A stretch of 64,000 nt of DNA, from IMG/VR virus record IMGVR_UViG_3300035670_000071; one strand, written 5' to 3'. The position numbers were made by a program, and so were the translations under genes. The notes below the pieces were generated by a model that worked only from the letters and a program-made list of their open reading frames with translations, was not told where the DNA came from and did not search any database. This document shows, in pieces, positions 1 to 64,000 of this stretch. How positions within the stretch are numbered: position 1 is the stretch's first letter; every line of letters begins with the position of its first letter. This DNA is from a virus (lineage: Duplodnaviria; Heunggongvirae; Uroviricota; Caudoviricetes).

Positions 1-192
1 CTACGAGAACGTATCTATATCTTTGACGTGAAGTTCAATCAAATCGGCTACATAATCGAAGAACGTGAATGCGGAACAGAGGGTGGCGACAAAATGTATA
101 CAGCAAAAAGAAAAGACGGAAAGACAACGACAACAATGGAGGTTAATGCCCTGATTAAGCAGTTCAAATTGGAACAACAATAGGTAATACTG

Positions 193-1029
193 ATGGAAGA
201 AAGAACATTAATCGACAATCCGAAAGTCAGATGTTACCGCCAATACTTGCGAATGGTAATTCAGGGATATATGACAAGCTTGATTTGTAAATCAAGAGCA
301 GGGCTTGGCAAGACACAGACGACTATCCAGATGTTGAAAGAGGATAAGATAGAGTTTCATTACATAAATTCATATTCCACTCCGTTGGCATTATACAAGA
401 CCTTATATCAACACAATGGAAAAATCATAGTGCTTGATGATATGGAGATGATATTTGAGAATGATGTTTCGATAAGCATACTCAAGTCTGCGTTATGGGA
501 CGTGGACGGAGAACGTAAGGTTACCTATAACTCAACGACGACCAGACTTACAGAAGTCCCGTCGTCTTTCGTGTTTACAGGGAAGATTGTAATGCTCGTC
601 AATGAAATCAAGGCGAAGAAGTCGCCGTCATTTGATGCGTTGCTGTCAAGAACCTTGAATGTCGAAATATCCTATTCCTTTGAGGAAACAAAGGCAATGG
701 CATTTGACATAATTAATAAGCGTGTTACAGACACAGAGCAACGGGTTAGAGTTATGGATATAATCAACAGGTGCATTGCACCATTTCACGATTTCAATTT
801 TAGATTGCTTGACAGACTCATTCAGTTTGTCAGGTATGACCCAGTAGAAGCCGAGACATTATTTATGAACACTTTGAGTGTTGATGACGATAATAAGCTT
901 GTGTGGGCATTGCTCACGCAGGACATCACGATTGATGAACAGATTAGGCAGTTCACAGCCAAGACAGGAAAGTCGAGGACGACTTTCTATAAGATAAGGA
1001 AAAGGATTAAGGAGGAATACGGAGAATGA
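193..1029 (+). CDS. P-loop NTPase (Walker A GLGKTQTT, Walker B IIVLDDME); possible replication/packaging ATPase
   Basis: Walker A and B motifs read directly in the ORF translation. Confidence 0.55.
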   Translation: MEERTLIDNPKVRCYRQYLRMVIQGYMTSLICKSRAGLGKTQTTIQMLKEDKIEFHYINSYSTPLALYKTLYQHNGKIIVLDDMEMIFENDVSISILKSALWDVDGERKVTYNSTTTRLTEVPSSFVFTGKIVMLVNEIKAKKSPSFDALLSRTLNVEISYSFEETKAMAFDIINKRVTDTEQRVRVMDIINRCIAPFHDFNFRLLDRLIQFVRYDPVEAETLFMNTLSVDDDNKLVWALLTQDITIDEQIRQFTAKTGKSRTTFYKIRKRIKEEYGE

Positions 1030-1283
1030 AAATCAAAAAGACAATCACGCTGAATATCAAGAGGGAGGGGAAGAATATTATATGTTATGACCTTCCGACG
1101 TTAAGTTTGATAGTTGGCACTACATCAGTAAGTGGAAATTACAGGTTGTATGGTGTTGAAAAGAAAGACGACAATACGTTTGTGTTGTCTGTTGATACTC
1201 TTAAGAAAAGGATAGAGACTTTGAAGCGTCGACGTGATAAGCTCGACAGCTCTATCGAATTGATGGAACAGGTGACACAATGA
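1026..1283 (+). CDS. hypothetical protein
   Basis: ORF with an AGGAGG ribosome-binding site about 10 nt upstream; overlaps the previous stop. Confidence 0.35.
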   Translation: MKIKKTITLNIKREGKNIICYDLPTLSLIVGTTSVSGNYRLYGVEKKDDNTFVLSVDTLKKRIETLKRRRDKLDSSIELMEQVTQ

Positions 1284-1402
1284 CGAATGCGACGTGCTTT
1301 GATTGTGGCAAGAAATTCAATGTTGAAGAATGTGCCGACGAAGGATATGAAACAATCTGCACCTGTCCGCATTGTAAAGCGAAGAATTTTGTAGGTAAAT
1401 AA
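1280..1402 (+). CDS. zinc-ribbon miniprotein (CxxC...CxxC, 40 aa)
   Basis: Hand-translated small ORF MTNATCFDCGKKF...CTCPHCKAKNF; ATGA overlap with the upstream stop. Confidence 0.35.
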   Translation: MTNATCFDCGKKFNVEECADEGYETICTCPHCKAKNFVGK

Positions 1403-1403
1403 A

Positions 1404-1664
1404 ATGGCAGAAATTAATGTATGGACAATAGTATTGATTGCTTTTTTCACAGGACTTGGTAGCGGTATAGGAAACCCTATCGGGCAACACCTATACGAGA
1501 AATATATTAAGTCAAAGTTAGTCAAGACGACAGAAAAGTTAGATGATGTTCCAGAAAAACTCAAAGAAGAACTTGCACGTTCTATTGAGAATACAAAACA
1601 CATTGAAGAAAAAATACTTGGAAAACAAGTTGATAATTATATGAGGAATGAATATGGTAAATAA
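1404..1664 (+). CDS. hypothetical small membrane protein
   Basis: N-terminal hydrophobic segment. Confidence 0.35.
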   Translation: MAEINVWTIVLIAFFTGLGSGIGNPIGQHLYEKYIKSKLVKTTEKLDDVPEKLKEELARSIENTKHIEEKILGKQVDNYMRNEYGK

Positions 1665-1862
1665 AATTAATAAAGAGATGATGGACAGAGAAGTAAAAAG
1701 ATTAGTAAACGAGGTTATCGGAAAAGATGCAATACACAAAATTGCAAGTCAGCTTGTCGATAGAGAACCTGCCTCTTTACAGGGTGAACAACATTTGTTT
1801 GCTATCGGGAGGGTATCTGGACGTAAAGAACAAACGAATAGTTTTGTTGGAGATAGAGGTGT

Positions 1863-2105
1863 TTGATTATGGCAGAAGAACCAGAAACTCTACTCCTAAA
1901 ATTGAAGAATGATAAAGTTTGGGACGAACCGCATTGGCAAATTATTGCACACGAAAAGGATTGCCCAGAAGATTGTCACGAAAAAGATGACCCATTCGAT
2001 TGCGAGATATATTTTTATGTCGAAGATGATGTTGATTTCAGCAAGATAAAGGTAGGCGACAAGATTACACTTGATGAGGAATTTGAAGTAGTTGATAGAC
2101 AATGA
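1863..2105 (+). CDS. hypothetical acidic protein
   Basis: ORF co-oriented and abutting its neighbours. Confidence 0.3.
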   Translation: MIMAEEPETLLLKLKNDKVWDEPHWQIIAHEKDCPEDCHEKDDPFDCEIYFYVEDDVDFSKIKVGDKITLDEEFEVVDRQ

Positions 2106-2551
2106 GAAAGGGCACACATCACAACGCAAAGGCGAGGAAGCGTATTAGTAAAGGGACTCGTAAGGCATTGAAGAACCCTGAAGTAAGGGAACGTATCCTG
2201 AAAACAGCGTTCAAGAAAGGTGGTGTGGCTTGGAATAAAGATGTCAAAGGCATTCATCTTAGTCCGCAATCAGAGTTCAAAGAAGGTATAACCACAGGCA
2301 AGAAGCACCCGTCTTGGAAAGGCGGAGTTCAGAAGCCAGTAAAAGATTGTGCACATCTTTGGGCAGGAACAAACAAAAGATTAAGACGACCAAAAGTCAT
2401 ATATGAAGAACGTCACGGAAAGATACCAAAAGGATATGTAATATATCATATTGACGGAAACAATAACAATGATGATATAGATAATCTTGAAGCAATAACC
2501 CGTGCAGAATTACTTAAAAGAAATGCAGAGAAGCATAGAATGGAGAATTAA
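2102..2551 (+). CDS. HNH endonuclease
   Basis: HHIDGNNNNDDIDNL...H motif typical of HNH nucleases. Confidence 0.65.
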   Translation: MRKGTHHNAKARKRISKGTRKALKNPEVRERILKTAFKKGGVAWNKDVKGIHLSPQSEFKEGITTGKKHPSWKGGVQKPVKDCAHLWAGTNKRLRRPKVIYEERHGKIPKGYVIYHIDGNNNNDDIDNLEAITRAELLKRNAEKHRMEN

Positions 2552-2552
2552 A

Positions 2553-2876
2553 ATGGAATATATTTTACCTTTCAAGAAATGGTCTCAAGAGGATAAGAAG
2601 CGAGTAGCTGAATTAAAGAAGTTTGTCATAAGACCAGAGGAGTCATATCATATATCTTGGGCATTATTTAATGAAACACAAAGATTACGAAAGCAACTTG
2701 AAGAAATGGAATGTGAAAAATGTTGGAAAAAACATCACCCTTCAAATAGAGGAAATCAATATTCACGGGATAAGGCACGATTGAAAAAACATCTCAAAGA
2801 GATGGAACGTATCAATAAATTTTTCAGTCCTTATCACAATAGACTTGGGGTTGATTATGAACGAAGCTACAAATGA
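2553..2876 (+). CDS. hypothetical basic protein
   Basis: Internal ATG (MEYILPF) preceded by GGAGA; the upstream part of the track ORF overlaps the HNH gene. Confidence 0.3.
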   Translation: MEYILPFKKWSQEDKKRVAELKKFVIRPEESYHISWALFNETQRLRKQLEEMECEKCWKKHHPSNRGNQYSRDKARLKKHLKEMERINKFFSPYHNRLGVDYERSYK

Positions 2877-3285
2877 TGAAGCATACATAGAGTGGTATGA
2901 GGCACAACCAGAAGAATTTGTCCATAGAGTATGGTCTGAAGGGTATGCTGAAGGCAGAATGCAGGAGAAAAATGATATAGTTGATTTTCCAGATTTGATT
3001 GCTGAGAAACCAAGTTTCAAATTTATAGAGGACAAAGATGTTTAGTGAACGATTTATGGCAAGTATTGACATATTGAATGTATTGTTAAATATCACGTTC
3101 ATCACATATAATATAGTGCGTGGCACTTATGGAATGTTAATTTTTTGGATACCAAATTTTATCTTTGTGACATTCCTTATGATTAGGAGAGCACGACAGA
3201 AGGATATTGCAAAGGCAAGAACCATTGAAAAAGCGAGAAGTAAAGTCAAGTTTGATTTGGCTAATTAATACAGGAGCGGTATAAG

Positions 3286-3771
3286 ATGATGACTATTGAA
3301 GGTTTGGAACAAATAGCCAAAAGTATTATGGAACAAAAAGGGCATCATAGTCCTCAGATAATCTTTGTCACAAAGAAAGGAATTGAAATTGCGTTATTGT
3401 TATTTGACTCTCAAGAAGCAAAAGAAAGAATGCTTGATATTGTTCGACGGAAGGTATCAGTTGAACAGATAGATAGTTACTTTACAATTATGGAAGGTTG
3501 GATTGGAAACAACATCAATATCAGACCTTCTTGTGACTCGCAGCGACAGGAAGGCATTATTATATGTGAATACAGGAGAGATATGAATAACAAAACTCTC
3601 ATTCATAAATTCAAAAGAGAAAAAGGAAAAATCAAATGGACAGAAAGAGTAGTGTTAGGTAACGACCACGACTCAGCTTCGCCGTGGAATGTCTATCTTG
3701 AAGATTGTATGGAAGAAAAGATTGCTAAGGCAAGAATAAAGGCGTTCACAGATGGAAACACTAAGTCTTGA
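3286..3771 (+). CDS. hypothetical protein
   Basis: CAGGAG ribosome-binding site upstream; 161 aa. Confidence 0.4.
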   Translation: MMTIEGLEQIAKSIMEQKGHHSPQIIFVTKKGIEIALLLFDSQEAKERMLDIVRRKVSVEQIDSYFTIMEGWIGNNINIRPSCDSQRQEGIIICEYRRDMNNKTLIHKFKREKGKIKWTERVVLGNDHDSASPWNVYLEDCMEEKIAKARIKAFTDGNTKS

Positions 3772-4117
3772 ACAGGCAAAGGCACTCGGAAATCAGTTTG
3801 CTAAAGAACTTCAAGAGGAGTTCAAAGTAGAGCTTGATTGGTGGTTTGTCGGTTCAATACGAGAAGGAAAATATAACGCAGGAACATCAGATATTGATAT
3901 GGTCATTATTCCAAAGAAGGAAGGAATGTTCGGCTATGAAGCTATCAAGCGTATCCTCGCCAAAATGGAAGAGTATAAGAAATTTGGGACGGTCTTCAAG
4001 AAAGGAAGGGAGATAAGTCTTATTGATGTATTGATAATATTTGATTTAGAATTTGTAAATAAATTGAGGGAAATGAATGAACAAAGCCGAAACAGACTTC
4101 ATACACAAAGCGAATAA
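3752..4117 (+). CDS. minimal nucleotidyltransferase (Pol-beta superfamily, MNT-like)
   Basis: GSIREGKYNAGTSDIDMVII matches the hG[GS]x9-13Dh[DE]h nucleotidyltransferase signature. Confidence 0.65.
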   Translation: METLSLEQAKALGNQFAKELQEEFKVELDWWFVGSIREGKYNAGTSDIDMVIIPKKEGMFGYEAIKRILAKMEEYKKFGTVFKKGREISLIDVLIIFDLEFVNKLREMNEQSRNRLHTQSE

Positions 4118-4532
4118 CTTTGCGATTATGAAGCATTTAGGACAGAAGGACGACGAAGGTAAAGACTATTATCTTCATCATCTCGTTCCTGTTCAGGCAA
4201 TGATATTTATGCTCACGAAAGATGTGGAGGTCATTTCCGCAGCCGTGCTTCACGACGTTTTGGAGGACACCGAAACAACGTATGATGAGCTTGTGGAAAA
4301 CTTTGGAAAGCGTGTTGCTGATTTAGTTCACGAGGTTACTCACGAAGGAAAGAAGGATGAATATGGTTTTTATTTTCCTCGTCTACATTCCAAAGAAGCA
4401 ATATTAATAAAGCTGATTGATAGGGCAAACAATATCAGCAGGATGGATTCGTGGGATATTGCCCGTAGAGAACATTATCTAAAAAGAACGAAATTTTGGA
4501 AAGATGGAAAAGAAAGAAAGAACTTACGTTGA
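4077..4532 (+). CDS. small alarmone hydrolase (Mesh1/SpoT-type HD-domain (p)ppGpp/ppApp pyrophosphohydrolase)
   Basis: Motifs HHLVPV, AAVLHDVLEDTETTYDEL and LIKLIDRANN align with the Mesh1/SpoT hydrolase motifs HD...ED...KLADRLHN. Confidence 0.75.
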   Translation: MNKAETDFIHKANNFAIMKHLGQKDDEGKDYYLHHLVPVQAMIFMLTKDVEVISAAVLHDVLEDTETTYDELVENFGKRVADLVHEVTHEGKKDEYGFYFPRLHSKEAILIKLIDRANNISRMDSWDIARREHYLKRTKFWKDGKERKNLR

Positions 4533-4728
4533 TAGACGCAGGGTTAAACAAATCGAGGACGAAATAATGTGCGTTCTCGGAGAGAATGTTGGATTCAGAA
4601 GAACCATAGATATTTTGAAGAATGAAATTGAGATAAATAAAAATCGGGTAAAGAAGCTTCAAGACGAGAAAGATAAAGAACTTATCGGTGCATTGAGGGG
4701 TATTCCAGTAGGTAATAATAATGACTAA
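4504..4728 (+). CDS. hypothetical coiled-coil protein
   Basis: ORF in the gene run. Confidence 0.3.
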   Translation: MEKKERTYVDRRRVKQIEDEIMCVLGENVGFRRTIDILKNEIEINKNRVKKLQDEKDKELIGALRGIPVGNNND

Positions 4729-4960
4729 GAGTGAACAAAAAAGAAGTATAGATACTATCGTGTTGACGCTTTTACTTGCAGGAGTTTTGGCAGGTGGCGT
4801 TAAAATAAATGAGGAACTGAATAAAAATTCAAAACCAATAAGAGTGAAGTATGATGCGTTTGAATATAATGATACAACGTATGTTATCAAACATCTTAAC
4901 GATTCAACATTTGATATTTTGTTAAAGTATAAATCGGGGGATTATAATGGACACAAGTAA
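4721..4960 (+). CDS. hypothetical membrane protein
   Basis: One TM segment. Confidence 0.3.
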   Translation: MTKSEQKRSIDTIVLTLLLAGVLAGGVKINEELNKNSKPIRVKYDAFEYNDTTYVIKHLNDSTFDILLKYKSGDYNGHK

Positions 4961-5276
4961 ATTTGCATCAGTAATGTTATGGTTTTTTGTAATAATATTA
5001 ATCCTTTTGGTAGGATATATTACCATAGATTCAGTATTTGAGTCGTCAGTAGGTTCAAAATATACAGAAGGAAATTGGCTACTTTCCGAGCAGTATTATT
5101 GTGCAACTCAGGATATGACCGCAAAGGAATATGTATCACAGAGTTGCAGTCTGTTTGGTTGTGTAGATGTTGAAAAGACTAAATGTGTCGGAAACGGCAA
5201 TGAGAAACTTATTGATTATGATGATGAAATATTCTGTCAATACACACTAAAAGGAGATTATGGTTGGTGTGATTGA
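4947..5276 (+). CDS. hypothetical Cys-rich membrane-anchored protein
   Basis: N-terminal TM followed by a Cys-rich ectodomain. Confidence 0.3.
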   Translation: MDTSKFASVMLWFFVIILILLVGYITIDSVFESSVGSKYTEGNWLLSEQYYCATQDMTAKEYVSQSCSLFGCVDVEKTKCVGNGNEKLIDYDDEIFCQYTLKGDYGWCD

Positions 5277-5743
5277 TGAGGAATATAGACGATTGGTTAG
5301 ATAGCATATCTATTTGCAAGAGCTGTTATTGTATGACACATACAATCGACGGGAAATGCGGAAAGTGTGGTGCAGACAAAGATAAAGAATGAAAAATTTG
5401 GAGGGGTAAAATGAGTATAGACAAACAATACAACGATATATTAGATAGTCTTAAGATAAGACGTATCGACCCAGTGAATAAGAAACCAGATGTGACCGTA
5501 GTGCCAATGGCAATCCCAGTCAAGAAAGTTTCTAAGAAAAAGGTAAAGAAGAAAGTGGTGGCAAAGTGATTGAAAATATTGTCTTGAAAGCAGATGAATT
5601 TGATAAGTTAGAGTTCAAGAAAACAGGAACTTTTGCTGATACTATTATATATAGATTGCCTGATAAACCATCAGAGATGTATCTTTTGAAACAAGGACAT
5701 TGTGAAGGCACAGGTAGATATTATTCAGGTATGAAAATAACAT

Positions 5744-6028
5744 TTGAGAAAGGTGAACCATTTGAAACCAGAAATAGCTGAAGAACTATATAATGAAATA
5801 TTGACTGAATGGATTGCACGGCACGGAAAAGAAAAGCTTGACCCTGAGAAGTTAGAAGCAACAAGACAGACATTGCTTTCTCTTCCTGAAGATAAGGTAT
5901 ACAAAAGCGTAGTCAATATGTCAACAGGAAAGACACATTTAGTCCCTATCAAAGATATAATCCTTAATGGACTGCGTGGTTGGGAATTAGACAAATATCC
6001 TGTTATAGACGAGAAAAAATTAGAATGA
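5744..6028 (+). CDS. hypothetical protein
   Basis: ORF in the gene run. Confidence 0.3.
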   Translation: MRKVNHLKPEIAEELYNEILTEWIARHGKEKLDPEKLEATRQTLLSLPEDKVYKSVVNMSTGKTHLVPIKDIILNGLRGWELDKYPVIDEKKLE

Positions 6029-6077
6029 AAACATTTATATATAACTTGGTATAATCAGGTATGCATAGGTATAACAA

Positions 6078-6680
6078 ATGACAAAAATAAAAAAGGCAAT
6101 ATGCACGACACTTTGTTGCATAGTAATAAATTTTCCAATGGGTAATGGAGCTTTTGAAAATGAAGCACCGATATATTCATCTAATGGAATGGCTTCAATA
6201 ATGGTCGAGGAGACAAAACCTATTGAAGTAGCAATCATTGAAGTTCCACCACCAGTTCCATTGGATAAAGTAATCAAAGAAGAGCTTGGAAAGTTCAAGA
6301 CAAATCCAGTAATAAATTTTTCGTATGTAAAAAGGATAATCAAAATAGAAAGCTATTATGACAGCAGTCTCGTCGGTTCAAGCGGTGAGAGAGGACTTAT
6401 GCAGATAATGGAAGGAACTTGGTATAATTATACAAACATTCCATTTGATAACGCTTTCGAGAGAAGGCATAATATTCACGTCGGAATAAAGCATTTAAGA
6501 AACCTTTATTCAATGATGAGAAACGAATATCCACATTGGGATAGTTTAGGCGTTCAGGATAAGCAGGTAGCGATAGGAGTTGCATACAATGGAGGATTCA
6601 CAAGATTCAAGAATACGGATTTTGATATTGGTGAGATGCCTAAAAGGTCGCAGAAGTATGCCGAGAGAATAATGGAGTGA
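6078..6680 (+). CDS. lytic transglycosylase (SLT domain)
   Basis: Catalytic IESYYDSS, then GERGLMQIM and AYNGG, the three family-1 SLT motifs. Confidence 0.7.
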   Translation: MTKIKKAICTTLCCIVINFPMGNGAFENEAPIYSSNGMASIMVEETKPIEVAIIEVPPPVPLDKVIKEELGKFKTNPVINFSYVKRIIKIESYYDSSLVGSSGERGLMQIMEGTWYNYTNIPFDNAFERRHNIHVGIKHLRNLYSMMRNEYPHWDSLGVQDKQVAIGVAYNGGFTRFKNTDFDIGEMPKRSQKYAERIME

Positions 6681-7063
6681 AGTAGATGAAAAAAACACCT
6701 AAGAAAGATGTAGATAAAATAATCAGACTCAAACCTTATACCCATACACGACTAAAAGATTTGGGAGGAAAAGGCGAGAGTTTTGATGAAGTCATCAATA
6801 AATTGATAGACAATTATGAAAAGATGTTGTTAGGGGGTAAATAAAATGGAGAAGTTTTTGGCAACGAAAGTTGACGATAAAAGTATCGAGCTGAAGTCGT
6901 CAAACGAATTGGAAGAGTTATATAAATTGCTCGACAAAGATGAGAACTTTATCCTTCAATGGGTAGAGGGTAACGATTTGCGGTCAGAAGTTAAGGTCGC
7001 AACAAATATTTCAGGTAAGGTCAAGACAGGAGAAATTGTTTTGAAGAGTAGGGAGGCAAAAAA

Positions 7064-8401
7064 ATGATAGAATTAATTATAGGTGGAATAGCATTGTTTA
7101 TACTTTTTGTGTTCATAATTGCAGCGTTTTCGTGGTATAGAATAGTAGACCCAAGCGAAGCACATTTAGTTGTAACACCAAACAAGAAGTTTGTTGTATC
7201 GCCAGATGATGAAGTTGCAACAAACGGAGCAAAGACATATTTTGCGATTCCAAGTTGGCTACCTTTCTTTGGTAGGGCAATAAGGATTCTTGACGTGACA
7301 ATCAAGGAGATTGTTATTATGCAGGAGACTTATGAAAAGAGTCAAGCAAGATATAATGTAAAGTCAAGCACTAAATACAGAATTAAAGACGTAAGAACTG
7401 CGGCAGAGACTTTTGTTAGTAACGAAGAATTGCAAGAGCAACTTAAAGAAGTTGTTAGTGCATCAGTTAGAGCAGTTACTGTAAAGTATGATGTTGTAGA
7501 TGCAAGAGCAAACAAGCAGAAAATGAGTGAAGAAATTTACAAAGAAATGAATGATGACTTGCAGAAATGGGGTCTTGAACTTGTTAACTTCCAGTTAGTT
7601 GACTTCCAGGACACAAAGGATTCGTCCATCATTTCAGACATCTCAAAGAGACGTGAAGTTGAGATTCAATCAACCACAAGAGAGCAGAATGCAGAAAAGA
7701 TTAAACAAGCTCGTGTAAAAGAAGCTGAAGCTGAAGAGAATGCAAGAAAGAGAGAGATTGAAAAGGAAAAGGTAATTGGAGAGCAAGAACAACTTAAGAC
7801 TCAGAAGATTGCTGAAATGCAGAAAACAGCAGAAGAAAAGAGATACGAGGTTGTCAAAGTTCAGACAATCAAACAAGCTGAAATCACTAAGGAAAAAGCT
7901 ATTGTAGAAGCAAACCAAAAGAGAGACACAGAACGAATTTATATGGAGCAGAAAAAGCTTGAAGGTCAGGGAGACCGTGCAAGAGCAGAAGAACAAGCTA
8001 AAGGAGAAGCGGCTCCAATCAGGGAAAAAGGATTTGCGGAAGCAGAAGCAAAAGAGAAACTTCAAGCCGCACTTAACAAGTTCGGTGACGCTGCAATCAG
8101 AGCACTTGTCGCTGAAAAGGTTGTTGAGATGCAGAAGGTCGTTGGTGTAGAGACAGCTAAATCACTTGGACAAGCTGATGTGAAAGTATTCGCAGGTGGC
8201 GGAAAAGCAGGAGAAGAAGGCTTTGAACTCGGTAAGATGATACAGGCAATGTCTGTAGCTAACCCAAACACAGCAGATGCAGTGTTAAACAAGATTGCAA
8301 GACCAAATGATTTGGGATTGACAGCACTTGGATTGGAAGCAATGAAGGAGACCACTAAGAAGAAAGAGGATGCTCCTTTCAAGCAGAACCAAAAGAAGTA
8401 A
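7064..8401 (+). CDS. SPFH/band-7 flotillin-like protein
   Basis: N-terminal TM, PHB domain, long EA-rich coiled coil; GGGAGG ribosome-binding site. Confidence 0.7.
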   Translation: MIELIIGGIALFILFVFIIAAFSWYRIVDPSEAHLVVTPNKKFVVSPDDEVATNGAKTYFAIPSWLPFFGRAIRILDVTIKEIVIMQETYEKSQARYNVKSSTKYRIKDVRTAAETFVSNEELQEQLKEVVSASVRAVTVKYDVVDARANKQKMSEEIYKEMNDDLQKWGLELVNFQLVDFQDTKDSSIISDISKRREVEIQSTTREQNAEKIKQARVKEAEAEENARKREIEKEKVIGEQEQLKTQKIAEMQKTAEEKRYEVVKVQTIKQAEITKEKAIVEANQKRDTERIYMEQKKLEGQGDRARAEEQAKGEAAPIREKGFAEAEAKEKLQAALNKFGDAAIRALVAEKVVEMQKVVGVETAKSLGQADVKVFAGGGKAGEEGFELGKMIQAMSVANPNTADAVLNKIARPNDLGLTALGLEAMKETTKKKEDAPFKQNQKK

Positions 8402-8454
8402 TTTTGTTAACACAAAACTGAAGTAAATTTTTTATTTTTTTATTTATTTAGTTT

Positions 8455-9519
8455 GTGTTGGGGGAGAGTTTAATGAATAAGGACGACGAATACGCAAAGA
8501 AGCTAAAGGAAAGGCGTGAAGCCGAAGAGCGTAAGCTCGTAGAAAGGCGTAAAGCACGAAACCCTATCCTTAGCACCGCAAGAGAATTGCGAAGCACGAT
8601 GGTATATGATAATATCAAAATACCAGATAAACAAAAAGTTTCAGAAACGCAGATAATCAATCAAGAAGATGTTGATAGAGTAGTCGAAGAAAGTCCTATC
8701 CAGAAAGTTGTTATTGAAGAAGCACCAATAGATGAGTCAAAAGAAGATAAAATAGCAAGGATTCTCAAATCTCGAAAAGAGATATATGAGAAGCATAGGG
8801 AAGCTATTGACTTCAAGTATCAGGAAGGAAGAAAAAAGATTCAGACAGCTCTTGATGAAGCCTTGAAACAGGCAGAGACAGAGCATAAAGAAACATTAGA
8901 TTCCTTAAAGACAGATATGGACGAGTCTCTTGAAGATAATGAAGATGCAGAAGAACGAAGGGATATTCGTAACAATTACAAGGAAGAAGTCAAGTCAGAG
9001 AATGAAAACTATAATGACTCTGTAAAAGAAACACGGGACGAACATAAGACTTCATTTCAGGAACTCAAAGAGGAGTTTGAGACACAGCTCGATGAACTGA
9101 AAGAACAATATGATTCCGATGTTGCTGATATTGAGACAGAGGACTTCGATGATGAAGACCTTCAGCTTACAGCTAAGGAGTTTGAAGCTGAGACTATATC
9201 ATTTGATACACTTGACCAATATGATACAGATGATTCAGAAGATACAAGTTCCGATTCAGGAAGTTCATATGATGGTGGCGGTGGCGGTATCATCAAAGGA
9301 GCGTTTATGATTATCGGCGGTGTTATTGTAGCAACTGTCGGTTATCAGGTATTTTCAACAGTGATTGATGCTGTTGAGACATCACAGGTGAATGTCACAG
9401 GAACAGGGATGGAAACAATGCTTAATAATTCATCAACATTTTTATGGATTATTATGTTGATTCCTATGATATTTATATTATTCAGTGTGATGAAGGTATT
9501 TAGATTTGACCGATATTAA
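8455..9519 (+). CDS. acidic coiled-coil protein with C-terminal membrane anchor
   Basis: D/E-rich coiled coil, glycine run, then two C-terminal hydrophobic helices. Confidence 0.45.
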   Translation: MLGESLMNKDDEYAKKLKERREAEERKLVERRKARNPILSTARELRSTMVYDNIKIPDKQKVSETQIINQEDVDRVVEESPIQKVVIEEAPIDESKEDKIARILKSRKEIYEKHREAIDFKYQEGRKKIQTALDEALKQAETEHKETLDSLKTDMDESLEDNEDAEERRDIRNNYKEEVKSENENYNDSVKETRDEHKTSFQELKEEFETQLDELKEQYDSDVADIETEDFDDEDLQLTAKEFEAETISFDTLDQYDTDDSEDTSSDSGSSYDGGGGGIIKGAFMIIGGVIVATVGYQVFSTVIDAVETSQVNVTGTGMETMLNNSSTFLWIIMLIPMIFILFSVMKVFRFDRY

Positions 9520-9533
9520 TTGGGGGTAAGACA

Positions 9534-9893
9534 ATGAAGATTGAGGACGGAAAGAAGAAGTTCAGCTTTTCGGAAATTATGAAGAGGTTCGGTTTTCGAA
9601 ATGATGACAAAGGAACAGATGTCAAATCAAGTCAAAGAATGAATGCCAATGCTGAAGACTTAGCCAAAATGGGAGCTGAAGTTATGAGGCTTGAAGACAA
9701 AGTTGAAAGCATTGAGCGAAAAGTAAATAAAGAAACAGCACACAGATACAATAAGACAATATATAATGAGGATAATATATTGTATCCTAATGGAAAGTTG
9801 AAGCGTAAAAGCAAGATGGGACTTGCACCAGGATTCAAGCGACCAGAGAGTTGGGCGAAGACTGGACCAAAACCAAAGAAGGGCAAAAAATGA
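9534..9893 (+). CDS. hypothetical protein, basic C-terminus
   Basis: ORF following the flotillin gene. Confidence 0.35.
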   Translation: MKIEDGKKKFSFSEIMKRFGFRNDDKGTDVKSSQRMNANAEDLAKMGAEVMRLEDKVESIERKVNKETAHRYNKTIYNEDNILYPNGKLKRKSKMGLAPGFKRPESWAKTGPKPKKGKK

Positions 9894-10038
9894 TTAAGCA
9901 GATGAGCAAACAAACTAAAGTTGGTTTCTTAATTCTGGCTGTAGGAGTGGGAATGTTCTTTTTTGATGCGTCAAGAGGAGTAGCACCATTTCTCGTCGGA
10001 TTTAGTCTGCCTACAATCATAAGAGGGGTTCAGGAAAA

Positions 10039-11118
10039 ATGAAAAAACTATGGCTGATAATGGGATTAATTTTGGCTATTGGACTACTTTCGGGGTGTTC
10101 TTCACTCACAGCAGTTCAAGATGGATTGACACCGCAAACACCGAAAGGTCAGACACCGCAGCAACAAGAAGCTCCTGCGGTCACATATGCCGACCCAAGT
10201 AAGCCGTTGTCTGAACAAACAGGCGAAATTATGAACAAACCAGAGGTTTTGGTGAACACTACACCTGATGTTGTGAACACAACGCCAGTTGTCAACAGCA
10301 CTCCTGTTGTAAACACTACACCACCTGTTGTAAATGTAACAACGAATGGGACAAATCTATCTTTTAGTGGTATTGACTTAACACCTAATGGTGCATATCA
10401 CACAGGAACGAGTGATAGAGCAGATGTAGAAACATTCACAGTTGCCTCTTGGAATTTGCAAGTCTTTGGAATATCAAAGGCTTCTGAACCAGAACTGATG
10501 AGATTCTATGCCGACAAGATAAGTGACTACGACATTGTATTTGTGCAGGAGATTCGTGACGCTTCAAACACATCATTCAATAAGCTATGTGGAATGCTTA
10601 GTGGATATAGATGTGGTATATCGCAAAGGGAAGGTAGGACATCAACAAAGGAACAAATAGGTCTGCTGTTTAAAGATGATTACGAACTCCTTGAGTTCGT
10701 ATACATCGCAGACCCCGATGATGTCTGGGAAAGGTCGCCTATTATGGCAAAGTTCAATGTGAGCGGATATGTGTTCTCAGTATATAATGCACATATCAAG
10801 CCTGATGATGCAGTCAATGAGATAGAGATGTTCTTCAGGAATGCAGGGAATGATGAGGGTAATGTGATGGTTACTGGCGACTTGAATGCAGGTTGCGACT
10901 ATTATGACCCTGATAAGACTACGGCATTTGATGATTGGTATTGGTTAATCGGGTCAGGTCAGGATACTACAGAGAACCAGAACACCTATTGTGCTTACGA
11001 CAGAATTATAGTCAATAAGAATATGATTGAGAACATTGTAAGGTCTGGTGTTGATGGTGAAGGCATCAATGCGTCAATCAGCGACCATTACTTAGTATTT
11101 GCAGAGGTAGAAATATGA
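10039..11118 (+). CDS. secreted lipoprotein nuclease, endonuclease/exonuclease/phosphatase (DNase I-like) family
   Basis: Lipobox LLSGCSS; NxT-repeat Thr/Pro linker; motifs SWNLQ, GDLNAG and SDHYLV resemble DNase I. Confidence 0.65.
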   Translation: MKKLWLIMGLILAIGLLSGCSSLTAVQDGLTPQTPKGQTPQQQEAPAVTYADPSKPLSEQTGEIMNKPEVLVNTTPDVVNTTPVVNSTPVVNTTPPVVNVTTNGTNLSFSGIDLTPNGAYHTGTSDRADVETFTVASWNLQVFGISKASEPELMRFYADKISDYDIVFVQEIRDASNTSFNKLCGMLSGYRCGISQREGRTSTKEQIGLLFKDDYELLEFVYIADPDDVWERSPIMAKFNVSGYVFSVYNAHIKPDDAVNEIEMFFRNAGNDEGNVMVTGDLNAGCDYYDPDKTTAFDDWYWLIGSGQDTTENQNTYCAYDRIIVNKNMIENIVRSGVDGEGINASISDHYLVFAEVEI

Positions 11119-11807
11119 GATTTATGGTTGTTGGCGACATCCACGGAAGAGTGACCGCACTTAAGCAAGTCCTTCAGAGGTCAGGCTTTGATAAGGAAAA
11201 TGATATGCTTATTGTCCTTGGAGATATAGTTGACGGAGGATACCATACATACGAAGTTGTCGAAGAGCTTTTGACAATCAAATATATTGTATATATCATA
11301 GGCAACCACGATGAATGGTTTATGAACCATATCAAATCAGGTTGGGCAGGAGAAGTCTGGCTTTCACAAGGTGGAAAGAACACAATAAAATCATATAATA
11401 AGAATGGGCTTTCAAAGAAGCACGTTGATTTTTTCAACAGAGGAAAATATTATTATATACTGAATGATATGATTTTTGTCCACGGCGGTTTTAATCCTGC
11501 TGTTCATATCGACACAAACAGACCAGATATATTGACGTGGGATAGGGATTTGATTGAGACGGCACGATATAAGAATATTTATAGAAATGACAGATTGCCA
11601 ATCGACAGAGAAACATTTTGGCGTAAGGTTTTTGTCGGACACACTTCGACAACTATGAAGCCTTACAATTCATTGACACCCGTCAAGTTCAACAATTTGA
11701 TAATGATGGACACGGGTGCAGGATGGGAAGGGAAATTGACTATTATGGACGCTGAAACTGAACAGTATTGGCAGTCAGATATGCAGTTTCCTGCAATAAG
11801 AGAATAG
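11115..11807 (+). CDS. metallophosphoesterase (calcineurin-like Ser/Thr phosphatase / ApaH family)
   Basis: GDIHGR, GDIVDGG and GNHDE motifs. Confidence 0.65.
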   Translation: MRFMVVGDIHGRVTALKQVLQRSGFDKENDMLIVLGDIVDGGYHTYEVVEELLTIKYIVYIIGNHDEWFMNHIKSGWAGEVWLSQGGKNTIKSYNKNGLSKKHVDFFNRGKYYYILNDMIFVHGGFNPAVHIDTNRPDILTWDRDLIETARYKNIYRNDRLPIDRETFWRKVFVGHTSTTMKPYNSLTPVKFNNLIMMDTGAGWEGKLTIMDAETEQYWQSDMQFPAIRE

Positions 11808-12056
11808 GTGAATACTATGGTAAAACAAAAAATATCAGTGGCAGTCGGAGAAGATAAGAAGACTCTTTACGATAAGTATGAACTTTGGTTCAAGACGGAA
11901 ACAACACAAGCTTTTTGGTCGCATTTGGCAGTGTTCTTTTTCAGCTTTTTATTTTGGACGCTTCCTCATTGGTGGGCAAAAGCAGGTGCAGCAATCATCT
12001 TCTTCTACACGGGAGAAAGGTTGCTAAGACTCATTAAATGGAGGATGAAAAAATGA
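11808..12056 (+). CDS. hypothetical membrane protein
   Basis: Hydrophobic core; AGGTGA ribosome-binding site. Confidence 0.35.
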   Translation: MNTMVKQKISVAVGEDKKTLYDKYELWFKTETTQAFWSHLAVFFFSFLFWTLPHWWAKAGAAIIFFYTGERLLRLIKWRMKK

Positions 12057-12364
12057 TGTTAACAATGGAGATTACTCCAATGAGCGTGGCATTGACTGTC
12101 ATCGGCAGTCTTATGCTTATCGGCTTTTTGGTGTTTGTATGGTATCTTCATAGTGTTTGGACTGACTTCAGGACTATGGCGTTGACAAGGATTAAGACAA
12201 AGCTCAAGCTATCCGATGATTGGAGAGCAGTGAGAAAGTGGCAGACCTGGGAGAGCATCTCCGTAGTTTATTTAAACCACGAAGGAAAAAGGCTCAAGGT
12301 TGTTTACAAGCTGAGAGGCGGTAAAGAGATTTTGGAAGTGACAGAAAATGGCGAAGAAAAATAA
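12038..12364 (+). CDS. hypothetical membrane protein
   Basis: TM segment; GGAGGA ribosome-binding site. Confidence 0.35.
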   Translation: MEDEKMMLTMEITPMSVALTVIGSLMLIGFLVFVWYLHSVWTDFRTMALTRIKTKLKLSDDWRAVRKWQTWESISVVYLNHEGKRLKVVYKLRGGKEILEVTENGEEK

Positions 12365-12791
12365 GATACACGATATAGAATTATATGACAAGTATGACCC
12401 TATCTATTCATCAATCCCTGCTTATACTAAGCTGATTGATAGGAGTGATAGAGTTATCTTCTTGAAGAAACAGGCTGTGAAGGATTGGTTCTTCAATCAC
12501 AAAGGCAAGGGTAATGCAGTCCCGCTAAACAAGATTGCAAAAGAACTCAAGTTCAGTCCCGCAGGTAATTCCGCAGACTTCAGATTCATCGTAGCCAAAT
12601 TGATTGAGGAAGAAAAGTATCCTATTGTTGCAGGACCGAAAGGTTATTACTACCCTGTATCTGTTGAAGAACTTGATGAGAACATCGAACAGGAAGAGAA
12701 CAGGGTTCAGGGCATCAAGAGAAGGATTACAGCATTAAGGGAGATACGAGGAAGTTACTATGCAAAAGGACAAATCAGAAACACCATCTAA
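12348..12791 (+). CDS. hypothetical protein
   Basis: ORF in the gene run. Confidence 0.35.
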   Translation: MAKKNKIHDIELYDKYDPIYSSIPAYTKLIDRSDRVIFLKKQAVKDWFFNHKGKGNAVPLNKIAKELKFSPAGNSADFRFIVAKLIEEEKYPIVAGPKGYYYPVSVEELDENIEQEENRVQGIKRRITALREIRGSYYAKGQIRNTI

Positions 12792-13017
12792 AGACACCAA
12801 GCTGTCTTTTTGGGCAATGATTGTAATGTTGGTATTAGGTAGTATATTGTGTGCCAATATATTATTCGGTGCAATAACTCTTATTGCCGTTGAAGGATAC
12901 AGCAATTATTCCTTTTGGAACATTGTTGTCGGTGCGATGGGGTTGATGCTTTGCTTGACATTCATTTACGATGGGTTCAGGAAGATGAGGGGGTTGGAGA
13001 AAAATGGAGAAAAGTAA
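12760..13017 (+). CDS. hypothetical membrane protein
   Basis: Two TM helices. Confidence 0.3.
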   Translation: MQKDKSETPSKDTKLSFWAMIVMLVLGSILCANILFGAITLIAVEGYSNYSFWNIVVGAMGLMLCLTFIYDGFRKMRGLEKNGEK

Positions 13018-13148
13018 AATATTCTATGGCATAGCCATAGTTGGAATTGCCTTATTGATATGGCAGATGGTATCTATTGTAAAAGTTCCATCATTATCAA
13101 TCCTGTTCTTAAGCAGGGAGTTTGACAGCGAACTAAGCATTTCATTGC

Positions 13149-13454
13149 TTGGAATTATATTATTATTTGCAGGAGCTTACTTCGGTAAGAAGGCTTCGGA
13201 TGAGGGTGAATGAGATGACAAATTTTTATTATGTTATAGAGAAGACAGTGAAACCTGGCGAAGTGATTAAGGAGCTTGGTGAGGGAGAAGAGACTTGGCG
13301 AAGTCGTGCATTCAGGGAACACCGAATGGCAACATTCCTTTACAAGAAGAAGGCTCGTGAGAACCAGAACCCTCTTGTCTATTATCACGTCAGGATGGAA
13401 GATTCAGAAGCCGATATGAAAGACAAATCACATAGGACAGAAGTGATGAAATGA
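13149..13454 (+). CDS. hypothetical protein
   Basis: ORF in the gene run. Confidence 0.3.
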   Translation: MELYYYLQELTSVRRLRMRVNEMTNFYYVIEKTVKPGEVIKELGEGEETWRSRAFREHRMATFLYKKKARENQNPLVYYHVRMEDSEADMKDKSHRTEVMK

Positions 13455-13765
13455 TTTGTGAACAATGTGCTGATGATGTAGAGTTCCATAGGACAGGACT
13501 TTGCATTCATTGCCGTGAAGAAAAGATTGGAGAATTAAGAGAGCAGATTGCGGAGTTGGAATGCTATGAATAAAGATGATAAACCAAAGATTAGATGGAT
13601 TGGAGTCATCATCGGTTCATTCACAGGTTCAGCAATCGTATCGCTATTCAACCTTATCTTTTTTCACAGATTCAGTTTACCGACATTAGTTGGCGGAACC
13701 ATTCTTGGAATGGGACTTGCCTATATTATACTAAGATTTTTTTACAAATTTGAGGATGAATAACA

Positions 13766-14230
13766 ATGGACATAAATGCACCAAACGAATGGCAATGCAG
13801 TCATTGCAAAGCAACCTATTCATTTCAGGAGTTTATCACATTGAAGAGTGAATGGGTTGACCCGAACAGAGTAGAGTATGGAAAGGTTTCCATCTGCCGT
13901 AATTGTGGCAAGAAATTCCACAAGAACAAGTGGCAACTGAAAAACATTATCTGGGCATTTCCTAATCCGTTTACATTCTTTTTGTATCCGTCAATCAGGG
14001 TGTCTACCGTCCATTTAGAGCTTAATCATTTTGGCTATTGGTATGAAACTATGGTTTTTGCGGACAAGAAGTGGTGCAGCATCTATGAGGTGCTTGTCAA
14101 TGTCCAAATCAGATATAAGACCGAAGAGGAAGCAATCAAAGGTCATAACGCAATCTTGCGTAAGATAATGGAGAAGCAATACACTTTCAGAGAGAACGAA
14201 GATAAAGTGTTGGAGTTAAAGCTACTATGA
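13766..14230 (+). CDS. zinc-ribbon protein
   Basis: CSHCKATY...CRNCGKKF. Confidence 0.4.
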   Translation: MDINAPNEWQCSHCKATYSFQEFITLKSEWVDPNRVEYGKVSICRNCGKKFHKNKWQLKNIIWAFPNPFTFFLYPSIRVSTVHLELNHFGYWYETMVFADKKWCSIYEVLVNVQIRYKTEEEAIKGHNAILRKIMEKQYTFRENEDKVLELKLL

Positions 14231-14457
14231 ATTGGAAACATTTACTTTGGATAATTCCGTTGGTGCTGATAATTGGGGCATTCATCGGATTCAGATTATT
14301 TGCATTCACGATAGATACACTGGACACGATGGTAGAGACCATAGACCAATGTTCGATTCAGACATTACAATACATTGCGGAACAAAATAATGATTGTCAA
14401 ATATTGATTAGCGGATATATGCGTCAATGTGCAGACAACATAACAAGAAGTGATTGA
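14227..14457 (+). CDS. hypothetical membrane protein
   Basis: TM segment. Confidence 0.3.
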   Translation: MNWKHLLWIIPLVLIIGAFIGFRLFAFTIDTLDTMVETIDQCSIQTLQYIAEQNNDCQILISGYMRQCADNITRSD

Positions 14458-14464
14458 TATGATG
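14447..14464 (+). repeat. 18-bp direct repeat copy 1 (gaagtgattgatatgatg) flanking the GIY-YIG gene
   Basis: Exact 18-mer also at 14846..14863. Confidence 0.6.
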
Positions 14465-14845
14465 ATATTGGAAGAAAAGAAATTTAATGATATTCCTAAA
14501 AAACCATTATTAAAATATTTTCAAAAATACAACTTTGATAAAAAAGAAAAAATTATTTATTGCCCTATGAAATATGAAGAATTGTTTAAAATCCCAAAAG
14601 ATATTATAGGTCTTTATTATATTATTACTGATGGAGAAATCATTTATATCGGTCATAGTGAAGAATGTAGAAACAGACTGCTCCAACATTTTCATAATTT
14701 TTCACCACTCGATAGAGTTATAATACATATTGGTTTGGATGAATATAGAAAAGAAAATGAAGAAATTTTAAGAATAAAACCAAAATATAATTCAGTAGGT
14801 AATTTTACTTGGGGTAATTTGAGAGACCTTAAAATTATTGAATGA
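14450..14845 (+). CDS. GIY-YIG homing-type endonuclease
   Basis: GLYYIITDGEIIYIGHSEECRNRLLQH matches the GIY-YIG signature; very AT-rich; flanked by an 18-bp direct repeat. Confidence 0.65.
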   Translation: MIDMMILEEKKFNDIPKKPLLKYFQKYNFDKKEKIIYCPMKYEELFKIPKDIIGLYYIITDGEIIYIGHSEECRNRLLQHFHNFSPLDRVIIHIGLDEYRKENEEILRIKPKYNSVGNFTWGNLRDLKIIE

Positions 14846-14863
14846 GAAGTGATTGATATGATG
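14846..14863 (+). repeat. 18-bp direct repeat copy 2
   Basis: Identical 18-mer supplying the start (MIDMM) of the downstream gene. Confidence 0.6.
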
Positions 14864-15118
14864 TTAGATGTAGGTAAAAACACGAAGAAAGATTTGTTCT
14901 GGATTATTCCAGAGATTGTCGGTTCAGTTGCGTTGTCAATCGCAGGAGCAATGCATCTTGGAGTTGTTCCTCACCCAGAAGTCATCGGATTGTGGGAATG
15001 GATTTACAATGTCGGCTTATGCGGTGTCGTGATTATGTTCGGGTTTAAGGGAATGTTCAAAGGACTCAACGAGTTCTCTGAAGTGTTCGCAAAAGAAGAG
15101 GTTCCCGATAATGGATAA
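14849..15118 (+). CDS. hypothetical membrane protein
   Basis: TM helices; its start region is duplicated upstream of the GIY-YIG gene. Confidence 0.4.
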   Translation: MIDMMLDVGKNTKKDLFWIIPEIVGSVALSIAGAMHLGVVPHPEVIGLWEWIYNVGLCGVVIMFGFKGMFKGLNEFSEVFAKEEVPDNG

Positions 15119-15467
15119 GGATAAAGATGGCTTGTCAGGTCTTACGTCAAGCCTTATTGGAATAGGATTAAGCAGTGCAATATTAGGAGGGATGATGAAT
15201 ATGTTCGGCAATAGAGAAGAGATTCCGAAAGGGGTCGTTAAGGAAATGATGCACGGGCTAATGCTCGGTGTAGTTGATTTGGTCAACGAGAAAGATTATG
15301 AAATCAAGGAGCTGAAAGACAGGCTCGAACAGCAGAAGAATGACATAAAGGAACTGACTGCTGACAAGGAAGCTGCGGAAAGACGCTATCAGGAAATCCT
15401 GAAGTTCGCTGAAGACTTGAAAGCCAAAGCTGATGCTAAGAAGGAAGCTCCTAAAAAGAAGAAGTGA
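15111..15467 (+). CDS. hypothetical membrane/coiled-coil protein
   Basis: Gly-rich TM followed by a coiled coil. Confidence 0.35.
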   Translation: MDKDKDGLSGLTSSLIGIGLSSAILGGMMNMFGNREEIPKGVVKEMMHGLMLGVVDLVNEKDYEIKELKDRLEQQKNDIKELTADKEAAERRYQEILKFAEDLKAKADAKKEAPKKKK

Positions 15468-16003
15468 ATGAATGGTTGTTTGTTTTGATTGTGGAAGCGT
15501 GAAAGTTTGTGTTATATATGATAACAAACTTTTACTCTGCAAAAGATGTTATGAAAAAAGAAACGAGCAAGACAAGCTATGGCTTGAGAAACACAAAGGG
15601 TATTACTGATGGTCGTCAATGAAACAGCGTGTGCGTGGTATACGGAAGGGCTTACTTATTCCTGTCAACACTATTGTTCGATGCCTACGGAATGTCATAT
15701 AAATGCTGTCGGAGCAATCTCTCTTGGCATCATCATCTTTGCGGCGATATGGTTTTTGACTCCTGTAATCATTGACGTTGCCAAAGGATTATTCGGAAAT
15801 AAACGAGGGTAGAAAGTGCAGTTAGAACTCATATGCAAGACTTGTGGAGGAAAAGACTTCATTAGACGTGCCTGTGGTTCTTCACCAAAAAACCAAGAAG
15901 AATGGGAAGACTTCGAGTGCAAGAAATGTCGGGAATGGATTGTCGTAAAATATACAGCTAAGTGGATGGTTTACAATAAGAAGAAGAAATCAAAGGTGAA
16001 AAA

Positions 16004-16255
16004 ATGAGATTAGCCATAATTATTATCGTCTTAGGAGCGGTGTTTTTGAGCGGATGCACCACCGAATCATCGACGGTAGAGACGCTTGAGAAAGCAGGGT
16101 TCACCGACATAGAAACACAAGGTTGGGACGCTTTGGGTTGCAGTGATGATGACTTTTATTCAACAAAGTTCACAGCAAAGAATGTGAACAATCAATCAGT
16201 AGAAGGAACTGTTTGTTGCGGTCTTTTATTCAAGAGATGCACAATCAGATATTGA
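16004..16255 (+). CDS. small lipoprotein
   Basis: Lipobox FLSGCTT. Confidence 0.35.
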   Translation: MRLAIIIIVLGAVFLSGCTTESSTVETLEKAGFTDIETQGWDALGCSDDDFYSTKFTAKNVNNQSVEGTVCCGLLFKRCTIRY

Positions 16256-16265
16256 GGTATTTGTA

Positions 16266-16664
16266 ATGAGTGAAGAGAAGAAAGAGAAAATGGTTTTGAC
16301 GAATGTTCCGCATAATGATTTGACGGAGTTCGATTACGACACAGGATTCTATCTCCTGTGGTTAGCTATAAGTATGACATTGTTTATTGCTTTTTCATTT
16401 ATGTCATCAATCTATGACCCCGAATGGTTTCACCCAATCGAAAGATTGTTCTGGTGGTTCTGGTTCATAACATCAATATTCATATTCAAGAGACGCAATG
16501 ATAATCTTGTATTCCAACATAATATACAGAAACTTCAGGCAGACTACAGGGAAGTCTACGACGCTAAAGTGAATGTCGGAGTCCTTGAAGCATTGATAAC
16601 AATAAAGAAAGAAAAACTTGCTGAGGAAAAAGCGAATGCTCACATTCACAAAAAACAAAAATGA
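16266..16664 (+). CDS. hypothetical membrane protein
   Basis: Two TM helices. Confidence 0.35.
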   Translation: MSEEKKEKMVLTNVPHNDLTEFDYDTGFYLLWLAISMTLFIAFSFMSSIYDPEWFHPIERLFWWFWFITSIFIFKRRNDNLVFQHNIQKLQADYREVYDAKVNVGVLEALITIKKEKLAEEKANAHIHKKQK

Positions 16665-16844
16665 TGAATATGAAATCACTAATGATAAGGACCAGTTCCT
16701 GGGTATTGTCAAGAAACAACGAGTTGGCACCTATCTTCACTGGTGTTTTTTCCCAGACCAAGCTCCTCTCGGTGACCTTTGGTTTAGTGCAGGTTGTATG
16801 GACGAGATTAGGGCTTTTATGAAAAATCCTGAGAGGTATAAACA

Positions 16845-17060
16845 ATGAAGTGCTCAATGTGTGAGAATTATTTTTCACCACCATTCAAAATAATCTATAA
16901 TAAAGAAGGCAAAAGAATCAAAGTATGTCAAAAGTGTTATGATAACGCAACAATAAAGATAAGCAAAAATACTTGTCCTGTTTGCAAAAAACTTATGAAA
17001 GACGACACCGAAGCACAGCAGGAATACTGTGAAAAGTGTGGTGTCTGGTATAATTATTGA
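16845..17060 (+). CDS. zinc-ribbon miniprotein
   Basis: Four CxxC pairs. Confidence 0.4.
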   Translation: MKCSMCENYFSPPFKIIYNKEGKRIKVCQKCYDNATIKISKNTCPVCKKLMKDDTEAQQEYCEKCGVWYNY

Positions 17061-17367
17061 GGCTAATAAAATGACTGGTTATGTGACATTGGAACAGGAT
17101 ATATTCAAGGTGTTCGAGAAGCGTGGGATAAAGATAGACAAGATAGAAGTCGACGTGAAGAATGGAAAATATACAATATCTGTCACCTATCCAGAAGCCG
17201 TAAAAGAATTTGCTGATAATAAAATATTCAATGACGAAAGATATGTAGAAGTCCTTTGCCAATCTTGCAGGAAGAATAAGGTGAAGGTGCTCAAGAATCA
17301 CCCTTACTTTGGGATTTTATGTAGCACCTGTATGAAAGGATGCGTCTATACAGTGAGGAAAGAATGA
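17029..17367 (+). CDS. hypothetical protein with C-terminal CxxC pair
   Basis: ORF in the gene run. Confidence 0.35.
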   Translation: MKSVVSGIIIEANKMTGYVTLEQDIFKVFEKRGIKIDKIEVDVKNGKYTISVTYPEAVKEFADNKIFNDERYVEVLCQSCRKNKVKVLKNHPYFGILCSTCMKGCVYTVRKE

Positions 17368-17493
17368 ACAAAGCGGGGTGCTTTTTATGTGTGATAAATG
17401 TGGGTTTTGGATGGCCTGTGCGGAATGCAGTAAGAAATACGCAGAGGTCGATAGGGAATTAACAAGGATAGAATACGAGAAGGAGTTGGCAAA

Positions 17494-17871
17494 ATGACTG
17501 ATGATAAAAAGACTAAACTGATTAATGCTCTGCACAAGATGCAAGACACAGTGAATAATTATTGGGAAACGATTGATGTGCTTTCATACTGCGATAGGCC
17601 ATTCTCTGAAGCTCTTGACGAGATACAGAAGTCACAGCCTAAAGGCGTGAAGCTGAAGAAGAAAGAGAGAAAGGCATTGTTGATGAAGACACTTAATGAG
17701 AAGATGCCTGAATTTGTCAAGACGCTTGACGAGTTCGACTTGATGATGGAAGCTGTCGAATTAAGAATTGAAGAGTCAAAGGACAAGCTCCAAGACAAAC
17801 TTGACGGCCTTGACGAACTTGAAGATTTACAAAATGAGATTGAGGAAAGGAAGAGGGAGCTTGACCTATGA
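17494..17871 (+). CDS. hypothetical coiled-coil protein
   Basis: ORF in the gene run. Confidence 0.35.
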   Translation: MTDDKKTKLINALHKMQDTVNNYWETIDVLSYCDRPFSEALDEIQKSQPKGVKLKKKERKALLMKTLNEKMPEFVKTLDEFDLMMEAVELRIEESKDKLQDKLDGLDELEDLQNEIEERKRELDL

Positions 17872-18012
17872 TTGAGATTGGAATTATTGAGGTAGGGTTG
17901 GTGTTCCTAATAATTGGCGGAATCTGGGCTTTCGTCCAATTCATTCTTCCACTTATGGGGGAATAGAAACATTTATATATAAGTTAGTATATACTAACTA
18001 TATCGCATTTGC

Positions 18013-19608
18013 TTGAACCGCAATTTATCGGCGATGGAGGAAAATACAATGGCAAGATTTAATGCTAAAATATCAGAGTCTACAAAGACTACAAATCACG
18101 AAGGTGCAATAGCTTACAAGCTAACACCTGAACTTGAGCTATACGCTACAGTTTGCACTGCATCATTGCAGGACAAATTCTATGAAAAGGCAGATGAAAC
18201 TCTAACAAGAATCAGAGCTTTAATCAAGAAAGTCGACCCTATGTTCGTTGCTAAGTTAGCAGTCTACGCAAGGGAACAGATGTATCTTAGAAGCATTCCT
18301 TTAGTCCTTGTCATAGAACTGAACAAGCAGGTAGAAGACAAGTCTTTAATTGTCCCACTTACAAAGAGAGTCATCCAAAGAGCTGATGAGATTACAGAGC
18401 TTCTGGCATACTACCAGACAGCAAACCCTCAGAACGCTAAGGAAGTTAAGGGCAACAAGAAAAAGCTCTGCAAACTATCTAAAGCCCTATCTAAAGGCAT
18501 TGCAGAATCATTCCATAAGTTTGACGAATATCAGTTTGCTAAATACAATACTGATGGCGAAGTTAAGCTAAGGGACGCTCTGTTCTTGACGCACCCTAAA
18601 CCAATGAACCCAACAGAGGTTGCATTGTTCAAGAAGATTGCACAGGACACACTGGACACTCCTTACACTTGGGAAGTAGAATTGTCTACTGCCAAGGCTA
18701 AAGGCAAGGAGAAGAAACAAGTCTGGCAAGAACTTATTGATTCCAATAAGCTTGGCTATATGGCCCTATTGAGAAACCTGAGAAATATACTTCAGGAAGA
18801 TGTCTCAAAAGAGCATATGATTAAGGTAGCTAAAGCTATTTCCGACCCTGAACAGGTAAGGAAATCCAAGCAGCTTCCGTTCAGATTCCTATCGGCCTAC
18901 AAAGAACTTGCAGGTTCCGCAAAGAAACGAGGCTATTCAAGGTCTGATGATGAAACAAAAATCAACAGCCCTTACGTTAGCCTTATGCTTGACGCACTTG
19001 AGGACGCTATTGCTGTTTCAGCAGAGAACGTGCCTGGCTTCGGCTATGACACGAGCATCCTGATTGCATCAGACGTTTCAGGTTCAATGCAAAAGCCTGT
19101 ATCTGAAAAGAGTAAGATTGAGAACTATGATATAGGCTTGACGCTATCAATGGTATTGCAACACAGATGCAAGGTAGTCCAAACAGGTATCTTCGGTGAC
19201 TCCTTTAAGATAAAGGCACTCCCAAAGAAGGCTATATTGGCTAACGTGCTGAAGCTCTACGAAATTGAAGGCGAAGTCGGCTACTCAACAAACGGCTACA
19301 AGGTAATCAGACACCTTATTGAAACCAAACAAAAGGTTGACAAGGTAATGATTTTCACTGACTGCCAAATGTGGAATAGTGACGGCGATGGTAGCACTTT
19401 CGTAAAGGAATGGAACACATATAAGAGTTTCAACCCTTCAGCGAAGTTATACCTTTTCGACCTTAGCGGTTACGGCAATACTCCAATCTCTACAAGAGAG
19501 AAGGACGTTTACCTGATTGCGGGTTGGTCTGAGAAAGTCTTCGGTGTGCTTTCAGCACTCGAAGAGGGCAAGACTGCGATAGATGTAATCAACAAGGTGA
19601 CTCTATGA
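18013..19608 (+). CDS. Ro60/TROVE-domain ribonucleoprotein with C-terminal vWA domain (Rsr-like)
   Basis: TROVE-type N-terminal region (HEGAIAYKL...YAREQMYLRS) and a vWA MIDAS motif IASDVSGSM; the likely true start is the ATG near 18049 behind a GGAGGA ribosome-binding site. Confidence 0.8.
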   Translation: MNRNLSAMEENTMARFNAKISESTKTTNHEGAIAYKLTPELELYATVCTASLQDKFYEKADETLTRIRALIKKVDPMFVAKLAVYAREQMYLRSIPLVLVIELNKQVEDKSLIVPLTKRVIQRADEITELLAYYQTANPQNAKEVKGNKKKLCKLSKALSKGIAESFHKFDEYQFAKYNTDGEVKLRDALFLTHPKPMNPTEVALFKKIAQDTLDTPYTWEVELSTAKAKGKEKKQVWQELIDSNKLGYMALLRNLRNILQEDVSKEHMIKVAKAISDPEQVRKSKQLPFRFLSAYKELAGSAKKRGYSRSDDETKINSPYVSLMLDALEDAIAVSAENVPGFGYDTSILIASDVSGSMQKPVSEKSKIENYDIGLTLSMVLQHRCKVVQTGIFGDSFKIKALPKKAILANVLKLYEIEGEVGYSTNGYKVIRHLIETKQKVDKVMIFTDCQMWNSDGDGSTFVKEWNTYKSFNPSAKLYLFDLSGYGNTPISTREKDVYLIAGWSEKVFGVLSALEEGKTAIDVINKVTL

Positions 19609-19871
19609 GTATGAAAGATTCAGGAACAGAGTGTTGCCATTCAGTTGGCAGCTCTATATTTTTTTGGATTGGTATCATACTCATCGTAGGGTCTGTTTTT
19701 TATGTAGGCAAAATACAGGTTCAACAATGGAGAGAAGTCGAAGCATACTGCAATGAGCAGTTTGGTGAAGGCAACTGGACATTGAACGAAACAACAGGAA
19801 CTGGCGATAACAAATATTACATAGGTCAAGTTCACGAATGTATCCAAAATCACTCCATTGACCTTACATAA
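19605..19871 (+). CDS. hypothetical small membrane protein
   Basis: TM segment. Confidence 0.3.
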   Translation: MSMKDSGTECCHSVGSSIFFWIGIILIVGSVFYVGKIQVQQWREVEAYCNEQFGEGNWTLNETTGTGDNKYYIGQVHECIQNHSIDLT

Positions 19872-19944
19872 ATCACGCTTCCTTATGGGCTTGACAACTG
19901 CCAATGAAATTGTCTGGGTTTATATTGTTGTCCCAAAATGACTA

Positions 19945-20150
19945 TCGGGCTTTGAAATCCGCAAGGATTCCAGAGCTACGTCAAAGAAACAACCATCGTC
20001 TGCCACCTGATGTATGAGCGTGGTGAGCTGCAACCCTTCGGGGTTGGTGACCTCATAAGGACTCGAAAGAGCAGGTCACCCGTGGGATGCTCTGAACTCC
20101 CTGAACTTTACTGCCTTTTCCTATAGGCGAAAAGGCAACCTTTTTATATT
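19945..20150 (+). ncRNA. candidate structured ncRNA (Y-RNA-like) 1
   Basis: ORF-free stretch; UUCG-capped hairpin caacccTTCGgggttg; 8-bp helix ggtgacct/aggtcacc enclosing a GAAA tetraloop; ends in a hairpin plus T-run. Confidence 0.3.
20113..20146 (+). terminator. hairpin (gccttttc/gaaaaggc) followed by TTTTT
   Basis: 8-bp stem, 8-nt loop, oligo-T tract. Confidence 0.4.
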
Positions 20151-20164
20151 AGTTAGTATATCCT

Positions 20165-20400
20165 ATTGTTGCGTGACGTTGATGAGTGTTACTTCGCTCT
20201 GGACGAAACGGTCAGGGTTCGAATCCCTGGTGTCGCTTCGGCGGCATTGGTGTAATGGTAGCACGTTAAATACACTCGTCGCTTGTTTCCGCACTTCATA
20301 GTCACAGGATGACGTAATCAAGAGTTACTTCGAAAACCAAACACGATTTCACAAAGACTCTTGGTGACTATTTCTCCTTCTGACACCTAAAATGGTGGCG
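20165..20400 (+). ncRNA. candidate Y-RNA-like ncRNA 2 containing a tRNA-like module (YrlA-like)
   Basis: At 20213..20264: T-arm cagGGTTCGAATCCctg, then a 7-bp acceptor-like stem closed by a UUCG tetraloop, then a D-arm GTGTaatggtaGCAC; lies directly downstream of the Ro60 gene on the same strand. Confidence 0.4.
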
Positions 20401-20771
20401 TAGTTAAGAAATACATCGCAAAAAATGGTTCAAGCAAGGATTCTATCCTTACAATTTCTTAACGATTGTTCCCCAACTTTACTTTAACACACCACTTTGC
20501 CAAATAGCAAAGTTTAAATTATAGAATGATTATCATACATAATTGAGGGCTTAAATTGGGTAAGAAACAAACTTGGCGAGTAGAGATTCCTATCACTGGT
20601 AAACTACGTCTTCTTCAGAGGACTAACTATCTTGAGTTCGTCAAAGTGTATTCTAATCTGGTCCGAGACATTAGATTAAAAAATAAGACGAGGCAATAAT
20701 ATGTGGGAAGTGGTTGTCATAGGAATCTTTTGCGTCATAGGATTCGTTATAGTATGGTGGATTCTTGACTT

Positions 20772-21095
20772 TTGAGGTGTATAAAAATGGTGTTAGAAAA
20801 GGTTATCGAAACTTGGAAATGTCCATATTGCAATGAAGAATACGACGATGAACTTGATGCTGAAGCGTGTGCAGAAGAATGTGCCGACGTAGAAAGTCCA
20901 ATCGAAGATGAACGAACTGAATATTACTGCGAGATGTGCGGTAAGAAACATCGTGATTATAATTATGCCGAGACCTGTGAAGAACTTCATAGGAAAAAAG
21001 AAGACCGACATTTCATCAAATGGCAACACGACGAGGAAATGAAGAAACTGGCTAAGGCCGCAGCCCATCCAGGGCAAAAGAAATTAGTGGTGTAA
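20772..21095 (+). CDS. zinc-ribbon protein
   Basis: CPYC...CAEEC...CEMCGKKH. Confidence 0.4.
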   Translation: MRCIKMVLEKVIETWKCPYCNEEYDDELDAEACAEECADVESPIEDERTEYYCEMCGKKHRDYNYAETCEELHRKKEDRHFIKWQHDEEMKKLAKAAAHPGQKKLVV

Positions 21096-21323
21096 ATGAA
21101 ACTTTTAGAAGTCTCACTCGACAATACAACAAAGAATAAGATAACAATCAAGAAAGATAGGATATTCAAGAAGCTTAACTATACCGACAAACTTGATTTA
21201 CGAGATGCGTTAATGGACTTTTGCATTGAACTCAATACAGAAGTCAAACAAGAATTAAAACAAAAGGAGACGAACTATGAAAAAGAAAATACTCGAAGTG
21301 TTCTTCGACGAAAAAGAAAATGA
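21096..21323 (+). CDS. hypothetical protein
   Basis: ORF in the gene run. Confidence 0.3.
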   Translation: MKLLEVSLDNTTKNKITIKKDRIFKKLNYTDKLDLRDALMDFCIELNTEVKQELKQKETNYEKENTRSVLRRKRK

Positions 21324-21462
21324 AGTGACCATCATAGAGACCGCAGCTTTCGGGAAACTCGACAGCTCATCTCGAACAGACATCAAGACAGGATTCCTTG
21401 AATGGACCAATAAGACAAAGATTAATGATGTTGTAAAAAAACTTGCTGGAGGGAAAAAATGA
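21277..21462 (+). CDS. hypothetical protein
   Basis: ORF in the gene run. Confidence 0.3.
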   Translation: MKKKILEVFFDEKENEVTIIETAAFGKLDSSSRTDIKTGFLEWTNKTKINDVVKKLAGGKK

Positions 21463-21651
21463 AACTTGCCGTCAATGAAGTAACACATATTTTTTATCAC
21501 AGAAAGACATATACACTCGCTAAACTTAATGCTCTTGTTGAAGAAGCATTAGGCATAAAGAATTTTACCGAGAACAAGATGCGTCTGACAAAAGACCAAT
21601 ACGAAGTTGTCATCGGATTGCTCGACGTATTGTTGCATAAGGGGGAAGAAA

Positions 21652-21924
21652 ATGACAGAGATAAAACAGATTGCAGGACGGCACAAATGCGGGAAGAGAA
21701 TGGTAATGAGAATAACCGATTACAAGCAATCGGAAGAGCAACCAGACTCAACTCTGGGTTGGCTGATTTACGGAGTGTGTCAGAAGTGCGAAGTAATCCT
21801 GATGTCAGCGATATTCCAACAGAAGGAAGAACCGAGGATGAACATCGACTTTATGATAACTGATGAAGTAGCAAAAGAAGGAAAGGGAGACCCTTTTAAG
21901 AATATCAAAAAGGCAAGACATTGA
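21652..21924 (+). CDS. zinc-ribbon protein (internal start MTEIKQ)
   Basis: HKCGKR...CQKCEV; start trimmed to avoid the overlap with 21459.. Confidence 0.3.
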   Translation: MTEIKQIAGRHKCGKRMVMRITDYKQSEEQPDSTLGWLIYGVCQKCEVILMSAIFQQKEEPRMNIDFMITDEVAKEGKGDPFKNIKKARH

Positions 21925-22068
21925 ATATACGAAAGCCGTTATCTAAGGACCAGAGACCAATAGCAACAATCCTCTGGGGAAATATATTCGGCTATCTGAA
22001 GCAGATAGTCACGCTTAGAGGCTTTAAGAAAACACGCCGCTTCATCATCGTATACGAATATCCGAAAG

Positions 22069-22356
22069 GTGAAGGAGGCAAAGAAAATGAAAATTCTTTT
22101 GATAACTGAACCTTATTGGAATGCAGGAAGAGAATTTGGTTGGGACGGACAATTCAGCCAGATTGGTATTCCAATAGACATTCCATATATCAAAGGGGAA
22201 GGTTATCTGCACATACAAGTGCAAGGGAGACCAGACATTTGGGCAGTATCCAAAGCAAGAGCAAGAGCCATTGTGCTACATTACAAAGCATACAAAGTCA
22301 TCAACGGTGTAAAACATTGTGTTGTTCCTTGGGCAGCATTCAATAAGGTTATTTAG
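22069..22356 (+). CDS. hypothetical protein
   Basis: ORF in the gene run. Confidence 0.3.
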   Translation: MKEAKKMKILLITEPYWNAGREFGWDGQFSQIGIPIDIPYIKGEGYLHIQVQGRPDIWAVSKARARAIVLHYKAYKVINGVKHCVVPWAAFNKVI

Positions 22357-22364
22357 CCAAAATT

Positions 22365-22970
22365 ATGTGTGAAAAAATGAGAACTTTTAACATAGAATTA
22401 ACCCCATATGCAATATTAAAACAATCAGATAAGCCGTGGTTAAAATTTGAACTAAGCTATATATCATATGATTTACAAAAATATTGTTATACTCACCCAG
22501 ATATATCAAAACTAAAAGAACAAATAAAAACAAGAAGATATGGGGAATTAGGAAAATGTTTTTTATGTAAAGAAAAAAAATCTGATTTACAAAATCATCA
22601 TCTTGTGCCAAACTTAGAAATAGCAAATAATTTTTTTTTTAGAATAACTGAAGGATGTGTTGTTCCTTTATGTCATAACTGCCACAATAGTTCTTTTCTT
22701 CATCATTTAGATGATAATGATGTTTGCGAAGCTATTAAAATAAGAGAAGAAATGGATATATATATAAAAGAAATAAAAAAATTAATAGAAGAAATAAATA
22801 ATTCTGCATTGATAAAAATTAAAGACTTATCTTTATTAAAAAGTTTTGTTGAAAAATTTGTTGATTCAGCAATAAAACAAGAATTATCTATAGCCAATGA
22901 AATGTTTAATATAATAACAAATTCAATACCACAAAAAGAGACTCACAATGAAAAACAATTACATCAATAA
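22365..22970 (+). CDS. HNH endonuclease (very AT-rich, compositionally distinct)
   Basis: CFLCKEKK...NHHLVPN...CHNCHN. Confidence 0.6.
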   Translation: MCEKMRTFNIELTPYAILKQSDKPWLKFELSYISYDLQKYCYTHPDISKLKEQIKTRRYGELGKCFLCKEKKSDLQNHHLVPNLEIANNFFFRITEGCVVPLCHNCHNSSFLHHLDDNDVCEAIKIREEMDIYIKEIKKLIEEINNSALIKIKDLSLLKSFVEKFVDSAIKQELSIANEMFNIITNSIPQKETHNEKQLHQ

Positions 22971-23331
22971 TATAAAAAAAATTGGAAGTCGTTTACTTGA
23001 TTATAAAATATACATCAGTAGAGCAACAAGCTACATCGCCATTGTAAATACTGGAATGATTCTTATGTTGTTCCTTTCAAAACTGGAAGACTACGGAATT
23101 GATATCGAACTACAGAACTGGGGATTGCCTATCTATATATTCACACTGATAATGTGCATCTTCATAGGATACATTGATGTCAAGCTCGGGCTTTACAAGT
23201 CAGAAGTCAGTAAGACACAACAGCAGAATCCGCAGATGTTACATATGATGCAAGAACTGAAAGACATAAAAGAGGAGCTTAGAAAACAAAATGAAATCAA
23301 TGAAAGAAGAAATAATAAAAGGATTCGCTGA
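22948..23331 (+). CDS. hypothetical membrane protein
   Basis: Two TM helices. Confidence 0.35.
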   Translation: MKNNYINNIKKIGSRLLDYKIYISRATSYIAIVNTGMILMLFLSKLEDYGIDIELQNWGLPIYIFTLIMCIFIGYIDVKLGLYKSEVSKTQQQNPQMLHMMQELKDIKEELRKQNEINERRNNKRIR

Positions 23332-23406
23332 GACATATGGTAATGTTGTTGAAGTATTCACTAACAGACATCACTTCTGGTTTGAAAAGAAAAATAAATA
23401 AAAAAT

Positions 23407-23928
23407 TTAATCATCTTCTGATTCATAGTCAGCAATGATTTCAAGGAATCTCATTAGCATAGCTATTTCCATATCTGTCAAGATGATTCTGCTCGTGCAG
23501 AGATTCTTTCTCAACTGCTTCATATCAGACTTCACTTTCTTCCAATCTATACTATCATCAATAGTCAACTGGAAAGTGTGACCTCTCATATGCGGCGGTA
23601 GATGTTCGGAATCTGCTAATACGATAGCACGTTTCGCCCTGTGGAATCCTTGGTGACAAGTCTTACACAAAGTAAGGCAATTCCTTCCGCTATCCTTCCC
23701 TCCGTTCTTCTGGAACTTTACGTGGTGCAAAGTAAGATGAGACTCGGGGTATTTGCATTCGGTATTTTGGCACTTGAAGTTATCTCTCTGGAATACCTCT
23801 GCTTTGATAACATACTTATCATAGATTCTTTGTTTGAGTTCGCTTGTTAGTCTATCATAGCTTCCGCTATCCCAAGACTTAAAATACTCGTCCATTGATA
23901 CAACTTTCCTAAATACTTCATATGCCAT
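23407..23928 (-). CDS. HNH endonuclease
   Basis: KCQNTECKY...HHVKFQKNGG...CKTCHQGFH. Confidence 0.65.
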   Translation of the reverse strand: MAYEVFRKVVSMDEYFKSWDSGSYDRLTSELKQRIYDKYVIKAEVFQRDNFKCQNTECKYPESHLTLHHVKFQKNGGKDSGRNCLTLCKTCHQGFHRAKRAIVLADSEHLPPHMRGHTFQLTIDDSIDWKKVKSDMKQLRKNLCTSRIILTDMEIAMLMRFLEIIADYESEDD

Positions 23929-23963
23929 TCTTTCACCCTATGTTTTCCTCCATTCCTCTTTTA

Positions 23964-24039
23964 TGAGCTGGACGGGATTTGAACCCGCAGCCACTCGATT
24001 AAAAGTCGAGTGCTCTAAACCAGGTTGAGCTACCAGCCC
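23964..24039 (-). tRNA. tRNA-Lys(UUU)
   Basis: Hand-folded cloverleaf; anticodon loop CTTTTAA; T-arm GCGGGTTCAAATCCCGT. Confidence 0.7.
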
Positions 24040-24042
24040 GTA

Positions 24043-24115
24043 TACCCGCACTGAGATTCGAACTCAGATTTGACGGTCCGAAGCCGACTGGACTTGTCCC
24101 TTATCCTATGCGGGT
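24043..24115 (-). tRNA. tRNA-Arg(UCG), putative
   Basis: Anticodon loop CTTCGGA with one U-U mismatch in the stem; canonical T-arm. Confidence 0.5.
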
Positions 24116-24821
24116 GTTGCCTTTCTCTGCTTCCAACATATTTACTAACTGATACACACCTGTCAATCCACCATATTCGTTACGTTCTATCCGACCTATT
24201 TTGGCTAAATTATATGTCGACAGTGTATCAAGGAATCGTTGTTTATAGACAAAGCTGATGCTCAGATATATGCTCTCTGCATTCAGCTCCTTCATATATT
24301 CATTGATTCGTTTGAACCAGTGCGTTATTTCATTGTCACGTATACGACTGAAACGTGCAGCCGATTGTCCTCCTTTCTTATGTTTGTGTGGCACTTCGCT
24401 GTGGATGTCGATGAGCTTTTTTATCTCTCCATCACTCATAACCTGTGCCCCGTAACATTCTTCAAGGTCGATGATTAATATTGTATACATCAGAGACGGC
24501 TCTCCACCGAATGTGAGAAGTTCCTTTCCACAATAATAATGCTTTGTCTTTCGCTTGTAAGGCTCTACTGTGAAATTCTCATCATCCCAAAAGAGACTAA
24601 CTCCAGATATACCAGGGTTGGAACTAAAGATAGTGTGCTATCTTATTGAGTCCCGTAAGTGTTTCGATACGGGTCTTGTTATCTTTTATGTTCCGTGCAG
24701 AACATATCTCTTTTCCAATGTCTGGTGCGTCTGCACCAACTGGTATGTGCATACTTATCATTTTCGTTCCTCCATATATTTTAGTGGACAGACTGGGATT
24801 TGAACCCAGGTTCTCTCGCAT
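24101..24821 (-). CDS. eRF1/aRF1-type peptide chain release factor (N and GGQ domains only), split across two frames at a CUU-UAG site
   Basis: N-part GTKMISMHIPV and CSARNIKDNKTR resemble the eRF1 motifs GTSMISLIIPP and TASNIKSRVNR. After a +1 shift at UAUCUUUAGU the frame stays open through YYCGKELLTF to KKGGQSAARFSRIR, which resembles eRF1 GRGGQSALRFARLR. Confidence 0.6.
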
Positions 24822-24858
24822 ATCAGGCGAGTGCGTTAACCAACTTTGCTATCTGTCC
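24785..24858 (-). tRNA. tRNA-Ile(GAU)
   Basis: Anticodon loop CTGATAT; canonical T-arm and acceptor; weak D-stem. Confidence 0.65.
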
Positions 24859-24860
24859 GA

Positions 24861-24931
24861 TGGGAATACTGAGAGTCGAACTCAGGGCTTCTGGTCTGGA
24901 GCCAGATAGGTTGCCACTACCCCATATCCCC
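24861..24931 (-). tRNA. tRNA-Trp(CCA)
   Basis: Anticodon loop CTCCAGA. Confidence 0.65.
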
Positions 24932-24932
24932 T

Positions 24933-25008
24933 TGGTGCCGCCGACGGGATTCGCACCCGTGTCCCGACATCGAAAGTGTCGGATGATTGGCTTCTACACT
25001 ACGGCGGC
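24933..25008 (-). tRNA. tRNA-Glu(UUC), CCA encoded
   Basis: Anticodon loop CTTTCGA; T-loop TGCGAAT, which carries G55. Confidence 0.65.
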
Positions 25009-25011
25009 GTA

Positions 25012-25084
25012 TGGAACCGTCGGGATTTGAACCCGAACCAATAAGGCTTCAGCCTATCGCACTCCCAGGTTATGCTACAGTTCC
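25012..25084 (-). tRNA. tRNA-Phe(GAA)
   Basis: Anticodon loop CTGAAGC. Confidence 0.7.
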
Positions 25085-25086
25085 AA

Positions 25087-25162
25087 TGGTGGGGCTGGGC
25101 GGATTCGAACCGCCGTCTCAGGTTCCAAAGACCTGAATGATTGGCCACTACACTACAGCCCT
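25087..25162 (-). tRNA. tRNA-Gln(UUG), CCA encoded
   Basis: Anticodon loop CTTTGGA; A1-C72 mismatch. Confidence 0.6.
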
Positions 25163-25169
25163 ATGTTGA

Positions 25170-25241
25170 CGCTGGTGACGGGAATTGAACCCGTGTCCCG
25201 AAGTAGACAGCCTCGGATGATAGCCACTACACCACACCAGC
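25170..25241 (-). tRNA. tRNA-Asp(GUC)
   Basis: Anticodon loop CTGTCTA; G73. Confidence 0.65.
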
Positions 25242-25244
25242 ATA

Positions 25245-25317
25245 TGGGGATGAGAGGATTTGAACCCCTGTCGAGTGGTCCCAAACCACTAATGCTTCCA
25301 AGCTACACCACATCCCC
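25245..25317 (-). tRNA. tRNA-Pro(UGG)
   Basis: Anticodon loop TTTGGGA. Confidence 0.7.
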
Positions 25318-25318
25318 G

Positions 25319-25392
25319 TGGTCTGCACTGCCTGAGTTGCACAGGCCTCCTCTGGGTTACAGCCAGTTGGCACACTCCGTGCCTTAGTGCAG
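25319..25392 (-). tRNA. tRNA-Tyr(GUA), short variable arm (type I), CCA encoded
   Basis: Anticodon loop CTGTAAC; 4-nt variable region; T-loop TGCAACT, which carries G55. Confidence 0.55.
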
Positions 25393-25397
25393 GTAAA

Positions 25398-25469
25398 CAC
25401 CCGTGCTGGGAATTGAACCCAGATTTAGAGGTTAGAAGCCTCCTGTCTTATCCTTTGGACGACACGGGT
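25398..25469 (-). tRNA. tRNA-Arg(UCU)
   Basis: Anticodon loop CTTCTAA. Confidence 0.6.
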
Positions 25470-25472
25470 ATA

Positions 25473-25549
25473 TGGGTTACAGGACGGGAGTTGCACCCGC
25501 TTCACCAGTTCCACAGACTGGTATGCTTTGCTGTTACACCACCTGTAAC
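25473..25549 (-). tRNA. tRNA-His(GUG) with encoded G-1 and CCA
   Basis: Anticodon loop CTGTGGA; G-1 pairs with C73; T-loop TGCAACT. Confidence 0.65.
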
Positions 25550-25579
25550 ATTGTCCGATGTTTTTATTTACGCATTCGA

Positions 25580-25671
25580 TGCACCTGCTGGGAGTCGAAC
25601 CCAGGGTCTCACGGAATCTTCGCCGTGAAATGGCATATAAGCCGTGTGCCTTACCACTTGGCCACAGGTGC
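25580..25671 (-). tRNA. tRNA-Ile(UAU) with a 20-nt intron-like insert at the anticodon loop
   Basis: Canonical acceptor, D and T arms; anticodon stem CACGG / CCGTG separated by CTTATAT plus a 20-nt insert that repeats CACGG. Confidence 0.5.
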
Positions 25672-25674
25672 AAA

Positions 25675-25747
25675 TGCGGATGTCGGGATTTGAACCCAAA
25701 CAAACTGCTTGGAAGGCAGTTGTGCAACCAGGTAACACTTCATCCGC
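25675..25747 (-). tRNA. tRNA-Gly(UCC), discriminator A73
   Basis: Anticodon loop CTTCCAA. Confidence 0.7.
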
Positions 25748-25750
25748 ATA

Positions 25751-25822
25751 TGGGCGAAGCAGGAGTTGAACCTGCGTCCTCCTCTTTGTAAGAGAGGTGT
25801 CATACCGTTAGACCACACGCCC
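25751..25822 (-). tRNA. tRNA-Val(UAC)
   Basis: Anticodon loop CTTACAA. Confidence 0.6.
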
Positions 25823-26143
25823 TTTATAGGTTAGCCTACTCTTGATAATTGTTCATAGAATTTGCAATCCAGAATTTTATTCTGGTATTGTTGCTCAAAT
25901 CAAATGTGTTTAGAAATTCTGAATCGCAAACCTTTGGGAACAATCACCATTGATATTGAAACGGCCTTCCGACTATTACGATGCCTGTTTCTCTATCCTG
26001 ATGTTTTACCAGTGTTTGATTCATAGTGAGTATGATTATGCAGGTTATATATAAAGTTTTCTTTTTGGAAACCCAAAGGGCACTTCCTAAGAAGCACCCC
26101 GTGGGAAAAGAGGTGATTCTATAGTTTATGTCATAGCTTGTAT

Positions 26144-26156
26144 TTATATATATTTT
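26144..26156. promoter_or_regulatory. TTTATATATATTT TATA-like motif
   Basis: Member of the recurring AT 15-mer family found in intergenic regions. Confidence 0.3.
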
Positions 26157-26160
26157 TCTA

Positions 26161-26244
26161 CGCTGAGAAGGGGAGTCGAACCCCCATATCCATTCCTGGA
26201 CGGCACCTTAGCAGAGTGCTGGGCCACCATTACCCAATCTCAGC
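26161..26244 (-). tRNA. tRNA-Ser(GCU), type II
   Basis: Anticodon loop CTGCTAA; long variable arm; G73. Confidence 0.7.
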
Positions 26245-26396
26245 ATTAATCTTTCAATGGTAGATGATGAATGATGCTATCTTCAGGCAGTGGCTCACGG
26301 AACCACATATGTATCTTGTTTTCTTTGAAGGCTCTAACTACTGCGGAGTCATCGTCTTTAAATTCAAAGTCATCTGGACCATCCTCGTCTACCATA

Positions 26397-26480
26397 CGCT
26401 GTGAGCAGGATTCGAACCTGCGACACACTTCCGTGTGCGATGGTTTTCAGGACCATTTGCTCACCATTCGCCTTCACAGC
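26397..26480 (-). tRNA. tRNA-Ser(UGA), type II, putative
   Basis: Anticodon loop CCTGAAA; long variable hairpin CACAC-GGAA-GTGTG. Confidence 0.55.
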
Positions 26481-26486
26481 ATTATA

Positions 26487-26571
26487 TAGGGGGTAAGGGA
26501 TTTGCACCCTTGTATTACCTACGTAAACCAGATTTTGAGTCTGGTGCGTTTGACTACTCCGCCAACCCCCT
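26487..26571 (-). tRNA. tRNA-Leu(CAA), type II
   Basis: Anticodon loop CTCAAAA; long variable arm; T-loop TGCAAAT. Confidence 0.65.
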
Positions 26572-26576
26572 ATGAA

Positions 26577-26661
26577 TACGGGGAGAGAGATTTGAACTCT
26601 CGTAGCACCTATGTGCAACAGCTCTTAAGGCTGCCTCGTTTGACCACTCCGACATCCCCGT
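26577..26661 (-). tRNA. tRNA-Leu(UAA), type II
   Basis: Anticodon loop CTTAAGA; long variable arm. Confidence 0.65.
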
Positions 26662-26666
26662 ATAAG

Positions 26667-26739
26667 CGGTGAGGGTGAGACTCGAACTCACAGTTCCTTG
26701 GTTAACGGCCAAGAGCCTTACCTGTTTGGCCACCTCACC
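26667..26739 (-). tRNA. tRNA-Asn(GUU), putative
   Basis: Anticodon loop CCGTTAA, with C33. Confidence 0.55.
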
Positions 26740-26744
26740 AATAG

Positions 26745-26815
26745 AGGTCCATCTGGGACTTGCACCCAGGTTTTGTGGGTTGCAGCCACACGCCTTGCTA
26801 CTTGGCCAATGGACC
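26745..26815 (-). tRNA. tRNA-Cys(GCA)
   Basis: Anticodon loop CTGCAAC; U73; T-loop TGCAAGT. Confidence 0.65.
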
Positions 26816-26818
26816 ATA

Positions 26819-26893
26819 AGCCGTCGACGGGATTTGAACCCGCATAGACCTCTTTACAGGAGAGGTGCCTCAGCCGAGTTAGACTACGACGGC
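26819..26893 (-). tRNA. tRNA-Thr(UGU), putative
   Basis: Anticodon loop CCTGTAA; enlarged D-loop. Confidence 0.5.
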
Positions 26894-26898
26894 ATATA

Positions 26899-26971
26899 TG
26901 GACACTGCGGGAATCGCACCCGCCGCCTCCTGTGTGCAAGACAGGCGTTCTACCTTATGAACTAAGTGCCC
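26899..26971 (-). tRNA. tRNA-Ala(UGC)
   Basis: Anticodon loop CTTGCAC; G3-U70 identity pair present; T-loop TGCGATT. Confidence 0.7.
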
Positions 26972-26977
26972 TTTGGA

Positions 26978-27062
26978 TACGGGAAGCAGGATTTGAACCT
27001 GCGTATCACCTACGTGAACTTGGTCCTAAGCCAAGTGTGTTTGACCGCTCCACCATTCCCGT
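26978..27062 (-). tRNA. tRNA-Leu(UAG), type II
   Basis: Anticodon loop CTTAGGA; long variable arm. Confidence 0.65.
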
Positions 27063-27075
27063 GTTAAATAAATGA

Positions 27076-27176
27076 TACCGATGGGCGGATTTGAACCGCC
27101 AAATCTCAAGGTTATGAGCCTTGCGGGATGCGAACTTTTACATTCTCCAAGTTACCCTACATCGGTATATTAAGTC
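27076..27176 (-). tRNA. tRNA-Met(CAU)-like with an extra segment of about 25 nt in the D-arm (possible non-canonical intron or pseudo-tRNA)
   Basis: Acceptor ACCGATG/CATCGGT, anticodon loop CTCATAA and T-arm GGCGGTTCAAATCCGCC are canonical, but the D region is about 27 nt too long. Confidence 0.4.
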
Positions 27177-28026
27177 AGAAATTGTTGCCAAAAAATCTTT
27201 AGAGATTATTTTGGTCTTAAATTGTTGGTATTGAACTTTCAGAAATTTTAGCAACAACGTCGGACTAATTGGCCAATGTGAGACTTGACAGTAAATTGGT
27301 TGCTGTCGTTCCCGCCAAATTACACATTCCGTTTGAGTTGTTGTGTTGCATTTTAGGTTAATCACCCATTATGGTATATGTAGAATAATCGAACTCATAT
27401 ATATAGTTTTTGGTCATCGCCGTAAATATAGAATTGAGAGTTAGGAAATGACTCACTATACAGGTCACGACATCTTCGAGCCTCACCTAAATCATTAAAG
27501 GATTGCATCACTTTGCCTATATCGGTAACGATATAGTATCTTACTTTAGTATTCCGACTTTCGATTTGGCTACACCTGGAGGCTGTATCAACTTCACTAC
27601 ATATTCCACATCTGGATTGCAGTTCCTTTTTTGTTTGAGAAGTTTAATATGATGAGCATCCCTAAAGCTATGATAATCTTGACTTTCCCACGTTATCGTC
27701 TTTTTCTGCAAGACTTCTAAAACTTTGTATGTATCCATTTTATTATGAAGGGAGTTCCGCCCTCTGCTACATAGGCTGGGTAAGACAGTTGAGGTTCTGC
27801 CAGAAGTTGACCATACATAACAGAGGTCTGCGGCCCCATTTTAAGTATTCAATATCTTCTGTAATTCTGCTTTGTATTCTGGGTCTTCTATCATTGGGGT
27901 CATATCTATTACCCGAGCACAATACCCACATCTTGTTATGCCAACTTTATCAACTGCAATAAGTATTATCTTATTTTTTGATAATAAGCATTGATGTATA
28001 TCCTCAAATCTTTTCATTGAAGAGCC

Positions 28027-28329
28027 TCATTTCTTTCTCTTTGTTATGGTCTTCTTCCGCTTTACTTTACGTCTTACTAACTTTTTTCTTTTCTTCTTAT
28101 TCGTATGCAACCATTTCGTTGTCCAATAAATAAGAAGAGTAGCGACAAGCGTAGTGACCACTGCCGTCATATAGCCATTACCTGCAATGCCAAATTTGGC
28201 GAGAAACCGATTGAGCGTAGCTGCAATCGGCTCTCGCCAACTAAGGCCAACAAGCAATGCCAATCCTGCTGTTATTCCTGTATACGCTTGTCCCTTAAAC
28301 TCTTCCTTAATGTCGTCCAATATCCGCAT
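28027..28329 (-). CDS. membrane protein with a highly basic K/R-rich C-terminal tail
   Basis: Two TM helices, then KKKRKKLVRRKVKRKKTITKRKK. Confidence 0.45.
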   Translation of the reverse strand: MRILDDIKEEFKGQAYTGITAGLALLVGLSWREPIAATLNRFLAKFGIAGNGYMTAVVTTLVATLLIYWTTKWLHTNKKKRKKLVRRKVKRKKTITKRKK

Positions 28330-28367
28330 TCGTTTCCCTTAATTGCCCTTGTTCTCAGAATAAAGAA

Positions 28368-28463
28368 TTACTTCTTTTTCTTCGAACTCTTGTTTTTCTT
28401 TGATACTTTTGCCTTAACTACAACTTTAGCTTTGGCTTCTACTTTCGATTTCTTTTTTGACAT
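28368..28463 (-). CDS. lysine-rich micro-protein (31 aa, MSKKKSKVEAKAKVVVKAKVSKKNKSSKKKK)
   Basis: Hand-translated; GGAGGCGG ribosome-binding site 5 nt upstream of the ATG. Confidence 0.45.
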   Translation of the reverse strand: MSKKKSKVEAKAKVVVKAKVSKKNKSSKKKK

Positions 28464-28477
28464 ATGTCCGCCTCCAT

Positions 28478-28525
28478 TTACTTTTTCTTTGGTGGTGTCT
28501 TTTTTGATACTGGTTTCTTTGCCAT
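28478..28525 (-). CDS. lysine-rich micro-protein (15 aa, MAKKPVSKKTPPKKK)
   Basis: GGAGGTGA ribosome-binding site upstream. Confidence 0.4.
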   Translation of the reverse strand: MAKKPVSKKTPPKKK

Positions 28526-28549
28526 ATATTCACCTCCGTTATGTTTTAT

Positions 28550-28618
28550 CTATTTTCTTTTTACTGGTTTGCCAGTAATAGGATGTGTTGGTTTTGTTTT
28601 TGGATTTACTTTAGCCAC
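28550..28618 (-). CDS. lysine-rich micro-protein (22 aa, GTG start, AKVNPKTKPTHPITGKPVKRK)
   Basis: GGAGG ribosome-binding site overlaps the end of the upstream gene; start codon is GTG. Confidence 0.3.
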   Translation of the reverse strand: MAKVNPKTKPTHPITGKPVKRK

Positions 28619-29156
28619 TTTTATTTACCTCCGTCGGTTCATCTGCATCAAAGACATCTTCGAAATCATCTATTGTCTTTGACACATCAGTCTTCTCTTG
28701 TGATACGGCAGAGGTTTCCTCTACAGTTTCAACTGTTAGTTTCACTGGTTTATTGTCCTTAAAATGTTCAAATAATTCTGGATGTGCTTTGCATACTTTC
28801 TGTCCTAATACGTTGATTAAAAACCAACTTCTGCTCTTTACAACTTCGATTTTTGCCATTGTTTTTTCCCTCACTTGTTTGTATACTTTCTTTGCCTTGC
28901 CATAGAATACTATCGCACTATCTCTTAGTATCCCATATTTCCTCAAGCACCAAGACTTCCAATACGCCACTTGTTTGACATCGATAATGATAGTCGGCGG
29001 TTCTGGTTTTTTGAAAACATTCCTAATTGCCTCTTTTGGAATATGAAATGGACTGCTTTCATCTCTGCAATTTTCGCAATACACATAGATATGTTGTCCA
29101 ATATGTAATGTGATAATTTTTCCTTTGCAGAGTCTACACCTATATTCATTCGGCAT
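28611..29156 (-). CDS. zinc-ribbon protein
   Basis: N-terminal CRLCKG...CENCRD. Confidence 0.45.
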   Translation of the reverse strand: MPNEYRCRLCKGKIITLHIGQHIYVYCENCRDESSPFHIPKEAIRNVFKKPEPPTIIIDVKQVAYWKSWCLRKYGILRDSAIVFYGKAKKVYKQVREKTMAKIEVVKSRSWFLINVLGQKVCKAHPELFEHFKDNKPVKLTVETVEETSAVSQEKTDVSKTIDDFEDVFDADEPTEVNKSG

Positions 29157-29383
29157 TCCATACCCTATACTTACCCATTATTTTATAAGTCCATATTACA
29201 TTTAGTATTTAAATGTAACGCCTTATACCCACAATATGGGCATACAACGCCTGACTTTTCTTGACCACATCTTTGGCACGGCATAGTTTACATTCTCCCA
29301 TTTACTGAAAAGGAAAGAATTATTTCCTCATTTTCTACCCAGTTCTTTCAACATATGCTTTTCAGTTTTTGAAAATAAAAAAT

Positions 29384-29524
29384 TTATTTTTTGAGTATGT
29401 TCCCAACTACCTTTTCTGCATAGCCTTCTCCGACTTTACATTTAGGGCAGAACTTTTTACTCTTCGCAGCCTTTCCACATTTAGGGCAAGACCATTTTTC
29501 ATTTTCTAATTTTGGTAATACCAT
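29384..29524 (-). CDS. zinc-ribbon miniprotein (46 aa)
   Basis: Hand-translated MVLPKLENEKWSCPKCG...CPKC; AGGAGG ribosome-binding site. Confidence 0.35.
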   Translation of the reverse strand: MVLPKLENEKWSCPKCGKAAKSKKFCPKCKVGEGYAEKVVGNILKK

Positions 29525-29536
29525 CTTGTGTTCCTC

Positions 29537-31675
29537 CTAAAAATTTATTTTCTTACCAAACCCAATTTTGTTTGGTATCTGATTATTAACTCTTTGTTGT
29601 GTGAATGATGTATTCTGTTGAGCCTTTCCTGCATTGCCATTTGTGAATGGATTATTAACTTGCATCTGTGGAACTCTTTGAGCTTGTCTTTGTGCTTTTG
29701 CTTCCTGTCTTGCTTCTCTATCTCTCGCCGCAGCTCCTCTTTGTATATTAGCAAACTGCATCTGTTTTATTCCAGCTTGTCTTCTTACTGCTGCTCTTTG
29801 TGCAGGTGTCGCACCCTGATATTTTACAGAATATGCTTTTACCCAAGTATCGTATACTTTCTGTGATTGTTCTTTATTTGATGATTCATAAAATTTAGGA
29901 ACTATACTTCCTGGTGATGTTGCTGTCGGGAAATCATATCCATATACATCCCAAGTATCATCAGCGTCGTCATAGAAATCTACTGCGAATCCTGTTCCTC
30001 TTTGTGAATTAACTAATGTTGCACCACGCTTCATATAGTTTCGCATAACTGCTTTCTTCTGAGCCATAGTTCCCTTGTTAAAACTATGCTGGTCTGCTCC
30101 ACCACCTGGTCCTGCATTGACTCCAGTTGAACCTCTATATGATGGCATATTTGCGAACTCTTTAGGAATAAGATTTCCATTCTCATCAAGTTTCCAGAAT
30201 CTTCCTTCCTCTTTAACTGGTAATCCTTGAGCCTGTCTTAATGCTCTAACTTCTGCAAGTTGAGCAAGAATTTCTGGTGAAAGAACAAATCCTTCTCCAT
30301 CACTATCTGGAATAAATTGCATATTTCCTTTAGCACCCATTGTAGATTGTGCAAATAAATTTTCTACTTTTGATGATGGTTCATAACTTCTTGTTTCAAT
30401 TCTTATATCAGATAAAGCTCTTGTTGGTGCTGCTGCAAGTAAAGCATCCGCCTCTGCCGCACTTAATGTTTCATCAACGAAATACTGAGCATAATTTTCA
30501 TCAAAGAATGTATTATAAGAATCCATTGTTCCGCCTGAACCAGCTATTGCTTGTTCAATCTTAGTTGAAGAAACAGGAGCATAAGGGTCTGTATTTGTCC
30601 CACCACCTGAAAGCAATGAAAAACCAGAACCTATACTTGATGTTGGTTCATATGATTTTGGCAACTCTGTAGCCACTGCTGGGGCATCAGCTAATGTATT
30701 ATCTAACATACCTTGTATATCTGTTGTTCCTTCAAGTAAAGAAGTCTCTGTAGTCGCTGTCATCATTGATGCATCTGCAAATAATGTAGATGGTTCACTG
30801 CTTAACACACTCGGCTCTGATGCTAATGCTGTCGTTGGAGTAGCATAAATATTTGATAATAATCTTGTAGTTCCTTCAGCAAGACCAGAGGTTGTTGTCT
30901 CTGTAGATGGTAATGATGTTGATAAAAAATCAGTATTCGTAGTTGGTAATTCCTGTGTTAAAAACGTTGAAGGTTCTGACGCAAAAGTTAATGTCTCTGG
31001 TGCTGTTGAAGATTCTATAGACACCCCTGACACATTTATTGGTTCAAGTGTTGGAAGTGGTGCTTCAGAAGTATAAGACGACATAGTAGAAAGCTTTAAT
31101 CTTGAATCTGCCGCAGCTTGTCTTTCTGCTGCAAGTTCTGCAGGAGTTTTCTCTGGTGTGACATTCAATAATGAAACAGAATTTTCAAGATTTGTTCCAA
31201 GTGTATTCAAAGAATTTGATGCTATATCTCCAAGAACGTCTCCTGTATCAACAACTTGTGTTTGTGTTGCTGCAGGAAAATAACTTGTTTGCCCAGCTAA
31301 TGCTTGTTCTTCAGCAAGTATTTCTTCTGGTGTTTTTTCTGTTGTCGTTCCAGCAGATGCCATATATTCCGTCTTAACAGAATCCATCTGTTGTTCAAGA
31401 GCTGCTGCTCTTGCACGTGCATCTGCCGCAGCTTGTCTTTCAGCTTCTAATTTTGCAGCTTGTTCAGCAGCTAATCTTTCAGCTTCTTTTCTTGCTGCTT
31501 CTTCCTCTTGAAATTTCTTTAAAGCTGCTGCCTCTGCTAATGCTGCTTTTTCTTCTTCAGAATAAGACTGTTGAGGTGATGAAGTTGAGACTGATGTCGA
31601 TAGTTGTGATGATGCAGACGAGGATTGAACCTGTCTTTCGCTTCTTCTCTCTTTGAATCTATCGAAAAATCCCAT
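29537..31675 (-). CDS. 712-aa protein with N-terminal coiled coil and long S/T/Q-rich low-complexity region
   Basis: EA-rich coiled coil KKFQEEEAARKEAERLAAEQ; remainder is low complexity. Confidence 0.55.
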   Translation of the reverse strand: MGFFDRFKERRSERQVQSSSASSQLSTSVSTSSPQQSYSEEEKAALAEAAALKKFQEEEAARKEAERLAAEQAAKLEAERQAAADARARAAALEQQMDSVKTEYMASAGTTTEKTPEEILAEEQALAGQTSYFPAATQTQVVDTGDVLGDIASNSLNTLGTNLENSVSLLNVTPEKTPAELAAERQAAADSRLKLSTMSSYTSEAPLPTLEPINVSGVSIESSTAPETLTFASEPSTFLTQELPTTNTDFLSTSLPSTETTTSGLAEGTTRLLSNIYATPTTALASEPSVLSSEPSTLFADASMMTATTETSLLEGTTDIQGMLDNTLADAPAVATELPKSYEPTSSIGSGFSLLSGGGTNTDPYAPVSSTKIEQAIAGSGGTMDSYNTFFDENYAQYFVDETLSAAEADALLAAAPTRALSDIRIETRSYEPSSKVENLFAQSTMGAKGNMQFIPDSDGEGFVLSPEILAQLAEVRALRQAQGLPVKEEGRFWKLDENGNLIPKEFANMPSYRGSTGVNAGPGGGADQHSFNKGTMAQKKAVMRNYMKRGATLVNSQRGTGFAVDFYDDADDTWDVYGYDFPTATSPGSIVPKFYESSNKEQSQKVYDTWVKAYSVKYQGATPAQRAAVRRQAGIKQMQFANIQRGAAARDREARQEAKAQRQAQRVPQMQVNNPFTNGNAGKAQQNTSFTQQRVNNQIPNKIGFGKKINF

Positions 31676-31856
31676 TTTTATTTACCTCACTTTTTCTTTT
31701 TTGATGGAAGTGTTCTCCAAGCTTCATACGTCTTTGTGCCTACCTTATATGTTCCGACAGCAAATCGTCTACCACTCTTTGTAACTTCCTTGACATTCGA
31801 ATTAGGAATGCTAACTTTCTTTTTCAATACTACAGAATAAAATTCAGTTGAACCGC

Positions 31857-32123
31857 TCATTTTTTCCCCCTCACAAACTTCTTATCAAAATTTTTGGACA
31901 TATTTTCCAAATTATCTTTGTTCGCCGCATACACACCTGCAACAACTCCCAAGCCTGGGACTCCAACAACTGCTCCAAGTATGCCTCCACCGACAGCATA
32001 ATTTACTGTCTTTCTCGTCTGCTTATCTTGAATCAATGGTTTTTGAATAGCTGTAGCTCGTTTTTTCTCGACTCTTTTCTGGCCGAGAATATTTGATACC
32101 ACATTATCGCTGTTGAAATGCAT
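31857..32123 (-). CDS. small glycine-zipper membrane protein
   Basis: GGGILGAVVGVPGLGVVAGV. Confidence 0.4.
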   Translation of the reverse strand: MHFNSDNVVSNILGQKRVEKKRATAIQKPLIQDKQTRKTVNYAVGGGILGAVVGVPGLGVVAGVYAANKDNLENMSKNFDKKFVRGKK

Positions 32124-32136
32124 TTAGGTCACACTC

Positions 32137-32346
32137 TTATCTTCGACAACCCTTGCCTTTGAAATGAGGTCCTTTTCCATCAAATTTTCTTGGTCCACGT
32201 TTCAATAGAGTATTGTCATAAAGATTTTCTGTTTCTTTGAACTCGCCTTCAACATTAGGTTTTACACCCTTTGTCTTTCCTTTACCAAGAAGAGTTACGT
32301 CTTTCTTGCCAAGGATTTTGTCTACAATCTCTTGGGAGTTTGCCAT
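32137..32346 (-). CDS. small basic protein (internal start MANSQ)
   Basis: K/G-rich. Confidence 0.3.
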   Translation of the reverse strand: MANSQEIVDKILGKKDVTLLGKGKTKGVKPNVEGEFKETENLYDNTLLKRGPRKFDGKGPHFKGKGCRR

Positions 32347-32347
32347 C

Positions 32348-32503
32348 TTACTTACCCTTCTTTTTAGACAATATCTTTGATGTAACATCTCCCTTAGTTG
32401 GTGAGTCGCCAATCAATTTCTTTACAACGCCTTCTGTATATCCGCCATCCTTTGTATTTTTCAACAAAGCATCATTTGTCAATTTGGTTTCCTTCTTTGC
32501 CAT
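32348..32503 (-). CDS. small basic protein (51 aa)
   Basis: Hand-translated MAKKETKLTNDALLK...; GGAGGTG ribosome-binding site; TATA-like 15-mer about 55 nt upstream. Confidence 0.35.
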   Translation of the reverse strand: MAKKETKLTNDALLKNTKDGGYTEGVVKKLIGDSPTKGDVTSKILSKKKGK

Positions 32504-32552
32504 ATTAAATACACCTCCAGTGTAGTCTTACTATATTTAAAACGACTTTGCT

Positions 32553-32567
32553 TTATATATATATTTT
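32553..32567 (-). promoter_or_regulatory. TTTATATATATATTT TATA-like promoter motif
   Basis: Exact 15-mer recurs at four other intergenic sites. Confidence 0.4.
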
Positions 32568-32581
32568 TTTACAATCTCTAT

Positions 32582-33166
32582 TCATAAAAGTTCAAGGGTA
32601 TAATCACAGCTCTTCGCCAAGATGCTCTGATGAGTTACAAGAAGGACAGTGATATGCTTTTCCATACAATAGTGCCTAACTTTCTTATATAATTGAGTAT
32701 ATAGATTCTCGTCAAGACTCTTGAAAGGTTCATCAAGTAATAGAATATTGGGTTCTACAATAAGTGCCCTAATAAGCAATAGCCTTTGTTTCTCTCCACC
32801 TGAGACCTTATCTATGCTTTTACCAAGATGTTGCTCTACATTGAAGAATTGGGCCATTAAACGCATCCTGGAAGTATCATCTGCTGATACCTCCCTCCCT
32901 TCAAGTTTCAAAGGCAAAAGAAGATTCTCTTCAATAGACAACCAAGGCATCAACCTATCTTCCTGAAACATATACGACAGCTTACCTTCTGCCGTTATCT
33001 CTCCCTCAAATTCCTCAAGCCCTGCAATACACCGCAGAAGCGTTGTCTTCCCAATACCGCTTGGGCCAACGATGGCTGTCATCTTTCCTTCAGGTGCCGT
33101 AAAAGAGAAGTCCTTATGGACTTCAAGACCCCCATACTTCTTGTGGAGATTTTCAATCTTTAACAT
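32582..33166 (-). CDS. ABC transporter ATP-binding protein (NitT/TauT family)
   Basis: Walker A GPSGIGKTT, ABC signature VSGGEKQR, Walker B LLLDEP. Confidence 0.75.
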   Translation of the reverse strand: MLKIENLHKKYGGLEVHKDFSFTAPEGKMTAIVGPSGIGKTTLLRCIAGLEEFEGEITAEGKLSYMFQEDRLMPWLSIEENLLLPLKLEGREVSADDTSRMRLMAQFFNVEQHLGKSIDKVSGGEKQRLLLIRALIVEPNILLLDEPFKSLDENLYTQLYKKVRHYCMEKHITVLLVTHQSILAKSCDYTLELL

Positions 33167-33893
33167 ATGAAAAGAACCTCCTTTGTGTATATCTCAATAT
33201 CCAATCTATAACTAATCCTATCAAGACAATCAATAATACTACAGCAAACAGCTTAGGGATGTTAAGGAGTCTATAATAGTTGTTTACCATAAACCCAAGC
33301 CCATTTGTTCCTATGAACAATTCTGCAGTCACAACAATCTTCCAAGCCACGGCATTTGACCTTATGATTCCAAGAAATATTGGTGGCATCATCTGTGGAA
33401 ATATGATATATCTAAAAATTCGTTTCTTGTTTTTTGTTATCGTGCTTCCATATTCGAGAAGCTGTTTATTGATATTTGATAACCCTAATTGCACGGCAAC
33501 AAATATGTTTGGCAATATGACCATCACAATTATAAAATATGGTGTTACCCACGATAAACCAAACAATACAATTCCTATGATTGTCCATACTGCTGACGCA
33601 AGAAATTGACTTGGATAAAAAATCATATCCACATATCCTGCTATCTTAGGATAGAAATATCTCAACGAGCCTATGAATAGCCCTACAAGTGTTGCAAAGA
33701 GTAGAGAGATATACACTCTTTGTGAACTTAAAAATACATTCTCCCACGTCCTTGTCTTAAACAACAAAGAGAAAAATTCTGAAATAATTTCAGACGGAAC
33801 TGGGACTATAAAATTATCTACGCTTATCTCCCATACAATTAAGATAGCAAACGCAAAGACTATCTTAAGCCAATTCCGTCTTAGCCAATTCAT
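33153..33893 (-). CDS. ABC transporter permease (NitT/TauT family)
   Basis: Six or more TM helices; conserved EAA-like loop. Confidence 0.7.
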   Translation of the reverse strand: MNWLRRNWLKIVFAFAILIVWEISVDNFIVPVPSEIISEFFSLLFKTRTWENVFLSSQRVYISLLFATLVGLFIGSLRYFYPKIAGYVDMIFYPSQFLASAVWTIIGIVLFGLSWVTPYFIIVMVILPNIFVAVQLGLSNINKQLLEYGSTITKNKKRIFRYIIFPQMMPPIFLGIIRSNAVAWKIVVTAELFIGTNGLGFMVNNYYRLLNIPKLFAVVLLIVLIGLVIDWILRYTQRRFFSYVKD

Positions 33894-33900
33894 TGTCTTC

Positions 33901-34878
33901 TCAGATAAATAAAGTATCTGTTGTTACAATGTAGTCTAACACACCCTCAGAATAAGCTGTTCCAAGTATAGCTTCCCAAGCAAACCAATCTTTATAGTTC
34001 ATCTTGTCAAGCCTTATTTCATACTTAGCTTTTTCTAAAAGGAAGTCATAATCGTCTCCACTTTCTTCAGCTTCAAGTCGTGTTATCTCTTCAAGATGTT
34101 CCTGACTCCATTCATAGTTTGCCCTGAAATATTTTATTGCATCGTCATATATCTCAGGATTCTTTTGATATTCATCATATCTTGCAACAAAGAATTTCGC
34201 AGGAGGAACCGTCCCATAGAACTCGTTCATCTCTTTTCCAAAGTCAAGCACTGTCTTATATCTGCTATCAAAGTCTGAAGCAAATATGAAATCACTATCA
34301 AACATTGCTGCATCAATTTCTCCTTTCTCTAAGAGTGCAGGTGCATTCTCTGAATCAATTCCAATGAACTCTATTCTGTCCAAATCTAAATTATATATCT
34401 TGAACAGAACTGTCTTCATAATTAATGTAGAACCATCTGTTGCTCCTTGAATACCTATCTTTTTTCCATAGAAATCTTTTGGCCCATTGATTGAAGAACC
34501 TTTCAAAGCAACAACTTGTCCGACGCTAAATCCTTTAGGTCCTACAATCTCTCTATAATATGGTGCGAGAACTTTAAATTTCTCTCCTTCATTATAGGCA
34601 ATAGCCAAATTAACTCCACTCAATACTCCTATCGTCGGTGTTCCTTTTGTAGCAAGTGTATAAAGCTCTGCTTGATTATAGCTGCTTTCTACAATCTTTA
34701 CATTCACACTTTGTGGTTCAGGAACTTTTCCTTCGTGTAACGGATAGAATATTGGATTGAAACCAACACCTGTCACAACAAGGTTTAAGTCAGGTCTTTC
34801 ATCTGGTATCTTTGGTTCGTTTGTGCATCCTGCCAGGACCAGAATCCCCAGCATTAATGCCATTATTACATATTTCAT
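33901..34878 (-). CDS. ABC transporter substrate-binding lipoprotein (NMT1/SsuA-like)
   Basis: Lipobox LVLAGCTN; periplasmic-binding-protein-like fold inferred from family resemblance. Confidence 0.6.
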   Translation of the reverse strand: MKYVIMALMLGILVLAGCTNEPKIPDERPDLNLVVTGVGFNPIFYPLHEGKVPEPQSVNVKIVESSYNQAELYTLATKGTPTIGVLSGVNLAIAYNEGEKFKVLAPYYREIVGPKGFSVGQVVALKGSSINGPKDFYGKKIGIQGATDGSTLIMKTVLFKIYNLDLDRIEFIGIDSENAPALLEKGEIDAAMFDSDFIFASDFDSRYKTVLDFGKEMNEFYGTVPPAKFFVARYDEYQKNPEIYDDAIKYFRANYEWSQEHLEEITRLEAEESGDDYDFLLEKAKYEIRLDKMNYKDWFAWEAILGTAYSEGVLDYIVTTDTLFI

Positions 34879-36107
34879 TTTCGGCCTCCAAATCGTCTGT
34901 CATAGACGACCTTTGTCTTTTCCCCATTGAGCTTCTTATTCACGACTTCCATCGGACAGAATAGCCCAAGCCCAACTCCTTCACTCCAAGTATACTCCTC
35001 AGAGATTTCGAAGTTGTTAGCAAACGTATTTGCAAGGGTGGGTAAGACTCCCCTATCAACATACTCTGGAAGAAGTTCAACATACAACGTGAACTTTGAT
35101 TTCACGAGGTCATCGTCTTCTATCTCTTCCACAGTAATCTGATAATCACCAGTTATATATTGTTTTATTGATTTAATCGCATCATCTATTCTGTCTTTGA
35201 ATATAGTGATGCCTTTCACCTTAATCTCATCTGATGCTCTACCGACCATATAGTATTCACGCATCCCGCAATCACATATACCACCGACCCTGAATAGGTC
35301 TTCTGTGTCATACCTGATTATTGGATTCTCAGTTGAGAGCTTGGTGATAATAAGTCTGCCGACCTCACCTTCTTCAGCATACTTATTGTTGTCTGCAATG
35401 AACTCATAATAAAAATCTTTCGGAAATATATGGTATATATTGCTTTCTATAGTATGTCTGCACTGATACATTGATATAGCTGTCTCTGCCATACCATACT
35501 GCTGAATTATCTTTGCCTTTGGATAAAGCTCCTGAAGCTTCTTTCTTACAGGCCCAGACAATACGCTACCTGCCAAAAGCCACTTATCAATACCATCATA
35601 TCCAAGAATGTTTAACATAGACGCAATCTTCAAAGCTACAGGCGGGGTCGTTCTGATGGCATTTATCTTAGCTTCCATAATGACCATTGCAGTGGTCTGC
35701 AGGTCATACGGGTTTCCTAAGAACACCATAACACCTGCCTTAGCAAAGTGTCTGGCAAACGTATACGCAAGAGTATAATTATTTATTATCGCTACTCTGT
35801 CTTTTTTACTTCCCTGATTAAGATAGAAAGCTGTCTTTGCGAATCTTGTTGCAGACTGCTCAATCTCTTTCTCTGAACGATAGAATATGGCCACTTGTGA
35901 TGACGTTCCAGAAGTCAATCGTGCAAATACTGCACCTTCAATTGTATCTATACCGAAATCAACATTAGAAGTTTCAAGATTATCAAGAAGCATATGTTTT
36001 GATATAATAGGAAGACGCTTAAAATCCTTAAGGTCGTAACCCTTATACAGCTCTTTATAGAACTTTGAGTCGGCTGCCGCTAACTCTACAATGTCTCCCT
36101 TATCCAT
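34875..36107 (-). CDS. adenylate-forming ligase, PaaK/coenzyme-F390-synthetase-like
   Basis: LTSGTSS (A3), QQYGMAETA (A5), YDTEDL (A8-like). Confidence 0.6.
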   Translation of the reverse strand: MDKGDIVELAAADSKFYKELYKGYDLKDFKRLPIISKHMLLDNLETSNVDFGIDTIEGAVFARLTSGTSSQVAIFYRSEKEIEQSATRFAKTAFYLNQGSKKDRVAIINNYTLAYTFARHFAKAGVMVFLGNPYDLQTTAMVIMEAKINAIRTTPPVALKIASMLNILGYDGIDKWLLAGSVLSGPVRKKLQELYPKAKIIQQYGMAETAISMYQCRHTIESNIYHIFPKDFYYEFIADNNKYAEEGEVGRLIITKLSTENPIIRYDTEDLFRVGGICDCGMREYYMVGRASDEIKVKGITIFKDRIDDAIKSIKQYITGDYQITVEEIEDDDLVKSKFTLYVELLPEYVDRGVLPTLANTFANNFEISEEYTWSEGVGLGLFCPMEVVNKKLNGEKTKVVYDRRFGGRK

Positions 36108-36131
36108 TTTTATAAACCCTCAACGATTAAG

Positions 36132-36416
36132 TTAACAGCCAAGTTGTGAATACTTCACCTTTGACAAGTCAACAACAGTCTCAACTTCTAAATTCTTTAG
36201 AAGTTGTGTGTTTTCTGCCAACTGCAAAGTTATTTCCGATGGCTGGAAGGGTTCAAGAACGGTATGTTGCAACAATGCAACAGGGTCTTTCTGGCTAAAC
36301 TGGTCTGCTGAAGCAACTGCACCAAGGACAGTAGCTGCGGTTATTCCAGTAGCTAAAGCAATAGCTCCTATTTTCTTCATTGTTTGCCTGTCCATACCCA
36401 TCTTAAACACCCTCAC
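36132..36416 (-). CDS. small secreted protein (signal peptide; C-terminus ...YSQLGC)
   Basis: Signal peptide MKKIGAIALATGITAATVLGAVASA; TATA-like 15-mer immediately upstream. Confidence 0.45.
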   Translation of the reverse strand: MRVFKMGMDRQTMKKIGAIALATGITAATVLGAVASADQFSQKDPVALLQHTVLEPFQPSEITLQLAENTQLLKNLEVETVVDLSKVKYSQLGC

Positions 36417-36417
36417 C

Positions 36418-36432
36418 TTTATATATATATTT
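36418..36432 (-). promoter_or_regulatory. TTTATATATATATTT TATA-like promoter motif
   Basis: Exact recurring 15-mer. Confidence 0.4.
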
Positions 36433-36433
36433 A

Positions 36434-37936
36434 TTATCTTTTTGCCATTCCAGCCTGTGCCCTTATAAAAGCATCAATATCCTCTACAAGGAAATCATTC
36501 TCTGGAAGCATAGCTAATTTCTGCTCTGTTGTTCTGTTATCATCAAACACCATAGGTTCTGGTTTAAACCATACTGCTGATGACCAAGGCATAAATGTCA
36601 TAACATAAAATGAATCCGTAGCTATGATTTGTTGATAATGTTTTTCCATACCTTCTTCACTAATTATGAATGGAGCAAAATGTTCTTCCCAATCAATATC
36701 ATCCATAACCTTGTTGAACAGATGAGACTTCATTTCTATCTGATGCAGTCGCAACCACAATTTAGCCAAATCATCTTTCTTCTGGTCCTTCAAATCCTGA
36801 TATAGTTGTGACCTATATACTACACCAAGAAGCTCAAGATTCTTCTGTGAAGGATTAGCTAAAAACATATTTTCATATTCCTTGACAGACTCTATCTTTT
36901 GTGCAGATATTTTCTTATACATATCATTAACAAGGAACCAATTTAATCTTTCTACATCTGAATATGGGCAGGTGCAACTTGTAAATCCATTGTCCCAAGT
37001 CAATAAATTCTCATAATCGAATCGAATCATATCACGTTCTGCAAGAATCACATTTGGATATGTGTCTTTATCAATTCCATAAACAAATCCTGAATCCTGC
37101 TCCCAACATTCAAGATTTATTTTGTAAAGTTTGAACTCTTCTGCATTCCACGATAATGATTCATTATAGGTAGAATTATAGTCATCTGAGTAAAAAATAT
37201 ACAACGACATTAAAGTTTTTGCAAGGTCTTTTGAAATTACCTCACTCTGATTTAAAACTTCAAAATCTTTCAGCTCTGGCATCTTCACCATAGGAAGAGA
37301 ATACCCTGCTTCATTGTTCAAGACACTTTCTCGTATCTCTATCTGTGCAAGAATATATGCTGCATTCTTATTAATATCAGTAAGTGATGCTCTAAGTTCT
37401 GTCTTAGATATTGTCTGTCCATTTCTCATCAAGAATAGATAGTTCTCATTCTGGTCTATAGATTGTATGAATCTTGATAGGTCCTGTATATATCTCAATA
37501 ATGTTTTCTTCTGTTGCTCAACAAGTAGTCGTGCATTCTCTTCTGTTGGTTGCACATAAAATAATCGAGTCATATCTGAAGTCTTCTTATATTCCTTTAA
37601 AAAATCTCCAGGATAAATATCAACAAAATTTCCTGTTCTTTTTGAATATTCCCTGAAGAAAGAAGTATTTGATAAATCATCTATCTTTTCAAAATCAACC
37701 TGCCCTGCATAATCTTCTGGCAATAAAAATATAGGTTGTGTATATGTCAGAACAAAGAAGTCTGGTATATTGGTATTTCCTGTCAGAGTAATATTTTTCT
37801 CTTCAAGTTGTGGAGGAACATCTGGTATACCTGGAGGTAATACCTTTACTTCTCTCGTGCATCCTGCCGCAAGGACAAGAGCTACCAATAGCATAATGAT
37901 GCTACCTTGTTTGCATATCGTAGTGATAGTCGACAT
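36434..37936 (-). CDS. 500-aa lipoprotein of unknown function
   Basis: Lipobox LAAGCTR. Confidence 0.5.
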   Translation of the reverse strand: MSTITTICKQGSIIMLLVALVLAAGCTREVKVLPPGIPDVPPQLEEKNITLTGNTNIPDFFVLTYTQPIFLLPEDYAGQVDFEKIDDLSNTSFFREYSKRTGNFVDIYPGDFLKEYKKTSDMTRLFYVQPTEENARLLVEQQKKTLLRYIQDLSRFIQSIDQNENYLFLMRNGQTISKTELRASLTDINKNAAYILAQIEIRESVLNNEAGYSLPMVKMPELKDFEVLNQSEVISKDLAKTLMSLYIFYSDDYNSTYNESLSWNAEEFKLYKINLECWEQDSGFVYGIDKDTYPNVILAERDMIRFDYENLLTWDNGFTSCTCPYSDVERLNWFLVNDMYKKISAQKIESVKEYENMFLANPSQKNLELLGVVYRSQLYQDLKDQKKDDLAKLWLRLHQIEMKSHLFNKVMDDIDWEEHFAPFIISEEGMEKHYQQIIATDSFYVMTFMPWSSAVWFKPEPMVFDDNRTTEQKLAMLPENDFLVEDIDAFIRAQAGMAKR

Positions 37937-38804
37937 TTTTTAACCCGCTTTGTTCTAAATATTTTAATGTTACCTTTGGGTCCGAGTGATTCAACATACT
38001 CTGTAATACGTGAATATCTTTATATCTTTCCCAAACCCTTCGTGCAAAACATCTCCTCATATCGTGAGATGCAAAATCTTTTGTTGAAAAACCACAATTT
38101 TGTAAAGCCATCTTCAAATCTTCCCAATAATATTTATAGTTATATCTGAACATAGCAACACTATCTACCAATGGAGTTTTCCAAGATTCAGATTCCGTAA
38201 CCATAAAATAAAATTTATCATTAAGATAATTATTCTGTATCCAATTTAACAAAACACCTATCGCAATCTGGTCGTGAATATAAACAACATTTCTCTTTCT
38301 TCCTTTCCCTAAAATAACTAAACGTAAAGCAACAGCTCCTTTATAATCCTCTGAAAATATATTTCCTCTCGCTATTCGCAATACATCTCCGACACGAACA
38401 CCTGTTAAAGTCTGAATCAACGCAATCATTCTATGTCTCTCACTTTTCATTGCGTTTATTATATCTATGATTTTTTCTTCAGGAAGATACTTTCGCTCCA
38501 TCTTAATATCATTTCTTAATGGCGGTTTTATCAGCCCATCAATAAGTTTCGTTCTTAAATTTCCGTCGGAAATTTTAAATTCTATAAAAGCTTTTAAGAT
38601 ACTATAATAACTACCCATCCTTTTTTTAACAGCTACTTCTATAAGAAAATTATTATAGTCTTCAAGCTTTTCAAGGTCTGGATTTGTCTTAAGAAATCTC
38701 TCAACACCTTCTTTATATCTTGCTATTGATGTGTCCATCAATGTCGCTTTTTCTCTAAGATGTTGCTCAAAGAAAGCAACATCAAATGGTGAACTCTTCA
38801 TCAT
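37902..38804 (-). CDS. tyrosine recombinase / integrase
   Basis: C-terminal catalytic region HDMRRCFARRV...LNHSDPKVTLKYL, matching the R..H..R..Y signature. Confidence 0.75.
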   Translation of the reverse strand: MMKSSPFDVAFFEQHLREKATLMDTSIARYKEGVERFLKTNPDLEKLEDYNNFLIEVAVKKRMGSYYSILKAFIEFKISDGNLRTKLIDGLIKPPLRNDIKMERKYLPEEKIIDIINAMKSERHRMIALIQTLTGVRVGDVLRIARGNIFSEDYKGAVALRLVILGKGRKRNVVYIHDQIAIGVLLNWIQNNYLNDKFYFMVTESESWKTPLVDSVAMFRYNYKYYWEDLKMALQNCGFSTKDFASHDMRRCFARRVWERYKDIHVLQSMLNHSDPKVTLKYLEQSGLKNVDYHYDMQTR

Positions 38805-39487
38805 TCTTCAGACACCTCTTCATCCTCTCCATCATCAAGGTCTGCATAAGGTGCTTCCTCTCCGTCAACATCTGGGTCATACTCCAGCTCTTCAGGCCCT
38901 TGCTGTTTCTCTATCCTTGTAGAGCCAAGACTCTCAAAGTCAATCTGATGGTTCTTACCAACAAGTTCTCTAAGCTCTTCAATTGTTCTCTGGTCGGCAA
39001 TCTCCTTGTATTTCTCTGTTGCAGTCTCGACATCTGGTTTCTGTCTGAAGTCTGGTCTGATGAAGTAATGGAAATACTGCAATATATCTTTTATCAAAGT
39101 CTCAAGCTTATTAAGCTCCTGAATTATGATATAGACATTTCTTGTAGTATACCCATTTGCTTCACACCAATCAATCATTCTATCTACTACACCGAAAGCT
39201 ACATCGGTTACATAGATACCTGGGTCTTTGGTGTCAAGATTTAATGTTGCCCTCATCGTTGGCGTATTTCTTATAAGCATACGGACATTCTTATAAATCT
39301 GCTTCAATATTCCACGGACCTCTAATATCTCAGGGACATTATAGAATGTATTCAACTTGATACTCTTCATATCAAGCATATAGAACAAGATAGCCATTCT
39401 CTCGTTGTAAAGAATAGAGCTGTGGCTCCTAATCTCTTTAAACGTATTGAACTTATATCCTGTTGATGGTGGTCCGCCGTCTGCCAT
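38801..39487 (-). CDS. hypothetical protein with acidic C-terminus
   Basis: ORF co-oriented in the operon. Confidence 0.45.
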   Translation of the reverse strand: MADGGPPSTGYKFNTFKEIRSHSSILYNERMAILFYMLDMKSIKLNTFYNVPEILEVRGILKQIYKNVRMLIRNTPTMRATLNLDTKDPGIYVTDVAFGVVDRMIDWCEANGYTTRNVYIIIQELNKLETLIKDILQYFHYFIRPDFRQKPDVETATEKYKEIADQRTIEELRELVGKNHQIDFESLGSTRIEKQQGPEELEYDPDVDGEEAPYADLDDGEDEEVSEE

Positions 39488-39500
39488 TTTAACCTGCTAC

Positions 39501-40163
39501 CTAATCCTTACCGAAGGCTAACTTGATAATCAATGCTCCAAGCAAGATAGCACCAAATATGGCTACGAAAATCAAAGCAATCTGTGGGACATTGACATTA
39601 CCATAACTCTTCATTCTTTGAGCAATAACCTTCTCAATCTTTGCATTGATGTTGTGCGGAATAAGTGCAGTCATCATATACTTGATTGAACCAAAATTAA
39701 TGCTTGTCTTAAGTGCATCAATAGTCTCTGTCTCTTGAATAAGCCCTCTACTGATTGCTTCTCTAAGCCTTGCCATCTGTTCTTGGTCTTTGATAATATA
39801 CTGCAAATCATCTGCAAGTTTAGCTGCCTTTACATTAACACTTGCACCGAAAGAGGCATCAAATGGAATCAATATGTTCTTGGTCTTTCTATCAACATAT
39901 GTAGAACTTATTATGAATGCACCATATTCTTTATCCTCTATGATACCTGCATCTGGTTTAACAGGCTTCCATTCACAATATCTATTGTCCTGGAAAAACA
40001 ACGCTATTGGATAGCCTTTCATCCAAGCCTTGAACTCCACTATTGCGTGTGTCTTCTTTCCTATAATAATCAAGAATATCATCAGTATTCCGAATAACAA
40101 TAAGAATAGCAACGCCAGTCCTATCCATAGATAGATGTTTGTTAAAAATGTAGCTTCTGCCAA
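39501..40163 (-). CDS. membrane protein (N- and C-terminal TM helices)
   Basis: Hydrophobic termini. Confidence 0.45.
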   Translation of the reverse strand: MAEATFLTNIYLWIGLALLFLLLFGILMIFLIIIGKKTHAIVEFKAWMKGYPIALFFQDNRYCEWKPVKPDAGIIEDKEYGAFIISSTYVDRKTKNILIPFDASFGASVNVKAAKLADDLQYIIKDQEQMARLREAISRGLIQETETIDALKTSINFGSIKYMMTALIPHNINAKIEKVIAQRMKSYGNVNVPQIALIFVAIFGAILLGALIIKLAFGKD

Positions 40164-40207
40164 TTTAATACCTCCCTACTGTCTTACCCAAAGACCCTTT
40201 GTTAATT

Positions 40208-40819
40208 TCATCTTCTTCCTAATAGACGTTTGAAGAAGCCTTCCTTTATAGCTCCTACGTTTCCGTCTTCGGAAATCTGACGCTGTTCTGTGAACTGCGA
40301 CTGTAACATAATTCTCTCGTTCTTTACGTTTCCGCCTTTGTATCCTAATGCTCTGTCGAGTTTCGTCTCCAAAACATTCCTCAAAATGCCGAACTCTAAC
40401 TCCTTATCAAATGTATAATCATAATAACTCATCGTATTCAATATATCAATTTTGGCTATATCAAAGTTCAATAGCTTACTTGCTTTTCTATTCTCATCAA
40501 GGAATGTCAATACGTTGTCTTTATGGAATACGAACCAGTATCTCTTTCTTACTTCTTCAGGAACTTCATTATCATTTAGAAGCTGTTCTGCCATAGACCC
40601 GCCCATATTGATAGGCATATCAGGAACCTGGACATTATGGTATCTCTGAGCAGTAAATGGATTATCGTGATGTTGTTGAGGCATCAACATTTGCTGTGCA
40701 CTCTCTGCCATATTCTCCTGCATAAGCATTCGCTCATCAGGTGTGATACCCATACCCATACCGCCTTTTAATGTTGGTGGTTCTGCCATTCCTGTAAATT
40801 GGTCTAATACGTCTCCCAT
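40208..40819 (-). CDS. hypothetical protein
   Basis: ORF co-oriented in the operon. Confidence 0.45.
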   Translation of the reverse strand: MGDVLDQFTGMAEPPTLKGGMGMGITPDERMLMQENMAESAQQMLMPQQHHDNPFTAQRYHNVQVPDMPINMGGSMAEQLLNDNEVPEEVRKRYWFVFHKDNVLTFLDENRKASKLLNFDIAKIDILNTMSYYDYTFDKELEFGILRNVLETKLDRALGYKGGNVKNERIMLQSQFTEQRQISEDGNVGAIKEGFFKRLLGRR

Positions 40820-40831
40820 TTTGTTATCTCC

Positions 40832-43639
40832 CTAATTAAGTATTTCTCCGTGAATATATCTTGAAACAAAGTTCCAGATGTTTGTGCTTAATTGTTCAAG
40901 TAATCCTGGTTCAATTGTTCTATTTACCATCCATACTTCATCAGCAATCTTCCCATAAATCTTATCTTCCATTCTGAAACCGCTTGTCTTGTAATAAGAA
41001 TCTCCATCTTTTACACAACTTGCTTCAAGTTTATATATTCCTTTTACCCAACCATTTATCGGTTGTGGAGGAATAGCATTATATGTTCCTGAGCCTACTT
41101 CTGTCAATGAATAACCAGACATAACAAGTGGTCCTTGGTCTACACCATTCGATGGCCCATATATATTAAGCGAACAAGTAGCTCCAGTAACTCCTGAATT
41201 ATCTCTTTTATCAAAGAAATATATGCTAACTATTGCTGCATCATATGGACTGTATATTCCTGGCATAGTAAAATCAATTTCATAAAAGGAAAAGAATATA
41301 TCATTTAAAGTCAAATTCAATCCTGATAATGCTCCCTCAATACCGTTAAGTCTATCTTTTACGTTAAACTCCCCGCCACCTCTTACTTCATTGATTACAT
41401 CTACAGCGTTGACAATATCCAAATGAATATAATCTGTGAACATATTATAGTATATTCTATGATTTCCGTTCAGCTTAACATTGTCAACAGTTAATATATC
41501 GTCAGTGTTATCTGCTTGACCATAAAATCTTATCAATATATCATTTGTATTATCATACGAAGAATTTAATGCAAAAGTATTTGTGCCATAAGGAATAGTT
41601 CCTACCCAGCTCTCTACTGTTTGCCAAGAAGAACCACCGTTATAACTTATTTCTACTCTATATTCATCTGTGTTTTCTGCTCCTGAAACTCCTCTATCAT
41701 AAGATAATGTCAAGTCATCGTATGTTGTAGAATCTGCTGGAATTATGATATAACCACTTCCACTTTCATATTCTATCAACAAATAATTTCTAAAATCATT
41801 CTCCATATATAATCTACACTCACCAGCATCTCCTGGAATATCTCTTGATGGAACACCAACATACGCAAATGTTGTTCCTGCTGTGACATAACTTGTCACA
41901 TCAAAAGGATAGTTAACGTGGTCTAAAGTATCTGTTGTGCTCTTAGTAAACATTGTTGTTCCATTAAGATTCCAATCAGTAGCATCAAGTGGATACCAAT
42001 CTGATATGGTTTTATAAGAAACCGTGCAAGGCATATTATTATTCACTTCGTGCCATAAAGCATAAAGTGTTGCAGACTTTATTACTTCACCAGAAGGTGT
42101 TGCAGGAATAATATAACGAACAAATCCTCTTCTTTCCTCGGTGATTGTTCCACCTGCATCAGTTTTTATCTGAGTCATTATCTCTCCAGGTTCAAGTTTT
42201 TCATACACGCCTTCCTTATATTTTATTGTTCCATACTCTGTAAGATAATCATCTGCAAAAAGATTAACTGGAACTGGGTCTACACCTGTTCCTTTAATCT
42301 GTATTGTTTCTGATGATGTTATTGAAAAATTTACATCATCTATTTGCTCATCTGTTGTAATGCCAAAAGTCACTCCATCATCTGGTAATGCTTGAGCAGA
42401 ATAATTGAATAATTCTGAAAAGAAATCTATATATTCATATCTTGCTGTAATATTTCCTTCAACCTTAACCTTGACATTGTTTGTTGTGTCATCAACATAT
42501 TTACCTATTGTGCCATTAAGAGCTTTAACTGCTTCAAATGATACCTGTGTAAATTCTGATTCAAGTTGATTAGAAACTAATACCCATTGTAAACTATCAT
42601 AATCCCAGAAATAAACACTGGCATAGCCATTTTCAAAATCAGTATATCCTTGCCATTCAAAAAACATTCTACTTGCCTGAGTTATATCCTGAGACATATT
42701 ATAATATTCTATCTCAACATCAATCCTGTCCTGTAATCCATCCCATTCAGTAACAAGATGAGAATAATCTTCATCATCATACCACAACGCAGTAGGATTA
42801 CCAGAAGATGTTCCCCAATTATAAACTGCATCCATAGGATAATAAGTTACAGATTCTGTTGCAAAATCACAAACAACAGCAACAGGCCATACACCAACAG
42901 ATTCATCATCATCTGGTATTTCCATATCATAAACATATAATCCATCACTATTTGGAATATTCTTCATTCTTGAGTTTCTTATATGTGTAGTGTCATCTGG
43001 ATGATATATGCTTACAAAACATTCAGCATCATTAATTGGTTGACCATCTATAGAAATTTGTGCTATAGCTTTTGCTGTATCACCAACTTCATAATATGTT
43101 CCTAAAACATTCAATGTAGGAGTCTGTTTTTTAATGCTTGTTACACTTCCAACATTATCTACCCAATCAACTTGTTCTACACGCTTTATAGTTTCAACAA
43201 GTCCTGCACTTGATACAATGAACTTATCAATAACCCATACTCCATTTGCTTCTGCCATTCTGACTCTCATAACATTAGTTATTGTGTCATAATGATTTGT
43301 TGTGTTTACAGAAAATTGAGCAGATATTTTTGTTCCTACAGGCATAGTGCCTAAAACATCCCAGGTTGAAGTATTATAATTCCACAACGATAATGTCAAC
43401 TCCTTATTATTATCATCAAGCCACATTGTAATATACATTGTAGGCTGAACAGAACTCAACGGTTGAGTGATAAATTGATGGTCACTTCCTCTAAGTCCAT
43501 AAACATATCCATCTACTTCATAGGTATTTGAAAGTGTTCCAGAATCGGGTGTTCCAACCACGTGCTGACCTAATAGGTTAGCACTTGCCATCTGTATGAC
43601 CATCAAAGCCATCAGTATAAAAATAATTGATTTCTTCAT
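40832..43639 (-). CDS. 935-aa secreted/virion surface protein
   Basis: Signal peptide; many N-x-S/T sequons. Confidence 0.55.
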   Translation of the reverse strand: MKKSIIFILMALMVIQMASANLLGQHVVGTPDSGTLSNTYEVDGYVYGLRGSDHQFITQPLSSVQPTMYITMWLDDNNKELTLSLWNYNTSTWDVLGTMPVGTKISAQFSVNTTNHYDTITNVMRVRMAEANGVWVIDKFIVSSAGLVETIKRVEQVDWVDNVGSVTSIKKQTPTLNVLGTYYEVGDTAKAIAQISIDGQPINDAECFVSIYHPDDTTHIRNSRMKNIPNSDGLYVYDMEIPDDDESVGVWPVAVVCDFATESVTYYPMDAVYNWGTSSGNPTALWYDDEDYSHLVTEWDGLQDRIDVEIEYYNMSQDITQASRMFFEWQGYTDFENGYASVYFWDYDSLQWVLVSNQLESEFTQVSFEAVKALNGTIGKYVDDTTNNVKVKVEGNITARYEYIDFFSELFNYSAQALPDDGVTFGITTDEQIDDVNFSITSSETIQIKGTGVDPVPVNLFADDYLTEYGTIKYKEGVYEKLEPGEIMTQIKTDAGGTITEERRGFVRYIIPATPSGEVIKSATLYALWHEVNNNMPCTVSYKTISDWYPLDATDWNLNGTTMFTKSTTDTLDHVNYPFDVTSYVTAGTTFAYVGVPSRDIPGDAGECRLYMENDFRNYLLIEYESGSGYIIIPADSTTYDDLTLSYDRGVSGAENTDEYRVEISYNGGSSWQTVESWVGTIPYGTNTFALNSSYDNTNDILIRFYGQADNTDDILTVDNVKLNGNHRIYYNMFTDYIHLDIVNAVDVINEVRGGGEFNVKDRLNGIEGALSGLNLTLNDIFFSFYEIDFTMPGIYSPYDAAIVSIYFFDKRDNSGVTGATCSLNIYGPSNGVDQGPLVMSGYSLTEVGSGTYNAIPPQPINGWVKGIYKLEASCVKDGDSYYKTSGFRMEDKIYGKIADEVWMVNRTIEPGLLEQLSTNIWNFVSRYIHGEILN

Positions 43640-45831
43640 CTTTGATACCTCACCCTGACGCTGAACACCTCGTCGATTAAAGCATTGGTTATATAGTAGT
43701 TAATATTTTCATCCGTGACTACTATTCCTTTATGTGCTACCCACCATACTCCTAAATGTTGTGCCCTATCAGCATCAACCATCTCTCCTGTTATGGACGA
43801 GTTCGCACTGAACTTATAACTGTTTGTTAACGTGGTTGGCGTTACTCTGACATCAAGTATCTCATTGGCCCCCGTGCAGCAATCAACTGTTGTGCCAAAT
43901 CCGACTCCGCCGCTCACTGTGATATTCACGGTTTCCTCAAATATTCCAGTCAATAGATATACTGTCTGGTTTAGTTTAGTCTCATTAAACCTTACTACAT
44001 TGCTTAAGTTGTTGTCCTTATATATATAAGTTTCGTCTCCATACTGGACATACCCTGCGTCATTTGTAAGGTCACCAAGGGTCACATCTGTATAGTTAAG
44101 CTCATTATCTCCTACAACATCTGATTGCAACTGGAGGTCATTATAAGGCCCTACAACGTCACCTGAGTGATTCTGTGTGTTCACATAGTTATACAGGTCG
44201 CTTATACTTTGATTTAATGATACATTCAATGCATCAATTCGTATATTGGTTGCATTATCTAAGCTAACAACATACGCTGTAAGCGACTGGTTTAGATTAT
44301 ATATTGACTGGTTCACCGCTACCATATCCAGATAGTGTTGATTAGCCAAATCTATGATTGACTGATTCAAAAACGTAACCGTGTCATTGAAGATATAAAA
44401 TGTGATATATTGAGCATCATTGAAGAAATCACCGACAGTCACTTCAGAATAATTGATTTCAGCATCACCTATCGTATCAGCATTTATCTGAATATTATCA
44501 TATGTCCCAGATACATCACCGCCAAACAGCGTATCTAACATCACATCATCAGACCAGTTAATGTCGAGTTCTGGAGGCAGATTCTCAATCTGTGTCCAAT
44601 TAATGTCAGATGTTACAATCTGCTCAAGCACAGTGGTATTCAATAAAGATTCATTGAATGCAAACAAGAACGATGTTCCATTTTGTGATGTTTTAATTAT
44701 CCAAGACTCATCAGAGAAATAATAATCTGGTGGTTCTGTATCAGAATAATTAAGAAGCCCAGTAATTATAAGTCTATCAACAGTTAATGTTCTAACAACA
44801 ACATCTCCTAAATCATCTCCAAATGTTGGATGAACGGTTTCTGAAACAGTCATCAAAGTTTCACCACTTACAGGATTTATGAACGTAAATGTTTCCCCTA
44901 AATAATTCTCTGCAATAACATAATAATCTCCTTCTACTGTGATATTTCCTTTTGCAACAACATTATCATTGACAATAAGTTCATCAGATACATATACTGG
45001 AGAATTACCTGTAATATTATGAACATTCAACTCCCAAACATTCATAATGCTGTGATTTGACATATTCAAATCTCCAGTCATAGTATCTCCTGTTTCATTC
45101 ACCCAAATATCAGTCAATGTTGCATTTGTAAGATACCCTACATCATTAACAAATTCAGAAAGATTTTCATACGTTGTGTCATTATCAACACCATCAGCAA
45201 ATCCTGCTGGTATGTTTCCAATATCTGTCCAATTTACCCCTGTGATATATCCTGCATCATTTGTAAAATCTAAAAGCGTAACATCAGAATAATTTAATTC
45301 ATTATCTCCTATTGCGTCATTCACAAGCTGAATATTAGCATAAGTTCCAGATACATCTCCACCAAAATTTGTCGACGTTATAATATCATCTGTTCTATCA
45401 ACATCAAGGTCAGAAGGAATATTTATTAAATCATTCCAATCAAGACTTACAACTCCACTCTCTACAATATTTATGATTGTATTATTTAATGCAGCTTCAT
45501 TTAATATGAATTGATTAGCAACAAGATTTATGTAAACCTCGTCGGCTGTATATTGAGTATCATTATCTATGTCATCAGCAAAACCTGCAGGAATATTCTG
45601 AATATCATCCCATTCATATGTTACAACAAGATTTGCAATAGAAACATTATAGATTGTGTTTCCGTTCATATAAATATCTGTATTCATAGAACAAGGACCA
45701 TTGATTAAACACGCTGCTCCTGGAGCTAATCCTGGAGGAGCTTCTGGTGCAAATATATCCCACCCAGCAAGAGCCTGAGAACTAAGAAGTGAAACTAAGA
45801 ATAGAAATATAAAAAAGAACTTACCTTTCAT
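43636..45831 (-). CDS. 731-aa secreted repeat protein (four W..I.NIPAGFADxxDND repeats and three NELNY[ST]DVTLxDxTNDAGY repeats)
   Basis: Signal peptide; internal repeats read in the translation. Confidence 0.55.
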   Translation of the reverse strand: MKGKFFFIFLFLVSLLSSQALAGWDIFAPEAPPGLAPGAACLINGPCSMNTDIYMNGNTIYNVSIANLVVTYEWDDIQNIPAGFADDIDNDTQYTADEVYINLVANQFILNEAALNNTIINIVESGVVSLDWNDLINIPSDLDVDRTDDIITSTNFGGDVSGTYANIQLVNDAIGDNELNYSDVTLLDFTNDAGYITGVNWTDIGNIPAGFADGVDNDTTYENLSEFVNDVGYLTNATLTDIWVNETGDTMTGDLNMSNHSIMNVWELNVHNITGNSPVYVSDELIVNDNVVAKGNITVEGDYYVIAENYLGETFTFINPVSGETLMTVSETVHPTFGDDLGDVVVRTLTVDRLIITGLLNYSDTEPPDYYFSDESWIIKTSQNGTSFLFAFNESLLNTTVLEQIVTSDINWTQIENLPPELDINWSDDVMLDTLFGGDVSGTYDNIQINADTIGDAEINYSEVTVGDFFNDAQYITFYIFNDTVTFLNQSIIDLANQHYLDMVAVNQSIYNLNQSLTAYVVSLDNATNIRIDALNVSLNQSISDLYNYVNTQNHSGDVVGPYNDLQLQSDVVGDNELNYTDVTLGDLTNDAGYVQYGDETYIYKDNNLSNVVRFNETKLNQTVYLLTGIFEETVNITVSGGVGFGTTVDCCTGANEILDVRVTPTTLTNSYKFSANSSITGEMVDADRAQHLGVWWVAHKGIVVTDENINYYITNALIDEVFSVRVRYQR

Positions 45832-46153
45832 CCCGTTTGCCCCCTCCTTTATCGCTGGATGCCGTGCTTATTTTATCGTAAAGGTCAAAGATTCCTAACA
45901 CCAAGGCCAATACAAAAAATGCAGCATTCAGACCCATAAGGTAGGGATAGCTGTTTGATACTTGCACGGGTTCGTATGCCAAAAGTGTAGTATTATATTG
46001 ATAGACATATGTTTCGACATTAAAGCTCGTGAACATAAGAACACCGAGTATAACTACACACAATGCCCAAAGAATTTCCTGTTTAGTGAAGAACGCTGCC
46101 GCAAATAGAATCAATGCTACAACTTCGAAAAATATGAATAATTCGATTAACAT
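45821..46153 (-). CDS. membrane protein
   Basis: Three TM helices. Confidence 0.4.
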   Translation of the reverse strand: MLIELFIFFEVVALILFAAAFFTKQEILWALCVVILGVLMFTSFNVETYVYQYNTTLLAYEPVQVSNSYPYLMGLNAAFFVLALVLGIFDLYDKISTASSDKGGGKRDER

Positions 46154-46477
46154 TTTAGTAAGGCCTCCGCACTACAATGACCTGTATCTCCACTATCGCT
46201 CCTTTTTGGAGACCAAGTATCTTCTGTTCCTCTTTATTAAAGATGACTCCTACTGAGTCGCCAATTCTTCGTATAATCTTCTGTCGGAGCATAACCATTT
46301 TATCTTATATAATTACAGGAATGAATTAGTATATAAATGTTTTCATTTCCATAGGGTATACTCTGGCACGTGAGATAAACTTTCCTAATAATATAGAAAG
46401 AGAATAAAAAAGAAAAAATTTCCCAGTTCACACTGGGTGTTGCCTTTCAACAACCGAATCTACCAACCTTCTCAGTT

Positions 46478-46702
46478 TTACCTGAAAATGTTGATAAGGC
46501 CGAATGCTGCAAGGACTATGATACCAACCGCTATCAGGCCGAAACCAGCGAACACAGTTGCCTGTGTGCTGTCCATACCTTCTGTAGTCTCATTAGATAG
46601 GCCTGTGGTTGGCAGAGCTGCTCTAACTTGAGCTACAACAAGGTAACCGACCATCAAGACGATACCGATACCAATCGCTCCGATTGCTATTTGCATAAAC
46701 AT
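46478..46702 (-). CDS. two-helix membrane miniprotein, paralog 1 of 3
   Basis: MFMQIAIGAIGIGIVLMVGYLVVAQVR...GLIAVGIIVLAAFGLINIFR. Confidence 0.5.
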   Translation of the reverse strand: MFMQIAIGAIGIGIVLMVGYLVVAQVRAALPTTGLSNETTEGMDSTQATVFAGFGLIAVGIIVLAAFGLINIFR

Positions 46703-46756
46703 CTTGGTCTACCTCCGTAGTTCTTTCTTTGTGTTCTGTCTAATCAGTCTTCAGGT

Positions 46757-46981
46757 TTATCTGAAGATGTTGATTAAACCGAATGCGGCAAGGACTATGA
46801 TTCCAACAGCTATTAGGCCGAAACCTGCGAATACTGTTGCTTGAGTTGAGTCCATACCTTCAACTGTCTCGTTTGTCAATCCTGTAGTTGGCAAGGCACT
46901 TCTAACCTGTGCAACAACAAGGTATCCTACCATTAGGACGATTCCAATTCCAATTGCTCCGATTGCTATTTGCATAAACAT
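46757..46981 (-). CDS. two-helix membrane miniprotein, paralog 2 of 3
   Basis: N- and C-terminal helices nearly identical to those of paralog 1. Confidence 0.5.
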   Translation of the reverse strand: MFMQIAIGAIGIGIVLMVGYLVVAQVRSALPTTGLTNETVEGMDSTQATVFAGFGLIAVGIIVLAAFGLINIFR

Positions 46982-47030
46982 TTTGTTTACCTCCGTTCTT
47001 TTGTTTTCTTTTTTGTTCTACACAGCTTTC

Positions 47031-47321
47031 TTATCTGAAGATATTTATCAGACCGAATGCTGCAAGGACTATGATTCCAACTGCTACAAGGCCGAAACCT
47101 GCGAATACAGTTGCTTGTGTGCTGTCCATACCGTCAGATACAGTAGTGTCTTCCACATACTGAGTTGTGTTATCTACACAATCTCCAACGACTTCCCCGC
47201 CATAACAAGGGTTTGCTGTCAGTGTTACTGGCAGTGCTGTTCTTACTTGTGCTACCACAAGGTATCCTACCATAAGGACTATTCCGATTCCAATTGCTCC
47301 GATTGCGATTTGCATAAACAT
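47031..47321 (-). CDS. two-helix membrane miniprotein, paralog 3 of 3 with a Cys-containing loop insertion
   Basis: Same termini; insert NPCYGGEVVGDCVDNT. Confidence 0.5.
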   Translation of the reverse strand: MFMQIAIGAIGIGIVLMVGYLVVAQVRTALPVTLTANPCYGGEVVGDCVDNTTQYVEDTTVSDGMDSTQATVFAGFGLVAVGIIVLAAFGLINIFR

Positions 47322-47398
47322 TTTTTGTTCCTCCGTGTTGTCTGGGACAACCTTTGTGTCTTTCTCAGCTCAACTAATTAGTATAAACACCTTATTCC

Positions 47399-47415
47399 TT
47401 TATATATATATTTTT
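47399..47415 (-). promoter_or_regulatory. TTTATATATATATTTTT TATA-like promoter motif
   Basis: Recurring 15-mer. Confidence 0.35.
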
Positions 47416-47652
47416 CCAGCGACCTATTTTAGATAGATTTTGAAGTTCATCTCTCGATGACGCTTCACAAGAATGTATTCTCCTATCTTTTCAGTCGTCA
47501 AAACCTGCTCAGAACGATTTATGCTTCTAAGAATCTTATCTACTTGGTCTCCTTTTACACCTTGCAGCATTATTTCAGGAGTGAAGTTCAGCATATTGAA
47601 CTTCTCATAAATCTGCCGATTGTTTGTGATAACGGTTTTTTTCTTTGCCATT

Positions 47653-47955
47653 TTATGTAAACATCCATACATAAAGTATACCAGCTAACTCGAACACCAT
47701 CAGTATGAACATTATCTGCACACTGAATTGCTCTACGTATATGCTCGTTGCATACAACGATACGAAAAAGGCCCCTGTAATGAAACACAAAACAAGATTC
47801 TTCGTCTTATAATATAACATAGCTTGATATACAAAGAACAAAATCACGACAGGCCAACCTACACCACCCATTGCAGTATTGAACATATTATAAACTGCTC
47901 CGACCATATTTCCGTCGATTAATTCGTCCCATCCGTGATTTACGTAGTCTGTCAT
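47653..47955 (-). CDS. membrane protein
   Basis: Three TM helices. Confidence 0.45.
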   Translation of the reverse strand: MTDYVNHGWDELIDGNMVGAVYNMFNTAMGGVGWPVVILFFVYQAMLYYKTKNLVLCFITGAFFVSLYATSIYVEQFSVQIMFILMVFELAGILYVWMFT

Positions 47956-47960
47956 TTTGC

Positions 47961-48404
47961 TTAACTCCTTATGTCCTTACCTGTCCACATTACCCAGGCA
48001 GCAACTATATATCCTATAGTCAATATTGTCTTAAGTATGCCAACAATAAATGTTGATGAATCTGATGTCATTTTACTTATGATTACGGCATTCAAAACAT
48101 TAATGAACCCAAACATATAATTATCAACTGCATTCAAAAATCTCTCTACAAACCCAAGGCTTAAAGTATCCAATACTCTGTAGATTGCGTTACCTCTATC
48201 TTCAACTGCTCCATCTGGTGTAATGCTTTGATTTAATTGCCCAGTGAATCCTTCAGTATATTTCTCGTCGTAATCAAGCCCACTTCTATATTCTGGCCTA
48301 TCAAATATTTTATCTCCATTGGAATCAACAACTAAATTTATCATTATACCAGTAGCTAAGTTGAGCATAATACTAAACAACATCAACTTAATTACTGCGT
48401 TCAT
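47961..48404 (-). CDS. membrane protein
   Basis: TM helices at both ends. Confidence 0.45.
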   Translation of the reverse strand: MNAVIKLMLFSIMLNLATGIMINLVVDSNGDKIFDRPEYRSGLDYDEKYTEGFTGQLNQSITPDGAVEDRGNAIYRVLDTLSLGFVERFLNAVDNYMFGFINVLNAVIISKMTSDSSTFIVGILKTILTIGYIVAAWVMWTGKDIRS

Positions 48405-51400
48405 TTTGTTTCCTTCTCCCCTTCTTTAAGGATTGCTATTAATGAAATAAGTGCTGAAAGCAACAATACTCCCATACTCAATCCAAGCCATCCGAAGATG
48501 ATGAACAGAGTGGCAAAGCCTATCAATATTATGCTTAGGATGTTTGCTGTCTTTATTGTTCCGATTATTGCAACAACACTCAGGAATAACAGGAAGAACC
48601 AATTCAATGCCTCTTGTGTTATATCCTCTGGTAATTGTATTCTATAATTCTTGAACAAGAAGAACCCTGTTGTCTTCTGCCCTGAAGCGTGTGTTATATT
48701 CATAGATACCGACATTGTTGTGTTTATATAACTTGGAGGCAATAATTGCTGGAACTCATAAGCATATGACCCATAATCAGATGAATAAGTTGGTGTTCCT
48801 GTAAATGTATATAACACAGGACCGTCTGTATTTCCTTGGTGAACTGTAAATGTAACACTTGTTGTTGCATTCTCTGCATCAACATATCTACCAACAACAT
48901 AAGTATCATTTCCTTCTTGTTGAAGAGTTGCACCATACACGACATTATTGTAATATCCAAGGTTCTCTGTTGCAAGAGATATATCGTATAATCTTAATGT
49001 CTTATCTCCACCTACATCAGCAGCATATATTCCCATTTCTCTTACAGGCTGGTTATCACTGTGAATCTCAATTATGTATTCCTGATTCTCAATCAAGAAC
49101 GCACCAATCTTTCCTTCAACATCTGTGTAGTCTGCTGTAATCTGAACCTTATTATTCTCTATCAATTTATTGATATAAATTCTTGGATTATCATATTGGC
49201 CAAGCAAGTCATCTATAGTGAAGGAACTGTATATGTATGATGTCGAACTTATCTCAATCAAATATATGCTCTGGTTGAAAGCATCTTCTGGTGGTGTAAG
49301 GAAAGTTCTGTAATATCCGCTTGTTCCATATGTCAATAGGAATTTGAACTTTTCATACGCACAGGTGATTTCAACTGTTTGTGTATTATTTGTAAGCTCC
49401 TGGATTCTTGTGCTATCTTCACAGAACACAAGGAACTCTACCTTATCTGGTTTTGTCATATCAAAAGGCAATAATGTCTTCTCATCATAAAGATTTATCA
49501 ATGAATAAAAGTTCATATCAAGAACATATGTTTGCTCTTGTTTATACGTGAAAGTATATGTTGTGTTCAAATCTATGTATCTTGTCTTTTTAGCCAAAAT
49601 GTTTGCTGGTGCAGCATCAACAAGAACAGTCAAATCGTATGTTCCTGTAGGGAAATACTGACTATTTGTATAGTTTCCAATTGTGATTGACATATTTAAG
49701 TCGTCCAATAATTCTTGTGTCTTTACATCTCTCAACTGGAATGTTATCTTAGCCTGATATGACTCATAATCCTGTTTGACAAGATTTGCCCCAAGAGTTT
49801 TCCAATGAACTCCTTCTTCCCATAATCTGTTTGCGAAAGGAACACTTCCTTCAATATCAGTCATTGTCAACCAAGCACCATCATCGCTGCATTGGAATAC
49901 CATTGTATTCTGTGCTAACGAATCTTCAAACCCAACTCTTAATTTTAAATTGTTATCAGCATCATCAAGGCATTCATCCTGTGGTGTTATATTTAATCTA
50001 TCATTGCTTGATACTCCAACAGCTACTTCCCATACAGGAATAGATTCAGCAACCATATCATATGTCATATAATAATATTTGAAACCAACTGTATTTGTAA
50101 CAGATGAATAGCTTGTCCAATTGGCATCTATTGCATTTCCAAGATTAACCCATCCAGGGTCATCTACATATGTTCCACCATTTGTATAGGCAACAGTATT
50201 ACCCACAGTTCCTGTGCAACTTCCACCTATATCAGCAGACTGTTGGAAACAATCATCAAACTGTGTTGTTATATTTACTCTATATGTTTGGTCAAAGAAC
50301 TGAGGATGTGAAAATGTCAAATCATAAACACCTTCTGGTAATCCTTCAACATAATTTGTAACAGTTGTATTATATGTCTGATTAAATGTTGCTCCAGGAG
50401 TTCCTGAAACAGTAACGACATTCACAGTATAATTTGTAAATGTTGAATCATCAAACACATTCACACCAGTCACATTTACTGCTCCACCTATATAGAATAT
50501 CCAGCTTGTTTCTTGAATATTAGTTCCTCCTATTGAGAAGAACTCATAAGTATCAACACCATACGTCGCAACCTGTTGCTCTGGTGTCAAGCTATTTGGA
50601 GGCATAACAACAGAAACAGTAATATCATATTCAAAGTCATTTACCTTCACTATAGTATATTCAAATTCAGTTGATGGGTTTGCTATCTCCTCAAAGTCGA
50701 CCCAGTTACCATCTTTTGTTTCAGAGTTCCATATTACAAAGTGACCATCATACTTGCTGTTTGGTCTGTTGTAAATCAAATCTCCATTTAATGATTGAAG
50801 TGTAAATGTTCTGCTTAATGATTTATTCACAAAATCAAACTGGAATGTATATCTGTCGGTTTGTTTTGTTGTGCTCTTTGAAGATACATCATATGGATTT
50901 CCTGCATATACTACTCTTGCTCTAATATCAACATCTGTGTCATATTCAAGACCAGCAGTTATTGGTGTAACTTCATAATCTGGAATTACCATATCTGTAT
51001 GGTCATCTGACGCACTTGCATTAAATACACATCTTTGCATTGGTAATCCTGTTGTGTCTACAACGTGATTGTGTTCAAACAATGCACCATTCTGTGATAA
51101 ACCATTCTCATAAAGATACTTCATATAATATACTTTGTTCACAGAACTTACAAATGTTGTGTCATCAAAATAGAATCTTATTCCATTGATGCTATCATTT
51201 ATATCAATTGTCTGTGTCTGCACTCCAGTAGCTCTTGTGTGAGTCCTTACTGTAGTCCATCCAACACCATCATATGTCTGCACAACAACTCTTGCATCCT
51301 GTGTTTCAACTTGGTATTGAAGACTTGATACATAATAGAATGAATCAAATGTCTGTCCAACCCATCCTTGTGTCAGGCCTGTATTACTTATTGTTGTTGT

Positions 51401-54400
51401 AGAGAATGTAGCATCATATACATCATATGATTGTGAATGATTAACTGTGTTCTGATATGTTGCATCATAATTGAATACTTCTACATCAATATCTTCCCAT
51501 TCATATATCAATCCATCAATATCACAATCTATTCTCTCATACGCCTGGAATAAATTGTAATCAAAGTATTCTACATTAAGAGATAAATCTCTTACTGCAT
51601 TTGAATGAGCAGAAACATTATCTGCTCTGAATCCATTTTCATCCCCAAGTGATATTAGTGGTGCTGTGTTATCTTTAACTTCAAATGTCTGTAAAGCTCC
51701 TTGGAATGCATTACCAGCATCATCATAACATATTGCTGTCCAAGACACTTCACTCTTATCCTCAGCATATGATAATGAAATATCTCCTGTTGTATATGTT
51801 GTCTCAAGAGGAACCTGGAGATTTGTAAATCCATTTGCTCCAGCAGTAACTACACATATATTTGAATCACAACTTACTGTAGGCATATCATCAGAATATT
51901 TTCTTACAAACATCCAATCTATTGTTCCTTTAGTATCTGTTCCTGATGTTCCTCCAGCAGTTGTATCTCCAATCACAAGTGGAACACCAACTGTTGGAAT
52001 GTTTGTTGTTAAAGTATATTGTAATGCATCGTTTGCCCAGAAAGATGAATCTCCATCTTTCCATACAACTTTATATTTATTATATGAATCACTTACAGCT
52101 TGACTTGCTGATTCGCTGATTACACCATACTTATATGTCTTGAAAACAAATGCATCCTGAAGAGTTCCTATCTTCATCTTTCCTATAGTATTTGATGTTC
52201 CTCTTCCAAATCCTACTTCAAGTGGCCACTCTTCTGCAGTATAATCTCTTTGATACCATTCAAGTATAGCTGGGCTATTGAATGTTCTTGTTGTTATGAA
52301 GAAGTCCTTGTTACTCGAATCCTCATCATAGAATGTCATCTCTCCTGAGCCATATGTCAATGTTGTTGACTCTGTTGAAATTGGTTCCCACGTTTCTGAA
52401 TCTATTGGATTACTATCAAATGGTTCAAAAAACTCAAATACTTCTTCTCCATTCTGAGCATAAGTATCGAAAACATTGTTTGTGTTATCCATAACAATAG
52501 TTATTGTTTCTCCAGCATCCATAGATAATTTTGTCCATACAACATTTCCTGTTCTGAAATAATCAGGATGATTAACTGCATCTCGTATGCTATAAGGTCT
52601 TACTTGGAAATCCATATCAACAGTAGATGTTTGTGCATTTACTGTGTAATTTGCAACCTCTTCATATCCAGTTCCAGTATCATCAACAAGCAATGAACAC
52701 ATATCAACATTATCATCGTCTTGAACATCAATTGTAAGAGTTATTGAATCTCCTATTTCTGGGAATAATATATTCTCATTTGACGCATATGTATTTATCA
52801 AAGGAGGAGCAAGGTCAAAATTATAAGTTCTATTCTCTGATGTCACAGTATAATTTTGCCCTATAGCTGAACACTGAATATTCCAAAGATATTCATCATC
52901 AACTACAGGCCAGTTAGAAGCTGATTCCCAACTTACATTTCCTTCTGCTTGTAGCTTTTCTGTGAATATAATATTTCCATTGTCATAGTTCTCTTGGTAT
53001 GTAAAGTAATCTGAAGCAGAATCATAATCTCCTGCATATGAACATAATCCAGAAGGATAAGTATCCTCGGTTCCTGCAGTGCAAGTTGTTGGATACCATC
53101 TTAAATTGAATGTATCACACTGGCCGCAATCGTAATCTCTCTTTTGACCAAGGGCTTGTGCACAAGCAAGATTTGCATCTGTTCCACCTGTTCTCCAGTA
53201 TCCTTCATAAACTCTTCTTTCTGTTGTTGTTGAATAATAGCCAATATTATCTACAACATAATCATTCGTCTTCTCTGTTCCTGGAATGCAAGTATTTGTG
53301 CTATAAAGCTGATATGAATCTGTAAATGAATCTCCATAATCAAGAACCATCGTTCCGTGTTCATCTCCACCACCGTGGTTACACGCTGCTTGAGAAGAAG
53401 CCCAATAATATTGATATACTGTTCCAGAACATACTGTATCCGCATCATCTGATAATCTCAAACATACGTGGTTGTGGTCTCCAAACTCAGATTGCCCGTG
53501 GTCGAAGTTACCATCAAGTTCTGCATTTGCCATATCAACATATCCTATTCTCTCCCAGTTGAATCTGAATCTATATTTATCGCTATTTTCAATAATTGAT
53601 TTATTTATCTGCCCTGTAGATAAAACATCGCCAGGGCCATATTCACCAGATGTATATGTGTTACAACTTCCAGGAACTGTTGCTCCAGTCCAATCCTCAA
53701 GGCATACTTCAAGTGGATAATCAGGAACAGGTGCAAGTGTTATATCTCCAAGGCATCCTTCACTCATTGCCATCTGTGTTATCAAATAATTGAATACTAC
53801 AGTCAATCCATAATCTGTGTTTACTCTATCAGTATCTATGTGACCATAAGAACCTACAAACTGTCCATTCGCATTTAAGTCACAAGTTATTCCACCATCA
53901 TAATCTGTTACACTGAATGTTGTAAAGAATGGCTCGTTGTCAACCAATATAGTTTCTGGTGCTGTAACATTCAGATTCTCAAGAGGATATACTGATACCT
54001 TTGCACTGCCCTGCAACTTATGAACATTTTGATTAAACACATCTATATAACATTTCCATTGTTCATAATTTGCTAAGTCATCTGTAACTGAACCAGTGCC
54101 TGGTGTCGTTGTATAAAGTTGTCCTCTATTAATATTATAAAATGTATAATCATAATCATTTACATTAACATATGTTTCTGTTGGATGATAGCTAAATTTA
54201 ATCTGTTTCGCAAATGGTTCGGATTCATCAAGCATTAACATTAATCTCAAATATAATGTATCTCCAACAGTAACCTCATCCTCACTTACAAACTCAGTCC
54301 AATCATTCCATACATCATAAGGTGCACTTGCAGTCAATGCATTATATTCTTTTACATCATCTTCTGTCATTCCTACTGAAAAGAATTGCACATCGTCCAA

Positions 54401-57400
54401 AGAACCATCAATAAGTTGATTGTAATCTGTTCCGTTCCAATGTCCACCAAATGTTATTCTGTTTGTAGTTGTTCCAAGATTTGCTCCACTAACAGTTCTT
54501 ATTGATGGGTCAACAACACCATTCACATATATGTTTTTAGTCAATCCATCATATACAGCAATTATTTCATAATCGACTCCTGTAGTCAATACATTGGTTG
54601 TAGTCAATACTGACCCACTCCAATCATCGCCTGTATAGAATATTAGCTGTCCAAGATTGTTTACTGCTAATCTGAAGTTCTGGTCTCTCTCTAAAATAAC
54701 AGCTTCTGAAGTAGGTAACGAATCAAGATTAAGTTGCCCAATTATTGATAATTCTGTTAATGCATCAAACTTTGTATTTGAAGAAACTACAAACACAGAT
54801 TCGTTGCTCACTATATCTAATGACGAATTATCAGTTCCAAATCTATCTGTTCTGAAGCTTGGCGTTCCTTGTGCACCGTGTATGTTAAATAAATATGAAT
54901 CATATATTGACTGTTGAGTAAACTGATAATATGCAAATTGACTATTTTCATAATCGTCATCAGCATCATAGAAATTCTGCACAACTCCTCCTGATAATTC
55001 ATAGCTCAACTTAAATCTATCAACTTCATCTGGAGTAATGATATTTCCTGTTATGAAGTTATCATCGGCTTCATCATATCCATCATATCCGTTCTTTCCC
55101 CATACTCTGATATTATTTAGATACCATCCATAGTTCTGGTCATCGTGCCCATAAACTTCTATCTTAAGAACTGGTTTTGTTGGATTTGGATTTGTGTGTG
55201 TGAAATCTCCGCAACCAGCTTGTGTTCCTGTATTTGTTGTTGGTGTTGCGTCTCTATAATACCATCTTGTATATGAATAAGCGTTGTTCGCATATTTACC
55301 AGCATTCGCACAATGTGTCATCACAAGTTTTTCAACATCATAAGGTGCTGGAATTGGCGGACTGTTTATTGTTGAAACAAGATACCAACCAGTAGAATAA
55401 ACTGTTCCTACACCACCATCTGTAAACATATGTGTGTATTGAGCTGGAATTAGAGTATATGATACTGTTCCATTTGATGCTTCAGAATATGCTGATGTTG
55501 ATGTTATTGTATCTACATACGCATCATCATTCAAATATTTTTCAAACCAATCATTATTGTCTACTGCTTTTTTCCAAGAAACAGTTACATCAATATTATT
55601 ATATGTATCATCATTAGTCACGTTGAAACTGCAACTTAATTCTGTATCAAACTCTGGATACAACTCGTTTATGACTACCTCATTTACCTTCACTACATCA
55701 TCATAGAAAAGAAGTGGATTTCTTCCTGCAAGAATCTCTGCTCTATCTTCCTCTCCACCCTCATCAGAATCGGCAGATAAAGGATTTGTATAATATACAT
55801 AAAGTTCTTCATAATCATTTAATGCATCCCCATCTGTGTCTGACAATAAAAGAACGCTATCAGAAGGAAGATTGAATATAACAAATCCAGGCTGATATTT
55901 TCCTATTCTCTGATTTGTTCCTTGCCCTTCAATCTGTAATCCAAAATCATATATTTCTCCACCAAGATTATCACTTAAATCAATAGGTGTAAACTCCTTG
56001 AAACCAGCAATCAATGTCTGTTCTTTTGTGTCTCCGAAAAATGCTGGAAGAGTGATAGTCAAATCCTTATTGATTATATTTAAGTCCCCACTTATATTTG
56101 TCTGCAACTCAACTTGATAATCTGTCACATCCTGATTTGCAGTCAAAACACATTCATTGTTTGAGCAACTTACAGTAACTGGTTCTCCTGGAAGATACTT
56201 TCTTATTCTTGTGCTATCCTGAACATAATCCACACCATAGTCATCTGAACCAATCTTTAATGTAGCCTCATTTGAATATGTTGAATTGTAAAGAAGAGTC
56301 CAAGTAAGTCCACCATCTCCACTTATCTCATATAATGCACCAGACTCTGTTGTTGTCTTTGCTGTCAGTCTTACCTTGTAGTTTGTTCCTCTTACAAAAT
56401 TCTGAACATTCACAGTTCTTTGCACGTTATCTTCATATGTTCTGATGTCTACACCATTGTTATCATAAAGACCATATATCAGATTCGCATATTCATCTCC
56501 TGCTGTGGTGTCGTGCCATCCGAACATTCTATTGGCACCAGTTCCTGCAAGAGCCTTATAATCGTGTTCAAGAACATATCCTGTTGTTGCAGTTCTTACA
56601 AAGTTCGCTACAGTCCAAGGTCCATATGACCCCCAAGCTGCTCCTGTCCAGTTAAACAATAACTGGTCTGGATATGCTGGTGAATTTACGTGATAATTTG
56701 TAGCGTCATAATTCGCCCATCGTGCAGGATTCAATGTTCCATCTGTCACATCATCATATCCGTCAAAGAAAACAAATACTTCTTCTGGGTCTTCTGCATA
56801 TGTAAATGAATCTGATAATTTTAATGTGATTGAATCTCCTGCATCCATAGATACTTTTGTCCATACCTTTGAATTTGATGCATCATTTGTTTCTCTCCAA
56901 TATGGATAACCATAAGCTTCAAACACATCTTCCTGTGTTACCTTTGTTCTTTCAAAAGCATTAAACCCATCTTCATAATCTTCCTTGTATACAAATATAT
57001 CATTACCAAGAGTTGAAGGTATTGTAAATTCAAGTTGATAATCTTCAACTGACTCTGGTGCATAAACTGTGCATACATTACCATTACAAGTTACAACAGG
57101 TTCTGATGCTGTTGGCACGTGCTTTCTCACATACAGATATTGAACTCTTCCTGCTGTGTTCCAAGATGCTGTTCCACCAGCATATACATTTCCTAATACA
57201 AGTGGCATAGCTGTTGTTGGAACATTGTAATCAACTTGATATTCAAGAGTATTTCCAATTACAAGTTGAGCAAGACCACTACTCCATACAACTTTATGTT
57301 TTGTGTATGTGCTGCTACCAACAGTTTGTTTTGAAACATTAGCTGTATTATAATATGATGTTGCTCCTACCTTTGATAATAACTTGAAATAATCCTGTGT

Positions 57401-60400
57401 TGCAGCATCTTTAATTCTGGCTACAGTATTTGTGCCATCAGAGAAACCAAACTCAAGTGGCCACTCTTCATTTACTGGGTCATCCTTTTCAACTATCTCA
57501 AGAACTACTCCCTTATCAAAAGAGAAATTTGTCCTATAATAATCTACATCAGCAGAATCTGCATCATAGAAATACATTGCTCCTTCAGCTCCTATTATAT
57601 AGGAAGCCCCAAGGTCTTCAAAATCAACTTGCTCCCAATATGGTAATGTTTCAAGTTCTGTATTTACTGTTATATCCCTGAAATCTTGCAAAAATAAAAA
57701 TACATCTGAAGGTGACTCTGCATAACCTTCAACATCATCTTCTCCTATAACAAATGTGTATGTCTCTCCTGCTGTTAAATTTGTCTTTACCCAAAGAGTA
57801 TCGCTATCTTCTCTCCAGTATGATTGCTTATCTTCAACAAGACCCCATCTGAAAAGATTCACATTATCAAGTTCAACTGCAGTTCCATTCTTATCATTAT
57901 TCATCCAGAAATGGAAATAATAATTTTCAATAGTGTTGTTTACAACAATATCATCATCCCACCAGTATTGTGTTGTTGCTGGTAAACCTACTGCATCCCA
58001 TAACATCTTTTCCTCATATATCCTTGCATATGAGTTACCAGACCAATACCATTCATTTGTGTCTGTCTTCCACGTTGTTCCCCATCTATAATCCCCATCA
58101 ACAAGTCTTGATGCTGGGTCAGCCGTATATAATGCCTCGTGGTTTATTGCACCAGATTGTGCATTTCCAAGAACAGTCCAACTCACACCATCATAACACG
58201 CTGGTTCTGTTGTTAAATTTGATAGAAGAGAATGCCCTTCAGACTTTATTCTCAATACTATATCGCCATAAATTCCTGCATAATTCCAGCAACTTTCTGG
58301 TATCTGTATATAATCTTCAATAGGAGCTACACCATCAAAACTATGTTTTACATACCATCTTGTGTTCTCTCTTTCAACACCTGGAAGTTTTGTATAATTA
58401 ACATATAGATAATACGGTTCTATAGAATATGAAGTTGAGTTTTCAACAGATACTGTTTCTGTATTTTGTCCACCAAATTCTTCTCTCTGAAAATTATAAG
58501 AATATGGTCTTCCTGAATCTAATGTTCCTGTCAATACTCCTGTGTCTTTTAATCCTGGTCCTATAATTCCTCCTCGTTCAAGCTGACCTACATCATACGG
58601 GTCTGGCCACCATCCTGTAGCATAACACTGATAGATGTCTCCACCTGTATCATCAAGACACCATTCATAAGCAGTTGTATTATAATCAACTGCTCCTAAG
58701 AACATTATTCTATAATCAATATTTTCTGGCTCTCCTGCAAAGCTTACATACTTTGTTTCGTCTACTCTATTGCCTCCAAGAGGATGTTCGAGACCAGGTT
58801 TTACCCATTCAGCTACTGTTCCGTTTCCATCTGTAATATATAATGTCTGTAGTCCATCTGTTAATCCTGAAACTGTATAATAGCTAAAACTTGCTGCAGA
58901 ACTCATACCTTGTGTTGACCAACTATCTCCATCCCACCAATGTAATGTCAATCCACTTGTTGAAATATTTGTCTCTATATATACAGAAGTAAGGTCATAT
59001 AATGCTCCTTCTCTTAAACCATCTTCCAAAACAACACCATCATATATTCTATCTCTTTCATCATAATCTACAATATCTGGAGTTCCAACGTAAAGACTTT
59101 GAAGTTCTGGGAAAGTATAATATGTTGGTGCAGTGTATCCTGCTGATGTTACATACGCCATTCCTTTAAAGACATAATCTGAACCAAAATTCATAACTAC
59201 ATCTTTACATACTTGTGTTGGAACACTATTCACAACAGTTACACTTCCTAATTGTGGTGCCCCTCCATCCTCTGTATACTGAACTGTCGCATTTACACTC
59301 GACGCATTATTCAAATCGGTAACATTAAAACAATATGTCGCTGTCTTTGTTATTCTATTTATAGATAAAGAATCAAACACAACTGTTGGTGATGTTGCTA
59401 CTGTAACATCTGTTGAATAAGAAATATACGTCGGATTATAGCTCTCAGTCACTTTTAGATTCCATACATCTCCTGGAACAAGCCTTTCACTTACTGAACC
59501 TGTTCCTGTATCAGTATATATTCTATCTGCAGTTGACACACCAGACATTGTATAATCAAATGTTGATTGATGCACAAGCCCTGTAAATCCAAAATTTACA
59601 TTAGATATTACAGGAACTTCTCCTGTAAGATTAAATAATAAATAAAATGTTTCTGTTCTTGAAAACGATAATGGAAGAGACTTATTAAACCAAGTCCAAT
59701 TACCATTTCCTGTTACATCATAATAAGCATCAAAATCACCACCCGCAACAGTTGATGTTAATGTAAGACCTTCAACTCTTTTTCCTGCAGCAAGATTATT
59801 ACTTACCCAAGTCTTTTGAGATGCGTTTGGCGGATATGCATACATACTTATTTGATTAACATAGTGTCCTTGCCCGTGCCCATCTGAGCATCCCCAGTTA
59901 TCATAATGCCATAGTCTTAAATATTGTATTTCTTTTGAAGGATTTGGATTATAGAATGTCAACCAAACTCCACTATTATATGAACTTCCTTGTTGTGCTG
60001 TTGAAGCTGTTGTTCCATCGTGATACAAAAACTCATAATAAGTATACATTGCTGAAGAATACTTGTTATTTCCTACATACTGAAAATGATAAATTCTTTC
60101 AAGTCTATCAAATGCACCAACAGTTATTTGATGATATGCCCATCCAGTATTACAAGATGTTCCAAACCCACCATCTGTCTGAACTGCTGTTGCTGATGCA
60201 CCAGAAGTTCCCACACCATAAATAGAAGTTCCTTCATAATTTGCAGTAGTTGTTGTTTGAGAAAGATTCGTATCTGAAGAAATATTCAAAGGTTGTTGTA
60301 TTCCTGTTTGTAATTTATACCACGAGAAAGTTATATTTGAAGGATTTGTAGGTGGATATGTTGGGTCGTATACTGCTTGTAATCCACCCTCTGTTCCTGG

Positions 60401-60535
60401 TTGAAGATTATTATATATAGGAGATGGATTTATGTAAGTTGCTGCTGAGACTGATGATACAAAAAGTAAACTCAACAGGAATATCCACAGAATATTTACC
60501 GCTTTCGTGCTATAGCTCACATTAAAGGACCCCAT
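48401..60535 (-). CDS. giant 4044-aa surface protein (signal peptide, LamG/ConA-like segments, C-terminal TM anchors)
   Basis: Uninterrupted 12-kb ORF with a signal peptide. T/S/Y/N/D/G-rich with frequent N-x-S/T sequons. Motif LDDVQFFSVGMTEDDVKEY resembles LamG. Three C-terminal TM helices. Confidence 0.7.
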   Translation of the reverse strand: MGSFNVSYSTKAVNILWIFLLSLLFVSSVSAATYINPSPIYNNLQPGTEGGLQAVYDPTYPPTNPSNITFSWYKLQTGIQQPLNISSDTNLSQTTTTANYEGTSIYGVGTSGASATAVQTDGGFGTSCNTGWAYHQITVGAFDRLERIYHFQYVGNNKYSSAMYTYYEFLYHDGTTASTAQQGSSYNSGVWLTFYNPNPSKEIQYLRLWHYDNWGCSDGHGQGHYVNQISMYAYPPNASQKTWVSNNLAAGKRVEGLTLTSTVAGGDFDAYYDVTGNGNWTWFNKSLPLSFSRTETFYLLFNLTGEVPVISNVNFGFTGLVHQSTFDYTMSGVSTADRIYTDTGTGSVSERLVPGDVWNLKVTESYNPTYISYSTDVTVATSPTVVFDSLSINRITKTATYCFNVTDLNNASSVNATVQYTEDGGAPQLGSVTVVNSVPTQVCKDVVMNFGSDYVFKGMAYVTSAGYTAPTYYTFPELQSLYVGTPDIVDYDERDRIYDGVVLEDGLREGALYDLTSVYIETNISTSGLTLHWWDGDSWSTQGMSSAASFSYYTVSGLTDGLQTLYITDGNGTVAEWVKPGLEHPLGGNRVDETKYVSFAGEPENIDYRIMFLGAVDYNTTAYEWCLDDTGGDIYQCYATGWWPDPYDVGQLERGGIIGPGLKDTGVLTGTLDSGRPYSYNFQREEFGGQNTETVSVENSTSYSIEPYYLYVNYTKLPGVERENTRWYVKHSFDGVAPIEDYIQIPESCWNYAGIYGDIVLRIKSEGHSLLSNLTTEPACYDGVSWTVLGNAQSGAINHEALYTADPASRLVDGDYRWGTTWKTDTNEWYWSGNSYARIYEEKMLWDAVGLPATTQYWWDDDIVVNNTIENYYFHFWMNNDKNGTAVELDNVNLFRWGLVEDKQSYWREDSDTLWVKTNLTAGETYTFVIGEDDVEGYAESPSDVFLFLQDFRDITVNTELETLPYWEQVDFEDLGASYIIGAEGAMYFYDADSADVDYYRTNFSFDKGVVLEIVEKDDPVNEEWPLEFGFSDGTNTVARIKDAATQDYFKLLSKVGATSYYNTANVSKQTVGSSTYTKHKVVWSSGLAQLVIGNTLEYQVDYNVPTTAMPLVLGNVYAGGTASWNTAGRVQYLYVRKHVPTASEPVVTCNGNVCTVYAPESVEDYQLEFTIPSTLGNDIFVYKEDYEDGFNAFERTKVTQEDVFEAYGYPYWRETNDASNSKVWTKVSMDAGDSITLKLSDSFTYAEDPEEVFVFFDGYDDVTDGTLNPARWANYDATNYHVNSPAYPDQLLFNWTGAAWGSYGPWTVANFVRTATTGYVLEHDYKALAGTGANRMFGWHDTTAGDEYANLIYGLYDNNGVDIRTYEDNVQRTVNVQNFVRGTNYKVRLTAKTTTESGALYEISGDGGLTWTLLYNSTYSNEATLKIGSDDYGVDYVQDSTRIRKYLPGEPVTVSCSNNECVLTANQDVTDYQVELQTNISGDLNIINKDLTITLPAFFGDTKEQTLIAGFKEFTPIDLSDNLGGEIYDFGLQIEGQGTNQRIGKYQPGFVIFNLPSDSVLLLSDTDGDALNDYEELYVYYTNPLSADSDEGGEEDRAEILAGRNPLLFYDDVVKVNEVVINELYPEFDTELSCSFNVTNDDTYNNIDVTVSWKKAVDNNDWFEKYLNDDAYVDTITSTSAYSEASNGTVSYTLIPAQYTHMFTDGGVGTVYSTGWYLVSTINSPPIPAPYDVEKLVMTHCANAGKYANNAYSYTRWYYRDATPTTNTGTQAGCGDFTHTNPNPTKPVLKIEVYGHDDQNYGWYLNNIRVWGKNGYDGYDEADDNFITGNIITPDEVDRFKLSYELSGGVVQNFYDADDDYENSQFAYYQFTQQSIYDSYLFNIHGAQGTPSFRTDRFGTDNSSLDIVSNESVFVVSSNTKFDALTELSIIGQLNLDSLPTSEAVILERDQNFRLAVNNLGQLIFYTGDDWSGSVLTTTNVLTTGVDYEIIAVYDGLTKNIYVNGVVDPSIRTVSGANLGTTTNRITFGGHWNGTDYNQLIDGSLDDVQFFSVGMTEDDVKEYNALTASAPYDVWNDWTEFVSEDEVTVGDTLYLRLMLMLDESEPFAKQIKFSYHPTETYVNVNDYDYTFYNINRGQLYTTTPGTGSVTDDLANYEQWKCYIDVFNQNVHKLQGSAKVSVYPLENLNVTAPETILVDNEPFFTTFSVTDYDGGITCDLNANGQFVGSYGHIDTDRVNTDYGLTVVFNYLITQMAMSEGCLGDITLAPVPDYPLEVCLEDWTGATVPGSCNTYTSGEYGPGDVLSTGQINKSIIENSDKYRFRFNWERIGYVDMANAELDGNFDHGQSEFGDHNHVCLRLSDDADTVCSGTVYQYYWASSQAACNHGGGDEHGTMVLDYGDSFTDSYQLYSTNTCIPGTEKTNDYVVDNIGYYSTTTERRVYEGYWRTGGTDANLACAQALGQKRDYDCGQCDTFNLRWYPTTCTAGTEDTYPSGLCSYAGDYDSASDYFTYQENYDNGNIIFTEKLQAEGNVSWESASNWPVVDDEYLWNIQCSAIGQNYTVTSENRTYNFDLAPPLINTYASNENILFPEIGDSITLTIDVQDDDNVDMCSLLVDDTGTGYEEVANYTVNAQTSTVDMDFQVRPYSIRDAVNHPDYFRTGNVVWTKLSMDAGETITIVMDNTNNVFDTYAQNGEEVFEFFEPFDSNPIDSETWEPISTESTTLTYGSGEMTFYDEDSSNKDFFITTRTFNSPAILEWYQRDYTAEEWPLEVGFGRGTSNTIGKMKIGTLQDAFVFKTYKYGVISESASQAVSDSYNKYKVVWKDGDSSFWANDALQYTLTTNIPTVGVPLVIGDTTAGGTSGTDTKGTIDWMFVRKYSDDMPTVSCDSNICVVTAGANGFTNLQVPLETTYTTGDISLSYAEDKSEVSWTAICYDDAGNAFQGALQTFEVKDNTAPLISLGDENGFRADNVSAHSNAVRDLSLNVEYFDYNLFQAYERIDCDIDGLIYEWEDIDVEVFNYDATYQNTVNHSQSYDVYDATFSTTTISNTGLTQGWVGQTFDSFYYVSSLQYQVETQDARVVVQTYDGVGWTTVRTHTRATGVQTQTIDINDSINGIRFYFDDTTFVSSVNKVYYMKYLYENGLSQNGALFEHNHVVDTTGLPMQRCVFNASASDDHTDMVIPDYEVTPITAGLEYDTDVDIRARVVYAGNPYDVSSKSTTKQTDRYTFQFDFVNKSLSRTFTLQSLNGDLIYNRPNSKYDGHFVIWNSETKDGNWVDFEEIANPSTEFEYTIVKVNDFEYDITVSVVMPPNSLTPEQQVATYGVDTYEFFSIGGTNIQETSWIFYIGGAVNVTGVNVFDDSTFTNYTVNVVTVSGTPGATFNQTYNTTVTNYVEGLPEGVYDLTFSHPQFFDQTYRVNITTQFDDCFQQSADIGGSCTGTVGNTVAYTNGGTYVDDPGWVNLGNAIDANWTSYSSVTNTVGFKYYYMTYDMVAESIPVWEVAVGVSSNDRLNITPQDECLDDADNNLKLRVGFEDSLAQNTMVFQCSDDGAWLTMTDIEGSVPFANRLWEEGVHWKTLGANLVKQDYESYQAKITFQLRDVKTQELLDDLNMSITIGNYTNSQYFPTGTYDLTVLVDAAPANILAKKTRYIDLNTTYTFTYKQEQTYVLDMNFYSLINLYDEKTLLPFDMTKPDKVEFLVFCEDSTRIQELTNNTQTVEITCAYEKFKFLLTYGTSGYYRTFLTPPEDAFNQSIYLIEISSTSYIYSSFTIDDLLGQYDNPRIYINKLIENNKVQITADYTDVEGKIGAFLIENQEYIIEIHSDNQPVREMGIYAADVGGDKTLRLYDISLATENLGYYNNVVYGATLQQEGNDTYVVGRYVDAENATTSVTFTVHQGNTDGPVLYTFTGTPTYSSDYGSYAYEFQQLLPPSYINTTMSVSMNITHASGQKTTGFFLFKNYRIQLPEDITQEALNWFFLLFLSVVAIIGTIKTANILSIILIGFATLFIIFGWLGLSMGVLLLSALISLIAILKEGEKETK

Positions 60536-60558
60536 ACGTCTTACTAAACCACATCTGG

Positions 60559-60573
60559 TTTATATATATATTT
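60559..60573 (-). promoter_or_regulatory. TTTATATATATATTT TATA-like promoter motif about 25-35 nt upstream of the giant-gene ATG
   Basis: Exact 15-mer; its spacing implies a leaderless or very short-leader transcript. Confidence 0.4.
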
Positions 60574-60609
60574 AAAATATAACCAGGGCTTTCAACCATA
60601 GAGACCCTC

Positions 60610-63285
60610 TTAAGATTGTTGCCCGTATTTGTCGTATGTCCCCCTTGGATACATTACATATTTTCTACTTCTCGGACTCCATACCCTTCCATCTGGTAAA
60701 GGTGGTCTGTTAGGATTCGCTGTGGCATATTGTTCTCTTAAAGAAGCTGGAGCCTCTTGCGTTTCCTGTGGTTGATAAGCTATCTGGGGTTGTGGTTGTG
60801 GTGCATACGCTATTGGTCTTGCTGGTGCCCTTGTAGGAACCGCTATTGGTAAATCAACTGAATTACTTCTTTGTTGGCCACCAATATTCAAAGCATTATT
60901 ACTTCCTTCTCCAAGGCTTTCAGCTACCTTATATACATAATCTCCTGCTCCAGTTCCAACACCAATCTGTGACATTGTATTTATTCCCTGAGAGCTTCCT
61001 CCACCTTGCCCAAGTGATACCGCTTCAGCCATTCTGAAAGGATTTGACTGCACAGCAGAAAGAGCTGCAATATTTCCTTGTGAATTGTAACCGCTTCCTC
61101 TGTATACGCCTGTCATACCTTCGGCATTCTGTAAACTTCCGATTCCAGACTGCACACCCATAAGTCCACCAAGCATTTGTCCTTTTGTTACTGCATCACC
61201 CATTGATGTCTTATTTGAATCTATATTTCCAAAGTTTCTTGCCGCAGCTCTTAGTCCTCTTGCAGCTTGTTTTCCTCTCTTTCCTTTTCCATAAAGAGAT
61301 GGACCATATCCTGCTTCTGCATATGCTTCTGCCTTAGCAACTTCAGCACCTGCTTCAACTCTGGCTTTCTGTAAGTCCAATTCTGCTCTTCTTAAATCTA
61401 CTAAAGATTTTTTCTCTTGAATAGATAATTGTGCACCTGCTATTTCCTTCTGTTGTGCAAGAGCCGCATCAGCTTTCATCTTCGCTAACTTTTGTTCAGG
61501 AGATAGAACACCAAGTTCATCTCTCACAAGATACCTTCTTGTTATTGCATCAACATTATTTAACACAGAGCCTTTTCCTGGTTTTTGCCCAGCCATCAAT
61601 GCTTCACTAACAGCAGACTTAAACTGAAGTTGTTGTCCATACAATCCTCTTTCTGCTGCTTCAAGTTCAGCCATCTCAGCTCTTGTATCATATCCTGTGG
61701 TAGCTTGTTCTGCTAATTCTGCTCTTCTTAATGCAATCTGTTCTTTCTGATATTCAAGATTCTGTTTCTGAATATCTCTTTTATCAGAAGCTATTTCAAG
61801 AGCATCTGTAACTGCACTTTTTGCTTGTTCATATCCATATACAAATGGTTTAGCCATATTAGATGCTACGCCACCTATAGCTGCACCAGCATTTGAAAAG
61901 AACTGATTTGGTTTAGCCGCCGTATCAAACGGTGTTTCTACAGTAGGCTCTCCTTGTTCATCTACATATGTGACTTCCCCTGTATTTGGGTCCTGTAATG
62001 CATTATATGAATATGTCACTTCTTCTGCAGGTGTTTCTGCTTCTTCTTCATTATCCTGAAATCCTTTTCCTCTTAGGAAGTTTCCAGTCTTCTCGAAGAA
62101 TCCTTGTTCAAATTTATCTCTTGGGTCACAATCTACTGCGTTAGCTAACCCATCTCCATCATAGTCGCCCCACATTGTAAGACCGACTTGCTGGTTTGCT
62201 CTTTCAAACCCAACATTGCCAGGATTTCTAAAATCTGGCTTATCCCAACCATTACTCTGCTTAGAATGTTTTGCTGTTGCTCCTTTTCCAAATTGTGGCA
62301 AGAATTTTTCTATATTCACACTCTGTGAATATTGCCCTGCCACTGCTTTCCCTGGTGCATTTCCCAGTATATTATTTATTTTACTTCCAGCATCAAATTC
62401 TGAGTTTAGAGCTTTGCCTGGTGTTGTTCCTATTATCTTATTGATGTCAAATGCCCCAGCAGGATTCTTTGCTACTCCTGGTTGCTTTGATAGCATCTTA
62501 GCTAATGGATTTGGTCCACTTTGCCCACCAAGTATAGCTGCAACTTTCTTATCTGGTTCTCCACCAAACCCGAGAGTGCTACTTACTTTAGTGTTTACTG
62601 CTCCTCCAAAACCAAGCATTGCTGATACATTAACTGGTGTAGTGTAACCATTCTTGAAAGGATTTGCTGTCTTTACCACACTTTTTGATGGGGATGGGCC
62701 ATTCACAAATTGGCTAACTTTCTGGGTGGGGTCAAGGTTAGCTATCTTTTGTGATTTTTGTGGTGTGAACATATTGTTGACATTTGCAAATTCTCCTATC
62801 TTTGGTTTTCCACCAAGCATTTCAGTTATCTTTTTATTTGCTTTGGTATCGAACCCGCCAACAAATTTGCTTCCTGGGTCACTGGAAGATTTCTTTGAAG
62901 AACCTCCCATACCAAGCATATACTCGGCTCTCTGTTTGGCATTTAATTTCTTGCCTTCAGTTCCAAGCATATTTCCAACTTTGTTAGTTGAGCCATATCC
63001 TCCTCCAAGTATATCAAGAGGTATGTTCTCATTCTTTCCTTTACCACCCTTAGTTCCAAGCAACACATCAAGTTTATCTTGATAGCCACCTGCACCTGAA
63101 AGGGTGGGTAATTTTCCATCCATATCTGCCATAGTTCCACCACCCATTATTTTATTTTGAAAATCAAACGTCTGAAGAGCTTTGCTGGTTCCACCTAATA
63201 CATCACGCTTCATCTGAGCATCTTCAAGTATCTCAGCCTCCGTCTTCTTCGGTATTCCCATTACTCTGCCTTCAAACATATTCAT
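60610..63285 (-). CDS. 891-aa glycine-rich repeat protein with C-terminal coiled coil
   Basis: Degenerate repeats of about 14 aa of the form x[IM]LG..PGK.. (ILGG, MLGT, LGFGG...), followed by an AELAEQ-type coiled coil and a PQ-rich tail. Confidence 0.6.
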   Translation of the reverse strand: MNMFEGRVMGIPKKTEAEILEDAQMKRDVLGGTSKALQTFDFQNKIMGGGTMADMDGKLPTLSGAGGYQDKLDVLLGTKGGKGKNENIPLDILGGGYGSTNKVGNMLGTEGKKLNAKQRAEYMLGMGGSSKKSSSDPGSKFVGGFDTKANKKITEMLGGKPKIGEFANVNNMFTPQKSQKIANLDPTQKVSQFVNGPSPSKSVVKTANPFKNGYTTPVNVSAMLGFGGAVNTKVSSTLGFGGEPDKKVAAILGGQSGPNPLAKMLSKQPGVAKNPAGAFDINKIIGTTPGKALNSEFDAGSKINNILGNAPGKAVAGQYSQSVNIEKFLPQFGKGATAKHSKQSNGWDKPDFRNPGNVGFERANQQVGLTMWGDYDGDGLANAVDCDPRDKFEQGFFEKTGNFLRGKGFQDNEEEAETPAEEVTYSYNALQDPNTGEVTYVDEQGEPTVETPFDTAAKPNQFFSNAGAAIGGVASNMAKPFVYGYEQAKSAVTDALEIASDKRDIQKQNLEYQKEQIALRRAELAEQATTGYDTRAEMAELEAAERGLYGQQLQFKSAVSEALMAGQKPGKGSVLNNVDAITRRYLVRDELGVLSPEQKLAKMKADAALAQQKEIAGAQLSIQEKKSLVDLRRAELDLQKARVEAGAEVAKAEAYAEAGYGPSLYGKGKRGKQAARGLRAAARNFGNIDSNKTSMGDAVTKGQMLGGLMGVQSGIGSLQNAEGMTGVYRGSGYNSQGNIAALSAVQSNPFRMAEAVSLGQGGGSSQGINTMSQIGVGTGAGDYVYKVAESLGEGSNNALNIGGQQRSNSVDLPIAVPTRAPARPIAYAPQPQPQIAYQPQETQEAPASLREQYATANPNRPPLPDGRVWSPRSRKYVMYPRGTYDKYGQQS

Positions 63286-63300
63286 TGAACATCACATCCG

Positions 63301-63624
63301 CTACATATATTCATTTTCTTTCTCCTTTCTTATCGCTGCAATTATCATATATAGGATAACTACAAAAAACAAAATGAATGGCATCATATGGAAGTAATCC
63401 ATATATTTATCGATTGCTGCGTGAATCTCAAGCGAAGTTTCTTCTGGAATATTACTTCCAAGATACGAGCTTGAATTTGTCATATCCTTAACTTGAGGAA
63501 CAAGGTGTGCTACAAATACCTGGTTGAATGTAATATATAGTATACCAAGTCCGAACAATGTCACTAAGGCAAACACCCAAGTGAATCCTGTTGAATATCC
63601 TTTCTTGTTCATCATAAATCTCAT
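63301..63624 (-). CDS. membrane protein
   Basis: Two TM helices. Confidence 0.45.
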   Translation of the reverse strand: MRFMMNKKGYSTGFTWVFALVTLFGLGILYITFNQVFVAHLVPQVKDMTNSSSYLGSNIPEETSLEIHAAIDKYMDYFHMMPFILFFVVILYMIIAAIRKEKENEYM

Positions 63625-64000
63625 CTCCCTAACATCCTATTTACCTTCGCCTGTGCCGATGAAGGTATTGCGGTCTTTGCTTTCTTGGGTTGTTTCAGCA
63701 CATTACCACCATAGGTTTGTCCGACATCCCCAAATCCACTATTCACAGCATTTCGTGCTCTCTCATAAGATATGTCTTCTTTAGACATTCTTGGCTGTGG
63801 TTTTCTGAATGGCATCATTGGCTGTTGCATAGGCATCATCTGTTGCATCTGTCTTGTATACGGTGCACCATATGTTGGCCGTGTTGCCGCCTCTACATTA
63901 CTATATGAATATAATGGTATTGCTGCTGCTCCTATAACACCCGCTCTTCCAGCTTGTGCCTGAGCAAATCCTGCTCCTTCATCAAAAAATGCTATTGATT
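63621..64000 (-). CDS. hypothetical M/Q/P-rich protein, 5' partial (continues beyond the window)
   Basis: The reading frame stays open to the window edge. Confidence 0.35.
   Translation of the reverse strand, partial: SIAFFDEGAGFAQAQAGRAGVIGAAAIPLYSYSNVEAATRPTYGAPYTRQMQQMMPMQQPMMPFRKPQPRMSKEDISYERARNAVNSGFGDVGQTYGGNVLKQPKKAKTAIPSSAQAKVNRMLGR

Follow-up and report, generated by a model that had tools for sequence, protein, structure and literature searches.

The bacterial gene prfB, which encodes RF2, is reportedly autoregulated by a +1 frameshift (Craigen and Caskey 1986; Baranov et al. 2002; as cited in PMC3521657). In eukaryotes, shifty +1 sites include CUU AGG C of yeast Ty1, AAA UAA/UAG of Euplotes and UCC UGA U of antizyme; these lie in genes of other kinds and in other organisms, none of them known to govern a release factor. 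Giant viruses provide a further system, as the eRF1 genes Mimivirus R726 and Megavirus mg280 were experimentally shown to undergo a +1 shift at CUU UAG C or CUU UAA C (Jeudy et al. 2012, PMC3521657). For archaea, a 2021 review listed no more than one demonstrated -1 frameshift and one suspected +1 frameshift (PMC8211752). Among the baeRF-1 proteins, one family keeps the N domain and loses the C (Pelota) domain (Burroughs and Aravind 2019, PMC6514570); this account of the baeRF-1 and VLRF1 clades mentions neither phages nor frameshifting. Literature searches for an eRF1/aRF1 of a phage or archaeal virus with a frameshift revealed nothing besides the giant-virus paper (PMC3521657).

Here we analysed a locus in a window of 64,000 nt, the window being the whole stretch of DNA under study. 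Similar to Mimivirus and Megavirus, which represent the closest known case, it has a virus-encoded class-I factor of the eRF1/aRF1 type, with an ORF that a stop codon interrupts and that resumes in the +1 frame.

Gene structure and domain content of the release-factor homologue

The gene is composed of two ORFs with the following features.

24769..24773, minus strand: Shine-Dalgarno-like GGAGG, 7 nt upstream of the start codon, read directly
24624..24761, minus strand: ORF0 in frame 0, 45 codons from ATG 24761 plus TAG (24626..24624)
24681..24692, minus strand: NIKD motif, counterpart of eRF1 NIKS, with Ile and Lys invariant among relatives
24101..24625, minus strand: ORF+1, 174 codons plus TAA (24103..24101), encoding what remains of the N domain (with YxCxxxL) and the complete M domain (with GGQ)
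24518..24538, minus strand: YYCGKEL, counterpart of eRF1 YxCxxxF, with Tyr, Cys, Gly and Leu invariant
24365..24373, minus strand: GGQ peptidyl-tRNA hydrolysis motif (GGA GGA CAA), within the invariant G130, G131, Q132 and S133

Direct reading of frame 0 gives MISMHIPVGADAPDIGKEICSARNIKDNKTRIETLTGLNKIAHYL followed by the TAG at 24626..24624, whereas the +1 frame is open from 24625 to the TAA at 24103..24101 and reads SSNPGISG...YYCGKELL...KKGGQSAARFSRIR. Joining ORF0 and ORF+1 yields a product of 219 residues, with the predicted junction peptide IAHYLSSNPGISGVSLFWDDENFTVEPYK; the trans-frame product predicted from the joined frames contains IAHYLSSNPGISG. We assign the real start to ATG 24761, because GGAGG sits 7 nt upstream, the homologues all begin with MI[ST]xHIP, and in L046 a stop codon immediately precedes the ATG. 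The preliminary description had drawn the upstream ORF at 24624..24821; its UAG end stands, whereas the start at ATG 24821 merely reflects the choice of the longest ORF. The “GTK” that was placed before MISM thus lies outside the protein, and the presumed overlap of the 5' end of the gene with tRNA-Ile disappears, since translation is assigned to begin at 24761. ORF0 is conserved in 23 full-length relatives, and gene callers give the same 45-residue ORF upstream of the main ORF in L065, L066, L067 and L068.

Profile searches revealed a clear homology of the joined protein to class-I release factors. It scores 39.9 bits against Pfam eRF1_2 (gathering score 27.1), a model that is above threshold and the best Pfam match in all 23 members of the family. 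The family profile aligns over positions 1-206 with residues 34-269 of human eRF1 (E about 1e-9), and the N domain alone aligns with the N domain of aRF1 by hhalign, with a probability of 95% and E of 3.5e-8 over 81 columns; Pfam eRF1_1 gave no match at E<=0.01 among the 23 members. The AF2 model, built on alignment A1, has a pLDDT of 82.8, rising above 90 in the M domain. Foldseek search with this model ranked human eRF1 (1dt9) first (E 1e-11), with eRF1 and aRF1 as the top matches and Balon also present among the fold matches. In BFVD, no phage or archaeal-virus protein with this fold was found, the matches being giant-virus eRF1s only, and PHROGs returned no meaningful match for the release factor.

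The M domain has the RNase-H-like fold with a GGQ loop, as in eRF1/aRF1. In the N domain, the alignment of this domain alone and the invariant residues both reveal the Glu, NIKS and YxCxxxF elements of eRF1/aRF1. Invariant among the relatives are a Glu six residues before NIK, the I-K of NIKS, Y-x-C-G and GGQS; the stop-codon-contacting elements of the N domain correspond to E18, I25, K26, Y75, C77, G78 and L81. All members lack the N-terminal helix and the GTS loop, the latter being involved in the reading of the third stop-codon base by eRF1, and the protein begins at the equivalent of human Met34. Cellular aRF1 relatives of 364 residues have about 29 more residues at the N-terminus. At the opposite end, the protein stops about 10 residues past the M domain with no match to eRF1_3, and thus has no counterpart of the C domain, which in aRF1/eRF1 binds aEF1alpha/eRF3 and ABCE1. 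Judged from its sequence, the gene product is a homologue of eRF1/aRF1 in which the N (stop-codon) domain is shortened, the M domain has GGQ and the C domain is missing. This is the factor that had been suspected from the letters alone, and the profile and fold searches agree on it.

The same searches also bear on a rather unlikely reading, in which the protein does not depend on stop codons and is instead a rescue, hibernation or tRNA-damage factor (cf. Dom34, baeRF-1/Balon and VLRF1) working with RNA-repair neighbours, the frameshift merely setting a low level of expression. Besides Balon among the fold matches, Pfam acVLRF1 passes its gathering score, and RNA ligase, metallophosphatase, Ro60/TROVE and tRNAs recur as neighbours of the gene. 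A conflict-related rescue function has also been proposed for the laterally spread aeRF1 homologues (Burroughs and Aravind, PMC6514570). However, the motifs that contact the stop codon do not vary, and neither does GGQ, in contrast to Dom34 and most baeRF-1 families, and a shift site based on a stop codon suits a termination factor. Moreover, acVLRF1 always scores below eRF1_2 in the 23 members, and the Pfam baeRF models stay below threshold: baeRF_family10 matches only 3 of the 23 at E<=0.01 and gives the window protein 16.3 bits against a gathering score of 27.1.

The +1 junction and its conservation

The two halves of the release-factor homologue meet at a single site.

24623..24632, minus strand: +1 frameshift site UAU CUU UAG U, with UAU in the E site, CUU in the P site and UAG as the 0-frame A-site codon

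The junction context in the window is CAC TAT CTT TAG T, and the A-site codon becomes AGU (Ser) after the +1 shift. Past the TAG, frame 0 meets another TAG and then a TGA, and it has no similarity to eRF1. In 31 of 31 metagenomic loci that hold both halves, and in the window, the N part lies in a frame f and the C part in f+1. The same arrangement is present at NUU UAG Y in L065/L066 and L067, and L068 fits as well. Across the loci with both halves, the junction always reads NTT TAG/TAA Y. Since every related locus with both halves is +1 at NUU UAG Y, we judge the arrangement to be far beyond chance.

The composition of the site was counted in 30 non-identical genes. The P-site codon is CTT in 23, ATT in four and TTT in three; the stop codon is TAG in 29 and TAA in one, and never TGA; the following base is C in 20 and T in 10. 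Wherever Leu occupies the P site it is encoded by CTT (23 of 23), compared to 20% of the Leu codons elsewhere in the genes. In addition, AGC exceeds AGT at the shift site, a bias that is reversed elsewhere. The shift occurs at codon 45 in most genes and at codon 38 (GGT CTT TAG) in six loci that are scattered in the tree.

Some members of the family are in frame. The close relatives P0001 and P0006 read TAT CTT AGC, which corresponds to the predicted Y-L-S junction, and they nest inside shifted clades; more distant in-frame members also exist. Among the close database homologues, 35 of 37 consist of the downstream ORF alone, several of which begin with “xIIFS”, the +1 reading of TAT CTT TAG T, and a leader of xxFS or xxFN is also found in more distant representatives. 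Overall, about 35 diverged loci keep the site, in agreement with the UAU CUU U-stop site of the preliminary description; in the relatives CUUUAG is overwhelmingly kept, and the genes are neither mostly in frame nor degraded.

Deletion of one T (CTTTAG to CTTAG) would restore the frame, which is exactly what distinguishes the two close in-frame relatives, and L028 has an extra in-frame TGA within its YxCG motif. Both would suit an interruption that arose from a sequencing or assembly indel in the T run, or from decay of a pseudogene. By contrast, the stop codon and the +1 continuation occur in every one of about 35 independent assemblies, which come from different samples and are 42-99% identical. 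Both halves are clearly conserved at the protein level, the site occurs at two different codon positions, and a run of three T is not error-prone. The idea of an error or a decaying gene is thus effectively refuted, and the comparison of relatives indicates that the interruption is neither.

It is very improbable that the frame is changed by another route, such as decoding of CUUU as a quadruplet by a special tRNA, transcriptional slippage, or synthesis of two separate polypeptides. The arrays do contain unusual tRNAs with abnormal anticodon loops, as detected by ARAGORN, and the window gene has an ATG at Met91 with GGTGGAG upstream. However, the conserved stop codon in the 0-frame A site is needless for quadruplet decoding, and transcriptional slippage would need longer T runs than the 3-5 nt present. 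Met91 is not conserved, many of the +1 ORFs lack a start codon close to the junction, and the fold of the N domain requires both halves.

Reassignment of the stop codon was considered and rejected, given that standard-code ORFs cover 83% of the window and that frame 0 soon reaches the next stops. A CUA suppressor tRNA was found in none of the loci examined. Inspection of the flanks for stimulatory elements revealed no SD-like stimulator 3 nt before the shift codon; the upstream sequence is AAY AAR ATH NNN CAY, which has no conserved G-rich element. Nor is there a conserved RNA structure near the site, with downstream z-scores of about 0 and no result from RNAalifold. An upstream AAGAUAG/CUAUCUU hairpin in the window was rejected as a conserved element, as it is not kept by covariation in relatives, where the Lys codon varies between AAG and AAA independently of the codon in the P site.

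Genomic context and a proposed mechanism

The gene is enclosed by a tRNA array, the relevant parts of which are as follows.

23964..27062, minus strand: tRNA array of 23 genes on one strand, enclosing the release-factor gene
24784..24858, minus strand: tRNA-Ile(GAU), directly upstream, ending 22 nt before the start codon
24043..24115, minus strand: tRNA-Arg(UCG), directly downstream, its first 15 nt overlapping the last four codons and the stop codon of the gene
26978..27062, minus strand: tRNA-Leu(UAG), candidate P-site tRNA for CUU via U:U wobble
26160..26245, minus strand: tRNA-Ser(GCU), which would read the +1-frame A-site codon AGY

The role of tRNA-Leu(UAG) at CUU is proposed by analogy with yeast Ty1. 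The position of the gene inside a tRNA array and the overlap of its last codons with tRNA-Arg(UCG), both noticed earlier, hold true, the latter with 15 nt shared (24115..24101). L001 and L002 have the same overlap as the window, and same-strand tRNA arrays likewise surround the related genes in most loci.

GGAGG/GAGGT-like motifs precede most ORFs in the window, and these SD motifs together with overlapping genes indicate a prokaryotic gene organization. The tRNAs are of the archaeal type. In all 5 cases tRNA-Tyr has C1:G72, A73 and a short variable arm; tRNA-Trp has G1:C72 and A73, tRNA-Gly has A73, and tRNA-Gln has A1:U72 and A73. A tRNA of 95 nt contains a 20-nt insert after position 37 that is able to form a bulge-helix-bulge-like fold. 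Because the neighbouring tRNAs have archaeal identity elements, the host is probably an archaeon and not a bacterium; on these tRNA identity rules, its translation system is most likely archaeal, which would make a factor of the aRF1 type native in kind. Searches for a host genome, a CRISPR spacer or an archaeal hallmark protein in support of an archaeal host found none. The archaeal TATA motif TTTAWATA (17 found, 13.4 expected) and sigma-70-like sites (17 found, 17.6 expected) are not enriched, and are both uninformative for the domain of the host.

As no capsid or terminase gene was recognized in the window, “virus” is an inferred label; PHROGs matched almost nothing among the large neighbouring ORFs. 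The carrier is most likely a virus-like element that replicates in an archaeon. A pattern-limited scan across 185,579 species genomes revealed no close member and gave no host assignment; its nearest hits were aRF1 of Heimdallarchaeia (26-29% identity) and VLRF1-like genes of Dehalococcoidia. Megablast found no match for the region among 50,697 phage records, and scans of IMG/VR with the protein and with the alignment revealed no relative.

With the homology and the domain content established, and with the shift site and the tRNA-array setting both conserved, we propose a joint explanation that we consider probable: an archaeal-type mini release factor is produced by a +1 shift at a shifty stop, in a manner tied to UAG termination, and serves in infection. 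Its putative parts are P-site slippage, feedback, release activity, an archaeal host and the infection role. When the peptidyl-tRNA sits on CUU (AUU or UUU in relatives) and a slow UAG occupies the A site, the tRNA would slip +1 onto UUU. The ribosome would then decode AGY (Ser) and continue to the full-length protein, for which this would be the sole route; termination at UAG would instead release an inactive peptide of 45 residues. The output of the factor would thus rise when UAG termination is slow and fall when it is fast, following the logic of RF2/prfB. In infection, the mini factor would probably supplement or replace host aRF1 without a GTPase partner, and would round off the decoding kit of about 23 tRNAs that the element itself encodes.

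Several points speak against this explanation, among them the lack of a conserved stimulator near the site and the loss of the GTS loop. An omnipotent release factor gives no obvious reason for the preference of UAG over UGA, and cleavage by RNase P at the start of tRNA-Arg would strip the mRNA of its stop codon. Another reading is possible, though not the one we favour: without the GTS loop the mini factor may be UAG-blind, so that the site would report only the activity of host aRF1, with the circuit sensing the host factor and not itself. The viral factor would then be switched on when the termination capacity of the host drops in infection, or when UAG is ambiguous. This would fit the loss of the N-terminal helix and GTS loop in all members, and the use of UAG in 29 of 30 genes and never UGA, whereas the window's own genes mostly end in TGA (36) or TAA (30), with about eight real TAG. 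In Mimivirus, moreover, the viral release factor goes up as host eRF1 goes down (PMC3521657). However, the Glu, the I-K of NIKS and YxC are all kept, and a loss of UAG recognition is not implied.

Going further, and in our view unlikely, the mini factor might combine an altered stop specificity (such as UAG-dedicated or UAG-blind) with independence from any GTPase, or alternatively terminate without recruiting ABCE1. If the specificity were altered, the virus would re-set the reading of UAG and other stops in a host that is UAG-ambiguous or terminates poorly, such as pyrrolysine-decoding methanogens, and the UAG shift site would be a sensor of the host's UAG decoding state. Termination without ABCE1 would let ribosomes re-initiate on tightly packed, overlapping genes.

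Comparison with known recoded release factors

If the mini release factor acts as proposed, it would be a natural minimal aRF1 of about 215 residues with no more than N and M domains, and could directly test how much of eRF1/aRF1 GTPase-free stop recognition and release require. It would also add a termination factor to the translation genes known from non-giant viruses, so far tRNAs, and its shift site may be the first case of conserved +1 programmed frameshifting linked to archaeal translation.

Compared to the laterally mobile aeRF1 homologues of the baeRF-1 and VLRF1 clades, including Balon, the mini factor likewise stands outside the canonical role, with acVLRF1 as its secondary Pfam match. 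However, the catalytic Gln is missing from most baeRF-1 families, whereas GGQS never varies here, and the acVLRF1 proteins lack the stop-codon (N) domain that is kept here (PMC6514570).

The comparison with Mimiviridae made in the preliminary description is apt, in that the published shift motif CUU UAG C is identical (PMC3521657). Similar to Mimivirus and Megavirus, the NIKS-like, YxCxxxF and GGQ motifs are kept and the virus also encodes tRNAs. By contrast, the Mimivirus and Megavirus genes need an upstream UGA readthrough as well, whereas a single recoding event suffices here, with ORF0 free of internal stops over 45 codons. Their eRF1 has three domains and belongs to viruses of eukaryotes; the present protein has two domains, 219 residues and a shortened N domain. 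The prokaryotic gene organization, the archaeal-type tRNAs (tRNA-Gln with A1:U72 and A73) and the location inside a tRNA array also set it apart.

The site also resembles prfB: a stop codon and then a pyrimidine come after the heptamer UAU CUU U, and a short N-terminal ORF precedes the main ORF in the +1 frame. In both families most, and not all, members keep the shift site, and the synthesis of a termination factor is linked to the efficiency of termination, as we propose here. However, the stop codon of prfB is the RF2-specific UGA, compared to UAG and rarely UAA here, and the RF2 protein has a fold unrelated to that of the mini factor. Moreover, prfB relies on an upstream SD-like stimulator, none of which is conserved here, where the ribosome is probably archaeal. 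The label of bacterial RF2-style recoding thus applies solely as an analogy of mechanism, since the tRNA identity elements make an archaeal translation system most likely. With the eukaryotic shifty sites, the locus would share the +1 slip of a wobble-paired P-site tRNA at a slow A-site codon, and the pairing of CUU with tRNA-Leu(UAG) as in Ty1. Altogether, this would be the third setting of a release-factor gene gated by a +1 shift at a stop codon, after bacterial prfB and the eRF1 of giant viruses; the near-identical motif each time (UAU CUU U-stop-Y) points to a convergence that works across ribosome types.

Gene layout and domain composition of the release-factor gene

The release-factor gene of the window lies on the minus strand amid tRNA genes, with the following features:

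23964..27062 (-), array of 23 tRNA genes enclosing the release-factor region
24784..24858 (-), tRNA-Ile(GAU), upstream neighbour of the gene
24773..24769 (-), GGAGG motif ahead of ATG 24761
24761 to 24624 (-), ORF0, read from the sequence: ATG 24761, 45 codons, TAG 24626..24624
24625 to 24101 (-), +1 frame, read from the sequence: open from 24625 for 174 codons, TAA 24103..24101
24043..24115 (-), tRNA-Arg(UCG), downstream neighbour of the gene

The longest mechanically listed ORF begins at ATG 24821 and reaches into tRNA-Ile. It was rejected as the gene start because M-I-[ST]-x-H-I-P forms the N-terminus in all relatives, a stop codon immediately precedes the ATG of the in-frame allele L046, and an SD motif precedes 24761. 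The start is therefore 24761, and the "GTK" before MISM and the overlap with tRNA-Ile, both reported in the preliminary description, are artefacts of that ORF. The overlap described at the 3' end is real and spans 15 nt (24101..24115, minus strand), placing the final four codons and the stop codon inside tRNA-Arg(UCG). The same overlap occurs in loci L001 and L002, and other relatives stop a few nucleotides short of the next tRNA. A co-transcript cut by RNase P at tRNA-Arg would lose the stop codon of the mRNA.

Profile search bore out the proposed eRF1 homology. The conceptually joined 219-aa product matches Pfam eRF1_2 with 39.9 bits against a curated threshold of 27.1, which 23 of 23 reconstructed full-length relatives also exceed. 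In a profile of these 23 sequences, positions 1-206 align with residues 34-269 of human eRF1 (E ~1e-9), and the best PDB match is the archaeal aRF1 4af1 (6e-13). As the M domain contributes most of the profile score, the N part was compared separately: family residues 1-88 match cellular aRF1 relatives of 364 aa in their N domains, over 81 columns (hhalign 95%, E 3.5e-8). Invariant residues include a Glu six positions ahead of NIK, the I-K of NIKS, Y-x-C-G-x-x-L (corresponding to YxCxxxF in eRF1) and GGQS. The AlphaFold2 model reaches a mean pLDDT of 82.8; the M domain exceeds 90 and the N domain ranges from 53 to 84. Structural similarity search using Foldseek ranked human eRF1 first (1dt9, E 1e-11), followed by further eRF1/aRF1 chains, with Balon and Pelota below them. 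Missing from the product relative to cellular aRF1 are ~29 N-terminal residues, covering the first helix and the region of the GTS loop, as well as an internal loop and the entire C domain. It is thus an eRF1/aRF1 homologue with two domains.

Conservation and codon context of the interruption

In a collection of 5.8 billion proteins, 35 of 37 close homologues consist of the downstream ORF alone (123-178 aa), several of which open with "MHIIFST...", the +1-frame reading of xAT TAT CTT TAG T. A metagenome scan yielded 37 close-family loci; all 31 that hold both halves show, by tblastn, an N part in frame f and a C part in f+1, and the zero frame always ends in NTT-stop-pyrimidine. The split eRF1/aRF1-type gene with a +1 shift site in a tRNA array is confirmed, and its CUUUAG site is kept in relatives in this general form. 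The loci L065/L066, L067 and L068 add further cases, in which gene callers gave a separate 45-aa ORF just upstream.

Codon usage at the shift site in 30 non-identical genes

P-site codon: CTT 23, ATT 4, TTT 3
Stop codon: TAG 29, TAA 1, TGA 0
Base after the stop: C 20, T 10

Codon choice at the site differs from the genes' own bias. CTT encodes all 23 P-site leucines versus 20% of Leu codons elsewhere in the same genes, and the Ser codon is AGC rather than AGT at 19:10, versus AGT:AGC of 128:45 elsewhere. The E-site codon TAT (24/25 versus a 79% background) is weakly enriched (p ~0.02). Most genes have the site at codon 45 (..H-Y-L-stop). Six loci have it at codon 38 instead (..G-L-stop, GGT CTT TAG), with the codon-45 position read in frame; a rough neighbour-joining tree does not group these six into a single clade.

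Two close relatives, P0001 and P0006, have no interruption and carry TAT CTT AGC, the Y-L-S junction expected of a +1 slip; both are placed inside frameshifted clades. An exhaustive HMM search found the leader xxFS (UAG) or xxFN (UAA) in more distant representatives as well, some of 245-263 aa, in addition to a wider group of short-N relatives that are in frame. Taken together, these findings exclude sequencing error and a pseudogene. The interruption is conserved and the frameshift is therefore very probably programmed. Separately, locus L028 (contig SDBT01256111.1, ~1840) has, besides the usual CTT TAG site, an in-frame TGA for the invariant Gly of YxCG (YYC*K), which could mean that the copy is defective, that the sequence is in error or that recoding occurs a second time.

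The junction in the window reads CAC UAU CUU UAG U. At every site an NUU P-site codon is followed by U, so that the peptidyl-tRNA is able to re-pair with UUU; the zero-frame A site holds a stop, and the +1 A-site codon is AGY or AAY. Judged from sequence, this pattern appears to mark slippage in the P site at a stop that is decoded slowly: the peptidyl-tRNA on NUU would slip +1 onto UUU while the stop occupies the A site. A frame change by transcriptional slippage is argued against by T runs of just 3-5 nt, and one by quadruplet decoding by the conserved stop codon. No SD-like element or conserved RNA structure was found flanking the site, and a hairpin considered there in the window was rejected for lack of covariation support. 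The element encodes tRNA-Leu(UAG) and tRNA-Ser(GCU), which, by analogy with Ty1, could act respectively as the P-site tRNA that pairs by wobble and as the tRNA that enters in the +1 frame. The mini factor retains the stop-contacting residues and lacks the GTS loop. We give an even chance to a true self-feedback like that of RF2, in which the mini factor itself terminates at UAG; the alternative is termination there by host aRF1 alone.

tRNA array, host and genomic neighbours

In most related loci the release-factor gene lies within a same-strand tRNA array, and no CUA suppressor tRNA was found in any of them. The element's tRNAs bear archaeal, not bacterial, identity elements: in 5/5 cases tRNA-Tyr belongs to class I and has C1:G72 with A73, tRNA-Trp has G1:C72 and A73, tRNA-Gly has A73, and tRNA-Gln has A1:U72 and A73. 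A candidate initiator tRNA with A1:U72 and a 95-nt tRNA-Ile(UAU) with an intron-like insert, both described below, add to this list. In combination with the SD motifs and gene overlaps of the window, these traits indicate an archaeal virus-like element. An archaeal host is likely, in which case the aRF1-type factor is of the same kind as the host's own. The preliminary interpretation is supported, corrected in its start codon (24761) and host domain. A species-genome scan identified no host genome, and neither a capsid nor a terminase gene could be recognised within the window.

Three further minus-strand tRNA-like sequences were observed. At ~27081..27160 lies a tRNA-Met(CAU)-like candidate initiator with a large D-region insert (Rfam 24.8 bits, short of its gathering score of 29) and A1:U72, an archaeal/eukaryal initiator trait. 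A 95-nt tRNA at 25578..25672 (Rfam tRNA 61.8 bits, untyped by ARAGORN) can be read as tRNA-Ile(UAU) interrupted immediately after nucleotide 37 by a 20-nt insert, UGCCAUUUCACGGCGAAGAU, which can adopt a bulge-helix-bulge-like fold like an archaeal tRNA intron. This tRNA recurs in L067 (13004..13098) and L006 (698..791), and a comparable tRNA-Arg(ACG) in L067 carries its 20-nt insert in the same position. An array gap at 25318..25396 holds an unannotated tRNA-Tyr(GUA)-like sequence, missed by ARAGORN and Rfam, with acceptor CTGCACT/AGTGCAG (C1:G72), A73, encoded CCA and an aberrant T loop (TGCAACT).

Among 78 crude gene calls in the window, TGA is the commonest stop (36, against 30 TAA), although TAA dominance would be expected at 38% G+C; genuine TAG stops are rare (~8), mostly TAG-G or TAG-C. 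There is no sign of recoding in the window.

Recurrent neighbours of the release-factor genes, whose largest related contigs reach 91 kb and 183 kb, are RNA ligase, metallophosphatase, Ro60/TROVE, HNH endonucleases and integrase. A Ro60-like protein (18013..19608, plus strand; also L067 14659..16173) has a TROVE domain (1.6e-33) and a Ro60 vWA domain; taken with the genes for RNA ligase and metallophosphatase that lie close to the release-factor gene in L046, L065 and L068, it suggests a module for RNA repair or quality control. An HNH endonuclease gene (23407..23928, minus strand) lies immediately downstream of the tRNA array, and HNH genes are also nearby in L067 and L068. On the minus strand, 32582..36107 holds an ABC-transporter-like operon of overlapping genes (ATPase, PHROG 293; permease, BPD_transp_1; NMT1/THI5-like binding protein), then an AMP-binding-like enzyme; this is an unusual cargo in a virus-like element. 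A 4044-aa ORF (48401..60535, minus strand) matches only a DUF2341 segment, and adjoining ORFs of 891, 935 and 731 aa have no Pfam or PHROG matches.

Comparison with known recoded release-factor genes

The closest known case is the eRF1 gene of Mimivirus (R726) and Megavirus (mg280), in which UGA readthrough precedes +1 shifting at CUU UAG C or CUU UAA C; the frameshift was shown experimentally, and the gene specifies a three-domain protein (PMC3521657). Bacterial prfB has the UAU CUU U-stop heptamer and the regulatory logic in common with the mini-factor gene; its protein fold, its UGA stop and its SD stimulator set it apart. Burroughs and Aravind described aeRF1 homologues that are mobile, one family of which has no C domain, and mentioned neither phage nor frameshift (PMC6514570); the Pfam baeRF models do not fit the mini-factor family. 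A 2021 review of archaeal recoding gives a single proven -1 case along with a single +1 case that is suspected (PMC8211752). In BFVD the fold is common only to giant-virus eRF1s, and literature searches found no description of the mini-factor family. Altogether, a release-factor gene gated by a shifty stop is known, and a minimal two-domain aRF1 in putative archaeal-virus tRNA arrays is new.

What the first reader, a model, noticed from the sequence alone, without database searches (positions are those of the whole stretch)
24933..26971. Six tRNAs carry G55 (T-loop TGCRAxT) in place of the near-universal U55
tRNA-Glu (TGCGAAT), Tyr (TGCAACT), His (TGCAACT), Leu-CAA (TGCAAAT), Cys (TGCAAGT) and Ala (TGCGATT) all have G where U54-Psi55-C56 normally gives TTC. 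The other tRNAs in the same array have canonical TTCGAAT or TTCAAAT. U55 is close to invariant and forms the G18-Psi55 tertiary pair, so six matching deviations inside otherwise canonical cloverleaves look selected, not degenerate. Possible reasons include escaping a host T-loop-targeting nuclease or modification enzyme, or different elbow and ribosome interactions.
Basis: seen in the sequence. Interest (0 to 1): 0.6.

Follow-up and report, generated by a model that had tools for sequence, protein, structure and literature searches.

The report
Viral tRNAs with a rewired elbow
Six tRNA genes in this virus-like element swap the near-universal elbow contact G18·U55 for A18·G55, a matched double change also found in many other viruses of bacteria and archaea, and it removes the sequence that a known T-loop-cutting defence nuclease needs.

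Summary
Glu, His, Leu-CAA, Cys and Ala have G at position 55 in Rfam covariance-model alignments. A sixth, marginal tRNA-Tyr has the same T-arm. The other 18 tRNAs called by ARAGORN have U55.

Four of the five G55 tRNAs have A18-G19 in the D-loop and no GG. Ala and Tyr are ambiguous. All 18 U55 tRNAs have GG.

Across 408 unique tRNAs the coupling is almost absolute (U55: 257 GG, 7 AG; G55: 109 AG, 6 GG). It repeats in an independent sample (19 of 19). Some phage arrays are entirely A18·G55. Diverged strains of this element keep A18 and G55 while neighbouring loop bases and stems change, the stems compensatorily.

So these are functional tRNAs with an alternative elbow. Plant-virus valine tRNA-like structures carry the same T-loop and an AG in the D-like loop. 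I found no description of it for phage or archaeal-virus tRNAs.

Why viruses favour it is untested. The best lead is that the CRISPR-associated Schlafen nuclease CbCash cuts tRNAs just 5' of U55, and U55 substitutions abolish cutting.

The tRNA features point to an archaeal host.

The parts
24933..25008 (-). tRNA-Glu(UUC) with A18·G55 elbow (G55 = window 24954, A18 = 24992)
   Evidence: ARAGORN: D-loop AGAAGCCAA, T-loop TGCGAAT. Rfam 53.9 bits with G aligned to U55. Coordinates. In strain variants L139-L141 the D-loop is AGCAGCCAA, and A18 and G55 are kept.
25319..25392 (-). Marginal tRNA-Tyr(GUA)-like gene with T-loop UGCAACU (G55 = 25340). It is class I, with C1-G72, A73 and an encoded CCA.
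   Evidence: Missed by ARAGORN at default settings and by Rfam. ARAGORN -ps95 gives score 96.8. RNAfold gives a cloverleaf at -29.6 kcal/mol, but z is only -1.29. D-loop CGGAGUG contains both GG and AG, so position 18 is ambiguous. 100% identical in L139 and L140.
25473..25548 (-). tRNA-His(GUG) with A18·G55 (G55 = 25494, A18 = 25532). G-1 and C73 are encoded.
   Evidence: D-loop AACAGCAAA, T-loop TGCAACT. Rfam 47.8 bits. Its T-arm is identical to the Rfam Tymo_tRNA-like consensus GGGUGCAACUCCC. Identical in all strain variants.
26486..26572 (-). tRNA-Leu(CAA), class II, with A18·G55 (G55 = 26505, A18 = 26555)
   Evidence: D-loop GAGTAGTCAAA, against GAGTGGTCAAA in the neighbouring U55 Leu-UAA. 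Rfam 58.2 bits, with AGUAGU aligned to AaUGGU. The variants have R57 A->G plus a compensatory UA->CG pair in the variable arm, and A18 and G55 are kept.
26744..26815 (-). tRNA-Cys(GCA) with A18·G55 (G55 = 26763, A18 = 26799)
   Evidence: D-loop AAGTAGCAA, T-loop TGCAAGT. Rfam 60.2 bits.
26899..26971 (-). tRNA-Ala(UGC) with G55 (26917). The D-loop AUAAGGUA can be read as A18-G19-G20 or as G18-G19.
   Evidence: Rfam 63.4 bits. The variants change position 59 (TGCGATT -> TGCGAGT) and keep G55. Register shifts of the GG are known to be tolerated: in yeast SUP4oc, G18A is rescued by U20G (PMC4117946).
23964..27165 (-). The whole tRNA array: 23 ARAGORN tRNAs, the Tyr-like gene and a Met-like gene. 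It is interrupted by a small eRF1-domain-2/VLRF1-like ORF (24101-24490). An HNH ORF (23407-23928) lies directly beside it.
   Evidence: The 18 U55 tRNAs called by ARAGORN all have GG in the D-loop.

Best explanation
These are working tRNA genes that use an alternative, compensated elbow.

In ordinary tRNAs, D-loop G18 stacks into the T-loop and hydrogen-bonds to U/Psi55, and G19 pairs with C56. Here position 55 is G and position 18 is A. G19-C56, U54, R57 and A58 are unchanged. The L-shape is therefore kept through an A18·G55 contact in place of G18·Psi55.

Shown:
- the registration of G at position 55;
- the A18/G55 coupling;
- its conservation under divergence;
- its recurrence in many viral arrays.

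Inferred:
- The geometry, by analogy with valine-accepting tRNA-like structures, which use the same UGCAACU T-loop and an AG in the D-like loop.
- The direct consequences. These tRNAs cannot carry Psi55 (or Gm18) and lack the U54-U55-C56 motif.
- The most likely benefit. They would be insensitive to host factors that read U54-U55: first T-loop-cutting defence tRNases of the CbCash/Schlafen type, second Psi55 synthases that open the elbow.

My confidence is about 0.9 for the structural and selected part and about 0.35-0.4 for the escape rationale.
For: Registration: covariance-model alignments place G at 55 in all five tRNAs called at default settings.

Compensation in the window: the D-loop has AG and no GG in 4 of 5 G55 tRNAs and in 0 of 18 U55 tRNAs.

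Covariation across tRNAs:
- In 364 unique tRNAs, G55 with AG-without-GG is 98 of 114, against 9 of 248 for U55 (Fisher p = 8.6e-60).
- In the position-anchored table of 408 unique tRNAs, U55 has 257 GG and 7 AG, and G55 has 109 AG and 6 GG.
- In an independent second scan, G55 has 19 AG and 0 GG, and U55 has 131 GG and 3 AG.
- Positive control: the known 19-56 Watson-Crick pair also covaries (GA with TTT, GC with TTG).
- Position 20 is not coupled to 55, so A18 is the partner.

Selection:
- Strain variants L139-L141 keep A18 and G55 in the same five tRNAs while positions 16/17, 57 and 59 change.
- Across the array, none of the stem substitutions breaks a pair. They are compensatory doubles or wobble/Watson-Crick switches.

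Directionality: arrays with 18/18, 18/18, 15/15, 13/16 and 11/13 G55. One lies beside a lambda-family portal gene and an S49 protease gene.

Single changes are not tolerated: in yeast SUP4oc no single mutation at G18 or U55 is functional (PMC4117946).

Structural precedent:
- The Rfam RF00233 consensus has GGGUGCAACUCCC and a CAGU D-like loop.
- The TYMV element's D/T-loop association is described as nearly identical to that of tRNA (PMC4810234).

Nuclease rationale:
- CbCash cleaves most tRNAs in the T-loop immediately 5' of U55.
- It targets UUC, and U54 or U55 substitutions abolish cleavage.
- The authors leave open whether phage tRNAs are targeted (PMC13462974).
Against: - No expression, aminoacylation, modification or cleavage data exist for any of these tRNAs.
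- The host is unknown. It is also unknown whether the host has a T-loop nuclease.
- Only 6 of about 25 tRNAs in this array carry the variant. A general T-loop nuclease would still deplete the other 19, and the set (Glu, Tyr, His, Leu-CAA, Cys, Ala) matches no known nuclease specificity.
- The relative L131 has the variant only in Glu.
- CbCash substitutions were tested on one E. coli tRNA. The text I read does not say that G was tested at 55.
- Ala and Tyr are ambiguous at position 18.
- My viral sample was seeded by G55 T-arm patterns, so it gives no prevalence estimate.
- I could not survey cellular genomes beyond one pattern.
- The A·G covariation in plant-virus tRNA-like structures (de Smit et al. 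2002) rests on my memory. The paper is not held.
Confidence: 0.6

Rival explanations
1. Neutral isosteric alternative. A·G and G·U are the only two combinations that fit at 18·55. Viral tRNA genes have large populations, fast turnover and less dependence on host modification, so they occasionally cross the two-step valley and then stay there. No adaptive meaning is needed.
For: Mixed arrays hold a minority of G55 tRNAs, and the isoacceptors differ between relatives. The window has six, L131 has only Glu, and other arrays have 1-5 of 14-34. State conservation between close strains is also expected if flipping needs two mutations. The plant-virus precedent suggests that both states work (my memory of de Smit et al. 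2002).
Against: Arrays in which 15-18 of 15-18 different isoacceptors all carry A·G need many independent double changes in one direction. The G55 fraction looks bimodal: >=80% or <=33%. Established knowledge is that cellular tRNAs almost never use this pair. The one cellular scan found a G55 tRNA-Tyr only in a Bifidobacterium contig, whose flank matches phage PMBT6, and in two small MAG contigs.
Confidence: 0.28
2. Self-marking. The virus, or a co-resident element, makes its own factor that destroys or sequesters canonical U54-U55 host tRNAs. The A18·G55 tRNAs are the protected replacement set.
For: Fully converted arrays would fit a virus that replaces the host pool. Small proteins acting on translation sit inside or next to arrays: the eRF1-domain-2/VLRF1-like ORF here and a peptidyl-tRNA hydrolase in phage Alice.
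Against: No nuclease was found next to the fully converted arrays. Pfam gave only a portal, an S49 protease and a NUDIX domain. In this window 19 of about 25 viral tRNAs are canonical and would be destroyed too.
Confidence: 0.07
3. Degenerate pseudogenes, or a mis-registered T-arm.
For: The Tyr-like gene fails default tRNA detection and has A8-A9 and an odd D-arm. G55 lowers detector scores.
Against: Five genes score 47.8-63.4 bits, against a threshold of 29, with G aligned to 55. The cloverleaves and anticodon loops are intact. Stem substitutions between strains preserve pairing. A18 co-occurs with G55.
Confidence: 0.03

Closest known systems
[quoted passage not shown]
   Same: The T-loop is the same, UGCAACU, identical to that of His and Tyr here. 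The D-like loop has AG rather than GG. The elbow is described as nearly identical to that of tRNA (PMC4810234). From memory, de Smit et al. 2002 (NAR 30:4232) reported that the 18·55 equivalent covaries between G·U and A·G and that only those two are viable.
   Different: Those are 3'-UTR elements of eukaryotic plus-strand RNA viruses with a pseudoknotted acceptor. They are not decoding tRNAs. The genes here are true cloverleaf tRNAs in a dsDNA virus-like element of a prokaryote. They score only 20-22 bits on RF00233, whose gathering score is 40.
Phage tRNAs with anticodon-loop changes that escape tRNA-targeting defences (van den Berg et al. 2023, PMC10264068; T5 tRNAs versus PARIS and Retron-Eco7)
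   Same: Virus-encoded tRNAs differ from the canonical form at a position that a defence nuclease reads, while keeping their function.
   Different: The known cases are in the anticodon loop or arm and have experimental support. That paper does not mention the T-loop, D-loop or elbow. Here the change is in the elbow, needs a compensating second change, and escape is untested.
T-loop-cleaving CRISPR-associated Schlafen nuclease CbCash (PMC13462974)
   Same: It is the candidate counterpart. It cuts 5' of U55, needs U54 and U55, and acts on most tRNAs.
   Different: It is a bacterial (Chloroflexi) enzyme characterised in E. coli. It has not been tested on any G55 tRNA or phage tRNA. No link to the host of this element is known.
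T-loop motifs outside tRNA (RNase P, rRNA, riboswitches) and metazoan mitochondrial tRNAs
   Same: From memory, the general T-loop motif tolerates U or G at its second position, and G55-C56-R57-A58 reads as GNRA-like. Mitochondrial tRNAs also depart from G18/U55.
   Different: Those are either not tRNAs or have lost the elbow contact altogether. Here the contact is replaced, not lost.

Membership tests
tRNA (Rfam RF00005) | Cloverleaf scoring at or above the curated gathering score (29 bits) | tested here: met
   Glu 53.9, His 47.8, Leu-CAA 58.2, Cys 60.2 and Ala 63.4 bits. Not met for the Tyr-like gene: no hit at E<=10, and ARAGORN only at -ps95.
tRNA (Rfam RF00005) | 7-nt anticodon loop with U33 and a purine at 37; 7-nt T-loop on a 5-bp stem closed by G53-C61 | tested here: met
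   Read from the sequences and ARAGORN structures.
tRNA (Rfam RF00005) | Expressed, processed, aminoacylated and used in decoding | not testable with these tools
   Only indirect support: pairing-preserving substitutions between strains.
A·G-type D-loop/T-loop elbow (as in valine tRNA-like structures) | T-loop U-G-C-R-A-N-U with G at the position equivalent to 55 | tested here: met
   All six T-loops. The RF00233 consensus is UGCAACU.
A·G-type D-loop/T-loop elbow (as in valine tRNA-like structures) | A in place of G18, with G19-C56 retained | tested here: met
   Unambiguous in Glu, His, Leu-CAA and Cys. Ambiguous in Ala (AAGG) and Tyr (GGAG).
A·G-type D-loop/T-loop elbow (as in valine tRNA-like structures) | Covariation between positions 18 and 55 across many sequences | tested here: met
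   p = 8.6e-60. Anchored table: U55 257 GG and 7 AG; G55 109 AG and 6 GG. Independent replicate 19 of 19.
A·G-type D-loop/T-loop elbow (as in valine tRNA-like structures) | A18 and G55 in direct contact in three dimensions | not testable with these tools
   Needs a structure or chemical probing.
Tymo_tRNA-like element (Rfam RF00233) | Score at or above 40 bits; 3'-terminal pseudoknotted acceptor | tested here: not met
   Ala 21.8 and His 20.2 bits. The match is carried largely by the T-arm. These genes are not members of RF00233. They only share its elbow solution.
Defence-evading phage tRNA | Base change at the site a defence tRNase recognises or cuts | tested here: inconclusive
   U55 is replaced, and U55 substitutions abolish CbCash cleavage (PMC13462974). 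The host, its tRNAs and its nucleases are unknown.
Defence-evading phage tRNA | Demonstrated resistance to cleavage and rescue of infection | not testable with these tools
   An experiment is needed.

The most novel reading that the evidence does not exclude
A18·G55 is a virus-specific 'stealth elbow'. It would be a second front of the tRNA arms race, independent of the anticodon, in viruses of both bacteria and archaea. Viral tRNAs drop the U54-U55 motif, and pay for it with a compensating D-loop change, so that they survive general T-loop-directed tRNA depletion by Schlafen/Cash-type or similar nucleases. Phages whose whole arrays are converted would then carry a complete nuclease-proof replacement tRNA set.
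Probability: 0.3. Interest if true: 0.85.

Novelty: new variant of a known kind. Interest (0 to 1): 0.65.

Why it matters
G18 and U/Psi55 are among the most conserved nucleotides in biology. A natural, recurrent and compensated replacement in real decoding tRNAs matters for four reasons.

1. It shows that the elbow has a second viable solution outside plant-virus mimics.
2. It identifies a class of tRNAs that cannot be pseudouridylated at 55 and that lose score in standard tRNA finders. The Tyr-like gene here is missed, so the class is probably under-annotated.
3. It gives a ready-made test for a question that the authors of the T-loop nuclease study state is open: whether phage tRNAs are targeted or escape.
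4. It suggests a design rule for nuclease-resistant or modification-independent tRNAs.

A characterised phage that carries one is available for experiments: Bifidobacterium phage PMBT6 and its tRNA-Tyr.

Tried and rejected
- **No close relative among cultured phages.** Megablast of the array against 50,697 phage records found nothing. The distant search hit only single tRNAs of haloarchaeal viruses and Streptomyces phages.
- **Six cultured phages with tRNA arrays are all U55.** These were Alice, Wakanda, S-CAM7, Cp1R7A-A1, Mandalore and Weasels2. The variant is therefore not a general property of tRNA-rich phages.
- **Searches for cultured relatives of G55 arrays led nowhere** (L195, L116).
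- **The search for related loci with the ORF inside the array found no relatives in IMG/VR**. An exact-protein look-up then gave the strain variants.
- **Isoacceptor-by-isoacceptor comparison with the relative L131 was not usable.** Identities fell between 55% and 76%, too low to call orthologous double switches.
- **An alternative pairing of G55 with C20 was rejected.** In G55 tRNAs, position 20 is T 44, C 43, A 26, G 2.
- **Fishing for a nuclease next to the fully converted arrays failed.** Pfam gave only a portal, an S49 protease and a NUDIX domain.
- **Literature.** Nine full-text searches found no description of A18/G55 in phage or archaeal-virus tRNAs. Three papers are not held: de Smit 2002, Colussi 2014 and the 2025 Trends review.
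- **The region next to the Ro60 gene has no Rfam match**.
Full report
**What is there.** The window (37.8% G+C) carries a minus-strand tRNA array at 23964-27165. ARAGORN tRNAs, and Rfam confirms all 23 above the gathering score. Two further cloverleaf-like genes are present: a Tyr-like gene at 25319-25392 and a Met-like gene at 27081-27165. Megablast found no match for the array among 50,697 phage records. An exact-protein look-up found the same array in four independent assemblies. One is identical (L138) and three belong to a diverged strain lineage (L139-L141).

**Checking the observation.** The six quoted T-loops are present: Glu TGCGAAT, Tyr-like TGCAACT, His TGCAACT, Leu-CAA TGCAAAT, Cys TGCAAGT and Ala TGCGATT.
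It fails to refute. RF00005 aligns G to consensus U55 at full posterior probability for Ala and Cys, His, Glu and Leu-CAA. Scores are 47.8-63.4 bits against a threshold of 29.
- The Tyr-like gene is weaker. Rfam gives no hit even at E<=10. ARAGORN finds it only at 95% thresholds, with score 96.8.
- All the other tRNAs have TTC.

**The missed half: compensation at position 18.** All 18 U55 tRNAs have GG in the D-loop.
- Four of the five firm G55 tRNAs have AG at that place and no GG: Glu AGAAGCCAA, His AACAGCAAA, Leu-CAA GAGUAGUCAAA and Cys AAGUAGCAA.
- Sister genes make the change plain. Gln has AGUGGCCAA and Leu-UAA has GAGUGGUCAAA.
- Ala (AUAAGGUA) and Tyr (CGGAGUG) can be read either way.
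- G19 and C56 are retained throughout. Within the window alone this gives Fisher p of about 6e-4.

I parsed every tRNA in those loci with ARAGORN.
- Pooling the first scan with the window and six cultured phages gave 364 unique tRNAs. G55 goes with AG-without-GG in 98 of 114, against 9 of 248 for U55 (p = 8.6e-60).
- After adding later loci (408 unique tRNAs) and anchoring the 18-19 dinucleotide by position, U55 has 257 GG and 7 AG, and G55 has 109 AG and 6 GG.
- The second scan serves as an independent replicate on new sequences. G55 has 19 AG and 0 GG, and U55 has 131 GG and 3 AG.
- The method recovers the known 19-56 Watson-Crick pair as a positive control (A19 with U56, C19 with G56).
- Position 20 is not coupled to 55, so A18 is the partner.
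- These samples were seeded on G55, so they show coupling and breadth, not prevalence.

**Distribution.**
- Some arrays are fully or almost fully converted: L036 18/18, L089 18/18, L084 15/15, L118 13/16 and L063 11/13. All have 61-65% G+C. L084 lies next to a lambda-family portal gene and an S49 protease gene.
- Others are mixed, with 1-5 G55 among 14-34 tRNAs, across 33-64% G+C.
- Six cultured tRNA-rich phages have none.
- A single A18·G55 tRNA-Tyr sits in the structural module of Bifidobacterium phage PMBT6. The T-arm and acceptor of the closely related prophage-type Tyr occur in only 3 of 185,579 species genomes. One is a Bifidobacterium contig whose flank matches PMBT6, and two are small MAG contigs.

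**Selected or decaying?** L139-L141 differ from the window in many tRNAs.
- None of the stem changes breaks a pair. There are six compensatory doubles and a few wobble/Watson-Crick switches.
- In the G55 tRNAs the neighbouring loop positions changed: Glu position 16/17, Leu-CAA R57 plus a compensatory variable-arm pair, and Ala position 59. Positions 18, 19, 55 and 56 did not change.
- In yeast SUP4oc no single mutation at G18 or U55 is tolerated, and G18A is rescued only by a GG register shift (PMC4117946). The double change is therefore a true compensation.
- These genes behave as functional tRNAs.

**How it works (inferred).** G18 normally intercalates between positions 57 and 58 and bonds to Psi55 (PMC4810234).
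- The same alternative appears in the Rfam consensus of valine-accepting plant-virus tRNA-like structures: GGGUGCAACUCCC with a CAGU D-like loop. Their elbow is described as nearly identical to that of tRNA.
- From memory, de Smit et al. 2002 reported G·U to A·G covariation there and viability of only those two pairs. I confirmed the title, but the paper is not held.
- I therefore read A18·G55 as a sterically equivalent replacement.
- Direct consequences: no Psi55, no Gm18, and no UUC motif.

**Why viruses?** This is untested. The strongest lead is CbCash, a cA4-activated CRISPR-associated Schlafen nuclease.
- It cleaves most tRNAs in the T-loop immediately 5' of U55.
- Substitutions of U54 or U55 abolish cleavage.
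- The authors state that whether phage tRNAs are targeted is open (PMC13462974).
- Known phage tRNA escape involves the anticodon loop only (PMC10264068).
- Fully converted arrays argue for directional selection.
- The 6-of-25 pattern here, and the different set in the relative L131 (Glu only), fit a general nuclease less well. They leave room for neutral drift between two viable states.
- I found no nuclease gene beside the converted arrays.

**Host.** The tRNA features point to an archaeal host.
- tRNA-Ile(UAU) has a 20-nt insert at 37/38 that can form a relaxed bulge-helix-bulge motif.
- Tyr is class I with C1-G72, and Pro has G1-C72 with A73.
- The Met-like gene has A1-U72.
- Gln shares an A1·C72 mismatch and an identical D-arm with the tRNA-Gln of Haloarcula virus HCTV-16.
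- The GC-rich converted arrays have bacterial-type features such as C1-G72 in Pro. The variant therefore appears to span viruses of both domains. This is inference.

**Novelty.** Nine full-text searches found no description of this pair in phage or archaeal-virus tRNAs. The library lacks most subscription journals, so I cannot exclude prior mention. I rate it a new variant of a known kind.

Noticed in passing
window 25578-25672 (-): tRNA-Ile(UAU), which ARAGORN reports as 'tRNA-???', has a 20-nt insert after position 37. The insert can form a relaxed bulge-helix-bulge motif: CACGG | CUU(A) | 3-nt bulge | GCC..GGC | (G)AAG | AUU | CCGUG. That suboptimal fold is -9.2 kcal/mol against an MFE of -10.2. 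It points to archaeal-type splicing and hence an archaeal host. The gene is identical in all strain variants.
   Followed up: partly
window 27081-27165 (-): A Met(CAU)-like tRNA with A1-U72 and a hairpin insertion of about 15 nt (AACUU...AAGUU) in the D-loop. It scores 24.8 bits on Rfam, below the threshold of 29, and ARAGORN does not call it. In L139-L141 the T-stem changes from GGCGG/CCGCC to CACGG/CCGTG, which is two compensatory pairs, so it is probably a real structured RNA.
   Followed up: partly
window 18013-19608 (+) and about 20195-20265 (+): A Ro60/TROVE protein gene is followed by an ORF-free stretch. That stretch holds a circularly permuted tRNA-like module: T-arm CAGGG-UUCGAAU-CCCUG, a 6-bp hairpin capped by UUCG, then D-arm GUGUAAUGGUAGCAC. 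This is the layout I would expect of a YrlA-type Y RNA. The same layout lies downstream of the Ro60 genes in L130, L134 and L135/L136. There is no Rfam match.
   Followed up: partly
window 24101-24490 (-) and 23407-23928 (-): A 129-aa ORF matching eRF1 domain 2 and the actinobacterial/chloroflexi VLRF1 release-factor family sits inside the tRNA array. An HNH endonuclease ORF lies directly beside the array.
   Followed up: no
window 25087-25162 (-); L261 19990-20062: tRNA-Gln has an A1·C72 mismatch and a D-arm (UAGUGUAGUGGCCAAUCA) identical to that of Haloarcula virus HCTV-16 tRNA-Gln. The only cultured-virus matches to this array were haloarchaeal-virus Gln and Streptomyces-phage tRNAs annotated Ala or Cys.
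   Followed up: partly
L262 2545-2628 (Bifidobacterium phage PMBT6, MK932884.1 19368-19450): A characterised temperate phage carries a single tRNA-Tyr with the A18·G55 elbow (D-loop GAGCAGACGAA, T-loop TGCGAAT), between the portal and scaffold genes. Near-identical copies occur in many IMG/VR prophage contigs and in a Bifidobacterium merycicum contig.
   Followed up: partly
L121 (Mycobacterium phage Alice), L124 (Mesorhizobium phage Cp1R7A-A1), L126 (Rhodococcus phage Weasels2): A second class of non-UUC T-loops occurs in cultured phages. It has A54, mostly as AUCGNAA with A at position 60, together with a normal GG D-loop. Examples are Alice Gly, Asp and Lys, and Cp1R7A-A1 Val and Glu; Cp1R7A-A1 Met and Weasels2 His depart from it (ATCATAA, ATCAGTA). 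It also removes U54-U55.
   Followed up: no
L036, L089, L084, L118, L063 versus the other loci: The fraction of G55 tRNAs per array looks bimodal. It is >=80% in arrays of 61-65% G+C and <=33% elsewhere. In the nearly converted arrays L118 and L063 the Met tRNAs stay U55. L036 also has short-arm (type I) tRNA-Leu genes.
   Followed up: no
L141 about 2300-2450: In one assembly the 5' part of the Tyr-like gene is joined directly to the 3' part of tRNA-Pro. This is a deletion, a recombination event or an assembly artefact.
   Followed up: no
window 32582-36107 (-), 48401-60535 (-), 7064-8401 (+): The element encodes an ABC transporter set (NMT1-like binding protein, permease and ATPase), a weak AMP-binding-enzyme match, a 4044-aa ORF and an SPFH/Band 7 protein. 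The large ORFs tested have no PHROG or Pfam match (the 4044-aa ORF was not scanned).
   Followed up: no

What the first reader, a model, noticed from the sequence alone, without database searches (positions are those of the whole stretch)
28027..28632. Tandem run of tiny lysine-rich peptide genes (31, 15 and 22 aa), each with its own ribosome-binding site, after a membrane protein with a polybasic tail
On the minus strand between 28330 and 28632 there are three consecutive micro-ORFs: MSKKKSKVEAKAKVVVKAKVSKKNKSSKKKK, MAKKPVSKKTPPKKK and (GTG)AKVNPKTKPTHPITGKPVKRK. Each is preceded by GGAGG at the right spacing. They follow a 100-aa protein ending KKKRKKLVRRKVKRKKTITKRKK. The ORF track misses them because it has a 60-aa cutoff. 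The composition resembles protamine or histone-H1-tail DNA-condensing peptides, or polybasic membrane-active peptides, and the arrangement suggests high-level co-expression. Nothing like this mini-gene cluster is a standard annotated feature.
Basis: seen in the sequence. Interest (0 to 1): 0.6.

Follow-up and report, generated by a model that had tools for sequence, protein, structure and literature searches.

The report
Tandem lysine-rich micro-genes in phage cassette
Three back-to-back mini-genes of 15-31 codons, each with its own strong ribosome-binding site and each encoding an almost pure lysine-rich peptide, are really there and are kept in the few close relatives of this uncultivated phage-like element, but they belong to a small optional gene cassette and their function is still a guess.

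Summary
On the minus strand, ORF-A (28618..28550, GTG, 22 aa), ORF-B (28525..28478, 15 aa) and ORF-C (28463..28368, 31 aa) each follow a GGAGG by 7-9 nt. A 100-aa two-helix membrane protein (Pfam DUF5654) with a +17 tail follows. None of 20,000 shuffles gave three such units. Their ribosome-binding sites rank 6th, 7th and 15th of 83 genes. Four related haplotypes, 63-86% identical at neutral sites, keep every unit's GGAGG, start and stop. Start and stop codons are swapped for other valid ones. All indels inside ORFs are multiples of three. G's fall at codon position 3, so the frames read Lys, not Arg or Glu (AAG:AGA:GAA = 11:1:1). The units are paralogous, and relatives carry a fourth (MAKKKCGKKKK). 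The array plus DUF5654 is a ~0.6-kb accessory insertion. Five more distant lineages have no micro-ORFs, and four of them join the flanking genes directly. 52 cellular DUF5654 loci examined (nearly all DPANN archaea) lack such an array. The peptides match no family or solved structure. Best reading: translated, composition-selected Lys/Pro/Ala/Ser polycations, like H1 tails rather than protamine, probably binding a polyanion alongside the membrane protein's tail. An essential virion role is unlikely. Moderate interest.

The parts
28550..28618 (-). Micro-ORF A: GTG start, 22 aa, MAKVNPKTKPTHPITGKPVKRK, net charge +7. Its start overlaps the stop of the upstream 181-aa gene.
   Evidence: L072 encodes the identical peptide with an ATG start and a TAA stop in place of GTG and TAG, plus one synonymous change. 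L005 is 60/63 nt identical, against about 0.73 at 4-fold sites. L002 has a different SD-led K/P-rich ORF here, MAGKKQPKPWNSKPKPPLK.
28628..28632 (-). Shine-Dalgarno GGAGG of ORF-A, 9 nt before the start.
   Evidence: Predicted anti-SD duplex -10.8 kcal/mol, rank 7 of 83.
28478..28525 (-). Micro-ORF B: ATG start, 15 aa, MAKKPVSKKTPPKKK, net charge +7.
   Evidence: Relatives encode MANKPAPKPAPKTPPKKK, with an in-frame 9-nt difference caused by a 12-nt tandem duplication. The body is 90-93% identical, and the stop is TAA or TAG.
28533..28537 (-). Shine-Dalgarno GGAGG of ORF-B, 7 nt before the start.
   Evidence: Invariant in all lineages. Duplex -10.8 kcal/mol, rank 6 of 83.
28368..28463 (-). Micro-ORF C: ATG start, 31 aa, MSKKKSKVEAKAKVVVKAKVSKKNKSSKKKK, net charge +14.
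   Evidence: Relatives encode MAKKKKATVKGKPTKK(TT/NA)KSSKKKK. SD, start and stop are invariant, the body is about 67% identical, and the indels are 3 and 15 nt. A gene caller called this ORF on the Logan copy.
28471..28475 (-). Shine-Dalgarno GGAGG of ORF-C. It begins 2 nt after ORF-B's stop and lies 7 nt before the start.
   Evidence: Invariant in all lineages. Rank 15 of 83.
28330..28367 (-). Trailer and spacer between ORF-C and DUF5654. It contains the repeat AGGGCAATTAAGGGAA, and is the point where relatives carry an extra unit D (MAKKKCGKKKK, SD GGAGGTG). A weak A-U hairpin holds ORF-C's stop in its loop.
28027..28329 (-). DUF5654-family membrane protein, 100 aa, with two hydrophobic helices. 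The polybasic tail, residues 76-100, is encoded at 28104..28030 and has net charge +17.
   Evidence: Pfam PF18898, E = 2.9e-9. Hydropathy and charge. Family alignment. Its own SD is weak (AAGGGAA, rank 44 of 83).
28611..29156 (-). Upstream flanking gene: 181 aa, CxxC motifs, acidic C-terminus. This is the 5' boundary of the insertion.
   Evidence: In L073, L074, L075 and L007 its homolog is followed directly by the 58-aa gene.
27841..28017 (-). Downstream flanking gene: 58 aa with a cysteine motif. This is the 3' boundary of the insertion.

Best explanation
The three micro-ORFs are genuinely translated cistrons. Together they form a small tandem family of paralogous mini-genes: strong SD, then ATG, then an 'MAKK...' lysine-rich body, then a stop.

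They are co-transcribed with, and were acquired together with, a DUF5654 two-helix membrane protein that has a polybasic cytoplasmic tail. The whole block is a ~0.6-kb accessory cassette inserted between two conserved genes of an uncultivated, large phage-like element.

The products are short, probably disordered polycations of net charge +7 to +14. They consist almost only of Lys with Pro, Ala, Ser, Thr and Val. Selection acts on their composition and on their translation signals, not on exact sequence.

Inferred mechanism: they are made in large amounts and act by charge. They bind a polyanion in the cytoplasm, most likely nucleic acid. Anionic membrane surface is the alternative target. They act alongside the membrane-anchored polybasic tail encoded just downstream. 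Because the cassette is optional, the role is an accessory one, such as host manipulation, exclusion, or DNA or RNA handling at the membrane. It is not an essential virion function.

Shown here: the existence of the ORFs, their non-randomness, conservation of the signals, the lysine-phase signature, paralogy of the units, and the cassette nature of the block. Inferred: translation in vivo, peptide abundance, the target polyanion, and any functional link to DUF5654.
For: - Non-random: 0 of 20,000 shuffles gave three units.
- SD strength ranks 6, 7 and 15 of 83 genes, while the flanking genes rank 42-45.
- Four haplotypes are diverged to 0.62-0.86 identity at 4-fold sites. They keep GGAGG, start and stop for units B and C without exception. 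ORF-A's start switches between GTG and ATG, its stop between TAG and TAA, and ORF-B's stop between TAA and TAG.
- All indels inside ORFs are multiples of three (9, 3 and 15 nt). Spacer indels are 1-2 nt.
- ORF-A and ORF-B bodies are more conserved than neutral sites: 60/63 and 38-39/42.
- Phase signature: in-frame AAG:AGA:GAA is 11:1:1 (P = 4.6e-4), and 25:1:1 over all units. G falls at codon position 3 in 8 of 9 AAGA contexts. The frames are therefore kept reading Lys and free of acidic residues.
- The units are paralogous and vary in copy number, three here against four in relatives.
- L002 replaced unit A with a different, but again SD-led and K/P-rich, micro-ORF.
- The array occurs only together with the DUF5654 gene, as one insertion.
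- Lysine codon usage matches the element's genes, 52% against 49% AAA.
Against: - There is no expression, ribosome-profiling or peptide data.
- The distribution is narrow: one clade of four haplotypes. Five more distant lineages lack the array. One of them, L010, has a DUF5654 gene with no micro-ORFs, so DUF5654 does not need them.
- ORF-C's body evolves at about the neutral rate with no codon-position periodicity. One contig, L004, has a frameshift in its A-run.
- The units are paralogs, so the phase counts are not fully independent.
- No sequence or family similarity links the peptides to any known nucleic-acid-binding protein.
- 52 cellular DUF5654 loci examined show no such peptides, and their gene neighbourhoods give no functional hint.
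Confidence: 0.4

Rival explanations
1. Translation matters, the peptides do not. The micro-ORFs are upstream ORFs forming a ribosome relay. Strong SD sites load ribosomes onto an unstructured A-rich leader. Termination and re-initiation from unit to unit then deliver or gate ribosomes for the DUF5654 gene, whose own SD is weak.
For: - The layout is tightly packed. ORF-A's start overlaps the upstream stop, and the gaps are 24, 14 and 38 nt.
- The DUF5654 SD is weak, rank 44 of 83.
- The best-conserved features are the SDs, starts and stops, not the peptide sequences.
- The invariant 3' end of ORF-C forms a small hairpin with the stop codon in its loop.
Against: - The lysine-phase signature (11:1:1) and the exclusion of acidic residues are not needed for a relay.
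- ORF-A's peptide is conserved through silent changes.
- The last stop lies 38-47 nt from the DUF5654 start, which is long for coupling.
- The hairpin does not cover the DUF5654 SD or AUG.
- L010 expresses a DUF5654 gene from an ordinary AGGAG with no micro-ORFs.
Confidence: 0.25
2. Translated but functionless by-products. These would be young proto-genes created by tandem duplication of an SD-ATG-AAA-rich module, or leftovers of a lysine-rich terminal extension of the acquired DUF5654 gene. They would hitch-hike with the cassette.
For: - The units are paralogous and copy number varies.
- ORF-C's body drifts at the neutral rate.
- The phylogenetic range is narrow, and relatives lose the block without consequence.
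- L004 has a frameshift.
- Typical DUF5654 proteins carry charged K/E-rich N-terminal extensions just upstream of the core.
Against: - Every SD, start and stop is retained across lineages whose neutral sites are 15-35% diverged.
- ORF-A and ORF-B are more conserved than 4-fold sites.
- L002 replaced unit A with another SD-led K/P-rich ORF.
- The lysine phase is maintained.
- No frame or stop pattern lets the ORFs join the DUF5654 reading frame. An in-frame TAA lies 9 nt upstream of its ATG, seen directly in the sequence.
Confidence: 0.2
3. Leader-peptide attenuator or sensor. The lysine-codon-rich leaders would report Lys-tRNA availability, or provoke ribosome stalling or peptidyl-tRNA drop-off, like classical amino-acid leader peptides or lambda bar mini-genes. 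They might be connected with the element's own tRNA-Lys(UUU) and its VLRF1-like peptidyl-tRNA hydrolase.
For: - The ORFs are 32-48% Lys+Arg.
- The element encodes tRNA-Lys(UUU) and an eRF1-domain-2/acVLRF1-like protein inside its tRNA array.
Against: - No alternative terminator/antiterminator structure was found, only a weak A-U hairpin.
- The downstream gene is not a lysine-pathway gene.
- A-runs are at most 6 nt, and AAA and AAG are mixed as in ordinary genes.
- Three or four consecutive leaders have no precedent.
- The tRNA and VLRF1 genes are present in relatives that lack the array.
Confidence: 0.05
4. Chance ORFs in an A-rich, T-poor spacer that are not translated.
For: - The interval is 49% A, so all frames tend to stay open.
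- A 35-aa ORF in another frame and a long antisense ORF also exist.
- The peptides match nothing in the protein family and structure libraries.
Against: - The shuffle test gave 0 of 20,000.
- The SD strengths rank near the top.
- The signals are conserved, with compensating start and stop swaps.
- Indels are in frame.
- The lysine phase is locked to the SD-ATG frames.
Confidence: 0.05

Closest known systems
Small basic DNA-binding peptides of viruses: Microviridae protein J (about 20-40 aa), adenovirus Mu/pX, phage T4 internal peptides (from my own knowledge)
   Same: They are tiny, highly basic virus-encoded peptides thought to act by neutralising nucleic-acid charge, and they are made in large amounts.
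   Different: There is no sequence or profile similarity (Pfam, PHROGs and PDB all negative). The peptides lack the hydrophobic C-terminal anchor of protein J. They use Lys rather than Arg. They come as a tandem multi-copy array and are not cleaved from a precursor. They lie in an optional cassette away from any recognisable structural module, and related lineages lack them.
Histone H1 C-terminal tails and bacterial H1-like proteins: Chlamydia Hc1/Hc2, Pseudomonas AlgP KPAA repeats, mycobacterial HupB tail (from my own knowledge)
   Same: The composition is similar: Lys, Pro, Ala, Ser, Thr and Val with almost no acidic or aromatic residues. Motifs such as KPAPKPAPKTPPKKK resemble S/TPKK and KPKA repeats. 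Evolution conserves composition while sequence changes quickly.
   Different: Those are tails or repeats within proteins of more than 100 aa that also have folded domains. Here the peptides are free-standing, 11-31 aa, and each has its own ribosome-binding site. No Pfam hit was found.
DUF5654 (PF18898) small membrane proteins of DPANN archaea
   Same: The downstream 100-aa protein is a member. The family as a whole attaches a charged segment to the two-helix core, on the same side of the membrane if both helices span it.
   Different: Cellular members carry a mixed K/E-rich N-terminal extension and a short C-terminus. The window's clade has no N-extension and a purely basic C-tail. None of 52 cellular loci examined has SD-led polybasic micro-ORFs nearby.
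Amino-acid leader peptides (hisL, pheL, thrL) and lambda bar mini-genes (from my own knowledge)
   Same: They are very short SD-led ORFs upstream of another gene and are enriched for one amino acid's codons.
   Different: There are no alternative terminator or antiterminator hairpins. The downstream gene is unrelated to lysine metabolism. There are three or four consecutive units. Peptide composition is under phase-specific constraint.
Tiny basic ribosomal proteins: bL36, bL34, bS22, bL37, bTHX, eL41 (from my own knowledge)
   Same: They have a similar size, 24-46 aa, and extreme basicity. The array lies about 1.3 kb from a translation-related gene block (tRNA array, release-factor-like gene).
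   Different: NCBIfam, Pfam and PDB searches found no match. Those proteins are Arg/Lys mixed with conserved motifs and are single-copy.

Membership tests
DUF5654 (PF18898), for the 100-aa protein | Match to the Pfam profile above the gathering score | tested here: met
   37.2 bits against a cut-off of 23.8, E = 2.9e-9, covering profile positions 3-69 of 71. The conserved W31, R32 and I35 align with family members.
DUF5654 (PF18898), for the 100-aa protein | Two hydrophobic helices flanking a conserved 'SWREPI' motif | tested here: met
   Hydropathy peaks at residues 13-30 and 49-69, and the motif LSWREPI is present.
Microviridae protein J or other catalogued phage small DNA-binding proteins | Profile similarity to a Pfam or PHROG family | tested here: not met
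   No hits at E <= 10 for any peptide or for concatenated peptides.
Microviridae protein J or other catalogued phage small DNA-binding proteins | Presence in the virion and DNA binding | not testable with these tools
   This needs particle proteomics and binding assays. The optional nature of the cassette argues against an essential virion role.
Protamine-like or H1-like nucleic-acid condensers | Composition: Arg-rich for protamine; Lys/Ala/Pro/Ser-rich for an H1 tail | tested here: inconclusive
   The tally is K28, V8, P7, S6, A5, T4, R1, E1. This fits H1-tail composition and not protamine. Composition alone does not establish membership, and there is no Pfam hit.
Leader-peptide transcription attenuators | Mutually exclusive terminator and antiterminator hairpins after the leader ORF | tested here: not met
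   Only a weak A-U hairpin was found (z = -2.4). No terminator-like site lies within 28330-28660, and terminator-like sites are not enriched in 27000-32000.
Leader-peptide transcription attenuators | The downstream operon belongs to the pathway of the enriched amino acid | tested here: not met
   The downstream genes are DUF5654 and a 58-aa cysteine-motif protein.
Phage holin, considered for the 100-aa protein | Small membrane protein with a charged C-terminal tail | tested here: met
   Two hydrophobic helices and a +17 tail.
Phage holin, considered for the 100-aa protein | Genomic linkage to an endolysin in a lysis cassette | tested here: not met
   The only muralytic domain (SLT) is at 6078-6680 on the other arm, 22 kb away. 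In addition, the family is mainly chromosomal in DPANN archaea.
Tiny basic ribosomal proteins | Match to NCBIfam or Pfam models, or to ribosome chains in the PDB | tested here: not met
   No hits.

The most novel reading that the evidence does not exclude
A previously undescribed class of virus-encoded 'mini-polycations'. This would be a tandem, copy-number-variable family of independently translated genes of 11-31 codons. Their Lys/Pro-rich products would work together with a membrane-anchored polybasic tail (DUF5654) to capture or compact nucleic acid at the cytoplasmic face of the membrane, for example to exclude incoming DNA or to organise the element's own genome. Such a class would be invisible to standard gene callers. 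A bolder variant is that the host is a DPANN archaeon or a similar ultra-small cell. Hints for this are the distribution of DUF5654 and a tRNA with a ~20-nt insertion at the canonical intron site. In that case these would be the first such peptides from a virus of that kind of host.
Probability: 0.25. Interest if true: 0.65.

Novelty: new variant of a known kind. Interest (0 to 1): 0.42.

Why it matters
If the peptides are made and act as proposed, this is a clean natural example of functional genes far below annotation cut-offs (11-31 codons). They would be organised as a duplicating tandem family and selected for composition rather than sequence. That would add a free-standing, multi-copy form to the short list of viral charge-neutralising peptides. 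It would also give a first functional handle on DUF5654, an uncharacterised membrane-protein family otherwise nearly confined to DPANN archaea. In practical terms, it shows that SD-anchored micro-ORF scans combined with comparative phase tests can recover such genes from metagenomic viruses. The limits are real. The array is confined to one narrow clade, it is dispensable in relatives, and its function is only inferred.

Tried and rejected
- **Deposited phages:** DNA and protein searches of 50,697 records found nothing, whether with the region itself, the 712-aa and 891-aa neighbours, or the DUF5654 protein.
- **IMG/VR:** scans with the DUF5654 protein, the 181-aa protein, a family alignment and the invariant B-C junction found nothing.
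- **Exact-sequence look-up:** the peptides are not in the protein collection.
- **Peptide similarity:** Pfam, PHROGs, NCBIfam and PDB searches gave nothing even at E <= 10.
- **Rfam:** no RNA family in or near the interval.
- **One gene read through stops:** rejected. The A-B spacer is 24 nt in the window, 23 nt in L072 and 26 nt in L002, so the frame relation is not conserved. The DUF5654 frame has an in-frame TAA 9 nt upstream of its ATG.
- **Antisense 157-aa ORF (28105-28578, + strand):** rejected. It is a Phe-rich mirror image of the Lys codons, it overlaps a Pfam-supported gene, and it is shorter in relatives.
- **Holin reading of the membrane protein:** not supported by synteny.
- **A-run avoidance test:** not significant.
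- **Structure that hides the DUF5654 start:** none found.
- **Conserved neighbourhood of cellular DUF5654 genes:** heterogeneous and uninformative.
- **Literature:** searches for DUF5654 and for comparable lysine-rich phage micro-genes found nothing relevant.
- **Rest of the 106-kb source contig:** attempts to retrieve it, to find capsid or terminase genes, failed.
- **Host domain:** left unresolved.
Full report
**1. What is there**

- **ORF-A:** GTG 28618 to TAG 28550, 22 aa, MAKVNPKTKPTHPITGKPVKRK.
- **ORF-B:** ATG 28525 to TAA 28478, 15 aa, MAKKPVSKKTPPKKK.
- **ORF-C:** ATG 28463 to TAA 28368, 31 aa, MSKKKSKVEAKAKVVVKAKVSKKNKSSKKKK.
- **100-aa ORF:** 28329..28027, ending in a 25-residue tail of net charge +17.

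Each micro-ORF is preceded by GGAGG, at 9, 7 and 7 nt. ORF-A's start overlaps the stop of the upstream 181-aa gene (GTGGCTAA). The gaps between cistrons are 24, 14 and 38 nt. A 58-aa gene starts 9 nt after the 100-aa gene. No promoter-like or terminator-like site falls inside the interval. The block therefore reads as one tightly packed operon.

**2. More than chance**

The whole 64-kb window holds only 30 GGAGG+start combinations on both strands. Three of them are these, and they are the only lysine-rich ones. In 20,000 dinucleotide-preserving shuffles of 28330-28660, none gave three SD-led ORFs and six gave two. By predicted pairing to the anti-SD, the three sites rank 6th, 7th and 15th of 83 genes. 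The flanking 181-aa, DUF5654 and 58-aa genes rank 45th, 44th and 42nd, at the median. A relaxed scan found no other SD-led polybasic micro-ORF in the window.

**3. The surrounding element**

The window has two convergent gene blocks, a 23-tRNA array (23964-27062) and the following genes:
- a release-factor-domain/acVLRF1-like gene and Ro60/TROVE;
- a NinI-like phosphatase, several HNH endonucleases, an RNA ligase and an SLT transglycosylase;
- a tyrosine integrase, ABC-transporter genes and a 4044-aa ORF.

The content is phage-like. No relative exists among 50,697 deposited phage genomes or in IMG/VR. I found no capsid or terminase gene in the window and could not retrieve the rest of the 106-kb source contig.

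The host is unresolved. The SLT domain and the phage families suggest a bacterium. Two hints point the other way. The DUF5654 family is almost entirely from DPANN archaea. One tRNA appears to carry a ~20-nt insertion at the canonical intron site.

**4. Comparative evidence**

Exact and near-exact protein look-ups recovered the window's own contig plus three further haplotypes of the same clade: L002/L003/L004, L005/L006 and L072. Four-fold degenerate sites in the flanking genes are 0.62-0.86 identical between lineages. Neutral positions have therefore had time to change. Against that background:

| Unit | SD / start / stop | Body | Other changes |
|---|---|---|---|
| B | GGAGG and ATG invariant; stop TAA or TAG | 90-93% identical | in-frame 9-nt length difference, from a 12-nt tandem duplication giving KPAP-KPAP |
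| C | all invariant | about 67% identical | indels of 3 and 15 nt |
| A | start GTG or ATG; stop TAG or TAA | 60/63 nt identical in L005 | L072 encodes the identical peptide with one further synonymous change; L002 has a different SD-led K/P-rich micro-ORF, MAGKKQPKPWNSKPKPPLK |

Indels in the spacers are 1-2 nt, whereas all three inside ORFs are multiples of three. The relatives carry a fourth unit, D (MAKKKCGKKKK, SD GGAGGTG), between ORF-C and DUF5654.

**5. The units are paralogs**

In L005, units C and D share 45 nt at their 5' ends (76%) and 40 nt at their 3' ends and trailers (70%). Units B and C share 33 nt around the SD and start (76%). In the window, A and B share ACGGAGGT.AATA. The window's trailer begins like the C trailer and ends like the D trailer, which fits loss of D by recombination between the repeats. 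The array is therefore a small tandem gene family that grows and shrinks by unit.

**6. A coding signature specific to lysine**

In a merely purine-rich stretch, the G's that interrupt A-runs should fall in any phase and give AAG (Lys), AGA (Arg) and GAA (Glu) about equally. In the frames set by the SD-ATG signals:
- The counts are 11:1:1 in the window (chi-square P = 4.6e-4) and 25:1:1 over all distinct units.
- 8 of 9 G's in an AAGA context sit at codon position 3 (17 of 18 over all units).
- The other two frames would read Arg-rich or Glu-rich.

The units are paralogous, so these counts are not fully independent. Even so, the signal favours selection on what the peptide is made of, not just on the act of translation.

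Lysine codon use (52% AAA) matches the element's long genes (49%). A test for avoidance of long A-runs was not significant. ORF-C's body shows no codon-position periodicity in its substitutions. That is expected if only composition is constrained, but it is also compatible with weak constraint.

**7. The array is part of an optional cassette**

More distant syntenic relatives were found through the 712-aa and 181-aa neighbours, at 42-58% identity.
- In L007/L008, L073, L074 and L075 the 181-aa homolog is followed within about 10-20 nt by the 58-aa gene. There is no DUF5654 and there are no micro-ORFs.
- L010 has a DUF5654 gene of 119 aa with a 43-residue K-rich tail. It is inserted after the 58-aa gene and has no micro-ORFs.

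In the window's clade, about 0.6 kb (ORF-A through DUF5654) is therefore an insertion between two conserved genes. The micro-ORFs are known only in company with this DUF5654 gene.

**8. The DUF5654 family**

An exhaustive search found 39 representative clusters at E <= 0.001. Typical members have a mixed-charge K/E-rich N-terminal extension, a two-helix core around SWREPI and a short C-terminus. A minority, including the window's clade and L010, have no N-extension but a long basic C-tail.

Sixty genomic loci were almost all from Woese-, Pace- and Nanoarchaeota, with one from a CPR bacterium. None of the 52 loci examined has an SD-led polybasic micro-ORF nearby. Their neighbourhoods are heterogeneous. 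A holin role is not supported, because the only muralytic gene lies 22 kb away on the other arm.

**9. What the peptides resemble**

They hit nothing in Pfam, PHROGs, NCBIfam or the PDB, even at E <= 10. No Rfam family overlaps the region. The composition is K28, V8, P7, S6, A5, T4, N2, H1, I1, G1, R1, E1. That is like histone-H1 tails and bacterial H1-like repeats. It is not protamine-like, since protamines are Arg-rich. It is also poor in the bulky hydrophobic residues typical of membrane-lytic peptides.

**10. Interpretation**

I consider it well supported (about 0.8) that these are real, independently initiated cistrons maintained by selection. How they work is inferred.
- **Preferred reading (0.4):** abundant Lys-rich polycations that bind a polyanion, most likely nucleic acid, in the cytoplasm, acting with the membrane-anchored polybasic tail encoded downstream. 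The role would be accessory.
- **Ribosome relay or uORF reading (0.25):** this explains the conserved signals and the weak DUF5654 SD. It does not explain the lysine phase or ORF-A's silent-substitution pattern.
- **Functionless young by-products of duplication (0.2):** this fits the narrow range and ORF-C's drift. It does not fit the retention of every signal.
- **Lysine-sensing attenuator (0.05) and pure chance (0.05):** both are disfavoured.

**11. Verdict**

The arrangement, a tandem, copy-number-variable family of SD-led genes of 11-31 codons for polycations next to a polybasic-tailed membrane protein, has no described counterpart that I could find. Conceptually it sits next to known small basic viral peptides, so I rate it a new variant of a known kind. 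Interest is moderate (0.42). The feature is real and neat, and annotation overlooks it, but it is confined to one narrow clade, dispensable in relatives and functionally untested.

Noticed in passing
window 27722-27842 (-); also L002 6482-6602, L005 6168-6288, L007 11672-11790, L010 4548-4668: A ~100-nt non-coding block (…ACCGCAGACC…GGCAGAACCTCAACTGTCTTACCC…GGGCGGAA…) is nearly invariant, even between lineages whose flanking proteins are only about 50% identical. It folds into a long stem in which 5 pairs show compensatory changes. No Rfam match at E <= 1. It is a candidate structured RNA. With a Ro60/TROVE gene in the window, a Y-RNA-like partner is conceivable.
   Followed up: partly
window 25580-25671 (-): An odd tRNA sits inside the 23-tRNA array. 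Rfam aligns it as a tRNA with a UAU anticodon and a ~20-nt insertion at the canonical 37/38 intron position. ARAGORN instead reports a 6-nt anticodon loop and no assignable anticodon. The insertion is too short for a group I intron, so it may hint at archaeal-type splicing or at an unusual decoding tRNA.
   Followed up: partly
window 24101-24490 (-): A 129-aa protein with eRF1 domain 2 / acVLRF1 (Vms1-like peptidyl-tRNA hydrolase) similarity is embedded in the tRNA array. It is conserved in relatives L003, L005, L006 and L007.
   Followed up: no
window 46478-46702 and 46757-46981 (-): Two tandem, 96%-identical 74-aa ORFs each have two long hydrophobic helices and a strong ACGGAGGTA ribosome-binding site (ranks 8 and 9 of 83). 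They could be an abundant small membrane or structural protein present in two copies.
   Followed up: partly
window 32582-38804 (-): A phage-like element carries a complete ABC importer set (NMT1-like binding protein, permease, ATPase), an AMP-binding enzyme and a tyrosine integrase. The block is syntenic in distant relatives L007 and L008, which add a peptidase U32.
   Followed up: no
window 48401-60535 (-): A 4044-aa ORF whose only Pfam hit is a single DUF2341 domain. The neighbouring 891-, 935- and 731-aa ORFs have no Pfam or PHROG hits.
   Followed up: no
window 18013-19608 (+): A Ro60/TROVE plus vWA protein (PHROG 850) is encoded a few kb from the tRNA array.
   Followed up: no
L004 about 395-420 (ORF-C region): One relative contig has a 1-nt deletion in the A-run near the start of ORF-C, which splits the ORF. 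It also has a second 1-nt deletion in the T-run after the ORF. These are either homopolymer assembly errors or natural slippage variants.
   Followed up: no
window 29183-29284 (-) and relatives (L007 10339-10482, L010 2757-2897, L011 2927-3067): Several very small CxxC zinc-ribbon-like ORFs of 33-47 aa lie just upstream of the cassette. The 46-47-aa ORF is conserved across distant relatives.
   Followed up: no
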